Shown here: piece by piece, positions 1-49,848 of the stretch
How the letters are laid out: the number at the start of each line of letters is the position of its first letter
How positions within the stretch are numbered: position 1 is the first letter of the stretch
From: Cyanophora paradoxa CCMP329
Lineage: Eukaryota > Plantae > Glaucophyta
NCBI GenBank assembly: GCA_004431415.1
Contig: QPMI01000238.1
Location: forward strand, 1 to 49,848
Reading direction: 5' to 3'
DNA length: 49,848 bases
Program-made: the position numbers and the translations under genes
The notes under the pieces: model-generated
What the model was told of the DNA's origin: nothing
Seen by the model: only the letters and a program-made list of their open reading frames with translations
The model's database searches: none

Positions 1-1603
1 CCATGTGATCACCACAATTGCTACTTTGGTTTGCTTTGAGATTCTCCTGTGGAGGTTGCAGTTTCGGCATGCTTTCCCAATAAATGCTCCTGATTGATGA
101 CAATGGTCTCTCACTGGGAAATTCTCATGGGTAATCGTTCAGCACAGATTAACAGTGTTTAGTGATCTGTATTGGCTTTCTGCTCTCTGTGAGTGGTGAT
201 TGGAATATTGTGAATAGAGTGCGGAATTATTGGGGTCTGATCTCTGTGAGAGTGGTAACAGAGCACAAGTGGATCTGATCCCTCGAAATAATGAGAATCA
301 CTTATCCCATCACAACTGTTAAAGAACGATTGACTCTCTTTTACTGCGGTTCTCATCAATTGGAACCGAGTGATGTCATTTTTACATAGCAGATAGTGGG
401 AAGCCACACAGTTTTGCGAAGGTGTTGAAGCCCAAATGCAATGTGATTCCAGATTTCGGGCATTTACCTTTGCTCTCCTCCATCAATGCAGCGATTCGCT
501 TCTATATGAACATCCAGCTTCTCCTGAGTTCTGAAACGAGACAGACAGGTCTCACAGTAATAATGCGACATCATGGGTTTCAAAGGTGTTTTCAGAGTCT
601 ACTAGAGACATGATGGTGATATAATGCCCTTATCCTCTTCGTTTTCGATTATAAAAGGTTAATCTTGGTCTTTCTCCTGGGTTGCTGGATTGATGGAGAG
701 GATAGAACACTGTGCTTGATTATCTGCACCATAATGTTGATACTCAGTTCAGGGTTCTGCTCCTCAAATCGATCATAACCTCTGCATCACAGGCAACTGG
801 AACTGGATGCCTTCGAAATTGAGTTCGTTTAACCATCTTTATACTGGCTGGGTTCATTGCTCTTGTGTTTATTAATTCATTTCGGTGCAGGTAAGCCAAG
901 ATTGCATACTTGAGCAGTCTTGACCATCAATATTCTTCACATTACAGTTGCTCTCTTGATCCAATCCACTCAGGTGTTGAGAAGAAGCACCACCACAGGA
1001 GCATAAGACATTATTACCACTCTCAGCATCTCATGCGATCCAGTCTGTAACTGTCACCTGCATCATCTGCTCCTGCATGGATTGAAGGGCATTCGCAGTT
1101 CAACATCAATATTTCGTGATCTTGTGATGACAAGTATCACTGTAAATGAATTTCGTGATCCACACCCTGGGATCACTCACTTTGGTGAATTTACAAATGA
1201 AGGTCAACCGAGTTTTAATTGCTCTCAGGTCTTGGAGTTTCTTCTGAGTCTCTGAGGTAGAGTAGGTGCAATTCTCTCCAAGAATTCAATCCCATCTTGG
1301 ATAACCTCCCTCTGGCTCGATAGGTTAACCAGGAATATGCTTGTTCATGGCTTCCCCATCTTCAATCTCGGGTTCAATTGTTCCAACCTTAAACCTTCAT
1401 CCCTGAATTCCTCCATTTTCTCAAAACGATCATAGAGGCGATTTGTAATTTCTGTGAGTTGAGATAATCTTGGTCTTCTGTCCAGACTGCTGCCTGGCGA
1501 TCATATTCAAATTCTGTAATATCACCAGTGACTAAAAGGGTTCCTAAAAGACGAGTATTTCGTTTTTCTTCTCTTTGATGATTCTATTGGATTGGCGGGG
1601 CAT
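1..1603 (-). pseudogene. Protein-primed family-B DNA polymerase (pPolB), N-terminal half, many frameshifts; runs off the left edge
   Basis: Manual minus-strand translation across 1-bp gaps gives, in the expected order: NVKNIDGQDC(F)KYAILAYLH (~880-943), WLNELNFEGIQ(F)PV (~795-835), DRFEEQNPELSINIM (~733-775), HYITIMSL (~603-626), YYCETCLSRFRTQEKLDVH (~505-562) and VRDHCHQSGAFIGKACRNCNL (52-114). This is the motif series of EndoVII-containing Polinton pPolBs. Candidate ATG at 1601-1603. The frameshifts may be sequencing errors. Confidence 0.85.
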
Positions 1604-1705
1604 CTTTTACTTTAAGGGAACATATTATTTTTGGGCAATTTGAACGCATTTCGCATTTTTCAGGTTCTAATGATTCGCACATTCGTGCCTTTGGGACATA
1701 TACAT

Positions 1706-1849
1706 TTACTGTGTCAAGTCTGCTTGCATGGAATCGCTTCTTTTGATATGGTCTACCATTACTGGCTCTGATCTTTGCATATATTCCGCTACCTCTGCAA
1801 TATCATTCTTTTCGACCAGCTGCCGCTGAATTTCGTCGAAATAATCCAT
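1706..1849 (-). CDS. Small viral hypothetical protein (47 aa as read; may be frameshifted and longer)
   Basis: ATG at 1847-1849 (MDYFDEIQRQLVEK...), preceded by the CAAAAATTGAC-N5-ATTTAAGGG motif seen upstream of other viral genes. Confidence 0.3.
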   Translation of the reverse strand: MDYFDEIQRQLVEKNDIAEVAEYMQRSEPVMVDHIKRSDSMQADLTQ

Positions 1850-1880
1850 GTTCTGTCAAAGTCAAGGAAAACGCAATGAT

Positions 1881-1905
1881 CCCTTAAATCGCCAGTCAAT
1901 TTTTG
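1881..1905 (-). promoter_or_regulatory. Putative early promoter CAAAAATTGAC-N5-ATTTAAGGG
   Basis: Same bipartite motif with the same spacing at 5043-5067; contains the AAAATTGA octamer. Confidence 0.6.
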
Positions 1906-1987
1906 TCAAAACACACCATTTACGATACGTTTTATATTGTCCGATAAAGAATCGAAAAAGTCATCGACCCACAGGGGGAGTCTGTGG

Positions 1988-2147
1988 TTAATTGGGTGTG
2001 ACGCCTGTGACGCCTGTGACACCTGTTTTCAGAGGTTTGTAGATTTTTGAAATTTTAAAAAGTTTGAAAGTAGGCGTCACAGGCGTCACAGGCGTCACAC
2101 TCAATTAAAAAGGTGTCACAGCTGTCACACAAACCATTTACAGTAAG
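1988..2147. repeat. Iteron/origin-like cassette A
   Basis: TGTGAC(G/A)CC at 1997, 2006, 2015; 49-bp AT-rich core 2024-2072; GGCGTCACA at 2073, 2082, 2091; arms 1988-2024 and 2072-2108 pair at 35/37; two extra degenerate units 2112-2129. Reverse-complement homolog of cassettes B and C. Confidence 0.9.
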
Positions 2148-2198
2148 GTTTTTAAAAAATAAGAAATTCAATCAGTATTAGAATCGATTCTGTTTTGT

Positions 2199-4555
2199 TT
2201 ACTCATCCCCACCTTCAACATCACTGTCATCCACCAACTTGCGACTATGCTTCTTTTTGATCCCAAGTAGCCACGAGCAAGAACACCATTGACTCGCTTT
2301 CTCTCAGCCTTCACATTAAAGACTTCGCGAAGTCTCTTCAAGATAGTGCATTCTGTGATTTTCTCATCAGATTTGCCATGTGATCCATCTTAAAGTGACT
2401 GATAATGGACTCACTTGTGGCGAAATCCCTTGACTCTTGGTGAGTTCATAACTCTCACGAATCCATTCTCCAATCTTGTCATTCTCATTGAAATATTCAA
2501 CACCTTGATCAACAATGGACTGGGTGGTTGGTGACGAATTCATTGAGAGAATGGGTTCTCCACATTTCCAGGAGAATGGACATATGCGCCATTTTATAAT
2601 CGTCATCATTCTTCATTAGGCGCATTAGAGTGGTGTCTGCTTTCTTCTCACCAGGCTGAGGATCGACCTTGAAGACATTTTCGAATCGGTAGTAGATAAT
2701 TCGCCTTTGGATTGCTGCATCTGGTTTACTGATTCCCAGGTTGTCATTTGTGGACAAGAACAACTGGAACATGGGAATGAATGTAACAAGATCTTTGAAA
2801 AGAGCTCGAACCTTCATCTCATTCCCACCAGTAACCTGTTTGATTTTGTTCAGTTGAAGCATATCACCATCTTCTGCTTCATTACTGAAAACAATTCGTT
2901 TACCAAGAATGCAAGCGAGTTCTGGGGAAGCCTCTGACGAACTCTTCTTGGTTTAGTCCAATATGTCATGTCCAGTGACCCATAATACTCACCAAATGTG
3001 TCTTTCACCAACTCTTGGAGCAGTGATTTCCCATTTGCTCCAATTCCAGTCCAGCAAGTGTATCTCTGATTTTCTGTCAAACCACTCAGGGCATAGGCGA
3101 TTAATCCCAGCATGAATTCGCGGTCTGTATCCGATTCAATAATATCTGCATAGATGGATTTAATCTTTGCAACCTTCTCTTGGTCAATTTCTGTGGTGTA
3201 ATCGTAGCCAACAGTCTTACTCACCATATCATATGGGAGTCCCTGTCGAAAAGTCATGGAGTTCAAGTCAAATACACCATTTGTGAACCCAATGATGTTG
3301 GGAACAGTATCAAGTCTCTCGAAAAAGGTCTTGTCACTGAACAGAACTGAAAGATCAGACATAAGTGCAGTTCTGTATGTAGTCTGTTTGAGGCTCTTAG
3401 CAATTCCCAGCAGAATCTTTGACCTTTCCTCCAAGGAATTGCGGTTCTCTTCATCACGAAGAGCTCTCTGTGCGAGTTGAACAGAACGTTGAAGATAAAC
3501 TGGACAGACCTTGCAGCTCAAACAGAGAAAGATTCGCTTCCCAGTTTCATCCATCTCCCAAATCCCACATACATCATTGAACTTGAACCAGGTCTTGTTG
3601 GAATACTTGTATTTGTCTTGCAGAACAAGATAGGCAACCTGTGCAACATCATAATGGGCACCATCAGATCCAGCAGACCGATCAATCAGATTTTCGATAT
3701 TCGCATCTGTCTCTTCCTTCACACGAATTGTGATAAGTCGCTTCTTGCAGTTTGCACTGTAACTCGAAACAATATATTTGTCTTTCTCCTTCCCTTGAAT
3801 AATATACCAATTGTTTGAGTCATGGCTTCCCTTGCAGCAGGGACAGACCAGACCTTTGTTCTCAGCAGTGAAATTGTATCCCATCTTGGTCTCATTGATG
3901 ATTGTGGGCAAGATGAAACCGAATTCTTCGAGTTTAGAAAGAATATGTTTCTGCAAATTCTCCTCAGCGCACCTTGCATAATAAGAATGTGCACCTTTGG
4001 GGAATTCGTAGTTTTCAACAATCCACTTTTGCAACTCAGCAGTGGGTTCATTTAACTCACACTCAGATGCCCATGGCTCTCTGATCCATGTTTTGTTGGG
4101 ACTGGGGCAAACATTAATCACCCCAGCAGTCCCAGTGGATGCAATCGTTTTGCAGTCGATCTTGGGGTTTCCTTTGAATGCACCCGCTTTATCCCAGATC
4201 TTAATGGTGTCGAATTCAGCAGGTCGAGCGAAGAATGCATGATATCCTTTTTTGGTTTTAGCAAGAGGATTAACACCACCGAAATCATCAGGAATTGCTC
4301 CTCGAATTTGGCGAAATCCTCCTCTTGGTCGAAGTCAATTACCAGGATATTACGAGCGAGAATGCCCCAAGCAGTATATTTACCGGATTTCAGGGCTTCA
4401 TCGAATTTATCCCAAGACCAGGTTCCGTCTTTATGAGCGAAAAGTGGCTTTTTGGTATCAGGATCAACAGGAATAACGATATTCTCAGACAGGACATCGT
4501 CTTCACGAAGCCATTCAACAAGGCGTTTCAGGGATTTCTTGGCGGCAGCGTTCAT
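2199..4555 (-). CDS. Prim-Pol (AEP) primase fused to D5-like SF3 helicase, about 785 aa once frameshifts are corrected
   Basis: Joins ORFs 4118..4555, 2850..4121, 2509..2862 and 2367..2609. Prim-Pol motifs IPV..TKKP, WGILARNILVIDFD, TKKGYHAFF, IDCK..GVINVCPS; Zn-binding CPCCKGSH; D5_N-like IGFTNGVFDL; Walker A GIGANGKS; SPELA..GKRIVFSNE; IKQVTGG; AIQRRI; C-terminal RVNGVLARGY; TAA at 2199-2201. Frameshifts near 4291, 2945, 2525 and several in 2260-2430. Confidence 0.9.
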
Positions 4556-4586
4556 TTCAACAATCGGGGGCTTCTTATCCTTAATG

Positions 4587-4639
4587 GAGAAATTAATTTC
4601 TCCGGTCGCTTGTCATTTTTTGGCGCCTAACCTTTAAAT
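4587..4639 (-). promoter_or_regulatory. Putative promoter of the primase-helicase gene (ATTTAAAGG, CAAAAAATGAC and ACCGGAGAAATTAATTTCTC boxes)
   Basis: All three boxes recur upstream of the ORF starting at 4977. Confidence 0.55.
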
Positions 4640-4749
4640 ACCTTTGGGTTCTCCGATTGGCGCTCGATGTATGGTAATGATCCATCGAAAAGTCGATTGA
4701 TCATGGTAACAAAAAGGATTCAGCGGATATCTGGGACTTTGGGGGCGGT

Positions 4750-4977
4750 TCAGTATTTTCTGGGACGACCTACTGGGCGTTTCACTGGATTATTGGGATC
4801 CATCTCAGCAGCTTTCCTGCGATAATATCGTTCCAGTGCCTTTTTACGATATAATTCTCGAAATTCCTCATCTTGATAGCGTTTCTGGAAATACAAGCGG
4901 TCATACAACCTTTTCCTCTCATTGGGATCCACCTCGCTCATTGCAAGTTCGAATTCGACCACAGATTCAGTTTCCAT
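4750..4977 (-). CDS. Small basic DNA-binding protein with C-terminal AT-hook
   Basis: 75 aa, R/K/Y-rich helix ending KRPVGRPRKY (GRP AT-hook core); conserved upstream motifs. Confidence 0.7.
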   Translation of the reverse strand: METESVVEFELAMSEVDPNERKRLYDRLYFQKRYQDEEFRELYRKKALERYYRRKAAEMDPNNPVKRPVGRPRKY

Positions 4978-5001
4978 TTGATATGTTCCTTATAATGGGA
5001 C

Positions 5002-5067
5002 GAGAAAATAATTTGTCCGGTTCACCAATCAAACACACCTTACCCTTAAATCCCTTGTCATTTTTTG
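5002..5067 (-). promoter_or_regulatory. Putative promoter CAAAAAATGAC-N5-ATTTAAGGG plus ACCGGACAAATTATTTTCTC box
   Basis: Matches the motifs at 1881-1905 and 4587-4606 (18/20 identical for the ACCGGA box). Confidence 0.6.
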
Positions 5068-5177
5068 CAGATCGAGACCAGTTCCTGTCTACGCTTTTTT
5101 ATTGCGGCTTCTGTTGCATATTCAGCGGATTTCCTTTCAAGGATAGCATAGATCTCAGAGAGACTGAGCATTCGATA

Positions 5178-5411
5178 TTAATTACCGAGATTTAATTTCG
5201 GATCTGTGAAAGATACAGACCTGCGCCTCACTGTCTCTGTTTTAATATGCTCTTCGAAATCCACCGAATCTGTGGATAATCGCCTACCACCAGATCCATG
5301 ACTCTCAGTGTCAGAGAATTCGATTTCGACTTTGGTTTCACAGCAGCCACTGTGACAATTGCTCACAATGTGGAGATTGAACATCTCTATGAGTTTTCGC
5401 AAGAAATCCAT
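5178..5411 (-). CDS. Viral hypothetical protein (77 aa, CHSGCC motif)
   Basis: ATG-started ORF packed tightly in the co-oriented viral gene run. Confidence 0.6.
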   Translation of the reverse strand: MDFLRKLIEMFNLHIVSNCHSGCCETKVEIEFSDTESHGSGGRRLSTDSVDFEEHIKTETVRRRSVSFTDPKLNLGN

Positions 5412-5438
5412 GATGCTCTCTCTCTTAATGCGAGATAA

Positions 5439-6173
5439 TTAAAGCCAAACTCGTCGTTTATATACTGTTGGGGCAACACCTTTATCGACCTCTGATTTGG
5501 TAGCACCAGGTTCAATGGTGCCCTTCTGGGTTTTGGTCTTCATCTCATCAACTGCCTGCTCATCAATTTGAGTCTCTTTCTTACCAATGAACTGCTTATC
5601 TGGGAGACCAGTGATTCCCATTCTATACACCTCCTTTCGCAGCATCTCCTTTAATTTCGCTCTCTCTTTCTTCTCAGAGACATACTGTTCAAGAGCACTG
5701 GATTTCGCTTCCAGATCTTTAAGTTTCGCAGTCATTTCGTCCCATTGGGCTTTGGGAATTCGATGGATATTCTGTGTAGGTGCGACCTTGTAGGTTACCT
5801 CACCAGCCATGGATTGAATTACCTTGTCTGATTCTTTGGATACACCTTCACCTTTGCGAGCAAGGGACAGATCTTGGAGACCCAGTCCTTTGTCATCAGC
5901 AGCACCAATAATTCGACGAGCACCTTCACCAACTGCCTTCATCTTAGAGGTTTCGGGCGAAATATTCAACTGGTCACTTGTGGAAGCTTGGGGAGCTTTA
6001 TCATCTGGTGATTCTTCGTAAGCAGCATTGAGGGGATCTTCTTGTTGCTGTGATGCTTTAACTTCATTGACACCATTGAATTTCATGGGCTCTGTGTTAA
6101 TAGAACCGGTTCCAGAGGATGCAGAATATGACATAGCACCAGCAGGAACACCAACTTTGCGTTTGGAAGGCAT
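5439..6173 (-). CDS. Viral hypothetical protein (244 aa, K/E-rich, coiled-coil segment; possible virion core protein)
   Basis: Long intact ORF immediately downstream of the ATPase with 27-28 bp intergenic gaps; function not recognised. Confidence 0.75.
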   Translation of the reverse strand: MPSKRKVGVPAGAMSYSASSGTGSINTEPMKFNGVNEVKASQQQEDPLNAAYEESPDDKAPQASTSDQLNISPETSKMKAVGEGARRIIGAADDKGLGLQDLSLARKGEGVSKESDKVIQSMAGEVTYKVAPTQNIHRIPKAQWDEMTAKLKDLEAKSSALEQYVSEKKERAKLKEMLRKEVYRMGITGLPDKQFIGKKETQIDEQAVDEMKTKTQKGTIEPGATKSEVDKGVAPTVYKRRVWL

Positions 6174-6201
6174 TGTATATTTATTAGAAGCAGAGATTAT
6201 T

Positions 6202-6984
6202 TTATAAACCTCTCTTATATCGCATCAGTTTATTCGAATGAACACCACTCTTGACCTCTTTGGGGGCTTCCTCTTTCTGTGGAGGTGGTAATTCGTCCTC
6301 TTTCTTTTTGGGCTTCCTGTGGAACCGAGGAAACTTAAAGTCTTTAACGAGTTCCGCTTTATCAACGTAGTATTCCACCGAATAATTCGCAGAACTCCAA
6401 ATGAGAAACTGATAGGAGTGAACGTATTCCTCAAACATCTTATAGAAAGCGTCTTTATCCCGCATGATATTGTATTCTTCTTCAATGGCTTCCAGTTCTT
6501 TGCGATTGGCGGCACTGAGGAACATTGCATAATCCGAATTGACGCGAATGGTTGAAGAAACCTTACGCAGTTTCTGAGTTATGCAGAAAATTGTAATCGC
6601 CGAGTGGCGGCCGCGCGAATACAGAGATCCAATAATTTTATCACGGGTAAGGTCTACAATCTCATTGTCTATAAGATCATCGAGAACAACACATAATTGA
6701 TTAACGGGTTCTCCTTTCTCAATTTTCTCTTGTCTTTCATCGAGAAGTTTAGCGATGTAAGGCGCATCCCATTTACCGAGCTGTAATGTTGCGACATCAT
6801 CCCAAAAATGATTGAATGATGTCCCACTTATAACAAGAACAACATCTAACTTTTTCGCATCGTGAAGTTGTTTTAGCCAATATTTTACGGCTTCTGACTT
6901 GCCCGTCGCGCTTTTTCCGATTGCTAATACGCGAAAAGGGGGTTTAATCATCTCAGCAGCATTAAATTCGGGAACGTCAGACAT
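6202..6984 (-). CDS. A32-like (FtsK/HerA superfamily) genome-packaging ATPase
   Basis: PPFRVLAIGKSATGKS (Walker A), LCVVLDD (Walker B), SRGRHSAITIFCITQ and TIRVNSDY, which are signature motifs of A32 ATPases. Confidence 0.95.
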   Translation of the reverse strand: MSDVPEFNAAEMIKPPFRVLAIGKSATGKSEAVKYWLKQLHDAKKLDVVLVISGTSFNHFWDDVATLQLGKWDAPYIAKLLDERQEKIEKGEPVNQLCVVLDDLIDNEIVDLTRDKIIGSLYSRGRHSAITIFCITQKLRKVSSTIRVNSDYAMFLSAANRKELEAIEEEYNIMRDKDAFYKMFEEYVHSYQFLIWSSANYSVEYYVDKAELVKDFKFPRFHRKPKKKEDELPPPQKEEAPKEVKSGVHSNKLMRYKRGL

Positions 6985-7046
6985 GGCTTTGTAGATCTTT
7001 CTTATTAAAGATAGATAAAAATAACGAAACGTTACTGATAATGGTT

Positions 7047-8420
7047 TTACAGATTAATGCGACGAAGACCATCTTTGTCAACAATAATGAAACTGTGCAT
7101 GAGAGCACGAACATTAACTGTGATTGTCTGGTCAGAAGGCATGTATAGAGTAAGGAAAGAAGAGGAGGAGTTCGTGAGATCAACATAGCCAGACTGGGCA
7201 ATGTTGCGAATCGCTTTCTCTCCATCAACACAGAATGGTAGACCACTGAGGACATATTTGTCTGCAACCTTGTCCATATTTGAGCACTTGAAGGCATCCG
7301 CAATTAATTCGGCACCTTTGAGGAGAGGGATGGGCTCAGTAGCATAGAGACGTTGACCATTAATTTCAACAGTGAAAGTAATGTCTTTTGAGTTAGCATG
7401 CGTTTTTAGGACACTGTGGGAACCATTGAAACCATCAATACCTGCGGCATCACGAACTGAAACAAGAAGACCATAGACAAGACCAGAGATCTGTGACAGG
7501 TTAATACGATTTGGTTGAGCATTGCCTTTTGCAGCAAAATTGACACTGTCAACAAAACCAATATCCAGAGCAGGAATAGCCATACCAGTGGTCTTCACCT
7601 TCTCAATGACAGTAGCAAACAGTTCATCAGAAACATTAATAGCATGCATGTAAAGACGAGGAGAAGTGACTTTAATTTCGGGGGTTGTTGTTGCACCAAT
7701 TCCAAAAGTGGTGATTTGTTGACCAACATGGGCAAGAGTAGCATTAGCAGTAGCACCAAGTCCATCATCCTCTGTCTTATCAGCAGCTGTTCCACCAACA
7801 ACAGGAAGAGCACGACCACCATAAGAAGTCTCAACATAACCCTTTCCAGCATCCTTGAACCAGACAGTTACCACCATTTCTCCTGAGAGAGCACCAAGAG
7901 GTAGGTAGTGGTTTAGCCATGGGACTGGGATTTCAGTGAAAAATGACCCACCAAGTCGGTTGGTTCCATGGGCAGGGATACCATGAACCATTCCCATTGA
8001 ACGCTTCTTCTTGGCGAGTTGATCCTCACTGTAATAGATAAGAGGGAAATGAGCAAGGAAATCAGAAGGCACATGGAAGGTGTAAGATCCATAGGTAATT
8101 TCAAGTCGAGAGACAAGAGCACCAACTGGGCGAACGTATCCATTGCGAACAAGGTCGGTATCACCAGCAAAAGTGACAGCTGGAAGGTCAAACGCAAGTT
8201 CGAGTTTTCCACAGAAATTGTAGCGAGGGAGCTTGAAAGAAATGCGATTTCCAGCATTATTCTCGAAAGTGTTGCTTGGGTTCACAACAACAAGAACTGG
8301 CTTCGACTTGGATTCAAGACCAAGCATGAGAGAGTTGTCCAAGAAGAACGCCTTGGCTTCTTCCGGGGTTGTTAGAGCTTCTTTCAGAGAAAGACGTTGG
8401 AGGGTCGAAGTAATATCCAT
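7047..8420 (-). CDS. Double jelly-roll major capsid protein (457 aa from ATG 8420)
   Basis: GNRISFKLPRY..LAFDLP, GALVSRLEITYG, IPVPWL..YLPLGAL..MVVTVWF follow the DJR Capsid_N pattern; size and position between ATPase and penton genes fit a PLV MCP. Confidence 0.85.
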   Translation of the reverse strand: MDITSTLQRLSLKEALTTPEEAKAFFLDNSLMLGLESKSKPVLVVVNPSNTFENNAGNRISFKLPRYNFCGKLELAFDLPAVTFAGDTDLVRNGYVRPVGALVSRLEITYGSYTFHVPSDFLAHFPLIYYSEDQLAKKKRSMGMVHGIPAHGTNRLGGSFFTEIPVPWLNHYLPLGALSGEMVVTVWFKDAGKGYVETSYGGRALPVVGGTAADKTEDDGLGATANATLAHVGQQITTFGIGATTTPEIKVTSPRLYMHAINVSDELFATVIEKVKTTGMAIPALDIGFVDSVNFAAKGNAQPNRINLSQISGLVYGLLVSVRDAAGIDGFNGSHSVLKTHANSKDITFTVEINGQRLYATEPIPLLKGAELIADAFKCSNMDKVADKYVLSGLPFCVDGEKAIRNIAQSGYVDLTNSSSSFLTLYMPSDQTITVNVRALMHSFIIVDKDGLRRINL

Positions 8421-8474
8421 GATTATCTCTTTTATTATACTGCAACATAAAAAATTCACCAATGATCCTTGATT

Positions 8475-9485
8475 TTACGCAAAATTCGCAATAACCGGAT
8501 AAGATGGATGTGTTTCCGCCATTCTCCTCTTGAAGTATTCGTACACAGGATCACCAGCAGGTTCATCACCATATCGAATTTCGAAGGTGAGGTGGACAGG
8601 TTGACCCTCGAAATCAATTGGTTCATTAACTGCATTCACAATATCAACCGAAAATGTGGAAAGTCCCAGATTCTTGTTATAGTATTTATAAATCGGATGG
8701 GCTTCTGTCGAATTATAAACGACATGCTCACCATAATCTTTATCTGGAACAACGATTTTGTGGAAATATCCAGTGAGGAGACCATCACCACATTGAACCA
8801 GATCACCCAACTCCTTTACTCTCACAAACAGAACACTATCCCTGGTCTTTTCAGGTTCAAATGAAGATATGATACCATGCACCATCGACCCAGTAAAGAT
8901 ACCATCAGTCAGAGTATTATAAACTTGTGATTGGATTGGGGTGTTACCATATCTCCCAGGATCAAGACCAAGCAGTCGAGCAGAACTCAAAAACCTCTGA
9001 ATCTGCGCCTGGGTTGGGTTTATTGCAGTTGAGAAAGCCAGGTAAAACGGTATGGTGGAATGGAATATTACTCGTTTCAGTGTATCATCCCATTTACAGC
9101 GAATTGCTACTGGTGGCTCTCTCAATGCAAGTTTGGAGTTAATTACATTCACCAGTTGTTGGTGGTTTTGAATGGGTGTGCTGCGACTTATCACAATGTG
9201 CTTCCATTGCTCATAATCGGCAGCAGGTCGATCAGTTGGAATACCAGTGCTTCCTGCACCAGAATAATATTCAGACCAATAAAGGTAGATTGCATTATCT
9301 ATTGTCACATCTCCTACTTTGGTTTCACCACTCACCATGGGAATGCTGTTATAGAATTCTGCTGAAACCAGTCTTACTGCTCTCACAAATTCATAGGTGC
9401 TGGGGAGGCGAGCAATAAAACTCGAAGTAGGTCCATCTCCCGAAATTGTATTGAAAGAGCTCACTTCGATGTAATCCACAGGCAT
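8475..9485 (-). CDS. Minor capsid (penton-like, single jelly-roll) protein 1
   Basis: N-terminal IEVSS..SSFIARLP..VRAVRLVSAEFYNS; C-terminal LFVRVKEL..FSVDIVNAVNEPIDFEGQPVHLTFEI, the PLV/Polinton mCP pattern. Confidence 0.75.
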   Translation of the reverse strand: MPVDYIEVSSFNTISGDGPTSSFIARLPSTYEFVRAVRLVSAEFYNSIPMVSGETKVGDVTIDNAIYLYWSEYYSGAGSTGIPTDRPAADYEQWKHIVISRSTPIQNHQQLVNVINSKLALREPPVAIRCKWDDTLKRVIFHSTIPFYLAFSTAINPTQAQIQRFLSSARLLGLDPGRYGNTPIQSQVYNTLTDGIFTGSMVHGIISSFEPEKTRDSVLFVRVKELGDLVQCGDGLLTGYFHKIVVPDKDYGEHVVYNSTEAHPIYKYYNKNLGLSTFSVDIVNAVNEPIDFEGQPVHLTFEIRYGDEPAGDPVYEYFKRRMAETHPSYPVIANFA

Positions 9486-9513
9486 CTTCTTTTATCTATA
9501 AACATATATTAAA

Positions 9514-10446
9514 ATGATTCGGCTGGTCAATATAGATAGCAGAGACCGATCAGATGGACAAATAGAAAACTCCTACAAAGTTTCACTCACAACCCCAGTG
9601 ACCAAACCAAGAGAATGTCGAGTTTTGTATGCAGAGATCCCCAACAGCATCTATAATTCCATTGGAACAGACCACCTTCTTGTCAGATTCTTCTACCAAG
9701 GCATCTCTGAAACCAAACAGGTCTTCCTTCTCCCAAGTGGTTATATTAATCAAGGGCATTTCGGGGTCACCAGTCCATATAATTATGGTCTGAATTTCAC
9801 ATTTACTGGGAGCAACAATCTCACATATGCATTCAAAGTCTACTATAATCCTACCTCCTACAAATTGGAGTTTTACAGTAATGTTCAATTCGAGATGGTA
9901 GCATCTACACAGAGATTGGGTAAACTTCTTGGGGTTAGTTCTGTGGAGTGGGTCGCTTCAATTGAGCAAACCTACGATTTCCCAGAGTCTGCAAGGTCTT
10001 TATATGCCCCCGAGAATTTCCTCTATTTTGCAGGAATCCCAATCACCCCAAACCATCCACAATGGGGAATTACATTTACAGGATATGAATTCGAGGCATC
10101 TCGCTTAAACTACAAGTTAGAAGCAGCCAAGATGACAGACATGAATGCAGAACAGTATTTATACATGCACATTAAAGAACTCTCCCCATTTGCTACAAAC
10201 CACAATATTGTCCCAAGATCACAACCACAGAATCAAGGGGCGATTCTCAGATTGCAGTTAAGTAAAGATATTGGGCAGTATGTATATCACAGTGGAGAGC
10301 ACAGTGAATACATAAAAATAACCGATCGAAACCTGGTGATTAGAGAGTTAACAGTTGAGTTTCGAGATTATTATGGTGATCTTGTAGATATGAATGGGAT
10401 TGACAACTCATTCCAGTTGGAGTTCTTGGCTATTGGTAATGATTAA
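9514..10446 (+). CDS. Minor capsid (penton-like, single jelly-roll) protein 2
   Basis: N-terminal VNIDSRDR..YKVSL..RVLYAEIPNSIYN; C-terminal YLYMHIKEL..LTVEFRDYYGDLVDMNGIDNSFQLEF. Confidence 0.8.
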   Translation: MIRLVNIDSRDRSDGQIENSYKVSLTTPVTKPRECRVLYAEIPNSIYNSIGTDHLLVRFFYQGISETKQVFLLPSGYINQGHFGVTSPYNYGLNFTFTGSNNLTYAFKVYYNPTSYKLEFYSNVQFEMVASTQRLGKLLGVSSVEWVASIEQTYDFPESARSLYAPENFLYFAGIPITPNHPQWGITFTGYEFEASRLNYKLEAAKMTDMNAEQYLYMHIKELSPFATNHNIVPRSQPQNQGAILRLQLSKDIGQYVYHSGEHSEYIKITDRNLVIRELTVEFRDYYGDLVDMNGIDNSFQLEFLAIGND

Positions 10447-10696
10447 ACCGATCCTGATAGAAGAACTCTCCATCTGTCTCGAAAATATTAAGAAGGGGAC
10501 TCTTAGCATCCTCTGTATACCATCGGCGAATTGTCTTATCCCATTTAGCACCATTCTTTTTCAAGAATCTACAAAGAGTTGATCTCCTTGTAATTCGCAA
10601 TCCCATCTCTTGAAAGATCTCATAATGATCTTGCATTCTATTCACAATCAAGATGTAAGTTCCATGGAAATTGTGATATTGCTGGTTAATCGGCAT
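10430..10696 (-). CDS. Small viral protein with a DUF5710-like motif (88 aa from ATG 10696)
   Basis: LKKNGAKWDKTIRRWY matches the K.xGAxWD...xWY motif; the start at 10696 is supported by CAAAAATTGAC at 10728-10738. Confidence 0.6.
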   Translation of the reverse strand: MPINQQYHNFHGTYILIVNRMQDHYEIFQEMGLRITRRSTLCRFLKKNGAKWDKTIRRWYTEDAKSPLLNIFETDGEFFYQDRFNHYQ

Positions 10697-10718
10697 GTTT
10701 CCTTTACAGCATGATGGG

Positions 10719-10738
10719 AAATCGTTTGTCAATTTTTG
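10719..10738 (-). promoter_or_regulatory. Putative early promoter CAAAAATTGAC-N5-ATTT
   Basis: Fourth copy of the motif, about 32 bp upstream of the ATG at 10696. Confidence 0.55.
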
Positions 10739-10871
10739 GCGAAACGAGAGTATCTCATGAGATAGATGAGAGAATAACAGGTGTGTTTTCAGGGTTGGAG
10801 AAATCGGAGAAACATAGAGTATTGCGATTTCCGAGTTAGTTGACACTGAGATTTTCAGAATTTCAGATGGT

Positions 10872-11052
10872 CTTACTGAAAATGGTCAGATAATCGGGTG
10901 TGACACCTATTTAATTGACTGTGACGCCTCTTTAATTGACTGTGACGCCTGTGACGCCTGTGACGCCTACTTTCAAACTTTTTAAAATTTTCAAAAATTA
11001 CAGACTTCTGAAAACAGCCGTCACAGCCGTCACAGGCGTCACACCCAATTAA
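10872..11052. repeat. Iteron/origin-like cassette B
   Basis: TGTGACGCC at 10941, 10950, 10959 (extra units at 10899 and 10920); 49-bp core 10968-11016; G(C/G)CGTCACA at 11017, 11026, 11035; inverted relative to cassette A. Confidence 0.9.
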
Positions 11053-11182
11053 AAATGGAATCTCTTTCTCTTACTGAGATTCTCGAGAATATATTCTTGT
11101 CTTACTGAAATCCGTCTTGTGACACCTCTGACACCTCCAAAACACTATCCATTAATCAACCTTTTTGAAAATGCGAAGTTGT

Positions 11183-11334
11183 CTTACTGGAAATGGTCTG
11201 CAATTTTGCTGTGACACCTAATTTAATTGAGTGTGACGCCTGTGACGCCTGTGACACCTACTTTCAAACTTTTTAAAATTTTCAAAAATGACAGACTTCT
11301 GAAAACAGGCGTCACAGCCGTCACAGGCGTCACA
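11183..11334. repeat. Iteron/origin-like cassette C
   Basis: TGTGAC(G/A)CC at 11232, 11241, 11250 (extra unit at 11210); 49-bp core 11259-11307; G(G/C)CGTCACA at 11308, 11317, 11326; direct repeat of cassette B. Confidence 0.9.
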
Positions 11335-11447
11335 GACATTCCACCCCTCTTACTGACTTTCTCAAAAACAAAACTATCTCTTACTGAATATCATTTGAAT
11401 ACTACCTGTCACACTTGATCTCAATTATTCTGTTTTATAGAACATAT

Positions 11448-11706
11448 GCAATCTAATCGAATGTTCAATTGGAGACCATGCAACTCTGTGACACTTTTTT
11501 CAATCTAAAATATACATCCGCAATCTCATCGATTGTTTAATTGGAGACCATGCAGTTCCGATATATTCCAATAGAAAATCCCGCAATCTAATCGATTGTT
11601 TAATTGGAGATAATGCAACTCTGTGACACTTTTTCGGTGCAAAAATGTACATCAGCAATCTCATCGATTGTTCAATTGGACACAATGCAACTCTGTGACA
11701 CTTTTT
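11448..11706 (+). repeat. Subterminal tandem array, 4 units (periods 72, 63, 72 bp)
   Basis: Core GCAATCTmATCGAwTGTTyAATTGGAsAymATGCA at 11448, 11520, 11583, 11655; units 1, 3 and 4 continue ACTCTGTGACACTTTTT. Confidence 0.85.
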
Positions 11707-12026
11707 GCGTTTTTCGATACAGAATGGGCGGTGGTCTACTTCAATACATGAGAGATATATCGAGTTTATGCGAATTTATGCAATTTAATCGCGATTATAT
11801 CGATCTTTAAGTAGTTTAATGTTAATCTATCGCAGATTTGTATGTAAACAACAAAGTACATAATCAATCGATATAAGATCAATTGAATCTATCGAAGTTT
11901 AATCGAAAATATGCATTTTGGAAAACGCGTTTTCGTTTTTAATACAAAGTTTGCATTATTTTATACAAAGTTTGCATAAAAAGTTAAAGAAATTAATCGA
12001 AAAATATGTATTTTAGTATTAAATTA

Positions 12027-12111
12027 ACACATATTGAAAAACGAATTTAAATCCAGGAGCGAAGCGCGAAGCGCGAAGCGGAGGGATTTAAATTCGTTTT
12101 TCAATATGTGT
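12027..12111. repeat. Perfect 28-bp inverted repeat with a (GCGAAGC)3 loop
   Basis: ACACATATTGAAAAACGAATTTAAATCC (12027-12054) and its exact reverse complement (12084-12111); the 29-nt loop has GCGAAGC at 12059, 12066 and 12073. Confidence 0.95.
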
Positions 12112-13490
12112 GACATCGATGTCGGCGTCACCGAGTGCGATTCTTTCACTGAACTCCGGAGGCGTAGAGATGACCGGCGAGAGAATTGAAATGGTCCCGG
12201 GGTGCGATCGGGGTGCGATTTGCAGCGCTCGTCAGTTTTCGCTGACCCCAATCGTCGGCATCCTCAGCTTCGAAATGGGCTGCTGCGGTATAGAGCCGAA
12301 CGAAATCCCTGGAGCTGGGTTGACCAGCCTCGGCACGCGCGACACGCCAGTCCTGTACGCGACTTGGTCAAGTTTCAAGGACGACTATGTTATGGCGAAC
12401 TCCAAATATGTGTATGCCCATCAACTGAACGTCACGAGTGCGATCATTGTTTTCGCACTCATTATTGAATCATGCAATATTTATATATTTCTCCCGCAGT
12501 GCCGCCCACCCCGACACCGTCCGCGACGCCTTCGCCGTCTCCGACCCCCTCGGCGTCTCCGTCGCCGTCCCCCTCGCCGTCCGCGATGCCCCCGCCGTCT
12601 GCGCTGCCCACTCCGCCTCCGCCTGCGGATCCGATCGCGACCCCCACCACGATTCCGGTACCTCCTCCAACGACGCCGACGACCGAGCAGCAGCAGACTC
12701 AGGCCACTAGTACTCCGACGCCAACTGCAGCTGCTCTGCCACTTGCAGTTGCACCACTGGTGCGGATTGACTGAAAGCTGGAGTCTGCATTTGATCTCAA
12801 CCACTTGCTTGAATGTGAACGCGATCGCGTGCAGCCCTTCATCACCAAGAACGAGAGCAAGGAGGTCGTCGTCGGCAATTTCAAGGTTCGAATCGACTTC
12901 AAGATTTTCCATCACCATTCATATTACCGCCGTTGACAATTGCGCAACAACAGTTTAAGCCGACGGATTTCAAGCCTGACAAGGTGTAGTTTTTTTTATT
13001 CCCCTGACTCTCCGTCACGTGTGCGTAACTATAATCTCGCGACATCGCTAAAGCTTGTGAACGCCAGGACGCGGATGGCAAAAATGTTTACAAGGTCCAG
13101 CTTCCTGCAGCGGTCGTCTCTGCTTCAACGGTTCACTCGCTTGCACTTTGTTTTGTCATGATCAACGGTTATTCCTCGTCATACTGACCATGATCGCAGA
13201 CCGGATCCAGCGCGAACAATTTCGTTATCATTCCAGTCACCGGCGTCCTCGAGGTGCGCTCAGTGCATATATCAATTTCTCGAAATAATCCGATCGATAT
13301 TCAGCTCCCGATAATCAGCTCCCGATAATTAGAACCTGTGTTTACACAAATGTTTAAACGAATGCAGGTCGGGGATAAAGTGATCGTGTTCATCATGAGC
13401 GCGGACGGCAAGACAAAGCGTCCGGCAACGCAGACTTCCGTCGAGGCGTCCGGCAACGACGTCGTTCTCAAATTCAGTAAGAACGGATAT
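12112..13490 (+). pseudogene. Possibly 5'-truncated spliced host gene with a Pro/Ser/Thr-rich linker
   Basis: Codon-like exons bounded by GT..AG (e.g. acceptor at 12499; PTPTPSATPSPSP tract; VGDKVIVFIMSADGK exon); in-frame TGA at 12772-12774; the 3' end may extend to about 14.1 kb. Confidence 0.35.
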
Positions 13491-14829
13491 ATCATTAATA
13501 CATAATTTCTTCTCATCGATTTCGGCCCCCCGCGGCCACGATCCGCAGAGGCTCCGCAGCTGCGCCGTAGCCTGCTGCAGTTCGGCGCCAATATCGCAGT
13601 GCGTTTGAGGGTTCCTCGTGCGCACCGCCTCCTCTCAACGCACTGCAGTACGACCTTCGCATCGAGCCGGACCCGGTCGCACCCGGAGCGCGCGCGTTCA
13701 TCCCGATCGTCTTTGGCGGCGTGCGCTTGCTTTAATTTGCTTCGATTCCTATCAACTCGATCAATATCTGGCGATGAACATGCGCAATGCATATATATAC
13801 ATGAATGCGCAATAAAAAAGGAGAATATTAATAATTACAATATTCGCGAATTTGACTTTAAACTACCACGCAACAGGCATTCCAATGGACCGCGCTCGCT
13901 TCATCTGTCCCCTATTGGCCCAACGGCGCGGCGTCCATTCACGTAAGCCTGTTTCAGCTGTTTAATTTGCTTTACATCAACGGTCTGATCTAATATTATG
14001 CCCCCCGCAGAACTCGCTGGTTTCCAACATTGTTTGCGCCCTCGTCTCGATCTCTTTCGCCCTCGTCATGCAGATCTAGATGCATTTGCCTGGGGCGAAC
14101 CAGGAGGAGATCGACAGGTCCGAGGTCGACCTGGCGCCGGCACGGCCACCGGTTCAATAAAATCTTGCGCTTGCGATACATATGATTTCGGTTTCGGTTT
14201 ATATAATTAAAAAGGTTTTCGATCACACTGTAGCTATTCGAAATTCATAGATCTAGATTTCGTGTAATAATGCGAATATTAAATAATTATAATTATAATG
14301 CACGTAGGGTTCGATTTTAACTAGTAAGCGCATGCACACGCACGCGTACGCGTGGTTCCCACGTGCACTAGCCGCGTCGGCACCAGCACGGGCGGACTTG
14401 AGCACTTAGCTTGCACGAGGACTTGAGCGGGGCCTAGCTGGCGCGGGCATGCGCAGGGCCCGGGGTTCGTTCTCGCTTGCCTGCAGCTGCACGCGCATGC
14501 GCAGCCGCTGGGCTGCGGCTTGCAGGCATCCTAGACTGGAGATATATGCGTGTACCGCCGCGTGCTGCGTCGGCGCCCATGGGAGCTCGCGCGACGCACA
14601 AGGCTGAGCTTAAAAAAGCTTGAGCGGTGACAACTGGTGGGGCCCGGGCCGGGGGAGCACCGGCTACGTTGGGCACTAGTACTAGTACTGGCTGGCAAGG
14701 AGGAGGGGGCCGGGGGAGAGGGGGGACGACTGGCTGGCGCTGGCTGGCTAAGTGAGGAAGGGAGGGGGAAAGAAAGCGAGCGCTGGCCATGGGCCGCGGG
14801 CTCGGCATGGGGGCGCCGAGGGGGCGGGG

Positions 14830-15714
14830 CTAGAAGATGCGGGGGGCGTGGACCTGGGGCAGGCCGTCGAGGGCGTGGAGGACGCTCTGCCGCTGGGCGG
14901 CCTGCGCCGTGAGCCGCAGCGGCTCGCGCTGCGGCCGCGCCCGGCGGCCGGCCGCGCGGGGGCGGCCTGCAGGCCCTCGAAGGGATGCGGCGCCACCGTC
15001 AGGTGCGCGATCTCCTCCAGCTCCACCCCGGGCTGCCCCCGCCGCGCGCGCGCGCACGCGCCCTGTCAGACTCGGCCCGCGCGCGCCTCTGACGTCGACA
15101 GAGCTCGAGCGGAAGGTGAAATTAAAGTATACGTAAAGCACCTGCGGCGGCTGCAGAACGCGTACGTTAACTCCGTACAGGGCGACGGGGCCGACGTAGT
15201 CGTAGCGCTAGCGCCTCAGCTGCAGGCACTGGGGGTGCCAACCGAATGAGCGCAGCGGATAGCACCAGGGCGGGAGGAGGACGCTGCGGCGCGCCTGCTC
15301 GACCTCGTAGTCGTCGACGGCGGCGTACGCCGTGACGACTGCCGCGGCCTCGCCGGCCGCACGATCCGGAAGCGCTTCGACGCTGCGCGGGGGCGCCGTC
15401 CTTCCTCGCGCGCGCGGCCCTCCCCGCGCCTGCGCCGCCTGTGCGCATGCCGCCCTCCGAGGACGCCGGACGCCTCGGCCGACGCGGGGGGGCTCTCCCC
15501 CGCGGCCGGCGACTCGCCCTCCCCCTCGTCGGACCCGCGCCGCTGCCGCCGTCGCTGCTCTCCTCCTAGCTATAGGCCTCCTCCTCCTCCTCCTCTGTAC
15601 ATGTCGTCCGCTGCTGCCGCTCTGCGACGTCGACGGCGGCGGCGGACGGCTAGCGCTCCTTGCAATTGATAGGCAAGGGCATGCGCTGCGGCTCGCGGGC
15701 GTCCCGGAGTCCAT
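14830..15714 (-). CDS. Spliced host hypothetical protein
   Basis: Exon-like segments YAAVDDYEVEQ, YDYVGPVALYGVNVRVLQPPQ, VELEEIAHLTVAPHPFEGLQ and QSVLHALDGLPQVHAPRIF* separated by short introns; start uncertain. Confidence 0.35.
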
Positions 15715-17411
15715 GGCGAGGTCGAGGCCTTCGAGATATATATGTACGTACGCGTCACACACACGGCGTTTCTGATCATGAAGATGAGACGTCGACAACC
15801 CTCTGATGCTAGACTGATAGCCAGTACTAGTACTATAGCTAGTGATAGGCGCCTCATGCGCTAGCGCTAGCGCTAGCGCTGGATCGAGCTGCAGCTGTCA
15901 AATATAAACGTTGGTTCATTCACGTGCACCGAAACCTGGGATACGTATATACGTGTTTAGATCCCCGGGTACGTGTTTAGATCCCCGGGTACACGCGGCG
16001 GCGGCCGCCGTCGACGTCACACCGGCCTCTCTCGCCTCTGCTCTCGATTCTCCGTACCCTTCCAACAGCTGCACTAGTACTCTATCTCCTCCTCCACCCT
16101 CCCTTCCCCCCTCGAGCTCCTCGGCCTCTGCTCCGCCTCCGAGTGTCGGCGAGACTGTCCTCTTTAATTTGCGGTCTCCCCGTCCTTCCGAAGTTCCGGC
16201 TCCCTGCTCCCTCTTCGGCACCTCGGGTCTCCGGATCCTCTGCGGGTCCTGTCCCGCTTCCTGGTGCTCGTGAGGTTCGCCGCCGGCGCGCGCCCTCGTC
16301 GGGCCCTTGCGCCCTCGAGCTCGTCTAGATCTCTCTCTGCACCCTCCAGATCTAGAGCCCCGGTGCCGCCTGTTACGGTGCCAGCCGACCTTCGAGCTTC
16401 CTCCTGCTTCGTTGCCCCCTCTTCGTGGTCCTTCCTCTGCCTCCGGCCCCTCCTCGCGATCGCCTCCCTCCTCGCCTCTTCCTTCCCCCCCGCCGCGTTC
16501 CGTCGCCGGGTACCGGTCTCTATATATGTCGACCCTGGAGTCTCCGCCTGCCCCTGTCTGCAGCTGCAGGGCACTTCCGGACCCTCCGCCATATATGGCG
16601 GAGTGTTCGAATTCGGCGCCGGCATCGACTGTCAGTGCGCATGCTTTACCTAGCTATAGTAGCTGCCCCGTCTTGGCTCTCCGAGGACGTCTTCGAATTC
16701 GTCGCGATCGTCGCCGCGGGGCCTGGCCGGCGCGCTGACAAATCCCCGGGCGCCTTAAGCTTCGAATTCCCCGGCTGCGGACGTCGACGCGGCGCCGGCG
16801 CCGGATCCGGACGCGGGCCGGGTGCCACGGTGCGTCGGATCCAGAGCCTCGGAGTCGGAAGGCTGCGTCGGTGCCCCGCGCGCGGCCGTCCGCTCTGACG
16901 ATCTCGAGACCGGCGGCGGCCACGTACATGCATATGTACATGTACAGCTACGTATACGTGGTGCCGGCTGCACGCGCAGCTGCGCGCGGCCGCGGCCGCG
17001 GCCGCGGGCTAAAGCTTGTCCGAATTCGAAGCTTAAGGCGCTGCGGGTACCGGTGTTTCAGCCGTGTTCGAATTCGTCTTCTTGATCTGAATTGAGCTTG
17101 ATCATGATCATGAGCCGCGCGCGCGCGTGCGCGCGGGGCGGCGGCTCGGATTTCATCTAGCTGACTCTTGTTGCGCCAATTGCAAGTGAGCGCTTGTTTT
17201 CAGCCGCTGTGCACGTGGAAGCAGAATCGATATCGACGCCGGTACCGGTGATCATGAAGTTCACGGTTCACCGTTCACCGAAAACCGGGGTACGAGTTTA
17301 GACCCCGGGTACACGTTAGGAGCAAGGGTTCGTTTCTCGGCTTCGCAGCCTCGCGCGGTCTCAGCGAAAGTTGGAAAGATACCGTCAGCCGCGTCGCGTC
17401 TTTCCGAAGCG

Positions 17412-18221
17412 ATGCTGAACGGTTGGGCCGCTAGCCGGATTTCGGAGTTTGGCGCCGTACAGCCCGCGTACGGATATCAGCAACACGTATCTCCCCAAAG
17501 ACCAGATAACAGCGATCCGGAAGGTACGGGCCCTTGTGTAGGATCGACGAGAACATTCGCGCCAGCGGCGTGTGACGCAAGGCTCTCACCCGTTTTTAGA
17601 TCCGTTCTAGCTCTCTCGCTGACATTTCTCGTCTTTCCCGTCCTGCAGCCGAGTTCCAAAGCTATCTGCAGCGCCGCCTGCCGGACGAGGACTCGCATGC
17701 TTTGGATGCGTATTCGCACGACCATGGCATGGAAGATGTCGACGCGCCGCAGCCGCCCCCAGCCTGGTACCAGCCGGCGACACCGCAGCAGCAGACGCAG
17801 CGCCACCCGCCCTTCTCTCAGGTCCATATGCACGTTCTCCTCCCGCGTTCGCGTCAGCCGATGGGGGAGCGCAGGCCGTGCCGCACTCGCCGCAGGATTC
17901 TATGGCGCTCGAGGGATCGGGCAACGATCCCGTGAACCTGGTGAGGCGCCGCGCCCCCGCCGCGGCCCGCTCCTTTCCGACACGCGCCGCCGCAGCTTTT
18001 TCGAGTTCCCGCGGCTCACTTTGGATCCCCCTGCCGGCAAGAACTTAAGCGGAAGATAGGAGACATCCTCAGCCCGCAGAAGAGGCCGAAGAGCGGCTTC
18101 AACTACCCCTCCATCGGATGTGCGCCCCGCGCCGCGCCCGCGAGCCTCGCCGCCGCCCCCGCTTTCTTACCCGCCCGCAGCGCCCTGCGGCTTCCCTTGC
18201 GGGGCGACCGCTTCCCTGTAA
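17412..18221 (+). CDS. Spliced host hypothetical protein with a basic NLS-like motif
   Basis: ATG 17412; GT..CAG introns (acceptors at 17895, 17995, 18180); ELKRKIGDILSPQKRPK; TAA 18219-18221. Confidence 0.5.
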
Positions 18222-18523
18222 AGATTCGGTATCGGCGCCCCCGCGGTAGTCTAGTCTAGTGTAGAACCGGTTAGGTACGGGCAGTCGCAGTCTCGCAGTG
18301 TTTAAAGTAGCCGTAGACTTATATAGCAGGCGCGGCAGGCCCGTCTGAAGAAGTTTTGGCCGCCGCTTCACTCTTTCGATTGCTTCTAAGCAAGTGTCAC
18401 GAGGCGAAGCGCACGCTTCGATCTGTGTTCTTGGCTTTCGCTATCCCTGTATACGTGAATTCTTGCTACAGAATTCGAACCTGAGAGTACATATAACGCT
18501 CTACCCCCCTCCCCCCCCCTCGG

Positions 18524-21500
18524 CTAGCCCTGCTGCGGGATCGAATCCGGGAGGGGCCCGCCGTCGACGCGGGGGAGGACGTGGTGGGGGGGTACCCCCG
18601 CCCCGTGGAGGTCCCAGGCCATGGAGAGGGCGCGCTCGGCGTCCCGCGCCCAGCGCCCCGTGTCGAAGAGGGCGGCCCGCCCCCGCCGCTCCTCCAGCGC
18701 CCTCCTGAGCGCCCCGTGCGAGCCGGGCGCCGGCTCGGGCTCGGGCACCGGCGCAGGGTCGGGCCGGCCGCGGCGGGGCCGCCAGGCGGGGTCGGAGCCC
18801 CAGCGGACGGCCGCGTCCTCGTACTCCTTCAGGCTCCGGACCGCCATCTCGGGGCCCAGGCCCAGCGCCGCCGCGAATCCCGCCATGCCGCGCGACGAGG
18901 CCGTCGCCAGGAGGGGTACCGTGACCGCGGGGAGGCCCGCCCAGAGGAGGTCGGTACCCGTCGAATGGCTGTTGTACACGGGGTTGTCGAGCTGCGCGTC
19001 TGTAGGAGGGGGGGTACGGATCGCGATCAGTTTCGGACTCGAGAGTTCGCGCTCGAGCTCGAGGGCTCGGACCGGCGAGGGTGGCGCGGAGAACGAAGTC
19101 TTTCTTGACGCTGATCCCGGCGAACACGATCCGGCCCTCGCTGATCCCCCTGCGCGCGAGCGAGCGAGCGAGGCGATAAGGAGAAGGGGGCCCAGGGTAC
19201 GCCAAAAAGAAAAGGAAACGGGAAAACGGAGTACCCGGCCTGGACCTCCCGCAAGTTCAATGCCTCCGTGTCCCGCCGCCGCCACAGGACGCTGCGAGGC
19301 CCGCTTAAAGGAGGGGGGGAGGAGGCCGGGGGGGGGGGGTACGGGCGGACGAGCGGGGTACGCGGCGGAGGACGTTGAGCCAAACCTCGAAGGTGGCCGG
19401 GTCCGTCTTGTACAGATTGTTGAAGTTCACGAACACGCTGCGAACGAAGGGAGCGCGGGCTCGCAGCTAAGGAGCGCGGCTCCGTGAAGTTCTGGGGGGT
19501 ACGGGGTACGGGGCTCACAAGCGGTCGGGGGGTAGCTGGAATGCCGCCCGCGTGAACGCGGCGGGCGGGTCCCCCACCTCGGGTATCATCTCCCGGTGGT
19601 CGTTCACCTGTACCCGGGCAGAGCTCGACCGAGAAGCGGGAGGGGGGGAGTAGAGGAATCGGAAGGGGCGCGCCTGGTGCGTGAACGGCATGACGATGAG
19701 GCGCTCCGAGTGGGACGGGCTGCAGGGCGTTAGGGGGTTGTGGGGGAAGGATACAGGGGGTACAGCGGGCGGGAGCATGGGCGGGGTGTAGAGGGCCGAC
19801 CTTGTCTCCGGGGTAGAGGCGACGCGGTCACCTATGTAGTAGTCCACGAGGGCAGCGCCGATGGGGCCGGGGTGCCCCAGCATATGCGCCTGGGGGGGGA
19901 GAGGTCGGGGGGTAGAAGGAGAAAGTGGGGGGGTAGAAGGCACTTGGATGGGGGCCGGTCGCATCGCCAGCACCTCCATTCGGTTCTGGGGGGGGGGGGG
20001 GGGGGGGGGGTAAGCGAAGAAAACGGCATGGGAGCCTAGGTTCTTCGCGCGCCTTCTCGGTGTGCCCGGTTAGGTCGATGAGCACGTGCACGCCGTCCTG
20101 GGGGTACGAGGTTCGGCAATCGCAGGGGGTACGGGGTACGGGGCACGCCTGGCGGATGCGGCGGGCGCAGGCGGGGCTGCTCATCGCCGACGCGTCCACG
20201 TACCTGTGCCCTCCGGGGGGGGGGTCGATCGGTTGGGGTTGGGGTGGGGGGTTCGTTCGGGGCGGGGGTACGCGCACGCGTGGGCCGTGGAGCGGATGAC
20301 GTCGCGGGTAGGGGAGCGGGCGGGGGCATCGAAGTCGTACACGAGGGGTACCGCGATTGACCGGTTGTGGGCCGCCGGCAGGCCCCGGATCTTATGCCGA
20401 TTCACGACGAAGCCGAGGGGGGAAGAGGGGAGGGGGTACGGACCAGGTGCCCCACGGGGTGCTCCCCCAGGTCCCCCGAGAGGTACGCGACCTTAAGGGG
20501 GGGTACCGCCCCCGGGCGCCCGGGGGGTAGCGGTTTCTCGGGAAGCCCGGCGACAACCTTCCGGGCCGCGCTGCGGGGCGAACGAAGTCACGGGGGGGAG
20601 GGGGGAAGAGCAGAGGGGTACGGACGCGTCGGCGACGCGGCGCCAGAGGTCGGGGCGGAGGGCGTAGGCGAGGGAGGCAAAGGGCCCGACGGGCGGCGCT
20701 CGGCCCTGCCCGCGGGCCGGAGGAGAGTCAGCGGGACCCCCCAAGACAGAAAGAAAGGAGAGGCTCTAAGATGCAGATGAGAAGATCTAGTCTCTCTTTC
20801 TGTTTTAAGTTTAAGATGCAAGAGAGCTAAAGCTCGAGAAAGGAACGGCGGCCTCGAGCTAAAATTAGCTCGCCTCGTCGAGGGCGCGCTCGAGGGCCGC
20901 GAAGAGGTCCGCGTCCGACTCCGCCCGCCCGTTCCAGTACCTGCGTACCCCCTGAGGGGGGGGGGGGAATTGGGGGGGAAGGGGAGGGGTACCCCAGGAG
21001 GTATTTGACGTAGTGGAAGTCCGCGAAGGGGACCTGACGGGGAGGGGAGGGGGGGTACGAGATCAGCGGGGAGAAAGGGGTACAGAAAAAGTAGGGGGAT
21101 AGGGGAACCTCGGCATCGTGCGGGGCTCCGCCCCGCTTCGCCTGCACGGCCTTCGCGTACCCCTACCGCCCCTGGTCGGGACGGCGCAGAGGATGGGGGG
21201 GGGGGGAAGGAGCGAGGGGGGTACGGACTCGGAAGAAGCGGTCGAGCTCGTGCTGCCCCTGGCGGGGCCGCGCCTGCTCCGCCGGCACGAAGCGGCTGCT
21301 CGGGGAGTGAGATGCGGGCGGAGGAATCGTAGAGCGGGGGGCCGAGTATATGGGTAGGGGCTAAGTGCTGGGGCGAAGGGCGAAAGGGCGGGGGATCTAG
21401 GGGCTGGGATCATAACCGTAGCTGGCGGGCTCGAAGCCGCGGGCTCGGCTCGCCTGAGGAGGAGGCCGTAGTTGAAGAAGGCGTCGGTGAAGAGCGGGTC

Positions 21501-23251
21501 CCGCCGCACCGCCTCCCGGTACTCCACCAGCGCCTCCGACGCCCGCCCCTGCCCGGAATACAAGGTGGGTGGGAGGGAGGGGGCCCCCGGCTAAGCGAGA
21601 GCGGGGGCAGCGAGGGCGAGGGCCCTGCCCCAGGGCGCCGGCCCGCCCCCCGCGCCCCCCCAGGGGGGCGCGCACGAGGTCGTCGAGGGTGTCGGCGAGG
21701 GACTTGCGGTAGTTCGCCGCCCCGGGGTTCATCCCGATCGCCTGCGCGGGGAGGCGGACGGGCCCGGCCCCTCAGCCCCGGCGGGGGCGGACGGGCCGGG
21801 GCGGGCGAGCTGCGGCGGCGGCCGAGCTGCTCGGGCGCTGCCCCTGGCCCCGCTCACCTTCCGGTACGACTCCTCCGCCTCCTTCACCTTCCGCATCCGC
21901 TGCGCCGAAAAAGACCGGGGGGGTTGGCCCTGGGGCGTCCTCGCTGGATCGAACTGCGGGGAGAGGGCGACCTGCAGGATGAGCCCGAGGTTGTAGTACC
22001 CGGCGTCGAAGTCCTTGTTCAGCTCCGTCGCCTTCCTGTACCCCTCCGCCGCGTCCGCCCTGCAAGGGGGGGGGGGGTGAAGATGGGAAGGGGTACGCGG
22101 CTGGTGCGCCTGCTCCGGCGCACCAGTTCCCCATGTTCTGCGGCGAGGGCAGCGAGCCGTGATTCAGATGGTGGCGGGAGAGGGGGGGTACGAGAGAGGC
22201 GAGCGGGCCCCGGAGTGATGGATGCGTTACTATTTGAGCCAGACAGCTGCAGATAGAGGCAGATGGAAAACGGGGCTCTAGGCTCTAGGCTAAGCAGGCG
22301 CGCCCCGGGCCCCGGGACCCCGGGGCGGACCTCGGAGGCGATGGCCATGTCGTTGTAGAAGGCGAAGTTGCCCGGCTGCACCGCGATCGCCTTCCTGTAG
22401 TACTCCACCGCCTGCTTGGGTTGGGGAAGGGGGGAGGGGAGAGGGGGGGGGGGAAGGGGACCTTCGCCGGCTGGCCCGACTGGTCGAAGGCTGTCGGGGG
22501 CGCGGGCTGGTCGGCGGGAGGGCGGGGAGGGGGAGACGGGGAGGGGCGGGACGGGGGGGATATCGGACCCCGGGCGACCATGCGCAGCGCCTCGGGGAAC
22601 TGCGGGTGCAGCTCGATGGCGCGCCTGCGCGCGGAGAGGGGCGAACGGAGCGGAGCCGAATCGCTTGTGCGCTGGGAGCGCCGGCGGGGGAAGCCAGAGA
22701 GGCGCACAGGTAGCTCGGGATGGCCTTGCCCGGGTTCTGCAGCTCCATGTGGATCGCACCGACCTGGTACCACCCTGCGGGGGGATCGGCGCCGGCGCTC
22801 TAGGGGCGGATCTGCAGCTGCGCGGCGTGCGTGCGCGGCGCGCACGGACGGGGTCGGCCGGGGCGAGGGCGGCGGACTCCTCGAAGCACGGGAGAGCATC
22901 GGCGAAGCGCTGCTGCCCGTGCAGCTTCAGGCCCGCCTCCCTGCGCCCGCCCCGGAGCCGTCAGCGCGCTCGACGATGGCGCGCTGCGCATGCGCACGTC
23001 AGGTCCTCGGCCCGCACGTCGGACGCGCGCTTTTCTGTCTTGCAGACAAACTTCGACGGCCGCTGGGCGGCTGGTGCCGCCGCCTTGCCAGCGCTCGATG
23101 CGGGGCCGGCCGCCGCGGACTTGGCGCGCTTTGGCTTGGCGGCGCCCGCGAGCTCGCATGCGGCGAGGGCGATCAGCAGGCCCAGGATGGCTGCGCCTGA
23201 CGTTCTCAACCGCGCCGCACGCCCGCCGGCGCTCGCGCGCGGCCGCAGCAT
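18524..23251 (-). CDS. TPR-containing GT41 glycosyltransferase (O-GlcNAc transferase, OGT/SEC-like), multi-exon
   Basis: TPRs (QAVEYYRKAIAVQPGNFAFYNDMA; EALVEYREAVRRDPLFTDAFFNYG); catalytic motifs DGVHVLIDLTGHT, LAMRPAPIQ, MPFTHQVNDH, FVNFNNLYKTDPATFEVWLNVL, LDNPVYNSHSTGTDLLWAGLPAVT, LFDTGRWARDAE. Confidence 0.9.
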
Positions 23252-23356
23252 CGGTCGGTCCGCTGAGTGCCGAACGCCACGTGACGCCGCCTTTCTTCTT
23301 CTTCGATGGTCGATGTTGGATCGATGAACGGTTGCAGGCAGCAAGCTTCCTTGAAG

Positions 23357-24787
23357 ATGGCGGCACCTGGGTACGCGTAGGAGGCAGTTGCGAGCCAGGC
23401 CGAGGTTGCTCGCCATGCCCCCGGCGGCGCTCACGGTGCGCCTTGTTCGCGCCACGGCCTCCAAATGGCCGTGGCCCGCTTCCGCCGCGCGTCCGCCGAC
23501 CACGGCCTCGCACGCAGAGCGAGGAGATCGCCGAAGCAAAGGAAGCGTTCGGCCTATTTGACAAGAACGGTCCGCCGCTGTCGCGCGGCGTGTCCTCGTC
23601 CGGTTCTGCTCGAATGACCGCTGACCGCGCCGCCCCGGGATCGCGCAGGCGACGGGAAGGTCACGCGAGAGGAGCTTGAAGCCAATGACGAGGAGATTGG
23701 CGTGGACCTCAGCTCTTCCGAGCTCCGGGTGAGCGGCGACCGAGGTCTAGGCGTTAGCTACAACGCCGGCTCCCCGCGGCTGACCCCGACGGTCCGCCCC
23801 CGCGCTCTTCTGCAGAAAACGATCCAGGGGCTCGACAAGGACGGCAGCGGCGTGATTGCATTCGACGAGGTCAGAGCGCGTGCTCCCGCCGGCGCCGCGG
23901 GCGGGGCGCCTTCGCGCCAGAACCTCTCAGCCACGGGCGCGGGCGCTTAGCTATGAAGTCCGGGGGAAGTCTCGGGCCTAGGGAGGGCGCCCCCCAGTGC
24001 TCACTCGCGGCCCGGGCGCATTCGCAGTTCCTGGCGGCGGCGGCGGCCCAGGCGCCGCAGCCGGCGCCGGCGGCGCCGCAAGACGAGGCGGCCGAGGCCA
24101 AGGAGGCTTTTCTCGCCTTCGACAGGAACGGTCCGCGCGCCGCCGCGACCCGCCGCCGTCGCCGCCGCCGCCCTCCGCCCTCCGCCCTCCGCCAGGCCTC
24201 GACGCCGGGTGCGCATGCACAGGGGACGGGCGGATCGGGCTGGAGGAGCTGGACGCCTTCCACGAGGAGATGGGCGCCAACCCGAGCGCCCCCGAGCTCC
24301 GGGTCCGCCCGCCCGCCCCATCCTGTGTAGCCGGGGCCGGGCCTATCTAGCTAGCGCCCGCTAGACCTCAGCGGCCGGCCCGTGCGCGTGGCCGGAGCCG
24401 GGCCCAGCGCCACGCCATAGTAAAGGTCGGGATGGCTAGGCCTTCAAGCTGGGACCCGAGCTCTGGGCGGGCCCGCCCGCCGCGCAGAGGACGATCCAGG
24501 GGCTGGACAAGGACGGCAACGGCACCGTAGACTTTAAGGAGGTCCGTGCTCCCGCTGGGGCCGCGGCCGCGGCCGTGGCCGCCCGGCCGATCTAGCCAGT
24601 GAACGCTGCGCGCGCCTGGCCCCCGCTGCGGGCCAGCGCCCCGGACCCCGACCCCGCTCGCGCTCGCGCAGTTCGCGGGGGTCATCGGGGGCGCGAGCCA
24701 GGCCCTGGATGAGTGCCCCCCCCTCGTCGCCGAGGGGGCCGAGGACGCGGCGCGCGCTGGGCTCGAGGTCGAGCTCGACCCCGACGA

Positions 24788-24818
<31 letters not shown>

Positions 24819-24857
24819 GCCGCCGACGAGCCCCAAGGCGACTTCTTCCACCTGTAG
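23357..24857 (+). CDS. Calmodulin/centrin-like protein with four EF-hands, multi-exon
   Basis: EAKEAFGLFDKNG|DGKVTREEL, LDKDGSGVIAFDE|F, EAFLAFDRNG|DGRIGLEEL, LDKDGNGTVDFKE|F; TAG 24855-24857. Confidence 0.88.
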
Positions 24858-26339
24858 ACTAGCATGAGATAGCAACACTTCGCTCTTATCGACGCGACGT
24901 CGACGCCGAGCGCGAGCTCCCGGGCCGCCGGCGCCGAGCTGGGGCCGTGCCCCAGGACGAGTCTCTCTACTAGGCTATCATCTCGCTGGCCATGGCCGCC
25001 GGCCGCCGGCCGCGGCCGCGGGCGCCAGCTAGCTATAGCGCCGTCGCTGGCTGCATATGTATGATGGGAGCCGAAATTTGATCCGCGCAGCTAGACCGCT
25101 TTTATATGCCCAAGTTCGGTCCTCCCCCCCACCCGGGTACACAAACATCAAGTGCGAAGCAACTGTCGGCTTGCTGCGGACCGGCGCCCAGCGGCGCCCC
25201 AGCGCTCTGTGCGATAGCACAGGGCAGGTAAGATTGATTGGCACCTCGGTACGTCGGCTCCGCGATTCTCCCATCACTTCCGTCACATATCAACCCGCGG
25301 GCAGAGCGGAGTATGTGTTGATCCGACTTTTTTGAACCACTATTTCGATCAGACCACACCATAGCAGAATGTCGATGAAGGTGCGGAAGCCGAATCGCCG
25401 GTCGGTGGGCGGCAGCCTTCGCAGGCGTTGGGCTGTCCGCGCTGGGCTGGGTTTATGTTAGACGTTACTCTGGACGGAATGCCCCGCTCCGGCGCAGTGG
25501 CGCCCATGACGGTGCCGTCGTGCTCACTTGTTTGGTCCGATCCGCAGCTGGAGATCAAGGTGGACGCAATTGAGAGGGGCCTGACCGCCGCACTCTCGAG
25601 TCCCTCAACCACGGTCCTCAAGGCCGTGCGAGCGGCGAGCCCGAGGCCTCCACCGAACTTCAACAGCGGCGCGGCAATTCAGCGCGCCAACTCGCTGGTC
25701 GGTTCCCGTTTCAAGAATCCTTTCCTGCTTATCTAACTCTCTTGCAGCCGGACCAGGAGTTCAAGCAGAGGCATGCCCGGAAGGCTGAGGCACGCGAGTG
25801 GTGAGTGGTGCCTCTCCTGGCGCTATCGTGAACTCGGGCCAATCTTCCCATCAGGTACTGGTGATAAGCGGTCTGGATTTTCTGTACAGAATGGGGTGGC
25901 TCTGTCTTTTCCGCTTTTTTTGCTCTGGGGTTTTGCGTAGCGCGCAGCTAGGCTTCCAGGTCTTTCTGTTGGGTGCTACGTCGGGGTTAGCTGGGGGATG
26001 CAGATCTTCTATGGAAGTATTTGTTTGTCGTAGTGCTTTCTGACGACAATACCGAAAGGATGCCATCACGATCAACATGCGCTGCCCCGCCGGGCGCCAT
26101 CAGATGCTTCGACTTGCACGCCTCACGCAACTTGGGCAAGTGCTGGCTGTCCTGAGGCTTCATGATTTGAGCATGCCCGCTTTTGCGCAACGCCCGGCTT
26201 ATGACCAGTGAAGGCGGCTCTTCTTTCGACAATAGATCTAGACACGCATAATTACCCAGTAAAACAACAACAACTGTGAAACTAGCTCGACGAGGTAATA
26301 CTTACAGGGGAGGCAAGGAAAGGAAATGGCAAAAATGGA

Positions 26340-27917
26340 TCAGCTGTCCCCGAGGGCGTCTACCTGATCCCCCCCCGCGGGCTCCGGGGACGGCGGCTCG
26401 TCGCCGGGCGGTGCGGAGAAGAGGTGGTCGGGGAGGCTGGCGGCGCGGTCGCGGAAGATGGGGATGTCAGCGAGCTCCTCGCGGCTGGCCCGCATCTGGA
26501 CGAACTTGCGCGAGTGCAGCGAGCTGCTGGCGCCCGAGTAGCGCCGGAGTTTGGTGAGGTCGGGCCGCGCGAGCGGCCGCGGGTTCAGCACGCGCTCCAT
26601 CTCCAGCGGGGGCACCACGTCCCGGAAGCGCAGGCGCCCCAGGTTGCTGCTCACCATCTCGTCGTCCCAGTCCAGGAGCGAGATGTCGCTCAGCTCCTCC
26701 ATCTCCGCGATCTGCCGCCCGCTAAGCAAAAGAAAGGAAAGGAAAGGAAAAAAGGAAGGGACAGGGCGCACGAGGTCGGCGGGGTGGAGATCGGGCTCGT
26801 GGAGGACGCCGTGCTTCCAGGCGCCCAGGGCGAGGTCGGCCCGCCCGCGGCGGACCGGGGGCCCCGTCGTGCGGCCCGTGCTGCCCTCGTCCGAGTCCGC
26901 GCCGTTGTAGGGTGTGAGGGCGGGCAGGGAGCAGCGGCGGGAGATGCCGAAGGAGATGCGGCGGGGCGGGGCGGGGCGGGGCGACTCCGACTCGTCGGCG
27001 TCCAGCGGGGGCGGCAGCGGCCACTCCTCCGCGTTGAAGGTGTCCCGCTCCTCCTCCCGCTCGCGGGCGGTGGTGAGGGAGACACGTCGCGAGGGACCCA
27101 GCGAGGGGATCCGCAGGCCCGAGGCTGGCGGCAGGATGAACTTCGACGCATCCAGCAGGTTGCTGTTCGAGAGGACACGCGCGCTCGAACACCGGCTGCG
27201 GGGCGGCATCCTCGACACGCTCTGCACGCTTGCCCTCCTGGGCTCGCGGCCGGGCGTGACCGCTGGGCTGATCATGCCGCTGAATACCGAGGAACTCATG
27301 ATCGTTCCGCTGGGGATCGCAGTGCTGACCGCCCCCGTTTGCATTGAAACGATCCTTGGCAGATGAATGACCTGCCCGGGGCCGACGGCTTCGGACGAGG
27401 AGTCGGCCTCTTCATTGCTTCCATAGAGGACTTCATGGAGATCCTGCGGAAGCGGCGTCAGGGGCGCTGGCACTAGAGCGCTCAAGAACGCCACGTGTGG
27501 AAAGAAAGCAGACCTCCTCCGATCGCACAAAGGTTGGCAGCGCCTTGTGCAACTCCTGTATCGAAGGCCGCTTGCTTGATGCTCTCCTTTCGGTGGATCT
27601 ACGTGAGCAGGTGGCCCGCTCGGACTTGTGCGGGTCCGCCGCTGAAGTTGCTGTTTTGGGCGTGGCCGACGAGCTCTGCGTAAGAACGCCGAGATCCTTG
27701 ACAGCCTCTTCAATTGCCGCCTTCTCTGCGCTGCCTGCGATCCGCTGTCAGTGGCGCGCGACCCACTCGGAATTGAAGGGACAAGCATGCCTAGCAGAGC
27801 ACGGCCATTGAGCGAGGGCGCATCCGCCTTGTCTACAACAGGGTTGATCACTGAGGCCCTGTAGGCGACGCCCGGACGGTGCAGGCGCCGCAGGCCGGAC
27901 GAGCAAGCGCAACCCAT
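26340..27917 (-). CDS. Host hypothetical Ser/Arg/Pro-rich protein with an N-terminal MGCACSS acylation motif
   Basis: 525-codon ORF reading through probable in-frame introns; MGCxxS fits N-myristoylation/palmitoylation. Confidence 0.55.
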   Translation of the reverse strand: MGCACSSGLRRLHRPGVAYRASVINPVVDKADAPSLNGRALLGMLVPSIPSGSRATDSGSQAAQRRRQLKRLSRISAFLRRARRPRPKQQLQRRTRTSPSGPPAHVDPPKGEHQASGLRYRSCTRRCQPLCDRRRSAFFPHVAFLSALVPAPLTPLPQDLHEVLYGSNEEADSSSEAVGPGQVIHLPRIVSMQTGAVSTAIPSGTIMSSSVFSGMISPAVTPGREPRRASVQSVSRMPPRSRCSSARVLSNSNLLDASKFILPPASGLRIPSLGPSRRVSLTTAREREEERDTFNAEEWPLPPPLDADESESPRPAPPRRISFGISRRCSLPALTPYNGADSDEGSTGRTTGPPVRRGRADLALGAWKHGVLHEPDLHPADLVRPVPSFFPFLSFLLLSGRQIAEMEELSDISLLDWDDEMVSSNLGRLRFRDVVPPLEMERVLNPRPLARPDLTKLRRYSGASSSLHSRKFVQMRASREELADIPIFRDRAASLPDHLFSAPPGDEPPSPEPAGGDQVDALGDS

Positions 27918-28216
27918 TTCCTCGTCCTCTCCAGCGTGATTGCGCTGCGCGCTGAAATGTACGACTAGCTAGCTTCCATCTCCTGGCGCCGCCCAGGAAG
28001 GTCCGGCTGCTGAGCTGGAAGTTTGACACAAGGAACTTGGGATTTGCGGGGTACAGCGAGAAAGGCTTGACGAATTTGCAAGCGAAGCAGGCCCGGCCCC
28101 CAATTGCAACCAACCAACTTTGAACCCCGCTAGCTTTAAGATCAACAGGGCGGTTCGCGCGGCGGAACCCTCGTCCCTGAGCGAGCGCCTCTCGTTGAAG
28201 ACCAGTCGAATCCGGA

Positions 28217-30741
28217 ATGCTCGCGCGAGGCGGCGGGACGCTGCATTTGCCTCTGTATCACCGAGACGGCGATGGCGAGGACAGCCCTCGCGCCAAGTAC
28301 AAGCGCTCGGCGCTTCGGCGGTTTGTGCGTGTGCTGCGGAAGAATCGACGGGCCGCGCTCGCAGTTTCGCTTTTGAGCGTCGTCCTCCTCGTCTTCCTCT
28401 TCTCGTCGACGGGGACGGCGGCCTCGTCTAAGCTGCAGGCAGTCCGGTCGAAGCTGCAGCGCGGGGGGTCGGAAGCCCACGCGCCGGCGGCGCTGAATCT
28501 GATGGAGGCCGGGTCCGAGCGGCAGGCGCCTCCGCCGGTTCGCTCGCTCGCTCTGCCCCCTGCCGCCGCCCGACGCTCCCCGCAGTACTGCACCCAGTTC
28601 CCGATCTACCTCGACGTCGGCCGGCCGCCGTCCTGCATGCGGCCGACCGTGTCGATTGTCTTCACGACCAAGCGCCCCGGTGCATCCCTCGCTCCGCGCG
28701 GCGACAGATTTCGACTCACGCAGCATTGGTTCAATCGCAGGCGGGATCGACATTCTCTTCCATTCCCTGTGCGGCGGGGCCCTCCCGCGCGCGTTCTCTT
28801 CTCTGAAGCCCCGCCGCTTTCAGCGCGAATCAGACAAGCACCGACTACGAGGTGCCGCCGCCTGGCGCCTCGGCACGGGCCCTGCGGGGCGACTCACCGC
28901 CGCCGCCGCCGCGTGCGCAGCTCATCTGCATCGACGAGCTCGCTCAGTACCGATCCACCAAAATGTACGACTACGCGAGGCGCCTCGGCGTCAACCTCGT
29001 GCCCTCCTTTCCCCCCGGCCCGCCTGCCCGCGTACCCCCTCCGAACCCGCGGGGGGTACAGGTCGCGGTGGTTCCCTCGAAGCCCAAAATGGATCGCGAC
29101 ATGGACAAGAAGTTCGGTGCGCCCCCAGATCGCGTACCCCCGCGGGATCGCATCACGCCCGCCCCGCAGGAATCTACAAGGCCCTTAACACGGGCCTTCT
29201 TCTCGCCTCCGGCGACGTCATCGGTACCCCGGCCATCTCCCAGTACCCCTCCTTACCCCCTCTTGATCGCGTACCCCCCCAGCCTCCGTGATGGACTACG
29301 CCTGGCTCCCCGCGAGCTTCGTGGAGCGTACGGCCGAGTTCTACCGCCGCAACCCCAAGTCCTTCCTCGGTACCCCCCTTTCTCCAGATTCCTCGTTTCC
29401 CCTTCCTTGGTACTCACGACGACCCTTTGCGCAGCGTACCCCGTCCGCGGCGCCCTCGCCTCTCAGTCTGCCCCCAATGACATTTTGGGCCCTTGTACCC
29501 ACGCGCAGATGATGCACATCGGCCTACCCGATATCCGGAACCGCTTCATCGACATCTCGCAGGCGCCCGCGTACCCCCCTTCATGCGCTTTGTACCCCTC
29601 ATACCCGGCGGCCGCAGCTCGAGAACCCCCTCGCTCTCACCGTGTGGAAGAAGGAGATGACTGTACCCATCTCCGCCGTCGAGGGCGCGGGAGGTGCGGT
29701 ACCCCCCTCGGGCCCAACCTTCCGCCCGCCACGGCCGCCAGGGCCCCAGCCCCTCTTTGATCGCAAGTCCCTTCGCCCGCCTTTCTCCCCCCCCCCCCCC
29801 CCCCCACCCCCCACCCCACCCCCGCGCCCTACTATCCGCGTCTCCCGTTCCGCTCTCGCTCCTGCCCGTTCTTCCCCTTCGCTCGCGCCCCTCTGAACCT
29901 GCCCCGCGCGCGCTGCGGGGACGCTCAACAGCAGCACCCTACTACTGGTGCGCCACGTACCCTCCGCAGCTCTGCCGTCGTACCCGCGAACGCCCCCTGC
30001 GTCAGGCGGCCGGACAAGGCTTGGCAGGCGGCGAACAAAGACTTCACCATCCAGTCCGGGCAGGACCGCTACTGTCCGCCCGCGCCCCGCGGCGGCGTAA
30101 CCCTCCACTCGAAGCTGACCCTGTACCCCCAGGGGAGCTCGCGCACGCGTCGGCGCCCTGGTCGGCCTTCGAGGAGCTCAACGGGTACGACGAGTACTTG
30201 GACTCGGGGGACGACTGGTGCGGGGGTACACGCGCTTCCCCGGTTTTTCGGCCGATCTCGCGCCCGCAGCCACGAGGTGAATGTGCGGGAGCGCGCCGAG
30301 ATCCTGGGTTACGACCTCTGGATCGACGGCGGGAGCGTCGGTGCGCGCGATGCCGTACCCCCCTTCCCCCCAACCACCCCCGACGCCGTGCGCCAGTTGA
30401 GAACGTGGAGCACCGCACATTCACCGTTAAGGAGAAGGACCCCCAGTGGCAGGCGAGCGTTCCTCCGAGGCGAACGTTCCCCAGACCTCACTGTACCCCG
30501 CTTTGCAGCGCTTCGCGGAGGACACGAACATCAACCTGCACTGGGACCGCATGGGCAAGATCCGGGAGAAGGTTCGCCTACCCTGTACCCCCAGCCGGGC
30601 AGCCCGGTTACGTTCCGCTCCAAGCTTAGCTCTGAGCAGAAGGAGGACATCAGGAGCGACAACGGGTGGGACCTGCGCACGTGGCGCAAGCTCGACTGCG
30701 CCAAGGCCATCTACGGCCTCAAGTGCCCGCCCCGCAGCTAG
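28217..30741 (+). CDS. Type II membrane glycosyltransferase, GT-A fold (GT2-like), multi-exon
   Basis: TM anchor AALAVSLLSVVLLVFLF; PTVSIVFTTKRPG, ELICIDE, GIYKALNTGLLLASGDVI, DYAWLPASFVE, AFEELNGYDEYLD; TAG 30739-30741. Confidence 0.75.
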
Positions 30742-30844
30742 CGCTAGCCAGGAACGCATAATGGATTGTGGAGCTCGAGGTCGGAACTTCAGAACGAGGG
30801 GGGTGGGGGGGGGGGGGGAGGGGAAAGAAAGGGGCTGCGGGGCG

Positions 30845-31967
30845 CTAGCTGGGCGCGCGGGGCGCGCGGAAGCTGCCGGCGCGGGGGTTGGGCCGGGGCG
30901 GCCGGGGCGCGGCGGGCGGCGCGGGGTCCTGCAGGGCCCGGGGGCGCTGGCGGAGGCGTGTGCGTGGCCGGCCCGCGCCCCTGCGCGAGCGCGCGCGCGC
31001 GCAGCGAGCTCGAGTGAGGCGTCGTTCGGCGGAGGCTGCGGCGGCAGAGGACTCGCACCTGGGCGGGCGAGGTTGAGAGCCGGCCCCCCGCTGCGCTGCT
31101 GCTGCTGCGGGGGCCCTCCGCCCTGCGCTCCTCCTTCTGCGGGCCCGGGCCGGCCGTCGGCTGCGGCAACGCGCGCGACCACGCGGGGCGGGGCTCGCCT
31201 CGGCCTTGGCGCGGGCGCGCTCCTGGGCGACCCGGCGGATCTCCTCGGTCTTCTGGACGGTGCTGGCGAGGTCCTTCTCCGCCCTCTCCGCCTCCCGCCT
31301 CAGGAATGCGATGCGCACCGCCATGCGGTGCGCCATCTCCTCCGCCGCCTTCCTCGCTGCCTTCGCCGCGTTCAGGCGCGCCCCGTTCTCGTCCTGCGCC
31401 CCGCGTCGGAGGGCGGCGAAGGGGCGAGGAAGGCGGCGGGGCGCGCACGGCGGCGGAGCGGGGCCCGCCCGCCGACGTGCTCTGCCTCGAGAACGACGCG
31501 CGCGCGGGCAGGAGGTCCGGCGGCAGCAGCGGCTGCGCGTACGGGCTGCGAGGGGTTGTCGTTGGGAACGGCGCGGGGCCCGGCCCCGGGGCGGGCGCCG
31601 CTCACCTCTCCTCGGGACTCCTTCGCAGGGACTGTGACGAGGTCGACGCCGACGGGCCTGCTCGCCGAGCGGGCTCGCTCGCTCGCTCCTGTCTCTCTGG
31701 CGGCTGCGGACTGTGCAGCACGCGACCCCGCGACGGGACGCGAGGGCTCTCCGAGAACGTCATAGGCGGCGGCGCCGGCGCTTCCCTCTCCTCGGCTCCT
31801 GCCAGATCGCCGTGTGGATCGTAGGAGTCTGCATCGTCATCCGCGGGGTAGAAGCCGTTCGCCTGCTGCCAGGCCCGCTCGGCAGGCAGGACCCGCATCC
31901 TGTGCACAGGCCCGTGCGCGTGTGGCACGCCAGGCGGTTGGCTCTGCGCATAGCCGACTGTCCGCAT
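30845..31967 (-). CDS. Host hypothetical coiled-coil protein
   Basis: ARKAAEEMAHRMAVRIAFLRREAERAEKDLASTVQKTEEIRR heptad segment; ends approximate. Confidence 0.45.
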
Positions 31968-32367
31968 CGCGGAGCTCCTCACTGCAGCAGCCAAGCGCTG
32001 GCAGCGCGGCGGCACCTCGGATCGAAGCCGCGTGTTTAGCTAAGGACCTCAACGAGTCTGGTGAGCTAAGATAAGGACCTACACGAGCTGGCAAGAGTCT
32101 GGTGAGCTTGCTAGCGGTCAGGAACAAGCCCACGCCCTAAATCACCGTACCCACGCCAGAGCTTGGCAGCCTTGGCTGCCTTGCAACGCGCGCGACGCCA
32201 ACGGCGAAGAAGATGGTCAGTGAAACGAGCGAGGACGAGCAGTATGATCCGTGCGCTCCCGAGCGCTCCCCGCCTTCGTGCGGTGCCCTGCGCCATTAAG
32301 TTCGTCTGTCGCAGCGGCGCATTCGTGCGGTGCGCTGCGCCATTAAGCGCAGTGGAATGCATCTAAA

Positions 32368-35300
32368 ATGCCCGATACACAACGTTTCCACGCAAACCTC
32401 CTCGCCGCGCTCGCGCCATTCGCGCGCGGCACTGCTCGACTGATCCCTCCACGCGTGCCCTCTTCAACGCGTGCAGGAAGGACCGCGAGGTGCCCACGAT
32501 CTCGCGCAACGATACAGGCCTAAGAGAGACGGCGCCAGAGGCCGGCGCCATCTGGATGTACGTGCAAGGTTGCAGCCCGCCGTTTTTTTCTGAAGGCCGA
32601 ATGCGCAGCGCTAGCAAGTGGAGGCGAGACTCTCCCGACAGCCCCAACAGCGACATCGCCCCAGCCTCGCACTCCAAGGACACCCCGGGCCCGTCCACGA
32701 CAGTCGACTGGTCTCAAGCGCCGGCCTCGCCGGCGCCAGCGAACGGGGGCAGCGACGCGGAGACGCCCTCGGGGAAGAGATCCCCTGCGCCTCTCTTTCC
32801 AACTTCGCCGTCCTTCGTTCCGAATTCCGCCGAGGCGCCGACGGCCGGCACGCGGGCCAGGAATCCCGGCGACGTCTTCCTCGCGGGCGGCACGTTCTCT
32901 CCCGCGCCAAACACTTTCTCGGGCTTCATTGCGTCTCCGTCTGCGTCTGCGTCGTTCCCTGCGGCGGCGGCGCAGACAGCCGCTCCGCCGCCGCCGCTCG
33001 CTCCGCCGCCGCCCCCTCCAGCGCCCCTTCCGCCGCCGTTCTCCGCGCCGCAAGTGCCCGCTGCTTACTGGCCGTCGGTTTCTTCGTTCGTGGCGCCGGC
33101 GTCGGTCTCTCCGCAGCCGGAGTCAGATTCGGAGCCGCCGACGCCTGTGACCGTCTCCGACTCGACCAGCGGGGCCGGCCGCGCGCCCTACAAGCGCTAC
33201 ACGGAGGCTGAAGACAAGGCTATCGTGGCGGTGGGCCGGCCTTCGAATCCATTCCTGCGCCCTGCACACCGCGCCGCGCCGCGCCGCGCCGCGCCCGCCC
33301 GCCCTGATCCCGCGGCAGCTGGCCGTGCCACGGCTGAACAGGGCCCTGCTGGAGAAGGGGGACCTGCGGCCCGCGAGCGCTGTGAACTTGAAATTCATGT
33401 TCGAGGAACTCCTCCGCAACGACACTCAGGCGCCCGCGCCGCTTGGCGCCGCGCCGCCCCGCGCCGCGCCGCGCTCTGGAGCCTGACGATGCGACGCAGG
33501 CGGCTGCTCTGCTCTCGGGCCGCAACGTATACTCGATGATGTGCGCGCCGCGGTCCCCTCCCGAACGCCGCCGCGCTCCCTGACGCCGCCTCCGCCGCGG
33601 CGCTCGCTGACGCTCGCCAGCCTGCGGCTCCAGCGGATCGCGGGCGGGGACCTCTTCCTCAACTCGGTGCTCAAGTGCCACGGTGCGCCCTGCGCCCGAC
33701 CTCCGCTTAGCGCGCGCCTCCCGCCGCGCAAGTGACGGCGCGGGCCGGGGGCAGGGGCGCGGGCCGCCGAGGGCATGCGGAAGGCGGCGGCCGCGAGGAA
33801 GCGGGAGGAAGCCGCCAGAAGGCAGGCGCTCGCGCTCGCGGAGGCGCCGGCCCCGGACCCGCAGCAGAAGCCGGGCCCGCAGCAGCGGGCGCCGGCCTCC
33901 GCCCGGAAGAGCGGCGCGCCGCGTTCGGCGAACCTCCCGCGGGCCTCGCAGAACCTGCCGCGGGTCGGCGACCTCCTGCCGCCCATGGCCACGCGCGGCC
34001 TGCCGCCCTCGTCCAACGTGCGCCCGCGCTGGGCCACTGAGGCCCCGCCCCGCCCCGCCCCGCCCGCTCGCCCCGCCCCGCCGCGCCGCGCGCGCGCCTC
34101 ACTTGAGCGCGGGGCAGGACGAGCCGACATTCCTCTCCGGCGCGCGGGGGGCGCCCGCCGCCGGCAGCGAGTTCGAGCGCGCCCACGCCGCGCGCCAGGT
34201 CCGCGGCTCTTCTGGAGGGGCCCGCGGCCCCTTTGTCTTAGACTCCGGGGCCGCTCGCAGGCCGCAATGTGGCAGCAGGAGCGCCTGGCGGCTGCCGCGC
34301 ACGCAGGCGGCCACGGCCAGTCAGCCGGAGGCCGCTACGCCCCGTACCCCGCCTGGACTACCCCGTACGCGCGGGCCGGCGATCCGTTCCCGTCGATGCC
34401 AGTCTACTTCGGGCGGCCCCCGAGGCCACCGGTATCCGGGGCCGTCCCGACGGCCCCCCGTGCCGAACCGTACCCCATCCGCTGCGTCTTCTGCCCCGCC
34501 GTCTTCCCCACCGCTCTCGAGTGCGGCGTCCCTGCCCGCCGCCCGCCCCCGCCTCGCGCTTCAGGCCGGCCCGCCGACCACAACGCGCAGGGCGGGGCGG
34601 CACCTGCGGGCGGCGCACGACGGGCAGTCATGGTGCGACTTCTGCGGGGCCTCGCTCGCCTGCAACGACGAGTGCGCTGTACCCCCCAGCCACCCAACCC
34701 CACCCCGCGCCGACGCCAAAGCCGACGGGCGGCAGGGCGCTCGCGCACATGCGGGCGGTCCACCCGCTCGAGTTCCACGCCCGCGTGATGGCCGGCCTTG
34801 GGGCCGTGGGGGCAGGGCAGCAGCAGGCCGCCGCCGCCGCCGCCGCCGCTGACGATGAAGACGACGAGAACGCGCCGGGCGGGGCCCCCGACGAAGGAGA
34901 CTCAGAGGCGCGCGGGGCGCCCCTCCCGCTCCGCCTCTCCGCTCACGCGGACCGCAGGACGACGACGAGGGCGAACTGCAGCAGCAGAAGCAGCAGCCGC
35001 CGCCGCAGCACCGGCAGCCCGGGGCGGCCCCCGCGCACCACGTCCTCCACCGGCCCGTGCCCCTCCACCCGCCGCCCCCGCCGCCCCCGCCGCGGCCGCC
35101 GTCGCCTCCGCCGCCCGCCGTACCCGTCGTCTCCGCCTTCGAGGTCGAGATGGTGGCCCGGGCGGCCCTGTCCGACGTCGACCTCCTGGTACCCCCCGCC
35201 CCCGCCCTTCCCCCCCCCCCCCCCCCCTTCTGGGCTTCGTGACGCCCGCCCGCTGCCCCCCAGGAGCCCAACAGCCCCGCGGCCGGCGTGCTCTCGGCGG

Positions 35301-35810
35301 CCCTGGCGCCCTTCGCGGGCTGGGGGTACCGCCCCGGTCGCACGGTACGACCCCTTCCTCATCCCCCCCCCCCCCCTTTCGCCCCCGCCCCTCCACCGAC
35401 CGCCCCTCAGCTGTTCGACACCGCCGCGCGCGCGATCCGAGAGACCCCCGTGCGCCTGTACCCCCCTCGAGCTCCAGCTGCACCCCTCCCGCCCCGCCCT
35501 CGCTCACTCCGGTTCAAAGCTGCCGCACTGGACGCCGGAGGCGCTGGCGGCGGCGGTCGCGGCGCCGCCCTTCGCGGCGGCCCTCCTGGGGCGAGTGACG
35601 TCGCTGCTGGCGGAGGTCGTGGCGGACTTCAACCGGCAGGTCGCCCGGCGCGAGCGGGAGGCGGCCCGGCAGGAGGCCCTCCGCGCCCACGTTCAGGCCG
35701 CCCTCTTCCGGGGCCCCCAGGAGGCCGAGCGCGGGGCGCCGAGCACGGAGGCGCCCCCGAGTGCCGGGGTCGGACCCGGCGCCGCCGCCGACTCGCGCCT
35801 GCACCTCTAG
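32368..35810 (+). CDS. Putative transcription regulator (Myb/SANT-like motif plus C2H2-like zinc fingers), multi-exon
   Basis: YKRYTEAEDKAIV; CVFCPAVF..DHNAQ..H; CDFCGASL..LAHMRAVH; start uncertain, and this may be more than one gene. Confidence 0.55.
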
Positions 35811-36598
35811 GCCCCGAGGGCTGGTCGCGGAGCCCCAGCTGGACCTGAAGCACCCTGAAAGTAGATTGAGAAGGCCACTGTATGTCCCGAGAATGGGCCG
35901 AGATCGCAGCACTGCCCTGTAAATATGAACTGAATCTGCCGCAGCGCATGCGCAGCACTTCGAAACAAGGGGTTGCAATTGACTCAGCTAGCGCTGCCGC
36001 AGTGCCGTAGTGCTGTATTCTTCTAGATCTGCTTCACCAGTCAATTCTTCTGGAGCCCTCGAAATCTGCTTCTGCAGCTGCGCATGCGGAGCCGGCGCGT
36101 CCTGGCCGCCCCGCGACAAAAGTTGACATGAACACCGCGTCAAATGCGGTTTTCTGCTAGACTCTGAGACTCCGAGCGTCATGATCAAATTCTAACCGTC
36201 ACGGCGTCCGACGGTCCGGCGGTCTTTACAAATTGATTACAAATTGATCATGATCATGATTACTCGTCTCATGATACTAGTACTAGTCGACGTCGATCTT
36301 TACTAGTTGACTACGTATACCACGTATACTACGTATACTAGTATTTACTAGTTGACTTTCTAGTCCGAATTGTAACTATAACCATCCGAAATTTCATCGA
36401 AAGCACAAATGCATCATTTCATTTACTAGTACTATATTCTTTGCATAATAAAAAAAGATTACATCGAGATATGGCATGTATTCGCGCGGCATTGCCGCTT
36501 GATGCACGGCATGGACATCATGATCCGATGATCATGTGCTTGACCAGGGCAGTCGAGCTGCTGGATCATCGCCTCCGGATCTAATCCGACAGCGCCTT

Positions 36599-39500
36599 CT
36601 AGTCGCCGCCGCCGGGCCCGGCGACGAGGTGGGGCCCCCCGTCGGGAAGCCGCCGGAAGCGGAAGGCGGCCCGCGCCTCCTCCTGCACAGCGGGGGATAC
36701 CGCGATCGAGCCGGGGGGTACCGCCTTGCCCAGCGCGTGCGCTGCGTCCACCGCGGGGCCGAAGACGTCGTAGAACCAGCCGCGGCGGCCCAGTACCCCC
36801 CCGCAGGCCGCCCCCGAGGCCACGCCCGTTCTAAGGAGCACGGGGTCCCCGCCCTCCGCCCACGCCCGCCCCGCCGCCGCCCGCGAGCACTCCACCGCGA
36901 ACCTGCCGCCCCGCCCCGCCCCGCCTCAGGAACAGGGGTACAAGAGAGAATCGAAGCGGGGCGGGGGGTACCAGAGGATGCGCTCGGCGTCGGTGCGGGG
37001 GTCGGCGTCGGCCTCGGCCCGGGCGCCCCGCCGGGGGAAGCAGGCCGCGACGTAGCAGTCGCCCAGCGTCTTCACCCGCACGACCCCGAAGCGGTCCGCC
37101 AGCGCGTCAAAGTCCGTGAAGAGCCCGTCGATCATCCCTGGCGCGCCGCTTCTTAAAAGAGCCAAGCGGGGGCTAAGAATAGAACGCAGGAGAAGGGGGG
37201 TACCGACGACGGCCTCGGCGTCCATCGCGGAGGATCGCGCAGTGAAGTTGACCACGTCCAGGCTCGCCACCCAGACCTGGCGGTGGGGGGGTACGCCGTC
37301 ATCAATTGGGAAAGGGGGGGAGGAGCGGAAGGGGGGTACCCGCTCGAAGAACTCGACGAAGAGGCCGGCGGGGCGGGAGGCGCGGGCGAGGGCGCGGACG
37401 ACGCGGGGCGGCATGCAGCAGCCGAGGAGGTCGGCCGTGCGCCCGCGCTCGGCCTCCAGCGCCGCGGCGTAGGCGAGCGTGGCGGCCTGGGCGCGGTGGT
37501 AGCGCCGCGCCGAGGCCTCCGAGAAGAGCGCGGAGAGGGCAGTGACGAGCGCCGACGTGATCAAGTACCGCGCGATCTCCGCGCGCCACTGCGCGCGCCG
37601 CTGAGTGATGCGCTACCCCTCCCTGCAGCGCCGAACGGCGTACCCGGGCGGCGAGGACGGCGTGGACGGCGAGCAGGAGGGGGGCGACGTCGGAGCAGCG
37701 GACGGCCGGTACCCCCGACACGAAGAGCGAGGCCACCAGCGCGTCCACGACGACGAAGTCCAGCTCTGGGGGGTACGTTAGGGGAGGGAGGGGTACGGGA
37801 GCGAGGGAGGGGGCGGGGGGTACCGCGGTGCTCGACGCCGAGGTTGGGTATGACGATGCAGTCGGCGATGGCGACGGCGCAGACGGCGGCGGAGGTGAGG
37901 AGGTAGCGTGGGCGCTGCCAGGGGTACGGGAGCCCCGAGGTGGCCAAAAATAGCAGCAGGGCGGCGGGGAGGACCGCGAAGTGGCCGGTGCGGTACGACG
38001 CGTGCTCCACAGTCGCCGCCGGCCCCAGCGCGCTGTACTCCACGCCTTGTACCCCCCGGGGGGTGAGGGGAGAGGGAGGTTGGGGTTAGGGCGGGGCGAG
38101 GGGGCGGGCACCGATGAGGGATACGACGAAGGTGAGCATCGCAGCGGCGATGGCGCCCGAGGGGCCGGCCCCCCGCCGCAGCCGCTGCGGCGAAAGTCAG
38201 GGTGGGAGGGCGGGGGAGGGGGGTACAGGGTGCGGCGCGCCTCGCGCCACATGGCCTCGTCCTCGGGGGGCGTGGAGAGGCGGAGGGCCCAGGAGAGGGA
38301 GCGAAGGAGGGCGAGGAGGCGGCGGAGGGGCGGGCGGCGGGGGCGGGCCGGGCGGCTCGGGGCGGGGGCGAGGCGCCCCAGCGGGGGCGGCGCCTCCCCC
38401 TTCTCGAAGAGGCTCAGGCGGCGCCGGCGGGCGGGGGCGTCCCCCGGATGAGGGCGAGCGGGGCGACCGCCGTCCTGAACCGGTCCATTAGGGAGGGCCC
38501 GTGGGGCCCGGCCGGCCCCGCCCCCGCCCCCGCCGGCCCCGCCGCGTCGGGATCGGGGGCGGCTCAGGTGAGGAGGCGGAGAGGGCGCGGGCGCGGCCGA
38601 GGCTGGTGAAGGACGCTGGGCGCGAGGCGGCCGCCGGCGCCGGGGCGGAGAGGTGGAGCGACTGGGGCGGGGTCCGGGCGGCTCCTGGAGGGACGGGCCG
38701 GCCCGGGGCCCGGGCCCGGGGATCCTCCCAGGGACCGCGGGGCGCCCTGCCCCGGCGAGGCGCGGGGCCGCCACTCCGACGAGGGCGCGCCGGTACCCCC
38801 CCAGAAGCCCGCCACGCCGCCGGCCCGGGCGGCGTCGGCGTCGCCCCCCGCCGCGTCCTCGTACCCCCCGCCCCCGTCCTCGCCCTCCTCGGTCTCGAGG
38901 GAGGGGCGGGGAAGCCCGCGGCCCGCGAGCAGGTCCCGGACCTCGGGCTCCTCCCCCCCCTCCCCCAGCCCCCCGTACCCCTCCTCCTCCTCCTCGCCGC
39001 TGCCGGATTCGTCCTCCGAGGAGCCGGCGGGGCCCCAGAGGTCCGACGCGGAGAGGCGCGCCCGCGCTGCGGCGAAAGCCGTACCCGCCAGCGAGACCGA
39101 GGGCGTCGAGGCGGAGTCGGGGGCGGGGGCGTGGCCGCCCGGGCTGTGCAGGCCCATGGCGACCAGGACCGAGCCGGCTGAGGCTGTGCGCGAGACGGGG
39201 CCGGAAAGGCGCGGCGGCAGGGCCGACCCGAACCCGAACCCGCGTGCGGAGGCGGGCGAGGGCAGGAGGGGCCAGGCGCCCGAGAAGGGGGAGGGCCCCG
39301 CGGCGGAGGAGGCGGAGCCGGGAAGGGGCGGGAGGTAGGAGGAGGCGTCCGAGGCGCGGCGGCCCGAGGCGCGGCGGGGCAGCGAGGCGGAGAAGCCGCT
39401 GCCGGAGGGCTCGGGCGGCGGGGGCGGCGGGGGCGGTGGCGGCGGGGTGACCTCGAAGAGGCGCACGCGGCCGCGGCCGCGCAGCTCGCGCTCGCCCAGC

Positions 39501-41935
39501 TCGGAGAGGGGCGGAGGGGCCCCCGGGCCGGGGCCGGGGCCGGCCAGCGCCGCCGCGTCGGCCAGCGCGCCCGAGACCAGCGCCTGGTCCGGCTCGCACG
39601 CGCTGCAGATCCGAGACGCCGTGTTCACCGTGTCGCCCCTTGGACGGATCCAATCGAAGGTCAGAGTCAGACGGCGGATCGAATTGCGATTCGGACTGGA
39701 TCGGGTCTTCTTCTCACCAGAGGTCGTAGGCCGGCTTCTGGCCGATGATGCCGGCGCAGAGGGGCCCGACGTGGGCCCCCGCCCGCACGCGCAGGCCCCG
39801 CCGGCGGGCCATCCCGAGGGCGTCAGAGGCGAAGCGGGCGGCGGCGGCCGCCGCCTCGGGGGCCGGGCGCTCCTCCGGTACCCCGGCGGCAGCCATGAAG
39901 AGCCAGCCGTCGGTCTTGACCTTCTGGAGGCCGTGCCGCTCGCAGAGGCGCTCGAGGCGGCAGATGACGCGGTGCAGCAGCACGGTGCGCTCCGCCGTCC
40001 GCCGGTCCACCTCCCGCAGGCCCCGCACCGAGCCGGCGTCGGCCCCGGCCTCCGCGTCGCCGCCCTCGCTCGCCCCCCGCGAGCGCGAGCGCGAGCGCCG
40101 GCCGCGGTGCGAGCCGTCTGAGCGCAGGCTGCGCCCGCTGGCCGAGCGCAAGGCCCGGGGCGTGCCCTCGCCGGGGCCGGCGGCCCCGCGCGCCCGCGCC
40201 GTCGGCAGGAGCGAGTCGCCGCTCGTCACGCGGCGCGGGGCGCGCCCGAGGGCGAGGAGGGGCACGAGGGGCCGCGCGGCCCGCGCCGCGAGGCGGCGGA
40301 GCGAGGCGCGGAAGGAGAAGACCGGCGTGACGCCCACGAGGGGCGGCGGGCCGCCCGCGCCGACGCCGGCGCCTCAGGTCCTGCGCCGGCGCAGGCGCCG
40401 GTCCACGCCGGGCGGGAAGAGCCCGGCGCCGAGTCGCCCCCGGCCTCGGCGCGGGCGGGACCTCGGGCCCGCGCCCGCGGCCGCGCCCGCGCCCCCCGAG
40501 CGGCGCGCGAGCGGCGAGCCGAGCGCGAGCGCCGACGCCGGTGCCGGCGCCGGCCCCGGGGCGCCCTTGGCGGGGGGCTCCGGGGGCGGCGCTGGGGGCG
40601 CGATGACCTCGACGAAAACGACCGCGGCGGACTCGAACCGGCGGTTGACGTCGGCGAGGCGGCCGGCGCGGAGCTGCTCGGCGACGCTGCGAGGGAAGAC
40701 GTTCTCGAGGACCGCGTCCGAGCGCCGCTTCTGGCTCTCAACCTCGTCCGCCTCCTCCTGCAGCGCGTGCTGCAGCGCGAAGAACCGCCGCTCCGTCGCC
40801 TCGATCTGGGGGAGCCGGGGGGTACGGGATTCAAGGGGGTACGGGATTCGAGGAGGGGGTACGGGTGGCCGCACGTTTGCGCCGCAGACGAAGGAGAGGA
40901 CGTGCACGCAGACGTTCGGGACCGTGAGGATCATGCTCCGGAACGGCTCGATGTACCCCACCGAGAACTGCGCCCGCGGGGGTTCGAACCCGGGACCGCG
41001 CGATCGATCCGGAGGGGGGCGCCGGCGCCGGCCGGGTACGGTCGCACCGCGTAGAAGACGGCGAGGCCGAGCCAGCCGAACCAAAAGGCGTAGGCGGCCG
41101 GCAGGCGGGCGACGACGCTGAGGGCGGCGAGCATGATGGGGTACGTCCAGCTCGCCGAGCGGAAGCCCATGAGCATGCGCTGCAGCAGCGTGTTCACAAA
41201 GATCGAGAGGAAGGCGATCCCGGCGACGAGGCTCGCCGCGCCGATCCGCTGCGGGGCGCGCGGGCGCGCGGCGCGGGGGGGGCGGCCCCGGTCAGCGCTG
41301 GCTCCGCGGCCGCTGAGCGGCCCGTCCGGGGCGCAGGAAGAGAGGGGCCGCACCTTGAAGCGCCGCTCGCCGTTCCAGAAGAGCGCGAAGAGGACCGCGA
41401 GGAGGGCGAAGTTCGCGGCCTTGACTGTCGTCGACGTTCCGAGCGCGTGCGCGGGCGCGGCGTCAGCGAGCGCGAGGCCTACGCGTCTTCGGGCGGCATT
41501 CGCGCTATCTCTCTTTCCTCGCTCGGCGCACCGATCGCGACTCGGAGGTCCTTCCAGCCCTCTGCGATAACATCTGTGATGGACAAGCGTCAAGGGCTGG
41601 CGAGCGCGCGGGCGAGACAGCCGCCCCGGTCGACGCCCCGGCGCACCGCTGACGATGACGATTGCAAACACTGCAAGCAGCGTACGGCTGCGAGAGCAGA
41701 TCACCCCGATGGCCTTTTCGCTCCACTTCTCTTCGAGACTGGCTTGGTTGAAACGCGGGCCTCGCAGGCCGTACTGAACAGAGGCGATCCGAGACGGTCT
41801 TCGCCGGCTCTGAGACGCCACCGTGTGCTCCGCTGCCAAGGCTGCCGCGCTCCACGCTGGCGGATCCTTCGAATTCTCGAGTGGCGACACCGCCTCCTCG
41901 TCGGCGGCGCCGGCTGTCTTTCCTAGAGGATGCAT
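36599..41935 (-). CDS. Class III membrane nucleotidyl cyclase (TM block - catalytic - TM block - catalytic), adenylyl-type specificity residues
   Basis: Domain 1: VLENVFPRSVAEQL, QKVKTDG, RAGAHVGPLCAGIIG, YDLW|GDTVNTASR. Domain 2: LLGCCMPPRV, SLDVVNFT, RVKTLGDCY, RTGVASG..GVLG, YDVFGPAV. Hydrophobic exons precede each domain. Confidence 0.88.
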
Positions 41936-42276
41936 GCTAACAACGCCAGCGCTTCTACGCCCAGGGCGCGCTTCGACGCCGCCCCGCGCCCGCTGACGCG
42001 GCCTTATCTGCCGGCTGACAACATGCTATCCAGCCGCCGCGCGCGAATCGGCGAGAGGATGCTCTGCCAGGGCCAGCAGCCAGGCTGCTGCCGCTCAAAG
42101 AGCTGCTGATCGAAGCCAGCAGCTAGAAGCCAGCGCGGACTGTACGCGTCACTTTGAGACCTAGCGACTCTTAGCTTTGGCCCTCCGAGCTCGGGCTTGA
42201 TACCGAGTCACAGCCATTCAAGCCGGGGAGGTACCTCGCCCACTTCGTGCGCACCGCCAGAAGCGAGATCGAAAAA

Positions 42277-44378
42277 ATGGCCTTCACCACAACAGCGCTC
42301 GCGGCTCCAGCAGCTTCTCGCGTTCCGATCTGTACAACTTCCGCTTCATCCCGAACCCCCGCCTCTTCGTCCCGGCCGCCTCGGCCGGCCCGCTCGGCTT
42401 TCCTCGGCACGGTCCTTAGCTTCTCGTCCACGCCGTCCTCGGCGCGGGCGGTGGCGGTCAATGTTCACCGGAGGCCGCGGTTCGTCGCCCCGGAGTGCAA
42501 GGTCAAGGCGTCCGCCGATGTTCGAGGTTCGCGTCCCGAGGCCTGCGAGAGGCGGGACGTACGGGACGCGTCCGCTGTCGAGCGGGAGAGACTAGCCGCG
42601 AGACGCGGACGGCCGCGATCCCTGCCCTCCCCTGGGCCGCGTCGGGCCTGTCACTCGTGGCTGATCGGGGGACGGTGAGGCAGATCCGGAGGAGCTGAAG
42701 CTGCAGCAGCTGCTCTCGAAGTCGCAGAAGATGCTGGAGGACGCTCCCGTCAAGATGGGCGACGCGGACTTTAAGAAGCAGGCCGTCGAGATGTACGGGA
42801 AAGTCGTGAAGGCGTCCGAGGACTGGACCGCCCGCGGGCGGCCGGCGGCGGTGCTCATGTGCGAGAAGCAGGTCGCTTCGTGGGCGCACGAGGTGCGATC
42901 TCCCGTCGCCTGCTTCGCGGGGGCGCGGCCGGCCGAGCCTGACGGCGGCGGCGCCGCCGCGCCGGCAGCTGACGGACTACGAGGGAGAGGCGGCGGCGCT
43001 GACGCGGCAGGCGGTGCTCTCGCAGCAGCTCGGAGACCTCGAGGGCGCCCTCCGCTGCTACGAGCACGTGCGTCCCGCCCCGCCGCCGCCGCCGCCGCCG
43101 GCACGCGCGCTCGCTCGCGCCCGACGCGCCCCGCACCCGCGCGCAGGCGCTCCACGTGCAGGTCGACCACACGCCCGGCGACGTCACGGCCATCTCCCAG
43201 TCCTTCTTCAACCTTGGCACCGGTACCCCCGCCGCACGAGGAGCCCCGTACCCCGCTCATCACCGCACCCCGCAGTCTGCGACTACCTGGGCCAGGACTC
43301 CCGCGCCCTGAACTGGTACAAGCAGTGCAAGGAGATGCGCGAGCGGGTACGCGGTACCCCCGTCCTCGCCCCCCCCCCTCTCACTGACGCGCGCCGTACC
43401 CCCCCCCTCTCCCTCAGACGCTGGGCCTGGAGCACCCGGCGATCGTCGCGGTGGACATCAACCTGGGCCACTTCTACGCGCGGCGGAACCGCGTCGCGGA
43501 GGCCGGCCGCCACTGGCAGGACGCCCTCGCGACCCTCATGCGCATCAAGGCCCCCACCGACCCCGAGATCGTGCGGCGTACCCCCCGGCTCTCCCCCTCC
43601 GCCCCGTTCGAACTCGTCCCCCCCGCAGGCGATTACGCGGTTCAACCTCGCACCGATCTACGAGACCTCCGGAGACTCGGACGTGCGCGCGCCCGCGGGC
43701 CCCCGTACCCCTCTGCCTGACTTCCCCCCCCGCCCCCTCTAGATGGCGCTGAAGATGTGCGAGGGGGCGCTGGCGGTGTGGGGGGCGGACTTGAACGCCG
43801 ATTGGCCGTCCTACGTCGCCTGTCTCACCCGCATGGGTACGGGGCTCGAAGGGGGGCGTCCGGGGCCCGCCCGACGCGCGCGGGGCTCAGGTGAGATCGA
43901 GTCGCGGCGGGGGAAGCACAAGGAGGCCGCCGGGCACTTCCAGGCCGCCCTCTCCGAGGCCCGCCCCCAGCTCGGATCAGATCCGATCCGATCCGATCCG
44001 ATCCGATCCGATCTGACCTGATCTGAGCAGGTGCGGAAGCGGATCCCGGACGAGGCAGACGAGGACCGGCTGGCTATGACGTTCCTCGCGGCGCGGGCGC
44101 TGAAGGAGGCGGGCGAGGGCGGCGCGGCGCTGAAGCTGTTCGAGGAGGCCCTCCGGGGCGCCGAGGGGGCCCGCCTGGGCGGCGGCTCGGGGAACCCCCT
44201 CTTCGAGATCATCGTCAACGGCGGTGCGCGCCGCCTCCGCCGCCCCCGCCGCCACCCGTCCGCCTCCGCCGCATCTAATCTAATCTTCTTCTTGCTCGCT
44301 CGCTCAGTTGCGGCGGCGCGGCGCGAGGCGGGGGACGAGAAGGGCGCCGCGGAGGTCGAGTCCAAGTACCCCCACTAG
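42277..44378 (+). CDS. Plastid-targeted TPR protein (TPR_12/kinesin-light-chain-like repeats), multi-exon
   Basis: S/T/A/R-rich leader MAFTTTALAAPAASR...; repeats LGDLEGALRCYEH, LGQDSRALNWYKQC, LGLEHPAIVAVDINLG, GKHKEAAGHFQAAL; TAG 44376-44378. Confidence 0.8.
43975..44023 (+). repeat. Intronic (GATCC)n pentanucleotide microsatellite
   Basis: gatcagatccgatccgatccgatccgatccgatccgatctg seen directly. Confidence 0.85.
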
Positions 44379-44862
44379 GCTAGGCCCCAGACGTCGACGC
44401 AGGGCGCCGGCGTGCACAACTCGTGGGAATTATATTGCAGACAGAAACCCGCTCTGCCGCAGGGATTGACGGATCGAGGGGGCGAGCTACATGGAAAGAG
44501 AAAGAGAGCTTGATGGGCCAACTGGCAAGCTGCAGCCAAGCTTCGCGATCGAGGCTTGCAATTGTGGGCGAGAAATGAAATGTAGGGGGTAAGAGCTTTA
44601 AAAAAGCGACTATATATATACGTATACGGTTCTGCCGCAGTGCATGCCGATACGAATATATATATATATCAATAAAGTACGTATATATATATACGCATAC
44701 GTATACTAGTCCTGCAGACTTATATACTAGTCCTGCCGACTTACGCATGACCTTTAAATATTTGCGGGAAGATTCGAATATGTGATTGCGCATTTATACC
44801 TAGGGGATGAAATAGAGGGCTCTCTCAAAAAAGGGCAGAATATAATGTCAAGCTGCAGTTAG

Positions 44863-47800
44863 TTATGGATGCCTAGAAGCCAACGGAAGATGCCCTGAAG
44901 GGCCATGGCGGCATTGGAGCGGCAGGTTGGCTTGAATCGAGTGCCAGGCCACGTGATAGCTGAAGGGGAAAAAAGGAAGGTGCGCGTAGCGAGGGAAGCG
45001 GGGGGTACCGGTGCAGGGGTACGTAAGCAGGGTCCTCAGGGGCCGCCGGAGGTGCGGGGGCGCTTGGACGCCCCGTCGGCGTCCTCTTCCCCCGGGGGGG
45101 GCAGCTCGCTGGCGGCTCGGCGGCGCGCCGCGGCTGCCGCCCCCTCCTCCGCCCCGGCCCCCGACTCGGCGCCCGGCGGGCGCGCGGCGACTCGGCGCCA
45201 GGGGCGGGCCGGGGCCGAGGTCGAGGGGGCGGGGGCGGGGAGGGGGCTTGGGGGGCGGCGGCGGGGAGGGGGCGGGGCCGGCGGGGGGTGCGGAGGCGCG
45301 GTGGAGGACGCCGCGGGGCGCGGTGGCGAAGGCGGCCGAGAGGCCAGAGAAAGGGCAGGCGGGGTTGGGCGGCTGCCCGGCCTGGGGCATTACCCAGCGG
45401 GGCGGGTGCAGGAGCGGGGCCGGGGCCTCGGGGAGGTACGGCGAGTGGGGTTCGGGCTCCAGGCGGGGCGAGCGGGTGGGGGTGGGCGGAGACGTGCCCG
45501 GCGCGGTCGGCCGGTCCCTCAGCGACGCAGCAGCCATCGCGATCTCGACCTGCGCCCGGCCCCGTCGGCGGGCGAAGCGGATGGGGGCACGCGGCTCTCG
45601 CCTCGGCGATCTCGGCGTGCATCGTGAAGAAGCGGTCCATTCGCGTACCCTGCCGAGCTCGTCAGGGGGGTACGGGTGGGGCCGTGCGCGAGGCGGGTAC
45701 GGGCGCGCCTCGTGGGAGTCCTCGCTCCCCGAAGCCCCGGGGTCCGAGGAGGCCGCGTCGGAGCCGTTGAGGATGGCGTGTACCCCGGGGAGGGCGCCCC
45801 CGCGGGCGGCCTCGGAGGCGGCGGCCAGCAGGCGGCGGCAGATCCGAAGCGCGAGGAAGTGCATCACGCGCTCCGCCACGTAGCGCGAGGCTGCGCGGGC
45901 GCGCGCGCGCTCGGCTCGGAGGGGAAACGGGAGGTCGAGGGGGAGGGGGTACGCACTGCGGCCGGCGAGGAAGGAGGTGAGGTGCCGGACGAGCCACCAG
46001 GGCTTGAAGAGCCAGAAGATGAGGACGCGGGATCCGCCCCCCCCCGGGCAGGGGCACGCCAGGACCAGCTTGACGTCGCTCTCAGAGAGCGATTCCGGGA
46101 GGCAGTAGGGTTTCCGGTCCATCGCGGCCCCCGCGGGGCCCGGCCCGGCGCCGTTGCCGTTGCCGGCGGCGGGGACGCCCGGGGGGCTCCCCGCCTCAAC
46201 GCGGAAGTGGAGCCAGGCGCCGGCGAGGGCGGCGGCGGCGGGGGCGGCGGCCGGGAGGCGGCCGGAGAGGGCGACGTTTCCCCTCAGGTAGCGCTCGGTC
46301 GCTGTGGCGATGCGGAAGAACTTGTTCGCCAAGCCCTGAGGAGATTTCGAGGTGAAAAGGCAGCGGGGGGCACCAGGCGTGCCCGCCGAAGCGGGCGGTG
46401 TCCCCTCTAGCTGGCCGTCCCGGAGAACGCGCGGCGGCGGGCGGGCGGGGGGACGGGCGGGCAGTGAGAGGGGCCGGCGGCGCGCGGAGAGCGCGCGGCG
46501 GCGGGCGGGCAGTGAGAGGGGCCGCGGCTCGCGTTCCCGCTTTCTCCCCTTTCCCATCCTTCTTACAGCGCGCTCAACGGGGGGGGACGTCGTCCGGAAG
46601 CTAGGGCGATCCCCCGCGCCGCGCCACCGCCCCAGCTGTGCGCTCCGGCGCACCACTTCGTCGGTGGCGAACTCGAGGGACTCGCCGGGGGCCAGCGCCG
46701 CGTGCTCCACGACCGACGCCGCCGTCGCCCGCTGGAACTACGCGCGTGCGCCGCGAAGCGTGAGCGTGCGCGGAGGCAGCGGCGCGACCTCCGCTGGCGG
46801 CGCGGCCTCACCGGCGCCTCCCACCTGCGCGCGCGCGAGGGTTCAGGCCAAGCTCTGGCGGCGTAAGGGGAAAGGAGGGGAGGGGGGGTACGCGCGTCCG
46901 GCGGAGCTCGGGGAGCGTGAAGAAGGCGCAGACGGCCTCGGGGGAGACGACGGGTACGCAGAAGGCGACGGACGCCGCCTCTACGCGGCGGCCTCGCCAC
47001 GACGCGGACAGCAGCTCGCAGCGTACCCCGTCCTCCGTCCGCACCTGCGGGGGGTACGACTCATTCCATCTGTTTCAACCCCTCTTCTTCTTCTCCTTCT
47101 CCTTCTTCTTTTTCTTCTTCTTTTCCTTGGGGGGGCGGACCTGGAGGAAGGGGGCCGGGGCGGTCTCGAAGAGGTGCGCGGCGAGGTCGGTCGCCTCGTC
47201 GGCGGCGCGCGCGGCGGCCGAGCGCTCGAACGACATTCGCCGGCGCCGCTGCTGGAACCTGAGGGTACGCCGATTCGACCTCGACCCCCCCTCGGGCGGG
47301 GGGGGGGGGGGGAGCGGGCGGGGCCTACCGATCGGCGAGGGTGGCGCCCCGGGGGTGCCCCGGGCCCGGGGGCGGCGACGGGGCCTCCTCCCGCGACTCC
47401 AGCGACGCTGCAGCCAGCGCGACCTGGGTACAGGAGTCGGGGAGGGCCGGGGAGCCGGGCCGGGAGGGGTACGGGCGCGCCTCGAGCTCCCGGGACTCCG
47501 CTTCGGTGTCCATTAGCGCCGCGAAGCGCTGCACCTGAGGCCGGGGCGGGCCGTGTTTAGGGAAGGGGGGGGGATTTAAGGGGGGTAGGGGCGGCGCACG
47601 GCGGAGGCGCGGGCCTCGGGGTCCTCGGCCTCGTGCGCGGACGAGACGGAGGAGGAGGAGGAAGGGGGGCCGCCCCCGCCGCTCCCGTTCGCCGAGGGCC
47701 GCCGCAGGAGGTCGCTCACGGGGGGAGGAGGCCGCCCCGCCCCCGCCGCCCCCGCCACCCCCGCCGGGCCGCCCTGGAGGGCCGGGGCCGGGGCCGGTGC

Positions 47801-48940
47801 CGGCGGCTGGGGCCGCCGCGCGAGCAGGACGCCCAGCAGCTTGAGGGCGCCCAGGCGGAAGAATTTCAAAGGGACATAGCGGCTCGCTGCCGCCGGATGA
47901 GGAGAGCAAGCGGAGGGGGGTACGAGAGGGGACGGCCCGCCCGCGCGCACTGTTCGTGAGGAAAAAGAGGCGCCAGACCTTGGACAGGAACGTCTCGCGG
48001 GGGGCCTGCCCGGCGCAAGTCAGGAAAGGTACCCGGGGGGATTCGGACCCGGGGCGCGCACGAAGAAGAGGTAGGCGCGGGACCCGGTGCCGTGGGGAAT
48101 AACCAGTACCCCCCCGGGGTCGGTGTCGAGGAGGTCCTGCGGGAGGGAGTACCCCGCCGCCCCGGGTACGCATGGGATGCGGAAGTGGAGCCAGGCGCCG
48201 GCGCGGGCCTCGCCGGCGGCGGGCCCGAGCTGGACCGAGCCGCGCAGCACCCTCCGCTCCTGCCGTACGATCCGCAGCAGCGGCGCGAGGCCTGCGCCCC
48301 GGCTCGCCGCCGGCGTTCCGGCCGGGACGGGAGGGGCGCGGCGTGTGGCGGCGGCGCACCCATCTCCTCCGTGACGAAAGCGACATCGTAGTGCGGGCGC
48401 GGGGCGCTGGCGGGGAGTTCCAGCGGCTCTGTCCCAATGACCCGCTGCAGCTGCGCTTTTGCTGTCAGCGCGCGCTGCGATCGGGGCAGCGCGGCGCCGC
48501 CGGCGCCCGGCGACGCGCGTGCGGGGATCCGGACGCACCCAGAACTCCCATCTGCACGAGCGAGCGTGAGATCGAGGGGCGGGCGGCGAGGGGCGCGGGG
48601 CGCGCACTGCTTCCTCAGCTCCTGCCTCGTGTGGTAGGAGCAGACCTCTTGCGGGCTCGCGGTGGGAGCGTGGAAGGCGGCCACGAGGACCTCCGGATTG
48701 GACCCGCGCCACGGGACGCGCACCCAGTCTATGAGAACGTGGTCCTGGACGCCCACCTGCAGGAAGCTTGCTCTGCGCGCGCGGAGAAGTGAGCCGGCGC
48801 AGAGACGCGTCGAGTGCCCGCAGCGGGCGTCGAGCGCACGGAAGCGCCTCGTGCAACGCGGTTCCGAACTCGATGACTCGCTCGACTGACCGCACAGCGA
48901 CCGCCCGGTCGAAGGATAGGCGCCTTCGCAGGTTCTCCAT
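44863..48940 (-). CDS. Host hypothetical protein(s) built from two tandem copies of an unrecognised domain
   Basis: ATG 48940; paired motifs RRRLSFDRAVA / RRRMSFERSAA and AGAWLHFRI / AGAWLHFRV; 3' end uncertain. Confidence 0.55.
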
Positions 48941-49848
48941 GTCCTCAGAACGAGGCCGTCGTCGCGATGAGCGGTCGCGCTCGCAATTCCATGCCCATTG
49001 CTGGCGCAGTTGCGGCTGCTAAGCGATGCGGGCCCGCCCCGAGCTGTTCATCCTTCGCAGCGTGCTGGGAAACTCATTTCGCGCTTGCGGGCCGCGAGCC
49101 TTGACGCACTCGAACAATAGATCGGCGGGCTAGTTCGGGTCGATCGAGTGCGCAGCTTGTTGGGGGTTTCGCAGCTGCACCGCCGCATGCATATGCAGCT
49201 GCACCGATCGATATCGCGTGTGCGGCGGTATGCGACGAACGCGGAGCCCCAGGCGTCCAGGGCCGGCTCGGTGGCTCCGAAGTCCGGACTCCGGAGCCGC
49301 GCTGCCGCAGTGCCGGGTACGTGTATATAACTCACGTGCAATCTCTGTTTAGATCATTCTAAACCCAAGTCTTGATGTCCATCATTACAGCTTATCTTTG
49401 AATTGATAGTTGCTGGCGCTTACTGGCAAAGTTACTGCATGTGCACGTGCGGCTAACTAAGTTCCACAGCTTAACAAGGCGACGTCGACCGGCACCGCGG
49501 CGCCCGAGTTCCCGACCGTCGGACCGGCCGCGGAAAGCTATAAGGCGGGCCTGGCGGCCGGTCCCCGCCGCGGCGCGGCCGGGCCCCCGCCAGCCCCCCG
49601 GGCCGGCGTCCCGGCCTGCATGCGCAGCTGGGCCTGAGCTGGCTCATGACGAAAACGACGAAGCCGTGCCGGCGGGCCCGGCCGCGGGTCAGCCGCTCGC
49701 GATCGGGCTCCCCCCAGCTGCTCGCTACGCTCTCAGACTCAGAGTCCGGATCCGGCACTGCGTCTAGATCTGCAACGGCACTAGACGGGCCATGCCATCT
49801 ATAGCTAGACGGGGTGGGCGGCCGCGTGGGGGATCTGCCGGACCCTCG

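Follow-up and report, generated by a model that had tools for sequence, protein, structure and literature searches.

The closest described relatives of the element reported here are Polinton-like viruses (PLVs) of the same alga, Cyanophora paradoxa, for which 366 genes for the major capsid protein (MCP) have been listed in two clusters of 272 and 94 (Bellas et al., 2023; PMC10120064, Tables S2 and S4). The contig name, length and opening residues of P0001, a C. paradoxa protein published as a PLV MCP, fit a row of Table S2 with an HHpred value of 98.5% to an iridovirus MCP, and another row shares 41 of the 44 first residues, compared by eye. The accessible parts of that study describe no ends, origins, promoters or replicase pair for this MCP family.

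The pairing of pPolB with a primase-helicase is also on record. Mavirus and the low-GC EMALEs combine pPolB and primase/helicase with low-GC insertions at multiple sites and helper-type promoter motifs, as does our element, but have a virophage capsid and protease and a late TCTA motif instead of an early motif (Hackl et al., 2021; PMC8547959). Some virophages of Halocafeteria seosinensis likewise carry pPolB and a D5 primase-helicase, and these viruses, together with PLV subtype 4, have terminal palindromes for which hairpin priming has been proposed; host and capsids differ from ours, the double replicases are those of virophages, and the available part of the report names neither GNA loops nor iterons (10.64898/2026.07.28.741278). 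Multi-replicase polisuviruses, which include a C. paradoxa contig, unite pPolB, AEP and internal repeats, but according to the accessible text the repeats bracket a replicase that is separate from the capsid module, whereas here they enclose the AEP-SF3 gene plus a capsid module (Barth et al., 2026; 10.64898/2026.10.13.758929). In Gezel-14T/PgVV, a giant-virus-dependent PLV, the early motif AAAATTGA precedes replication genes, as it does here; its host is a haptophyte, and where our element has pPolB and AEP-SF3 it encodes TVpol and a tyrosine recombinase (10.1101/2022.07.28.501842). The SaPI origin and its PriRep resemble our locus in a primase-SF3 fusion followed by opposed iterons around an AT core, but belong to a bacterial circular satellite, whereas the element has three such palindromes, known from sequence (PMC9371898). 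Streptomyces telomeres share GNA loops on the 3' strand, a linear replicon and an internal origin (predicted in our case), and differ in having several palindromes and Tap/Tpg in place of one stem, three GNA units and pPolB (PMC5449611).

The window considered here is a whole stretch of 49,848 nucleotides of C. paradoxa CCMP329 (contig QPMI01000238.1), of which positions 1-12111 hold the right-hand 12.1 kb of a multi-copy endogenous PLV, represented here by one of its copies (Table 1). The element is less new than an earlier note on this DNA had proposed, its capsid family and two-replicase gene set being already on record. The idea of an undescribed lineage finds little support, because the same MCP family is listed from C. 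paradoxa in the tables of Bellas et al. (2023), and novelty of the two priming systems finds none, pPolB and primase/helicase being reported together in EMALEs, Halocafeteria virophages and polisuviruses.

Table 1. Features of the element and its flank (window coordinates)
Feature	Position	Strand	Remarks
pPolB, N-terminal part (vOTU-like, zinc finger and EndoVII-like stretches)	1..1849	-	Frameshifted; runs off left edge; presumed start codon
Early-promoter-like motif holding AAAATTGA	1895..1905	-	54 nt before pPolB start
Palindrome A, predicted origin	1986..2121		Just downstream of primase-helicase gene; folding z -11.5
AEP primase - zinc-binding - SF3 (D5-like) helicase	2168..4555	-	~795 aa if whole; frameshifted; presumed 3' end
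Early-promoter-like motif	4612..4622	-	65 nt before primase-helicase start
75-aa basic ORF	4750..4977	-	No significant family match
Early-promoter-like motif	5057..5067	-	88 nt before 75-aa ORF
77-aa ORF	5178..5411	-	No Pfam match
244-aa ORF	5439..6173	-	No family match
A32-like packaging ATPase	6202..6984	-	Open; Pox_A32 E 4e-9; one 82% relative
MCP, 457 aa	7047..8420	-	Open; C. paradoxa PLV family
Probable minor capsid protein 1 (penton 1), 336 aa	8475..9485	-	Open
Possible minor capsid protein 2 (penton 2), 310 aa	9514..10446	+	Open; candidate identity
88-aa ORF	10430..10696	-	Weak DUF5710 match, below cut-off
Early-promoter-like motif holding AAAATTGA	10728..10738	-	40 nt before 88-aa ORF
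Palindrome B	10919..11053		Inverted copy of A (91%)
Palindrome C	11222..11345		Direct copy of B (96%)
AT-rich imperfect direct repeats	11448..11761		One iteron-like TGTGACAC each
Possible terminal inverted repeat, ~150 bp	11960..12111		Suggested by contig depth, up ~1.8-fold in X5 and X10
Terminal hairpin, 85 nt	12027..12111	+	Folding z -13; 3' end is the element's end
Unique host flank	12112..14859		0-1 differences from short-read contigs; 52% GC at 12112-14300

Extent, copy number and integrity

Junctions in short-read contigs place the right end of the element at 12111 and not at 11740, where it had been drawn before. The contrast with a GC-rich host is borne out (~42% GC in the element, 70% in the host part), and the CpG observed/expected ratio is 0.53-0.62 in the coding part of the element versus 1.09 in the host part. 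That the element is inserted at numerous places in the host and stops sharply, a mark of such elements, is evident from at least seven distinct flanks which, besides that of the window itself, are joined to it at 12111-12119 (eight loose-end rows listed). In four runs the depth of element contigs exceeds that of the unique flank contig 8.7- to 37-fold (9-15 times in X5, 32-37 times in X10), a ratio that differs between runs and is not equivalent to copy number; the runs compared may represent one strain, and one of them may be the source of the window. The flanks and the deeper contigs uphold the earlier description of the element as endogenous, multi-copy and probably young.

A check of the virus-host junction, as had been suggested, leaves a chimeric assembly of free virus and host DNA extremely improbable. 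Although only one of the six runs (X15) has a contig that reaches into the virus by the 31 letters demanded by the tool, a contig starting in the hairpin arm continues into the flank in five of the six, with 0-1 differences, and the same base is joined by other flanks.

Both replication genes are frameshifted in the window, and the bases missing from them are present in short-read contigs. All gaps against the 17 tabulated contigs of the element are bases absent from the window, at a rate of 49.5/kb at 10-373, 23/kb at 959-1434, 6/kb at 2080-3098 and 0-2/kb past 3300; in two contigs there are gaps alone, 13 and 6 respectively, and 0 substitutions. Since the short-read contigs hold the missing bases and the gaps fade from the left tip, the frameshifts are likely to be long-read consensus errors rather than decay. 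Such artefacts in EVE assemblies are noted in the accessible text of Bellas et al. (2023; PMC10120064). That the replication genes of the window's own copy are truly broken is very unlikely: the frameshifts and the low CpG ratio of the coding part would fit decay, but the differences are deletion-only, become fewer with distance from the left tip and are frequently unaccompanied by substitutions, and the five longer ORFs to the right show no break. Short-read contigs merge many copies, so that the intactness of the window's own copy is no more than probable, and a pPolB that is both whole and intact did not turn up among them. Without reads, frameshifts in contigs of such elements are no proof of decay.

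Gene content

The pPolB and the primase-helicase recognized earlier are both present. A profile of seven long PolB-like ORFs from IMG/VR, two of which match DNA_pol_B_2, matches the leftmost gene collinearly in two frames (949-368, 873-634 and 186-31; E 5e-7, 9e-6 and 6e-8), and the region also matches Endonuclease_7 (E 0.002). The identification of pPolB stands on these N-terminal matches; the gene is broken into many frames, and the window covers just the N-terminal ~590 of ~1250 profile positions, the polymerase core lying outside it. The profile matches nothing significantly before position 256, and thus no terminal-protein domain is seen; a search with a 46-aa piece of pPolB found no full-length relative.

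The primase-helicase matches Prim-Pol (E 0.075), D5_N (E 2e-9), DUF5906 (E 4e-5) and PHROG primases, and has relatives of 787-833 aa. In the window it is spread over at least three frames, with splits near 2945, in the helicase, and near 4290, where the DxD and His motifs, previously described as intact, fall into different frames. The two replication genes appear to travel together, because their contig depths are similar (pPolB/primase ratio 0.82-0.94) in all four runs.

Homology and modelling assign the MCP to the double jelly-roll type that marks PLVs, and an A32-like packaging ATPase, another mark of the group, accompanies it. The MCP is 61% identical to P0001 and matches Atlas clusters of Capsid_N/Capsid_NCLDV (13-30% of members) at 0.98, with a recognition value of 1777 that lies under the tool's mark of 2300. 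It is an isolated protein: two relatives were found among 1.84 billion representatives, the ATPase having just one, and pattern matches in IMG/VR (5) and JGI metagenomes (296) yielded no confirmed relative. From the Maverick-Polinton gene set pPolB is present, by its N-terminal part, and the MCP shows neither a Pfam match to the Polinton type (PF21738) nor similarity to a PF21738 MCP. A virophage-type MCP is equally unsupported by Pfam, the Atlas neighbours being NCLDV-type capsids and the mavirus MCP reaching just rank 36 in Foldseek, and a Pfam search of the element ORFs in 1-12111 gave no virophage-type family match.

The ATPase, the MCP and two penton ORFs are all uninterrupted, as had been claimed, and the first two are identified, whereas penton 1 is an Atlas lead only (0.97-0.98 to viral clusters, with DUF5901 on 13% of one) and penton 2 a candidate with 28% identity to penton 1 over 46 aa (E 0.03). 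Structure prediction, proposed as a check, was informative in part: a poor model of the MCP (AlphaFold pLDDT 36.7) still returned MCP matches in Foldseek, and an equally poor one of penton 2 (35.5) returned none at E 0.001. No integrase, whether RVE or tyrosine recombinase, lies within 1-12111; rve adjoins a related PolB in both IMG/VR loci whose neighbour on that side was scanned. The left end of the element and its target-site duplication likewise fall outside the window. No cysteine maturation protease was found among the ORFs scanned in 1-12111, the right-hand part of the element only. A search of Rfam with 1-16000 and a sequence search of the PDB gave no match.

Palindromes, promoter motifs and terminal hairpin

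The terminal hairpin, the three internal palindromes and the promoter motifs were overlooked in the earlier note. Palindrome A consists of three 9-bp iterons, an AT-rich core and three inverted iterons, and thus has the layout of SaPI origins directly after a primase-SF3 gene; the likeness suggests that palindromes A-C may be replication origins. Reading A and B as true terminal inverted repeats was rejected as the main interpretation because the host junctions lie at 12111. The 24-nt iteron pattern occurs at five IMG/VR loci, in none of them with an inverted partner; at four it belongs to extended tandem arrays of 9-bp units or to their truncated ends and at one it is a lone contig-end match, and they were discarded as relatives. 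The region of the direct repeats (11380-11800) folds no better than shuffles (z 0.0). An iteron palindrome of ~120 bp offers a short, testable signal for the primase-helicase in a culturable alga.

The published Mimiviridae early motif AAAATTGA is found in two of ten upstream windows (shuffle P 0.0012), and in Gezel-14T it stands before the replication genes. A relaxed form, AAAA(A/T)TGA, precedes four of five non-structural and none of five other genes (Fisher 0.024), this form having been chosen after the data were seen. The late motif TCTA lies at most 20 nt from three of five structural or late starts and is too common to count. Giant-virus insertions are present in the C. paradoxa genome, with the viral genes methylated. 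A giant helper virus would likely switch on expression of the PLV; going by the early motif, this helper of a glaucophyte is predicted to be Mimiviridae-like.

The terminal hairpin has a perfect 28-bp stem (12027-12054/12084-12111) and a purine-rich 29-nt loop with three GCGAAGC mini-hairpin units (GC-GNA-GC), the GNA loops lying on the 3'-terminal strand as in Streptomyces. GCGNAGC is a nuclease-resistant mini-hairpin that occurs at primase sites. The two strands fold nearly equally in ViennaRNA (-32.6 and -31.2), which does not model the sheared G-A pairs on which strand-specific folding depends. In a minor variant contig, representing one event, four of 12 differences are listed, all in the loop, and three of these are the N of each GNA (P ~0.001, in an N-position test chosen post hoc). 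No flip/flop loop isomers were seen, the listed variant positions not fitting a reverse-complement loop. The triple motif occurs at 74 loci in IMG/VR, of which two, phage loci chosen after the data were seen, have a stem of at least 10 bp; both adjoin iteron arrays and one a replication-initiator gene. These features suggest a signal for priming or end protection, which can be tested on a hairpin of just 85 nt with a natural variant that obeys the GNA rule. In the literature searched, a GC-GNA-GC end hairpin, three inverted-iteron palindromes and a motif before four of five non-structural genes were not found.

Proposed replication cycle and alternative readings

The element is likely to be a helper-dependent PLV predicted to replicate from internal origins. 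From its gene set, end, flanks, palindromes, hairpin and motif placement we infer a cycle of six steps. Copies would remain silent until a Mimiviridae-like RNA polymerase reads AAAA(A/T)TGA before the non-structural genes; an RVE-type integrase, encoded in the left part beyond the window, would excise and insert the linear genome; the SF3 helicase would load on the inverted iterons, the AT core melt and the AEP domain prime; pPolB would provide processive synthesis; the displaced 3'-terminal strand would fold into the GNA hairpin, resist nucleases and mark the site of end completion; and the ATPase, MCP and minor capsid proteins would package the product. The joint reading, a multi-copy PLV with pPolB and AEP-SF3 that is switched on by a giant virus and has internal iteron origins and a GNA-capped end hairpin, seems to us evenly poised between right and wrong.

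Replicase replacement under way, in which a pPolB-type PLV acquired AEP-SF3 along with the palindromic origin of the latter (or the exchange ran the other way) and one replicase works without cooperation of the other, is doubtful, if with a real chance of being correct. Multi-replicase genomes with internal repeats are so read in the accessible part of Barth et al. (2026; 10.64898/2026.10.13.758929), and the available text on Halocafeteria treats double replicases as transient states and finds terminal palindromes mainly with non-pPolB replicases (10.64898/2026.07.28.741278); palindrome A, moreover, stands between the two genes. Against it, the same promoter motif precedes both genes, their contig depths are similar in all four runs, and the bases missing from both are present in majority contigs. 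Two tandem or nested elements, namely a capsid-bearing AEP-type PLV bounded by A and B/C and a transpoviron-like pPolB element, are quite unlikely: the junctions with host DNA gather at 12111, which is 760 bp past C, depth does not drop left of A, and none of the loose ends listed lies at A. This is so even though A and B, as inverted copies, bracket the primase-helicase and capsid genes, the depth of penton contigs in X5 is 1.74 times that of pPolB contigs, and the C. paradoxa contig in the accessible text of Barth et al. (2026) is described as a tandem of three elements, of which two are transpoviron-like and the third is AEP-only.

Replication in two steps as in Streptomyces, where replication proceeds from an internal origin and the overhangs, folded into GNA-loop hairpins, are then patched (PMC5449611), would here mean bidirectional internal replication by the primase-helicase and patching of 3' GNA overhangs by terminal-protein priming and pPolB. 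The strand on which the GNA loops lie and the N-terminal terminal-protein domain carried by Polinton pPolBs would agree with this, but the pPolB profile reveals no such domain, and the fully paired 3' end of the hairpin suits self-priming or protection equally. Strand-displacing pPolBs, as established for phi29 and adenovirus, need no internal origin, which counts against the two steps. This alternative is unlikely, and so is the wider picture of a eukaryotic virus that would replicate like a Streptomyces linear replicon while driven by the early promoters of a glaucophyte giant virus.

Among the smaller ORFs, the 75-aa basic protein ends at its C-terminus in what we take to be an AT-hook-like GRP motif.

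Extent, lineage and capsid genes of the element

The endogenous Polinton-like virus (PLV) recognized in the earlier note is real and multi-copy, with many flanks joined at 12111, and it contrasts in composition with its surroundings (36–42% GC over 1–12111 versus 70% from 14300 onward). Its right end, formerly set at 11740, is placed at 12111 by a sharp drop in contig depth past this position and by the multiple flanks, the eight loose-end records listed at 12111–12119 holding at least seven distinct ones besides the window's own. Six of 15 sequencing runs holding half or more of the window's words were compared, all as short-read contigs and possibly from one strain. The junction sought at 11.7–12.1 kb was recovered to the extent that contigs cross 12111 in five of the six runs: a single contig spans 12084–14859 with zero differences in X1, X2, X5 and X13, and that of X15 begins at 12081 with one difference and is the only one to reach 31 viral-side letters, the contig of X10 beginning at 12160. 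That the junction is a chimera is hardly credible.

The flank (12112–12958; 52% GC) contains a Pro/Ser/Thr-rich stretch and an apparent intron acceptor near 12499, and a Pfam search of it gave no match; insertion of the virus may thus have hit a host gene at this point. Intron-rich host genes lie at 18500–23000 and 36900–41300; their products are one combining TPR with glycosyltransferase 41 (O-GlcNAc transferase-like) and one carrying two guanylate/adenylate cyclase domains.

Coordinates of the principal features of the element
Feature	Position	Strand	Description	Support
Palindrome A	1986–2121		~120 bp: three 9-bp iterons, AT-rich core, three inverted iterons	
A32-like ATPase	6202–6984		Open ORF	Pox_A32 E 4e-9
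MCP, 457 aa	7047–8420		Open ORF	
Penton-sized protein 1	8475–9485	minus	Open ORF, head-to-head with 9514–10446	
Penton-sized protein 2	9514–10446	plus	Open ORF, head-to-head with 8475–9485	
Palindrome B	10919–11053		~120 bp: three 9-bp iterons, AT-rich core, three inverted iterons	
Palindrome C	11222–11345		~120 bp: three 9-bp iterons, AT-rich core, three inverted iterons	
Terminal hairpin	12027–12111		Fully paired 28-bp stem; GCGAAGC three times in its 29-nt loop	Fold z -13

All four capsid and packaging frames are open in the window, as had been claimed, and searches gave no confirmation of penton identity for the second penton-sized ORF. The MCP has two relatives among 1.84 billion representatives, one at 61% (P0001, an annotated Cyanophora paradoxa gene model) and the other at 36%. 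Table S2 of Bellas et al. (2023; PMC10120064) includes an MCP sharing the opening residues, length and contig name of P0001, for which HHpred gives 98.5% with an iridovirus MCP. A second entry is nearer to the window MCP: comparison by eye finds 41 of its first 44 residues alike. For C. paradoxa, 366 MCP genes in two clusters are counted in Table S4. The likely host on this evidence is C. paradoxa or a near relative of it. Because its MCPs stand in these tables the family is counted as catalogued, and the suggestion of an undescribed PLV lineage is largely not supported. Judged by its capsid, the element is neither a Maverick-Polinton nor a virophage. Low-depth ATPase contigs, about 88% like the window over 6397–6777, and an ATPase protein, P0003 (82% identity), point to divergent subfamilies.

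The family is catalogued yet barely studied, and the main novelty claimed, two replication systems in one element, has already been reported: pPolB and a primase/helicase likewise occur together in low-GC EMALEs (PMC8547959), in Halocafeteria virophages, for which terminal palindromes with a hairpin-priming model are also described (preprint 10.64898/2026.07.28.741278), and in multi-replicase polisuviruses, a C. paradoxa contig included (preprint 10.64898/2026.10.13.758929). What the element adds are signals for replication and promoters that can be put to the test.

Frameshifts in the replication genes

The earlier note listed a pPolB and a Prim-Pol/SF3 helicase with intact DxD and H catalytic motifs; both genes are frameshifted in the window. 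The primase–helicase is spread over at least three frames, with Prim-Pol (E 0.075), D5_N (E 2e-9) and DUF5906 (E 4e-5) each in a separate one, and the match to its relatives (787–833 aa) changes frame near 2945; its DxD and His motifs lie in different frames, which the restoration of one missing base near 4290 joins into 568 open codons, versus 145. The pPolB region consists of many short frames, matched collinearly at 949–368, 873–634 (both away from the picking motif) and 186–31 by a profile built from seven long ORFs of eight IMG/VR loci chosen by an EndoVII-like motif (DNA_pol_B_2 match in two of the seven). Since these matches cover only profile positions 256–581 of 1261, the polymerase core is placed beyond the left edge; a profile search of the part of pPolB within the window found no terminal-protein domain.

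Among the 32 records listed, 17 element contigs and one flank contig were tabulated, with the exclusion of near-duplicates and two low-depth divergent ATPase records. Every gap against the element contigs is a base absent from the window, and gaps per kb amount to 49.5 at 10–373, 39–46 at 482–937, 14–23 at 959–1434, 5–6 at 2080–3287 and 0–2 farther right; the records at 604–937 and 2080–3098 hold 13 and 6 gaps, respectively, and zero substitutions. We infer that the frameshifts are low-coverage consensus errors at the contig tip, an artefact of the kind described by Bellas et al. (2023). A decayed copy is quite improbable in view of the missing bases, their left-tip gradient and the two substitution-free records. 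Since short-read data stack the reads of many copies on one another, as the same authors caution (PMC10120064), the window's own copy is no more than probably intact.

Iterons, terminal hairpin and promoter motifs

The palindromes, the terminal hairpin and the promoter motifs had escaped the earlier note. Of the copies of the iteron core, 23 lie in 1–12200 and two in the remaining 37.6 kb. Palindrome A adjoins the 3' end of the primase–helicase gene, a placement like that of SaPI origins just 3' of primase-SF3 rep genes (PMC9371898), and PLV repeats have been proposed as primase–helicase origins (Barth, 2024; PMC11296320). Six copies of TCTTACTG, possibly a second binding motif, lie on one strand at 10871–11386, some separating palindromes B and C and others adjoining them. 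The small basic product of ORF 4750–4977, with an AT-hook-like end and an early-promoter-like motif in front, is a candidate for binding to the AT-rich cores of the predicted origins.

GCGNAGC forms a stable nuclease-resistant mini-hairpin that occurs at primase sites (PMC13037366), and the GNA loops of the terminal hairpin are shared with Streptomyces telomeres, whose overhangs they cap (PMC5449611). A minor hairpin variant (one contig; depth 84–200, in three of four runs) has 12 differences; the four that are listed lie in the loop, and three of these four fall on the middle bases of the three GNA units (P ~0.001, post hoc). The loop of a second, deeper variant is ten bases longer and keeps the central GCGAAGC, as read by eye from loose-end letters. 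Triple GCGNAGC-type motifs were found in 74 IMG/VR loci, two of them with a stem of at least 10 bp. In these two, the phage-like contigs L089 (5997–6612) and L088 (7985–8270), chosen post hoc, the stem with three such units lies beside iteron arrays, and one of the two stems folds only weakly (z -2.0); in L089 a replication-initiator gene is directly followed by inverted iterons and then the hairpin. Such a stem may be an unrecognised origin signal common to different replicons.

CAAAAA(A/T)TGAC occurs four times in the window versus 0.03 expected, each time 40–88 nt upstream of a non-structural gene. Two of ten upstream windows contain AAAATTGA, the early core published for Mimiviridae (shuffle P 0.0012), and its relaxed form precedes 4/5 non-structural versus 0/5 other genes (Fisher 0.024). 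Gezel-14T carries the same early motif upstream of its replication genes (preprint 10.1101/2022.07.28.501842), and giant-virus insertions and methylated viral genes are reported in C. paradoxa (PMC12344493). Neither GNA loops or iteron palindromes named for any PLV nor Cyanophora PLV promoters were found in a literature search mostly outside subscription journals; figures and bioRxiv supplements may hold them.

A proposed cooperative replication model and its alternatives

The reading that we prefer, at about even chances, is that of a silent integrated PLV driven by a helper. A giant-virus polymerase would read the early motifs, and an integrase would be encoded in the missing left part (rve adjoins related PolB in both loci checked). 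By analogy, the primase–helicase may open and prime at the palindromes, with pPolB elongating, and the 3'-terminal strand, as folded in silico, might form the GNA hairpin as a priming or protection signal. Against this reading we count the lack of a terminal-protein match, the unconfirmed second penton, the equal computed energy of the hairpin on both strands and an unexplained depth pattern in X5.

The alternatives are not all mutually exclusive with it or with one another. Replacement of one replicase by the other is doubtful, and a Streptomyces-like patching of the ends, to which the shared GNA loops are relevant, is unlikely and would itself be one form of cooperation. An arrangement of two elements in tandem is slightly less likely still.

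The pPolB/primase contig depth ratio is 0.82–0.94 in all four runs compared. Element contigs have 8.7–37 times the depth of the flank contig, a ratio of contig depths and not a copy number. Between runs this last ratio spans 9 to 37, and in X5 the penton and MCP contigs have about 1.7 times the depth of the pPolB contig (penton 1.0–1.15 in three other runs), which could reflect copy-number change or graph effects. In X2, X5 and X13 a contig diverges to a different sequence at 12080 in the hairpin, which suggests that one copy was cut inside the hairpin.

Follow-up and report, generated by a model that had tools for sequence, protein, structure and literature searches.

A likely early-promoter word before the replication and small genes of an endogenous polinton-like virus in Cyanophora paradoxa

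The window analysed here, a 49,848-nt stretch of contig QPMI01000238.1 from Cyanophora paradoxa CCMP329, begins inside a multi-copy endogenous polinton-like virus (PLV), whose right 12 kb it contains and whose left end lies beyond it. The PLV hallmarks found are a double jelly-roll capsid, an A32-type ATPase and a replicase of the element's own (an SF3 primase-D5 helicase), and read depth over the element is high. A gene for a probable pPolB occupies positions 1 to 1849 on the minus strand; only weak N-terminal hits were obtained (Endonuclease_7, E 0.002, below the Pfam cut-off; C2H2, E 0.03), in a domain layout that we take to be that of polinton polymerases, and the ATG at 1849 is a tentative start because the gene is frameshifted in the window. 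The primase-D5-like SF3 helicase (2170 to 4555, minus strand) is spread over several frames, with an approximate 3' end; it matches D5_N (E 1e-9) and, weakly, Prim-Pol (E 0.075), and a homologue with 31% identity carries Prim-Pol, PriCT-2 and D5_N accessions on one protein. The next minus-strand ORF (4750 to 4977) encodes a 75-aa basic protein, a candidate DNA-binding protein that domain searches assign to no firm family and whose GRPRK ending we take to be AT-hook-like. Domain searches gave no function for the minus-strand ORFs of 77 aa (5178 to 5411) and 244 aa (5439 to 6173). These are followed, still on the minus strand, by the A32-type packaging ATPase (6202 to 6984; Pox_A32, E 4e-9, above cut-off) and the double jelly-roll major capsid protein (7047 to 8420). 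Two presumed minor capsid proteins, 1 (8475 to 9485, minus strand) and 2 (9514 to 10446, plus strand), are divergent, with 28 nt between their ATGs. Protein 1 owes its label to position, size and the earlier sequence-only reading; neither has a Pfam or PHROG match, the first ORF has no PDB match, and the C-terminus of protein 2 is weakly like protein 1 (E 0.03). An 88-aa protein (10430 to 10696, minus strand) has a weak match to DUF5710 (E 8e-4, short of the Pfam cut-off). In the capsid module the ORFs are open and free of introns, with gaps of 28-62 nt.

The capsid protein has an atlas feature score of 0.98 to Capsid_N/Capsid_NCLDV clusters, 12-30% of whose members carry the family, at a recognition score under the usual level. 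A low-confidence structural model (pLDDT 37) matches iridovirus, PRD1, PBCV-1 and mavirus capsids (best E 6e-7) and, poor as it is, ranks nucleocytovirus capsids above mavirus; a single-sequence model (pLDDT 32) was unusable. Only two relatives of the capsid were found among 1.84 billion representatives, the closest being a Cyanophora paradoxa protein. Searches for related loci found none by capsid in viral contigs, metagenomes, phage records or PDB sequences and none by ATPase in viral contigs, metagenomes or prokaryote genomes, and exact look-up in a protein collection returned 0 of 8 element proteins. The window scan gave no tRNA or Rfam match, and none of its 22 long host ORFs has a Pfam match. 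The element probably belongs to the same population as the PLVs catalogued from C. paradoxa (PMC10120064, PMC12220804, PMC8502044), as far as the available text of these papers allows, although it was matched to no entry listed in the accessible parts of two of them (PMC10120064, PMC12220804).

The right end of the element carries repeats and a hairpin. An imperfect 120-nt palindrome of GTGACRCCT units at 1988 to 2108 (z -12.6) has further copies at 10931 to 11053 (z -9.7) and 11222 to 11345 (z -7.8), and a terminal hairpin with a stem of about 28 bp (12027 to 12111; z -10.8) lies at the element-host junction. Five contig matches to the palindrome unit were dropped as unrelated and phage-like, coding for a Val-Thr-Pro repeat in at least one case. 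A circle closed by a joint from 11054 to 2114 was likewise rejected, similar palindromes accounting for the joint.

An exact scan of the whole window found four copies of CAAAAAWTGAC and no fifth. All four lie on the minus strand, which is the coding strand, in sense orientation relative to the gene downstream. Copy 1, CAAAAATTGAC (1895 to 1905), ends 45 nt before the ATG at 1849, with ATTTAAGGG downstream (1881-1889), GGTGTGTTT upstream (1909-1917) and the first palindrome about 80 nt upstream. Copy 2, CAAAAAATGAC(AAG) at 4612 to 4622, lies 56 nt before the primase-helicase ATG. Copy 3, also CAAAAAATGAC(AAG), at 5057 to 5067, lies 79 nt before the 75-aa ORF and is accompanied by ATTTAAGGG (5043-5051) and GGTGTGTTT (5031-5039); copies 2 and 3 have a CCGGASAAATTAWTTTCTC box in common. 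Copy 4, CAAAAATTGAC(AAA) at 10728 to 10738, stands 31 nt before the 88-aa, DUF5710-like ORF and about 190 nt downstream of the second palindrome. A two-codon out-of-frame ORF begins 15 nt past this copy. These places and spacings bear out the sequence-only reading, which had put the motif about 30-80 bp before four ATGs. Its further statement that ATTT follows after 5 nt at three copies, two of them with ATTTAAGGG, also holds; the fourth, copy 2, has ATTTAAAGG 8 nt upstream instead (4631-4639). A TATA-like ATTTAA(A)GG stands beside the motif at three of four sites, and ATTTAA is downstream of it at two and upstream at one; the four regions are mosaics of CAAAAAWTGAC, ATTTAARGG, GGTGTGTTT and CCGGASAAATTA in differing order. 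Two of the regions are roomy (194 and 200 nt); the other two adjoin palindromes.

At the six remaining genes no copy of the 11-mer comes within 150 nt of the ATG, in agreement with its reported absence before the ATPase, major capsid and penton genes. Three of the six, those for the 244-aa protein, the ATPase and the major capsid protein, have the TAATAA leader that had been noted for three minus-strand genes; three or more such leaders arose in 23 of 2000 shuffles. The same reading had proposed two temporal promoter classes. The word does stand on replication and small genes, but the split is weak (p 0.08, or 0.05 if the 244-aa gene counts as structural), depends on gene function for its timing, and is confounded because the motif-less genes have gaps of only 27-62 nt.

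A check against shuffled sequence, suggested in the sequence-only reading, gave a divided answer. When the low-GC part was shuffled, the 11-mer occurred 0.05 times on average and reached four copies in none of 1000 trials. When the 10 upstream regions were shuffled as a set 1000 times, four genes never had a gapped 11-mer in common, and the position of the motif at gene starts is far beyond chance. The count alone, taken after the fact, is unremarkable, since 44 of 100 shuffles contain a gapped 11-mer of some kind in four copies; nor is plain AAAATTGA enriched (4 seen against a shuffle mean of 2.2, reached in 183 of 1000 shuffles). In leave-one-out trials with a 20-nt matrix built from three sites, which are partly circular, the held-out site came top among 24,182 positions each time (4 of 4). 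The four sites score 27-29 bits; the next-best match, with 12.8 bits, fell on the arms of the terminal hairpin. No variants are listed inside two of the motifs, which weighs little because chance alone predicts as much (p 0.48).

Copy 2 and its upstream ATTTAAAGG form a block (4609 to 4650, minus strand) that is found again in further contigs of the organism, between unrelated flanks. The recurring part, 4609-4645/4650 (37-42 nt), was found in all three DNA-type read sets; in one of them (X10) the match to a 1,141-nt contig is confined to 42 nt and includes 6 differences. Of two further runs, X20 yielded sparse pieces at low depth that may derive from DNA and X22 yielded none, which speaks neither for nor against expression. 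In IMG/VR, the 25-nt extended motif has no match. A 20-nt form has at least 120, which were taken as chance; among those listed, 95 are inside ORFs and 10 lie between genes no more than 100 nt from an ATG, mostly as single copies. A look-alike record was dropped: its motif precedes tRNA-like genes, and it holds two copies of the 11-mer in 90 kb.

Judged by its letters, the word is a hybrid, two copies matching the mimivirus AAAATTGA and two the chlorovirus AATGACA/ATGACAA. Within 150 nt of the ATG, AAAATTGA is exact at two sites and one mismatch away at the other two. Two of four sites hold the chlorovirus words exactly (-62 and -85 relative to the ATG), a third has one mismatch and the last 2-3. 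WWWWWTGW fits all four sites but also occurs before three of six motif-less genes. No site fits WWWWWTGWWWWW, the consensus used for calling helper-dependent PLVs; three differ by a single letter from the poxvirus early core AAAANTGAAAA, and none of the 10 upstream regions contains ARNTTAANA, TATAAAT or GTNGATAYR. The motif cannot simply be equated with the mimivirus early octamer: two copies match chlorovirus words instead, and the octamer by itself is not enriched. According to the available text of the sources, an A-tract followed by a TGA core less than 150 nt from the ATG, as in the element, is found in mimivirus, PgV and pacmanvirus (AAAATTGA) and in poxviruses (AAAANTGAAAA), and is common to nucleocytoviruses that use their own polymerase; a pacmanvirus transpoviron also uses a AAAATTGA-type early promoter, and an iridovirus promoter likewise begins AAAATTGA (PMC5294985, PMC11788076). 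The element differs from the mimivirus type in that the match is exact at only two of four sites, the fixed C after TGA breaks WWWWWTGWWWWW, and 3' hairpins are wanting. Chlorovirus early words, in the accessible portions of the reports, concentrate at -60 to -90 from the ATG, a range similar to that in the element; chloroviruses are without RNA polymerase and presumably rely on host polymerase II, though their early promoters may also need a viral factor (PMC5294985, PMC3946568, PMC7019647). Compared with them, the element is small and integrated, and its word has a longer fixed A-tract and a leading C. Because polymerase-less chloroviruses, presumed users of host polymerase II, share an overlapping word, a match to AAAA(A/T)TGA proves neither helper dependence nor a virophage lifestyle; and because chlorovirus words match two of four sites and the iridovirus promoter begins AAAATTGA, it does not require a cytoplasmic helper.

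The element had also been read as virophage-like and open to being switched on by a giant virus. The second half of this proposal has a precedent; the first goes further than the data, which place the element among the PLVs. Virophages proper (Maveriviricetes) are defined, in the available text of PMC10120064, by a cysteine maturation protease and a Sputnik/mavirus-type capsid, and no match to that protease was found among the scanned ORFs of the 12-kb incomplete element. Mimivirus and Sputnik transcription, as far as the sources go, places palindromic hairpins at mRNA 3' ends; such hairpins are absent at all nine gene ends tested (a span starting 10 nt ahead of the stop and ending 60 nt beyond it), where the longest stems, 3-6 bp, are no better than in shuffles. 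The late word of CroV and mavirus, TCTA, is not enriched either (3 of 6 genes against a shuffle mean of 2.1; 645 of 2000 shuffles reach 3). The mavirus/EMALE provirophages of Cafeteria resemble the element in being multi-copy, low-GC and integrated in a GC-rich protist, and their type-specific promoter words have been taken as helper predictors; theirs, however, is TCTA, and their capsid lineage differs (PMC8547959, as available).

The direct precedent is Gezel-14T (PgVV-14T), a Phaeocystis globosa PLV that depends on PgV (10.1101/2022.07.28.501842). In the part of that report at hand, it shares with the element a PLV gene set, AT-rich intergenic stretches and a AAAATTGA-type early word ahead of both replication genes and small ORFs, 5 of its 10 motif matches preceding Yrec, TVpol, pgvv05, seg2 and pgvv16. 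In the element the word has the fixed form CAAAAAWTGAC and other boxes stand next to it; in place of TVpol there are the probable pPolB and the primase-D5 helicase. An early word shared with a giant virus has already been published, for Gezel-14T and in an Antarctic PLV survey; what is new is the host lineage. We found no promoter analysis of Cyanophora PLVs in the literature, and neither PLV survey (PMC10120064, PMC12220804) uses the word "promoter" in its main text, as available.

By analogy with Gezel-14T, our preferred explanation, with a probability of about one half, is that CAAAAAWTGAC is the early-promoter core of the replication and small genes and is read by the early factor of a co-infecting nucleocytovirus. 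Such a factor would recognise the word in the silent provirus, which would first make the polymerase, the primase-helicase and the small DNA-binding proteins; the capsid and packaging genes would come later, from short AT-rich leaders. What the data show directly is the word with its placement, the order of the genes, the read depth and the recurring block; promoter function, timing and reader are inferred. On the side of this reading are the motif's position, the same gene classes in Gezel-14T, the fit of WWWWWTGW at 4/4 sites and the reuse of the block, together with intron-free ORFs with small gaps, divergent ATGs 28 nt apart and the giant-virus endogenous elements reported for the host. 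On the other side are the exact chlorovirus words, WWWWWTGWWWWW at 0/4 sites, WWWWWTGW at 3/6 motif-less genes, the absence of 3' hairpins, TCTA at chance level, the p of 0.08 for the split, an ATG spacing that varies from 31 to 79 nt and the existence of the autonomous TsV-N1. A mimivirus proper is an unlikely helper because the 3' hairpins are absent; with its TGACAA ending the word fits an algal nucleocytovirus, chlorovirus-like or other, no less well.

How most PLVs are switched on is a general question. Some cultured PLVs require a giant virus and one does not, TsV-N1 being an autonomous nuclear PLV (10.1101/2022.07.28.501842, in its available part), and Cyanophora is rich in such elements and has reported giant-virus remnants. 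A sharp word offers a probe for the missing helper and permits a reporter test of helper-dependent versus host-read expression.

A possible but distinctly less probable explanation is that host RNA polymerase II and a host factor read the word as an early promoter in the nucleus, the element being a virus or transposon that methylation keeps silent and that is autonomous, without need of a helper. On this view its TGAC-rich palindromes, which we liken to baculovirus homologous regions, would be enhancers or origins. Consistent with this are the exact chlorovirus words within the published -60 to -90 hotspot, the TATA-like sequence beside the word at 3/4 sites, the roomy or palindrome-adjoining upstream regions and the lack of mimivirus-type hairpins; CpG is also depleted in the element (observed/expected 0.69, compared with 1.11 for the host DNA of the window), and methylation of viral genes is on record for C. 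paradoxa. Against it, AAAWTGAC is absent from the 37.7 kb of host DNA in the window, a weak argument because the host part is about 70% GC. In addition, the A-tract and TGA core is common to nucleocytoviruses with their own polymerase, ATTTAA changes sides of the motif, unlike a fixed TATA box, and chlorovirus early promoters may themselves need a viral factor.

It seems conceivable, though doubtful, that the provirus is keyed to a polymerase-less, nucleus-entering virus of the chlorovirus kind, whose early factor would redirect host polymerase II to AATGACAA-type promoters and activate the integrated copies in place. If so, the portable block, reused in unrelated elements, would be a sequence tag for a glaucophyte giant virus.

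Equally doubtful is that a protein encoded by the element itself, such as the 75-aa basic protein, binds the word, or that the word belongs to a portable promoter module or recombination joint that swaps genes between sister elements. The mosaic of shared boxes and the block in a foreign context speak for this, as do TGAC as the core of the palindrome units and the hairpin arms as next-best matrix match. Neither the strictly sense placement close to start codons nor the resemblance to viral early promoters in the literature calls for a new binding protein, however; specific DNA binding by the 75-aa protein is purely putative, and a functional promoter would show module reuse too. Chance likeness among AT-rich intergenic regions is very improbable, since the recurrence of four-fold gapped 11-mers in shuffles and the unenriched AAAATTGA are set against the position-aware shuffles, the first rank of every held-out site and the reuse of the promoter block in other contigs.

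The 11-mer CAAAAAWTGAC, described in the sequence-only reading as standing upstream of ATG codons, was matched four times in a pattern search of the 49,848-nt window, always on the minus strand. The copies, at 1895-1905, 4612-4622, 5057-5067 and 10728-10738, end 45, 56, 79 and 31 nt, respectively, before the ATGs of a probable protein-primed polymerase, a primase-D5 helicase, a 75-aa basic protein and an 88-aa DUF5710-like ORF. As originally noted, ATTT lies 5 nt downstream of three copies, two of which carry ATTTAAGGG; the remaining copy has ATTTAAAGG 8 nt upstream instead. Shuffling the whole window is too lenient, given that GC content is about 70% over three quarters of it, and the test was therefore restricted to the low-GC part. 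There the motif proved enriched, shuffles averaging 0.05 copies and none of 1000 reaching four. For the octamer AAAATTGA there is no enrichment (4 observed; 183 of 1000 low-GC shuffles have at least as many), and 44 of 100 low-GC shuffles contain some gapped 11-mer four times, two results that temper any significance based on counts. What exceeds chance is the placement of the motif: when the 150 nt upstream of each of 10 genes were shuffled, a gapped 11-mer common to four genes never arose in 1000 sets, and one common to three genes arose in 6. With a matrix built from the other three sites, the held-out site ranked first of 24,182 positions in all four trials; the true sites reach 27-29 bits, whereas the runner-up position has 12.8, both figures being partly circular. 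The motif is very likely a functional cis-element.

Gezel-14T, a polinton-like virus (PLV) of Phaeocystis globosa dependent on the giant virus PgV, is reported to carry a AAAATTGA-type early motif upstream of Yrec, TVpol and three further ORFs (10.1101/2022.07.28.501842). The motif layout of the present element is the same, and this likeness is the main support for the original interpretation; judged by layout, the element may work as Gezel-14T does. The element classes as a PLV and not as a virophage proper. Signals of two classic virophage systems are missing: none of the nine gene ends in the element has a 3' hairpin, and TCTA, the EMALE promoter word (PMC8547959), is at chance level. An Antarctic survey flagged such PLVs by WWWWWTGWWWWW, present in 6-19% by clade (PMC11502894); none of the four motif copies fits it. 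Elsewhere, the octamer is described upstream of the helicase of a pacmanvirus transpoviron (PMC11788076), and an iridovirus promoter also has AAAATTGA at its start. Promoter likeness has served as an argument for helpers in two other studies (10.64898/2026.07.28.741278, 10.1101/2025.10.09.676808). We place at about 0.5 the probability that the motif is an early promoter of replication genes recognized by a factor that a co-infecting nucleocytovirus supplies.

The proposed mimivirus-type identity held in part: two of the four copies contain AAAATTGA exactly, but the other two match AATGACA and ATGACAA, early words of chloroviruses; the motif is a hybrid of the two types. Both chlorovirus-type copies fall within the published -60 to -90 hotspot (PMC5294985), at -62 and -85. 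PBCV-1 lacks an RNA polymerase and presumably relies on that of its host, possibly with a viral factor (PMC3946568, PMC7019647). A promoter read by the host, belonging to an autonomous element, is a tentative second choice. Giant-virus endogenous elements and methylated viral genes are reported in C. paradoxa (10.1101/2025.04.15.648976). The former show contact with nucleocytoviruses, and the methylation, together with a CpG-poor element (0.69 vs 1.11 in the host part), fits silencing; neither decides who reads the motif. CpG observed/expected ratios are uneven among genes, 0.37-0.67 in six and 0.89-1.29 in the 75-aa, 77-aa and ATPase genes, perhaps a trace of mosaic history.

The element occupies bases 1 to about 12,110 (35-44% GC) and continues past the left window edge; no integrase was seen. 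It encodes the primase-D5 helicase (domain and homologue searches), an A32 ATPase (family match), a double jelly-roll capsid protein (7047-8420; poor structure model, pLDDT 37), two presumed minor capsid proteins without database matches and four small or uncharacterized ORFs. Only the 5' part of the probable protein-primed polymerase is present, with weak endonuclease VII and zinc-finger matches, a layout we take to be that of polinton polymerases. The motif thus appears to precede two replicases (1-4555). In the window both genes carry frameshifts; well-covered contigs differ there by single-base indels, and the frameshifts therefore reflect either faulty assembly or decay in this copy. The capsid protein, a near-orphan, has two relatives among 1.84 billion representatives, and scans of IMG/VR and JGI metagenomes yielded none. 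The closer relative is a Cyanophora paradoxa protein about 60% identical, so the host is probably Cyanophora. The 75-aa protein (4750-4977) ends in KRPVGRPRKY, presumably AT-hook-like, and is possibly a regulator or genome-packing protein.

The best outside evidence for the motif is the recurrence of its promoter block in unrelated contigs. In all three DNA-type sequencing runs, contigs were found that match only 4609-4645 or 4609-4650, that is, the motif and its upstream ATTTAAAGG, with unrelated sequence on both sides. In one run (X10) such a contig extends over 1,141 nt at a depth of 260, against 38 for the host flank contig; its match covers 42 nt and includes 6 differences. Such a block, along with the 75-aa protein, could be accommodated if the motif were bound by a protein of the element or served as a joint of gene swaps, a reading we consider improbable; with this recurrence and the placement before genes, chance similarity is very hard to credit. 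No listed variants fall inside the two covered motifs, an outcome with probability 0.48 given that 394 intergenic nt contain 13 variant sites. Element variants are numerous in the sequencing runs, and main element contigs are roughly 10-40 times deeper than host flank contigs (three runs; an approximate ratio that should not be taken as copy number). Nineteen runs, all from one organism, contain 70-74% of the sampled words; no related locus was found in viral, metagenome and prokaryote collections. In a 90-kb viral contig matched by motif search (L014), which has only 2 copies of the 11-mer, two tandem AAATTGAC words (1501-1540), one with surroundings closely resembling those of motif copy 4, lie upstream of tRNA-like genes and adjoin a nuclease-like ORF.

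Common boxes recur in mosaic fashion across the four motif regions: ATTTAARGG in three, GGTGTGTTT in two (a third copy being antisense near motif copy 4) and CCGGASAAATTA in two. The six motif-less genes have upstream gaps of 27-62 nt. The TAATAA leader noted ahead of three of them was found again (23 of 2000 shuffles), and ATAAR precedes five (36 of 2000), both words having been picked after looking; the looser WWWWWTGW also occurs upstream of three. The suggestion of two temporal classes receives weak backing, association of motif with gene class giving p 0.08, or p 0.05 with the 244-aa gene counted as structural. Only 28 nt (9485-9514) separate the ATGs of the two divergent presumed minor capsid genes, and this gap shares TTTTATCTAT with the ATPase leader. 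PLVs of C. paradoxa have been catalogued (PMC10120064, PMC12220804, PMC8502044); no promoter analysis of Cyanophora PLVs was found in the literature searched, and the word "promoter" is absent from the main text of the surveys PMC10120064 and PMC12220804. A mesomimivirus motif ending in TGAC, if one exists, may bear on novelty.

An imperfect palindrome of 120 nt, with GTGACRCCT units flanking an AT-rich center, occurs in three copies, one in the helicase-polymerase intergenic region (1988-2108) and two in the right-end region (10931-11053 and 11222-11345). Two of the three stand ahead of motif-bearing promoters. They are candidate replication origins or enhancers, for which baculovirus homologous regions offer an analogue. 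GC content in the single-copy flank (12115-14300), about 50%, is intermediate between that of the element (about 42%) and that of the host (about 70%); the flank includes a Pro/Thr/Ser-rich reading frame (12472-12774). None of 22 host ORFs gave a family match. At the element-host junction is a near-perfect 28-bp terminal hairpin with a GC-rich loop (12027-12111), each arm of which scores 12.8 bits with the matrix, second only to the four true sites, perhaps by chance. The terminal region also contains a 107-nt repeat in three copies (11448-11761), spaced by 135 and 72 nt.

Follow-up and report, generated by a model that had tools for sequence, protein, structure and literature searches.

An integrated element in the glaucophyte Cyanophora paradoxa CCMP329 raises in concrete form the question of how replication begins in Polinton-like viruses (PLVs) and virophages that lack protein priming, or do not use it: are the three repeat cassettes of this element, one of which lies beside its primase-helicase gene, the sites at which that enzyme is loaded onto DNA? 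The window, i.e., the whole stretch of 49,848 nucleotides that was analysed (contig QPMI01000238.1), has a GC content of 35-44% from base 1 to ~12113 and of 50-81% in the remainder. An earlier note on this DNA had read the cassette as an iteron-based origin of the SaPI kind within a eukaryotic Polinton-like virus.

Judged by its gene content (Table 1), the element is indeed a Polinton-like virus, with a capsid protein and an A32-like ATPase in an integrated low-GC stretch. The features found are not those of a bacterial, helper-phage-dependent island, as they comprise a jelly-roll capsid, an A32 ATPase, eukaryotic host DNA and a helicase that falls in a eukaryote-virus clade. The capsid protein shows 59% to a Cyanophora paradoxa protein, and PLV-like sequences in Cyanophora have already been mentioned in the accessible literature. 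Scans of IMG/VR for the helicase, the ATPase and the exact iterons gave no close relatives with DNA; the capsid and the ATPase had one homolog each, and the phage records contained no match to the ATPase. A family search with the two related-looking genes beyond the capsid gene gave no match; from their position and a presumed likeness, they may encode minor capsid proteins. The match of positions 1-1850 to a Polinton-type protein-primed polymerase is weak and concerns only the N-terminal part, which is what lies within the window, and the likeness of its motifs to those of such polymerases is presumed; this stretch is error-ridden in the assembly, and the reads show many extra letters there.

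Table 1. Features of the integrated element, with positions in the window
Feature	Position	Strand	Details
Cassette A	1988..2147	.	TTAATTG, 3 TGTGAC boxes, core 2024-2072, 3 inverted boxes, CAATTAA, outer boxes at 2115 and 2124, CAGTAAG; orientation opposite to that of B and C
Cassette B	10872..11052	.	Core 10968-11016; one outer box duplicated (21 bp)
Cassette C	11183..11334	.	Core 11259-11307
Prim-Pol / D5-like SF3 helicase / winged-helix gene	2199..4555	-	Pfam D5_N, DUF5906, weak Prim-Pol; PHROG primases; colinear with P0005; probable 3′ end
Probable N-terminal half of Polinton-type protein-primed DNA polymerase	1..1850	-	Weak Pfam Endonuclease_7 (E 0.002), zinc-finger (E 0.03-0.08); runs off the window
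A32-like packaging ATPase	6202..6984	-	Pfam Pox_A32, E 4e-9
Major capsid protein (double jelly-roll type)	7047..8420	-	Atlas feature match 0.98 to Capsid_N/Capsid_NCLDV clusters, with a recognition score that falls short of the tool threshold
Two related-looking genes	8475-9485 and 9514-10446	- and +	Open reading frames
Terminal non-coding region	10700..12113	.	Contains B, C, 72/135-bp repeats and end hairpin; GC step at ~12.1 kb; host-depth contig starts at 12084
End hairpin	12027..12111	.	Perfect 28-bp arms

In each of the three cassettes, three TGTGAC boxes with a 9-bp period lead into a 49-bp core that is followed by three inverted boxes. The three direct 9-bp repeats, AT-rich core and three inverted repeats that had been described are present in copy A at 1997-2099, where the boxes start at 1997, 2006 and 2015 (the third reads TGTGACACC) and the inverted boxes at 2073, 2082 and 2091. 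The same geometry recurs, as claimed, in B (10941-11043) and C (11232-11334); all 18 core hexamers of the three copies are exact, but some of the 3-bp spacers in B and C differ (GGC). Copy A aligns with B and C in the opposite orientation over 134 nt at 91%. The cores have an AT content of 78-80%, and the best alignment of core A with those of B and C needs one base lost and one gained; since B and C are 96% identical, the constancy of the core length within the window amounts to one independent comparison. The module is larger than the extent first flagged, as every copy has TTAATTG at the outer box, an extra box 21-22 bp further outward, and CTTACTG 27 bp past that box.

The cassette geometry is far above chance: a motif-agnostic detector found exactly three cassettes in positions 1-12200, namely A, B and C, and none in the 37.6 kb host part of the window or in 100/100 Markov shuffles. 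Among the three copies the box columns are hardly better kept than the others (42/48 vs 85/104). Ranked by 40-bp melting temperature, the cores belong to the lowest 0.9-2.1% of the element, where eight other sites melt more easily than core B. The cassette had been placed directly downstream of the helicase gene, which is true of copy A, whereas B and C belong to the terminal non-coding region, more than 6 kb from the start of that gene.

Eighteen DNA runs of one organism contain 70-74% of the sampled words. Copy A and its link to the gene are backed by short-read contigs: a gap-free contig of 126 nt spans 1974-2099 with one differing letter, and read contigs join the right arm of copy A to the helicase gene. 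In the assembly this gene is spread over several frames, but the breaks are absent from the read contigs, and because the reads carry a single additional letter at each of six sites (2264-2949), supported at full depth in 4/4 runs, the frameshifts are probably assembly errors. With the frame corrected, the helicase stop probably lies near 2199 and not at 2168, so that the repeats would be some 70-100 bp away from it rather than the 50-90 bp first given. In two runs, the depth of the helicase contig exceeds that of the host-flank contig some 26-fold (1840 vs 70 and 3053 vs 118), a rough hint of a multi-copy family of elements. Reads at 2148 reveal, again in two runs, a cassette copy whose flank is absent from the window, which suggests a fourth copy or a sister family.

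The nature of the enzyme was approached through a relative, P0005 (775 aa), which shows 35% to the window's longest helicase fragment and is colinear with the window pieces over residues 8-705. Its AlphaFold model (pLDDT 84.5) matches SaPI5 PriRep (Z 25.2, rmsd 5.6, 400 aligned), vaccinia D5 (Z 30.2) and, at the N-terminus, the pRN1 Prim-Pol (Z 11.4), and it also resembles the primase-helicases of ASFV and poxviruses. The winged-helix C-terminus that had been proposed for the helicase is recovered on this relative, residues 694-763 of which fit the RFX winged helix (Z 9.2, rmsd 2.0, 68 aligned); in the window the helicase tail is in pieces, the first of which fits the family C-terminal profile (E 6e-8). 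These matches support reading the element's helicase as an SF3 primase-helicase with a C-terminal winged helix. In a quick tree of 49 rows, which omits L087, the window helicase groups with D5 proteins of giant viruses and virophages (SH-aLRT 98), apart from the prokaryotic helicases that bear cassettes. Because it groups with proteins of eukaryotic viruses, a recent import from phage is not indicated.

Scans with the TGTGAC cassette pattern gave at least 80 loci in IMG/VR and 17 in metagenomes (at least 97 in total), which were dereplicated into 45 clusters, one of them holding 38 loci; 47 open reading frames, 40 chosen by script and seven by hand, were scanned with Pfam. Among the matches listed, the cassette lies at the 3′ end of a Pfam D5_N, DUF5906, Pox_D5, VapE or DUF3987 helicase gene in 22/45 clusters, within a span of ~420 bp upstream to 290 bp downstream of the stop and in several cases inside the coding end; with the strict 3+3 pattern this holds for 10 of 15 clusters, again among the matches listed. 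The other 23 clusters listed, several of which are short contigs, have no Pfam helicase at the cassette, although four have a P-loop open reading frame of no assigned family. In two of the clusters listed the cassette is 5′ of a D5-like gene. All inspected loci look bacterial or archaeal, and among the open reading frames inspected none of the at least 97 loci has the look of a eukaryotic virus. As the search pattern was our own choice, the prokaryotic set shows the use of this motif and not its frequency.

The same set bears on the core, which had been called invariant. Although 49 bp is kept in all three copies of the window through a compensating indel, the inner gap, 55 nt in this element and in two of the 45 clusters listed, ranges from 36 to 71 nt across clusters, and the 49-bp core length is not a family constant. 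Helical phasing of the core lengths is weak (Rayleigh P 0.04-0.08 over five periods tried), and neither a universal core length nor 10.5-bp phasing was established. Many prokaryotic cores are not AT-rich. Inverted TGTGAC cassettes occur widely at SF3 helicase genes, both in phages and in what seem to be archaeal elements (L003-L099), and many of them have alternating GCGCGC cores. As to a correspondence between iterons and winged helix, two eukaryotic cases come with DNA, TGTGAC here and GGTGAG in the virophage described below; TGTGAC also accompanies very different prokaryotic helicase tails, at loci that were picked by this motif.

Starting from the helicase, the picture is different. None of 79 giant-virus-type D5 loci, 74 of which have at least 400 bp downstream, has a cassette near the stop, and a relaxed detector gave 5/74 vs 17/504 control windows. 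Nor was a cassette found near the stop of the eight actinophage D5-like genes examined (out of 23 matches), which have the same winged-helix tail; given these two results, the cassette is not general to D5-like genes or to the winged-helix tail. One candidate, L111, was rejected, since four direct repeats follow its helicase but the facing set is absent. In a second giant-virus set, which largely overlaps the first, the matches were scattered and chance-like apart from L187, a complete 31.8-kb virophage with a Sputnik-type capsid (E 2.5e-116) and a D5-like primase-helicase. There, a motif-blind detector found three GGTGAG inverted-repeat cassettes in both orientations (903-1018, 8552-8676 and 16833-16952). 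L187 offers the best independent parallel among eukaryotic viruses, down to the dispersal of its three copies. All three are intergenic, none directly follows the helicase gene and one lies ~600 bp before its start. Searches of PDB sequences with two virophage open reading frames gave no match, and the Pfam DJR-like domain matched neither the virophage record nor the controls. Positions 13392-14702 of L187 hold a TET-associated glycosyltransferase-like gene.

Origins of related design are known in several systems. SV40 T antigen and papillomavirus E1 are SF3 helicases of eukaryotic viruses that recognize repeats at their own origin by an N-terminal origin-binding domain and contain no primase. 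The window helicase has in common with them its eukaryotic-virus SF3 nature and the repeats, and differs in the C-terminal position of the winged-helix tail and in the fused primase. The accessible text of PMC7581432 names the origins of both; there and in bioRxiv 10.64898/2026.10.17.759575, the SaPI ori is described as lying just downstream of rep, with opposed iterons around an AT-rich region that are bound by the winged-helix C-terminal domain. The element resembles these accounts in its fused primase-SF3 helicase with a winged-helix tail, as in SaPI5 PriRep, and in the opposed iteron arrays that flank an AT-rich region, the position downstream of the gene being shared by copy A only. It differs in being a eukaryotic virus with a jelly-roll capsid and a helicase of the giant-virus/virophage D5 group, in its core cassette of ~100 bp with a strict 9-bp period (vs 300 bp in the SaPI description) and in its three copies, two of them in the terminal region; its origin function is a prediction.

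For PLVs themselves, Barth et al. (2024; PMC11296320) proposed that inverted repeats serve as origins for the primase-helicase, reported for Gezel-14T a repeat of >300 bp in the terminal inverted repeat and just downstream of an 'end module', and presented a model in which PolB is replaced by an invading helicase. The element agrees with the accessible part of this account in having a repeat common to the terminal region and to the end of the replication module. In contrast, its shared repeat is inverted and is resolved to boxes, an iteron/AT-core anatomy that is absent from the accessible part of that account, and a probable protein-primed polymerase still stands beside the helicase. The earlier note knew of no description of an iteron-based replicon in a PLV; at the level of iterons none was found, but inverted repeats as PLV origins are in print. 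No text with both 'polinton-like' and 'iteron' was found in a literature search that had subscription papers and supplements outside its scope (e.g., Supplementary Figure S4 and Table S15 of Barth et al., on helicase-flanking repeats), and only Barth et al. was found for PLVs, origin and primase-helicase together. The cassette is likely a SaPI-type origin in a eukaryotic virus and, as such, a variation on a design already known.

The cassettes might also act otherwise than as origins recognized through their boxes. Each copy folds as one long hairpin (z -13.1, -10.5 and -7.9), the arms of copy A pair over 59 nt at 83% with the core included, and the enzyme's N-terminus fits the pRN1 Prim-Pol on the P0005 model, which would suit an origin read as structure, extruding as a cruciform or stem-loop in the manner of pRN1 or phage BIP-1, with the GTG of the repeat as priming site for a pRN1-type Prim-Pol. 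According to the accessible text of PMC4234260, pRN1 requires a stem-loop of 100 nt, situated 54 bp beyond the 3′ end of its Prim-Pol/SF3/winged-helix gene, and priming by its ORF904 occurs at GTG; the element shares the three enzyme domains, a ~100-nt palindrome shortly 3′ of the gene and the GTG. Moreover, spacers of the prokaryotic cassettes listed pair across the arms above permutation (85/135 vs a mean of 41), although homogenised 9-mers would account for this pairing too. We nevertheless regard this reading as unlikely: a stem does not require tandem 9-bp repetition, whereas the arms in the window are tandem hexamer repeats in three copies, and pRN1, in the same text, has no iteron array and can dispense with its GTG motifs. 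Where a conserved structure without iterons would be expected from pRN1, the hexamers are exact while the stems of B and C are mismatched at spacers, which favours boxes over stem. The boxes could, in turn, belong to another protein of the element, as arm sites of a recombinase or integrase, as sites of packaging initiation or for a transcription regulator, with the position of copy A being incidental. Such a site is conceivable, given that most copies stand apart from the helicase: the terminal region contains two of the three along with several single boxes, one box occupies the host junction (12109), and the virophage cassettes are intergenic; in addition, some phage cassettes among the matches listed are near terminase genes, and copy A adjoins a promoter-like motif at 1895. 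This appears quite improbable in view of the clusters whose cassette sits at, or even within, the 3′ end of a helicase gene. Furthermore, recombinase sites have a spacer of 6-8 bp, quite unlike a 49-bp AT-rich core, and no integrase is visible in the window, beyond which the left part of the element extends.

There is very little to be said for a transcript 3′-end hairpin of the giant-virus/virophage kind, for although copy A is a palindrome just past a stop codon and one virophage cassette lies between convergent genes, B and C do not come after any gene, the gene starts on either side of another virophage cassette are divergent, and the open loop greatly exceeds the loops of a few bases in the Mimivirus hairpin rule. 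A host MITE, a satellite or an assembly artefact is just as hard to credit. The assembly is error-prone in the cassette/helicase region, contig depth, when summed, is several-fold higher over the cassette than over the helicase gene, and of the 20 loose read ends found at the cassette (among 22 listed of 23) two have an AT-rich flank absent from the window. However, by eye the other 18 of these listed ends are flanks of B or C, none of the 20 is GC-rich or host-like, the short reads confirm copy A, and sharp ends or target duplications are not evident at the cassettes. Among these loose ends and in the 37.6 kb of host DNA within the window, there is no sign of dispersal as a host MITE, which had been named in advance as grounds for giving up the origin reading.

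Our preferred reading is that the three cassettes are probably origins of the SaPI type, at which the element loads its own primase-helicase. It draws on the geometry, the position of copy A, the enzyme domains as seen in the colinear relative and the recurrence of the layout beside helicase genes; against it, two of three copies in the window and all three in L187 are not 3′ of the helicase, and a probable protein-primed polymerase, which would start at the ends, seems to count against it as well. If the cassettes are origins, two hexamers would dock by their winged-helix tails on the facing TGTGAC arrays, bending the DNA and opening the AT-rich core, and priming of both strands would fall to the N-terminal Prim-Pol. 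Of the three copies, A would act as the origin linked to the gene, and B and C would be terminal-region duplicates that may serve as further origins or as titration sites upon excision and amplification of the integrated element. A much wider proposal, which we put forward tentatively and consider rather doubtful, is that replication of those PLVs and virophages that have D5-like primase-helicases starts at several internal iteron origins of the SaPI type, whose shared GTGA core also serves bacterial and archaeal viruses, and that this element may have been caught in the middle of replicon replacement, with primase-helicase and origin beside the gene of a protein-primed polymerase and origin copies seeded into the terminal region. 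A cassette of ~100 bp with defined boxes and a predicted binding domain, together with a virophage case, can be tested with one domain and one oligonucleotide; it also provides a signature for scanning thousands of PLV and virophage genomes and would allow a sequence-level test of the replicon-replacement model.

Several other features of the element deserve mention. It probably has two replicases, as the probable Polinton-type polymerase adjoins the primase-helicase. The motif CAAAA(A/T)TGAC occurs on the minus strand at 1895, 4612, 5057 and 10728, upstream of four genes, and is absent from the host part of the window; two copies contain AAAATTGA, which we take to be a Mimivirus-type early promoter that hints at a giant-virus helper. 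A small basic open reading frame at 4750-4989 with its own promoter-like motif ends in RPVGRPRKY, presumably an AT-hook-like tail, and may encode an accessory DNA-binding protein. In the terminal region, the 72/135-bp repeats at 11448-11761 each contain TTAATTGG, and three of them also have a single TGTGAC box. The arms of the end hairpin, which lies 2-3 bases from the host junction, enclose AGGA, three tandem units of GCGAAGC, an unusually stable mini-hairpin, and GGAG, and this hairpin is possibly an end for integration, resolution or hairpin priming.
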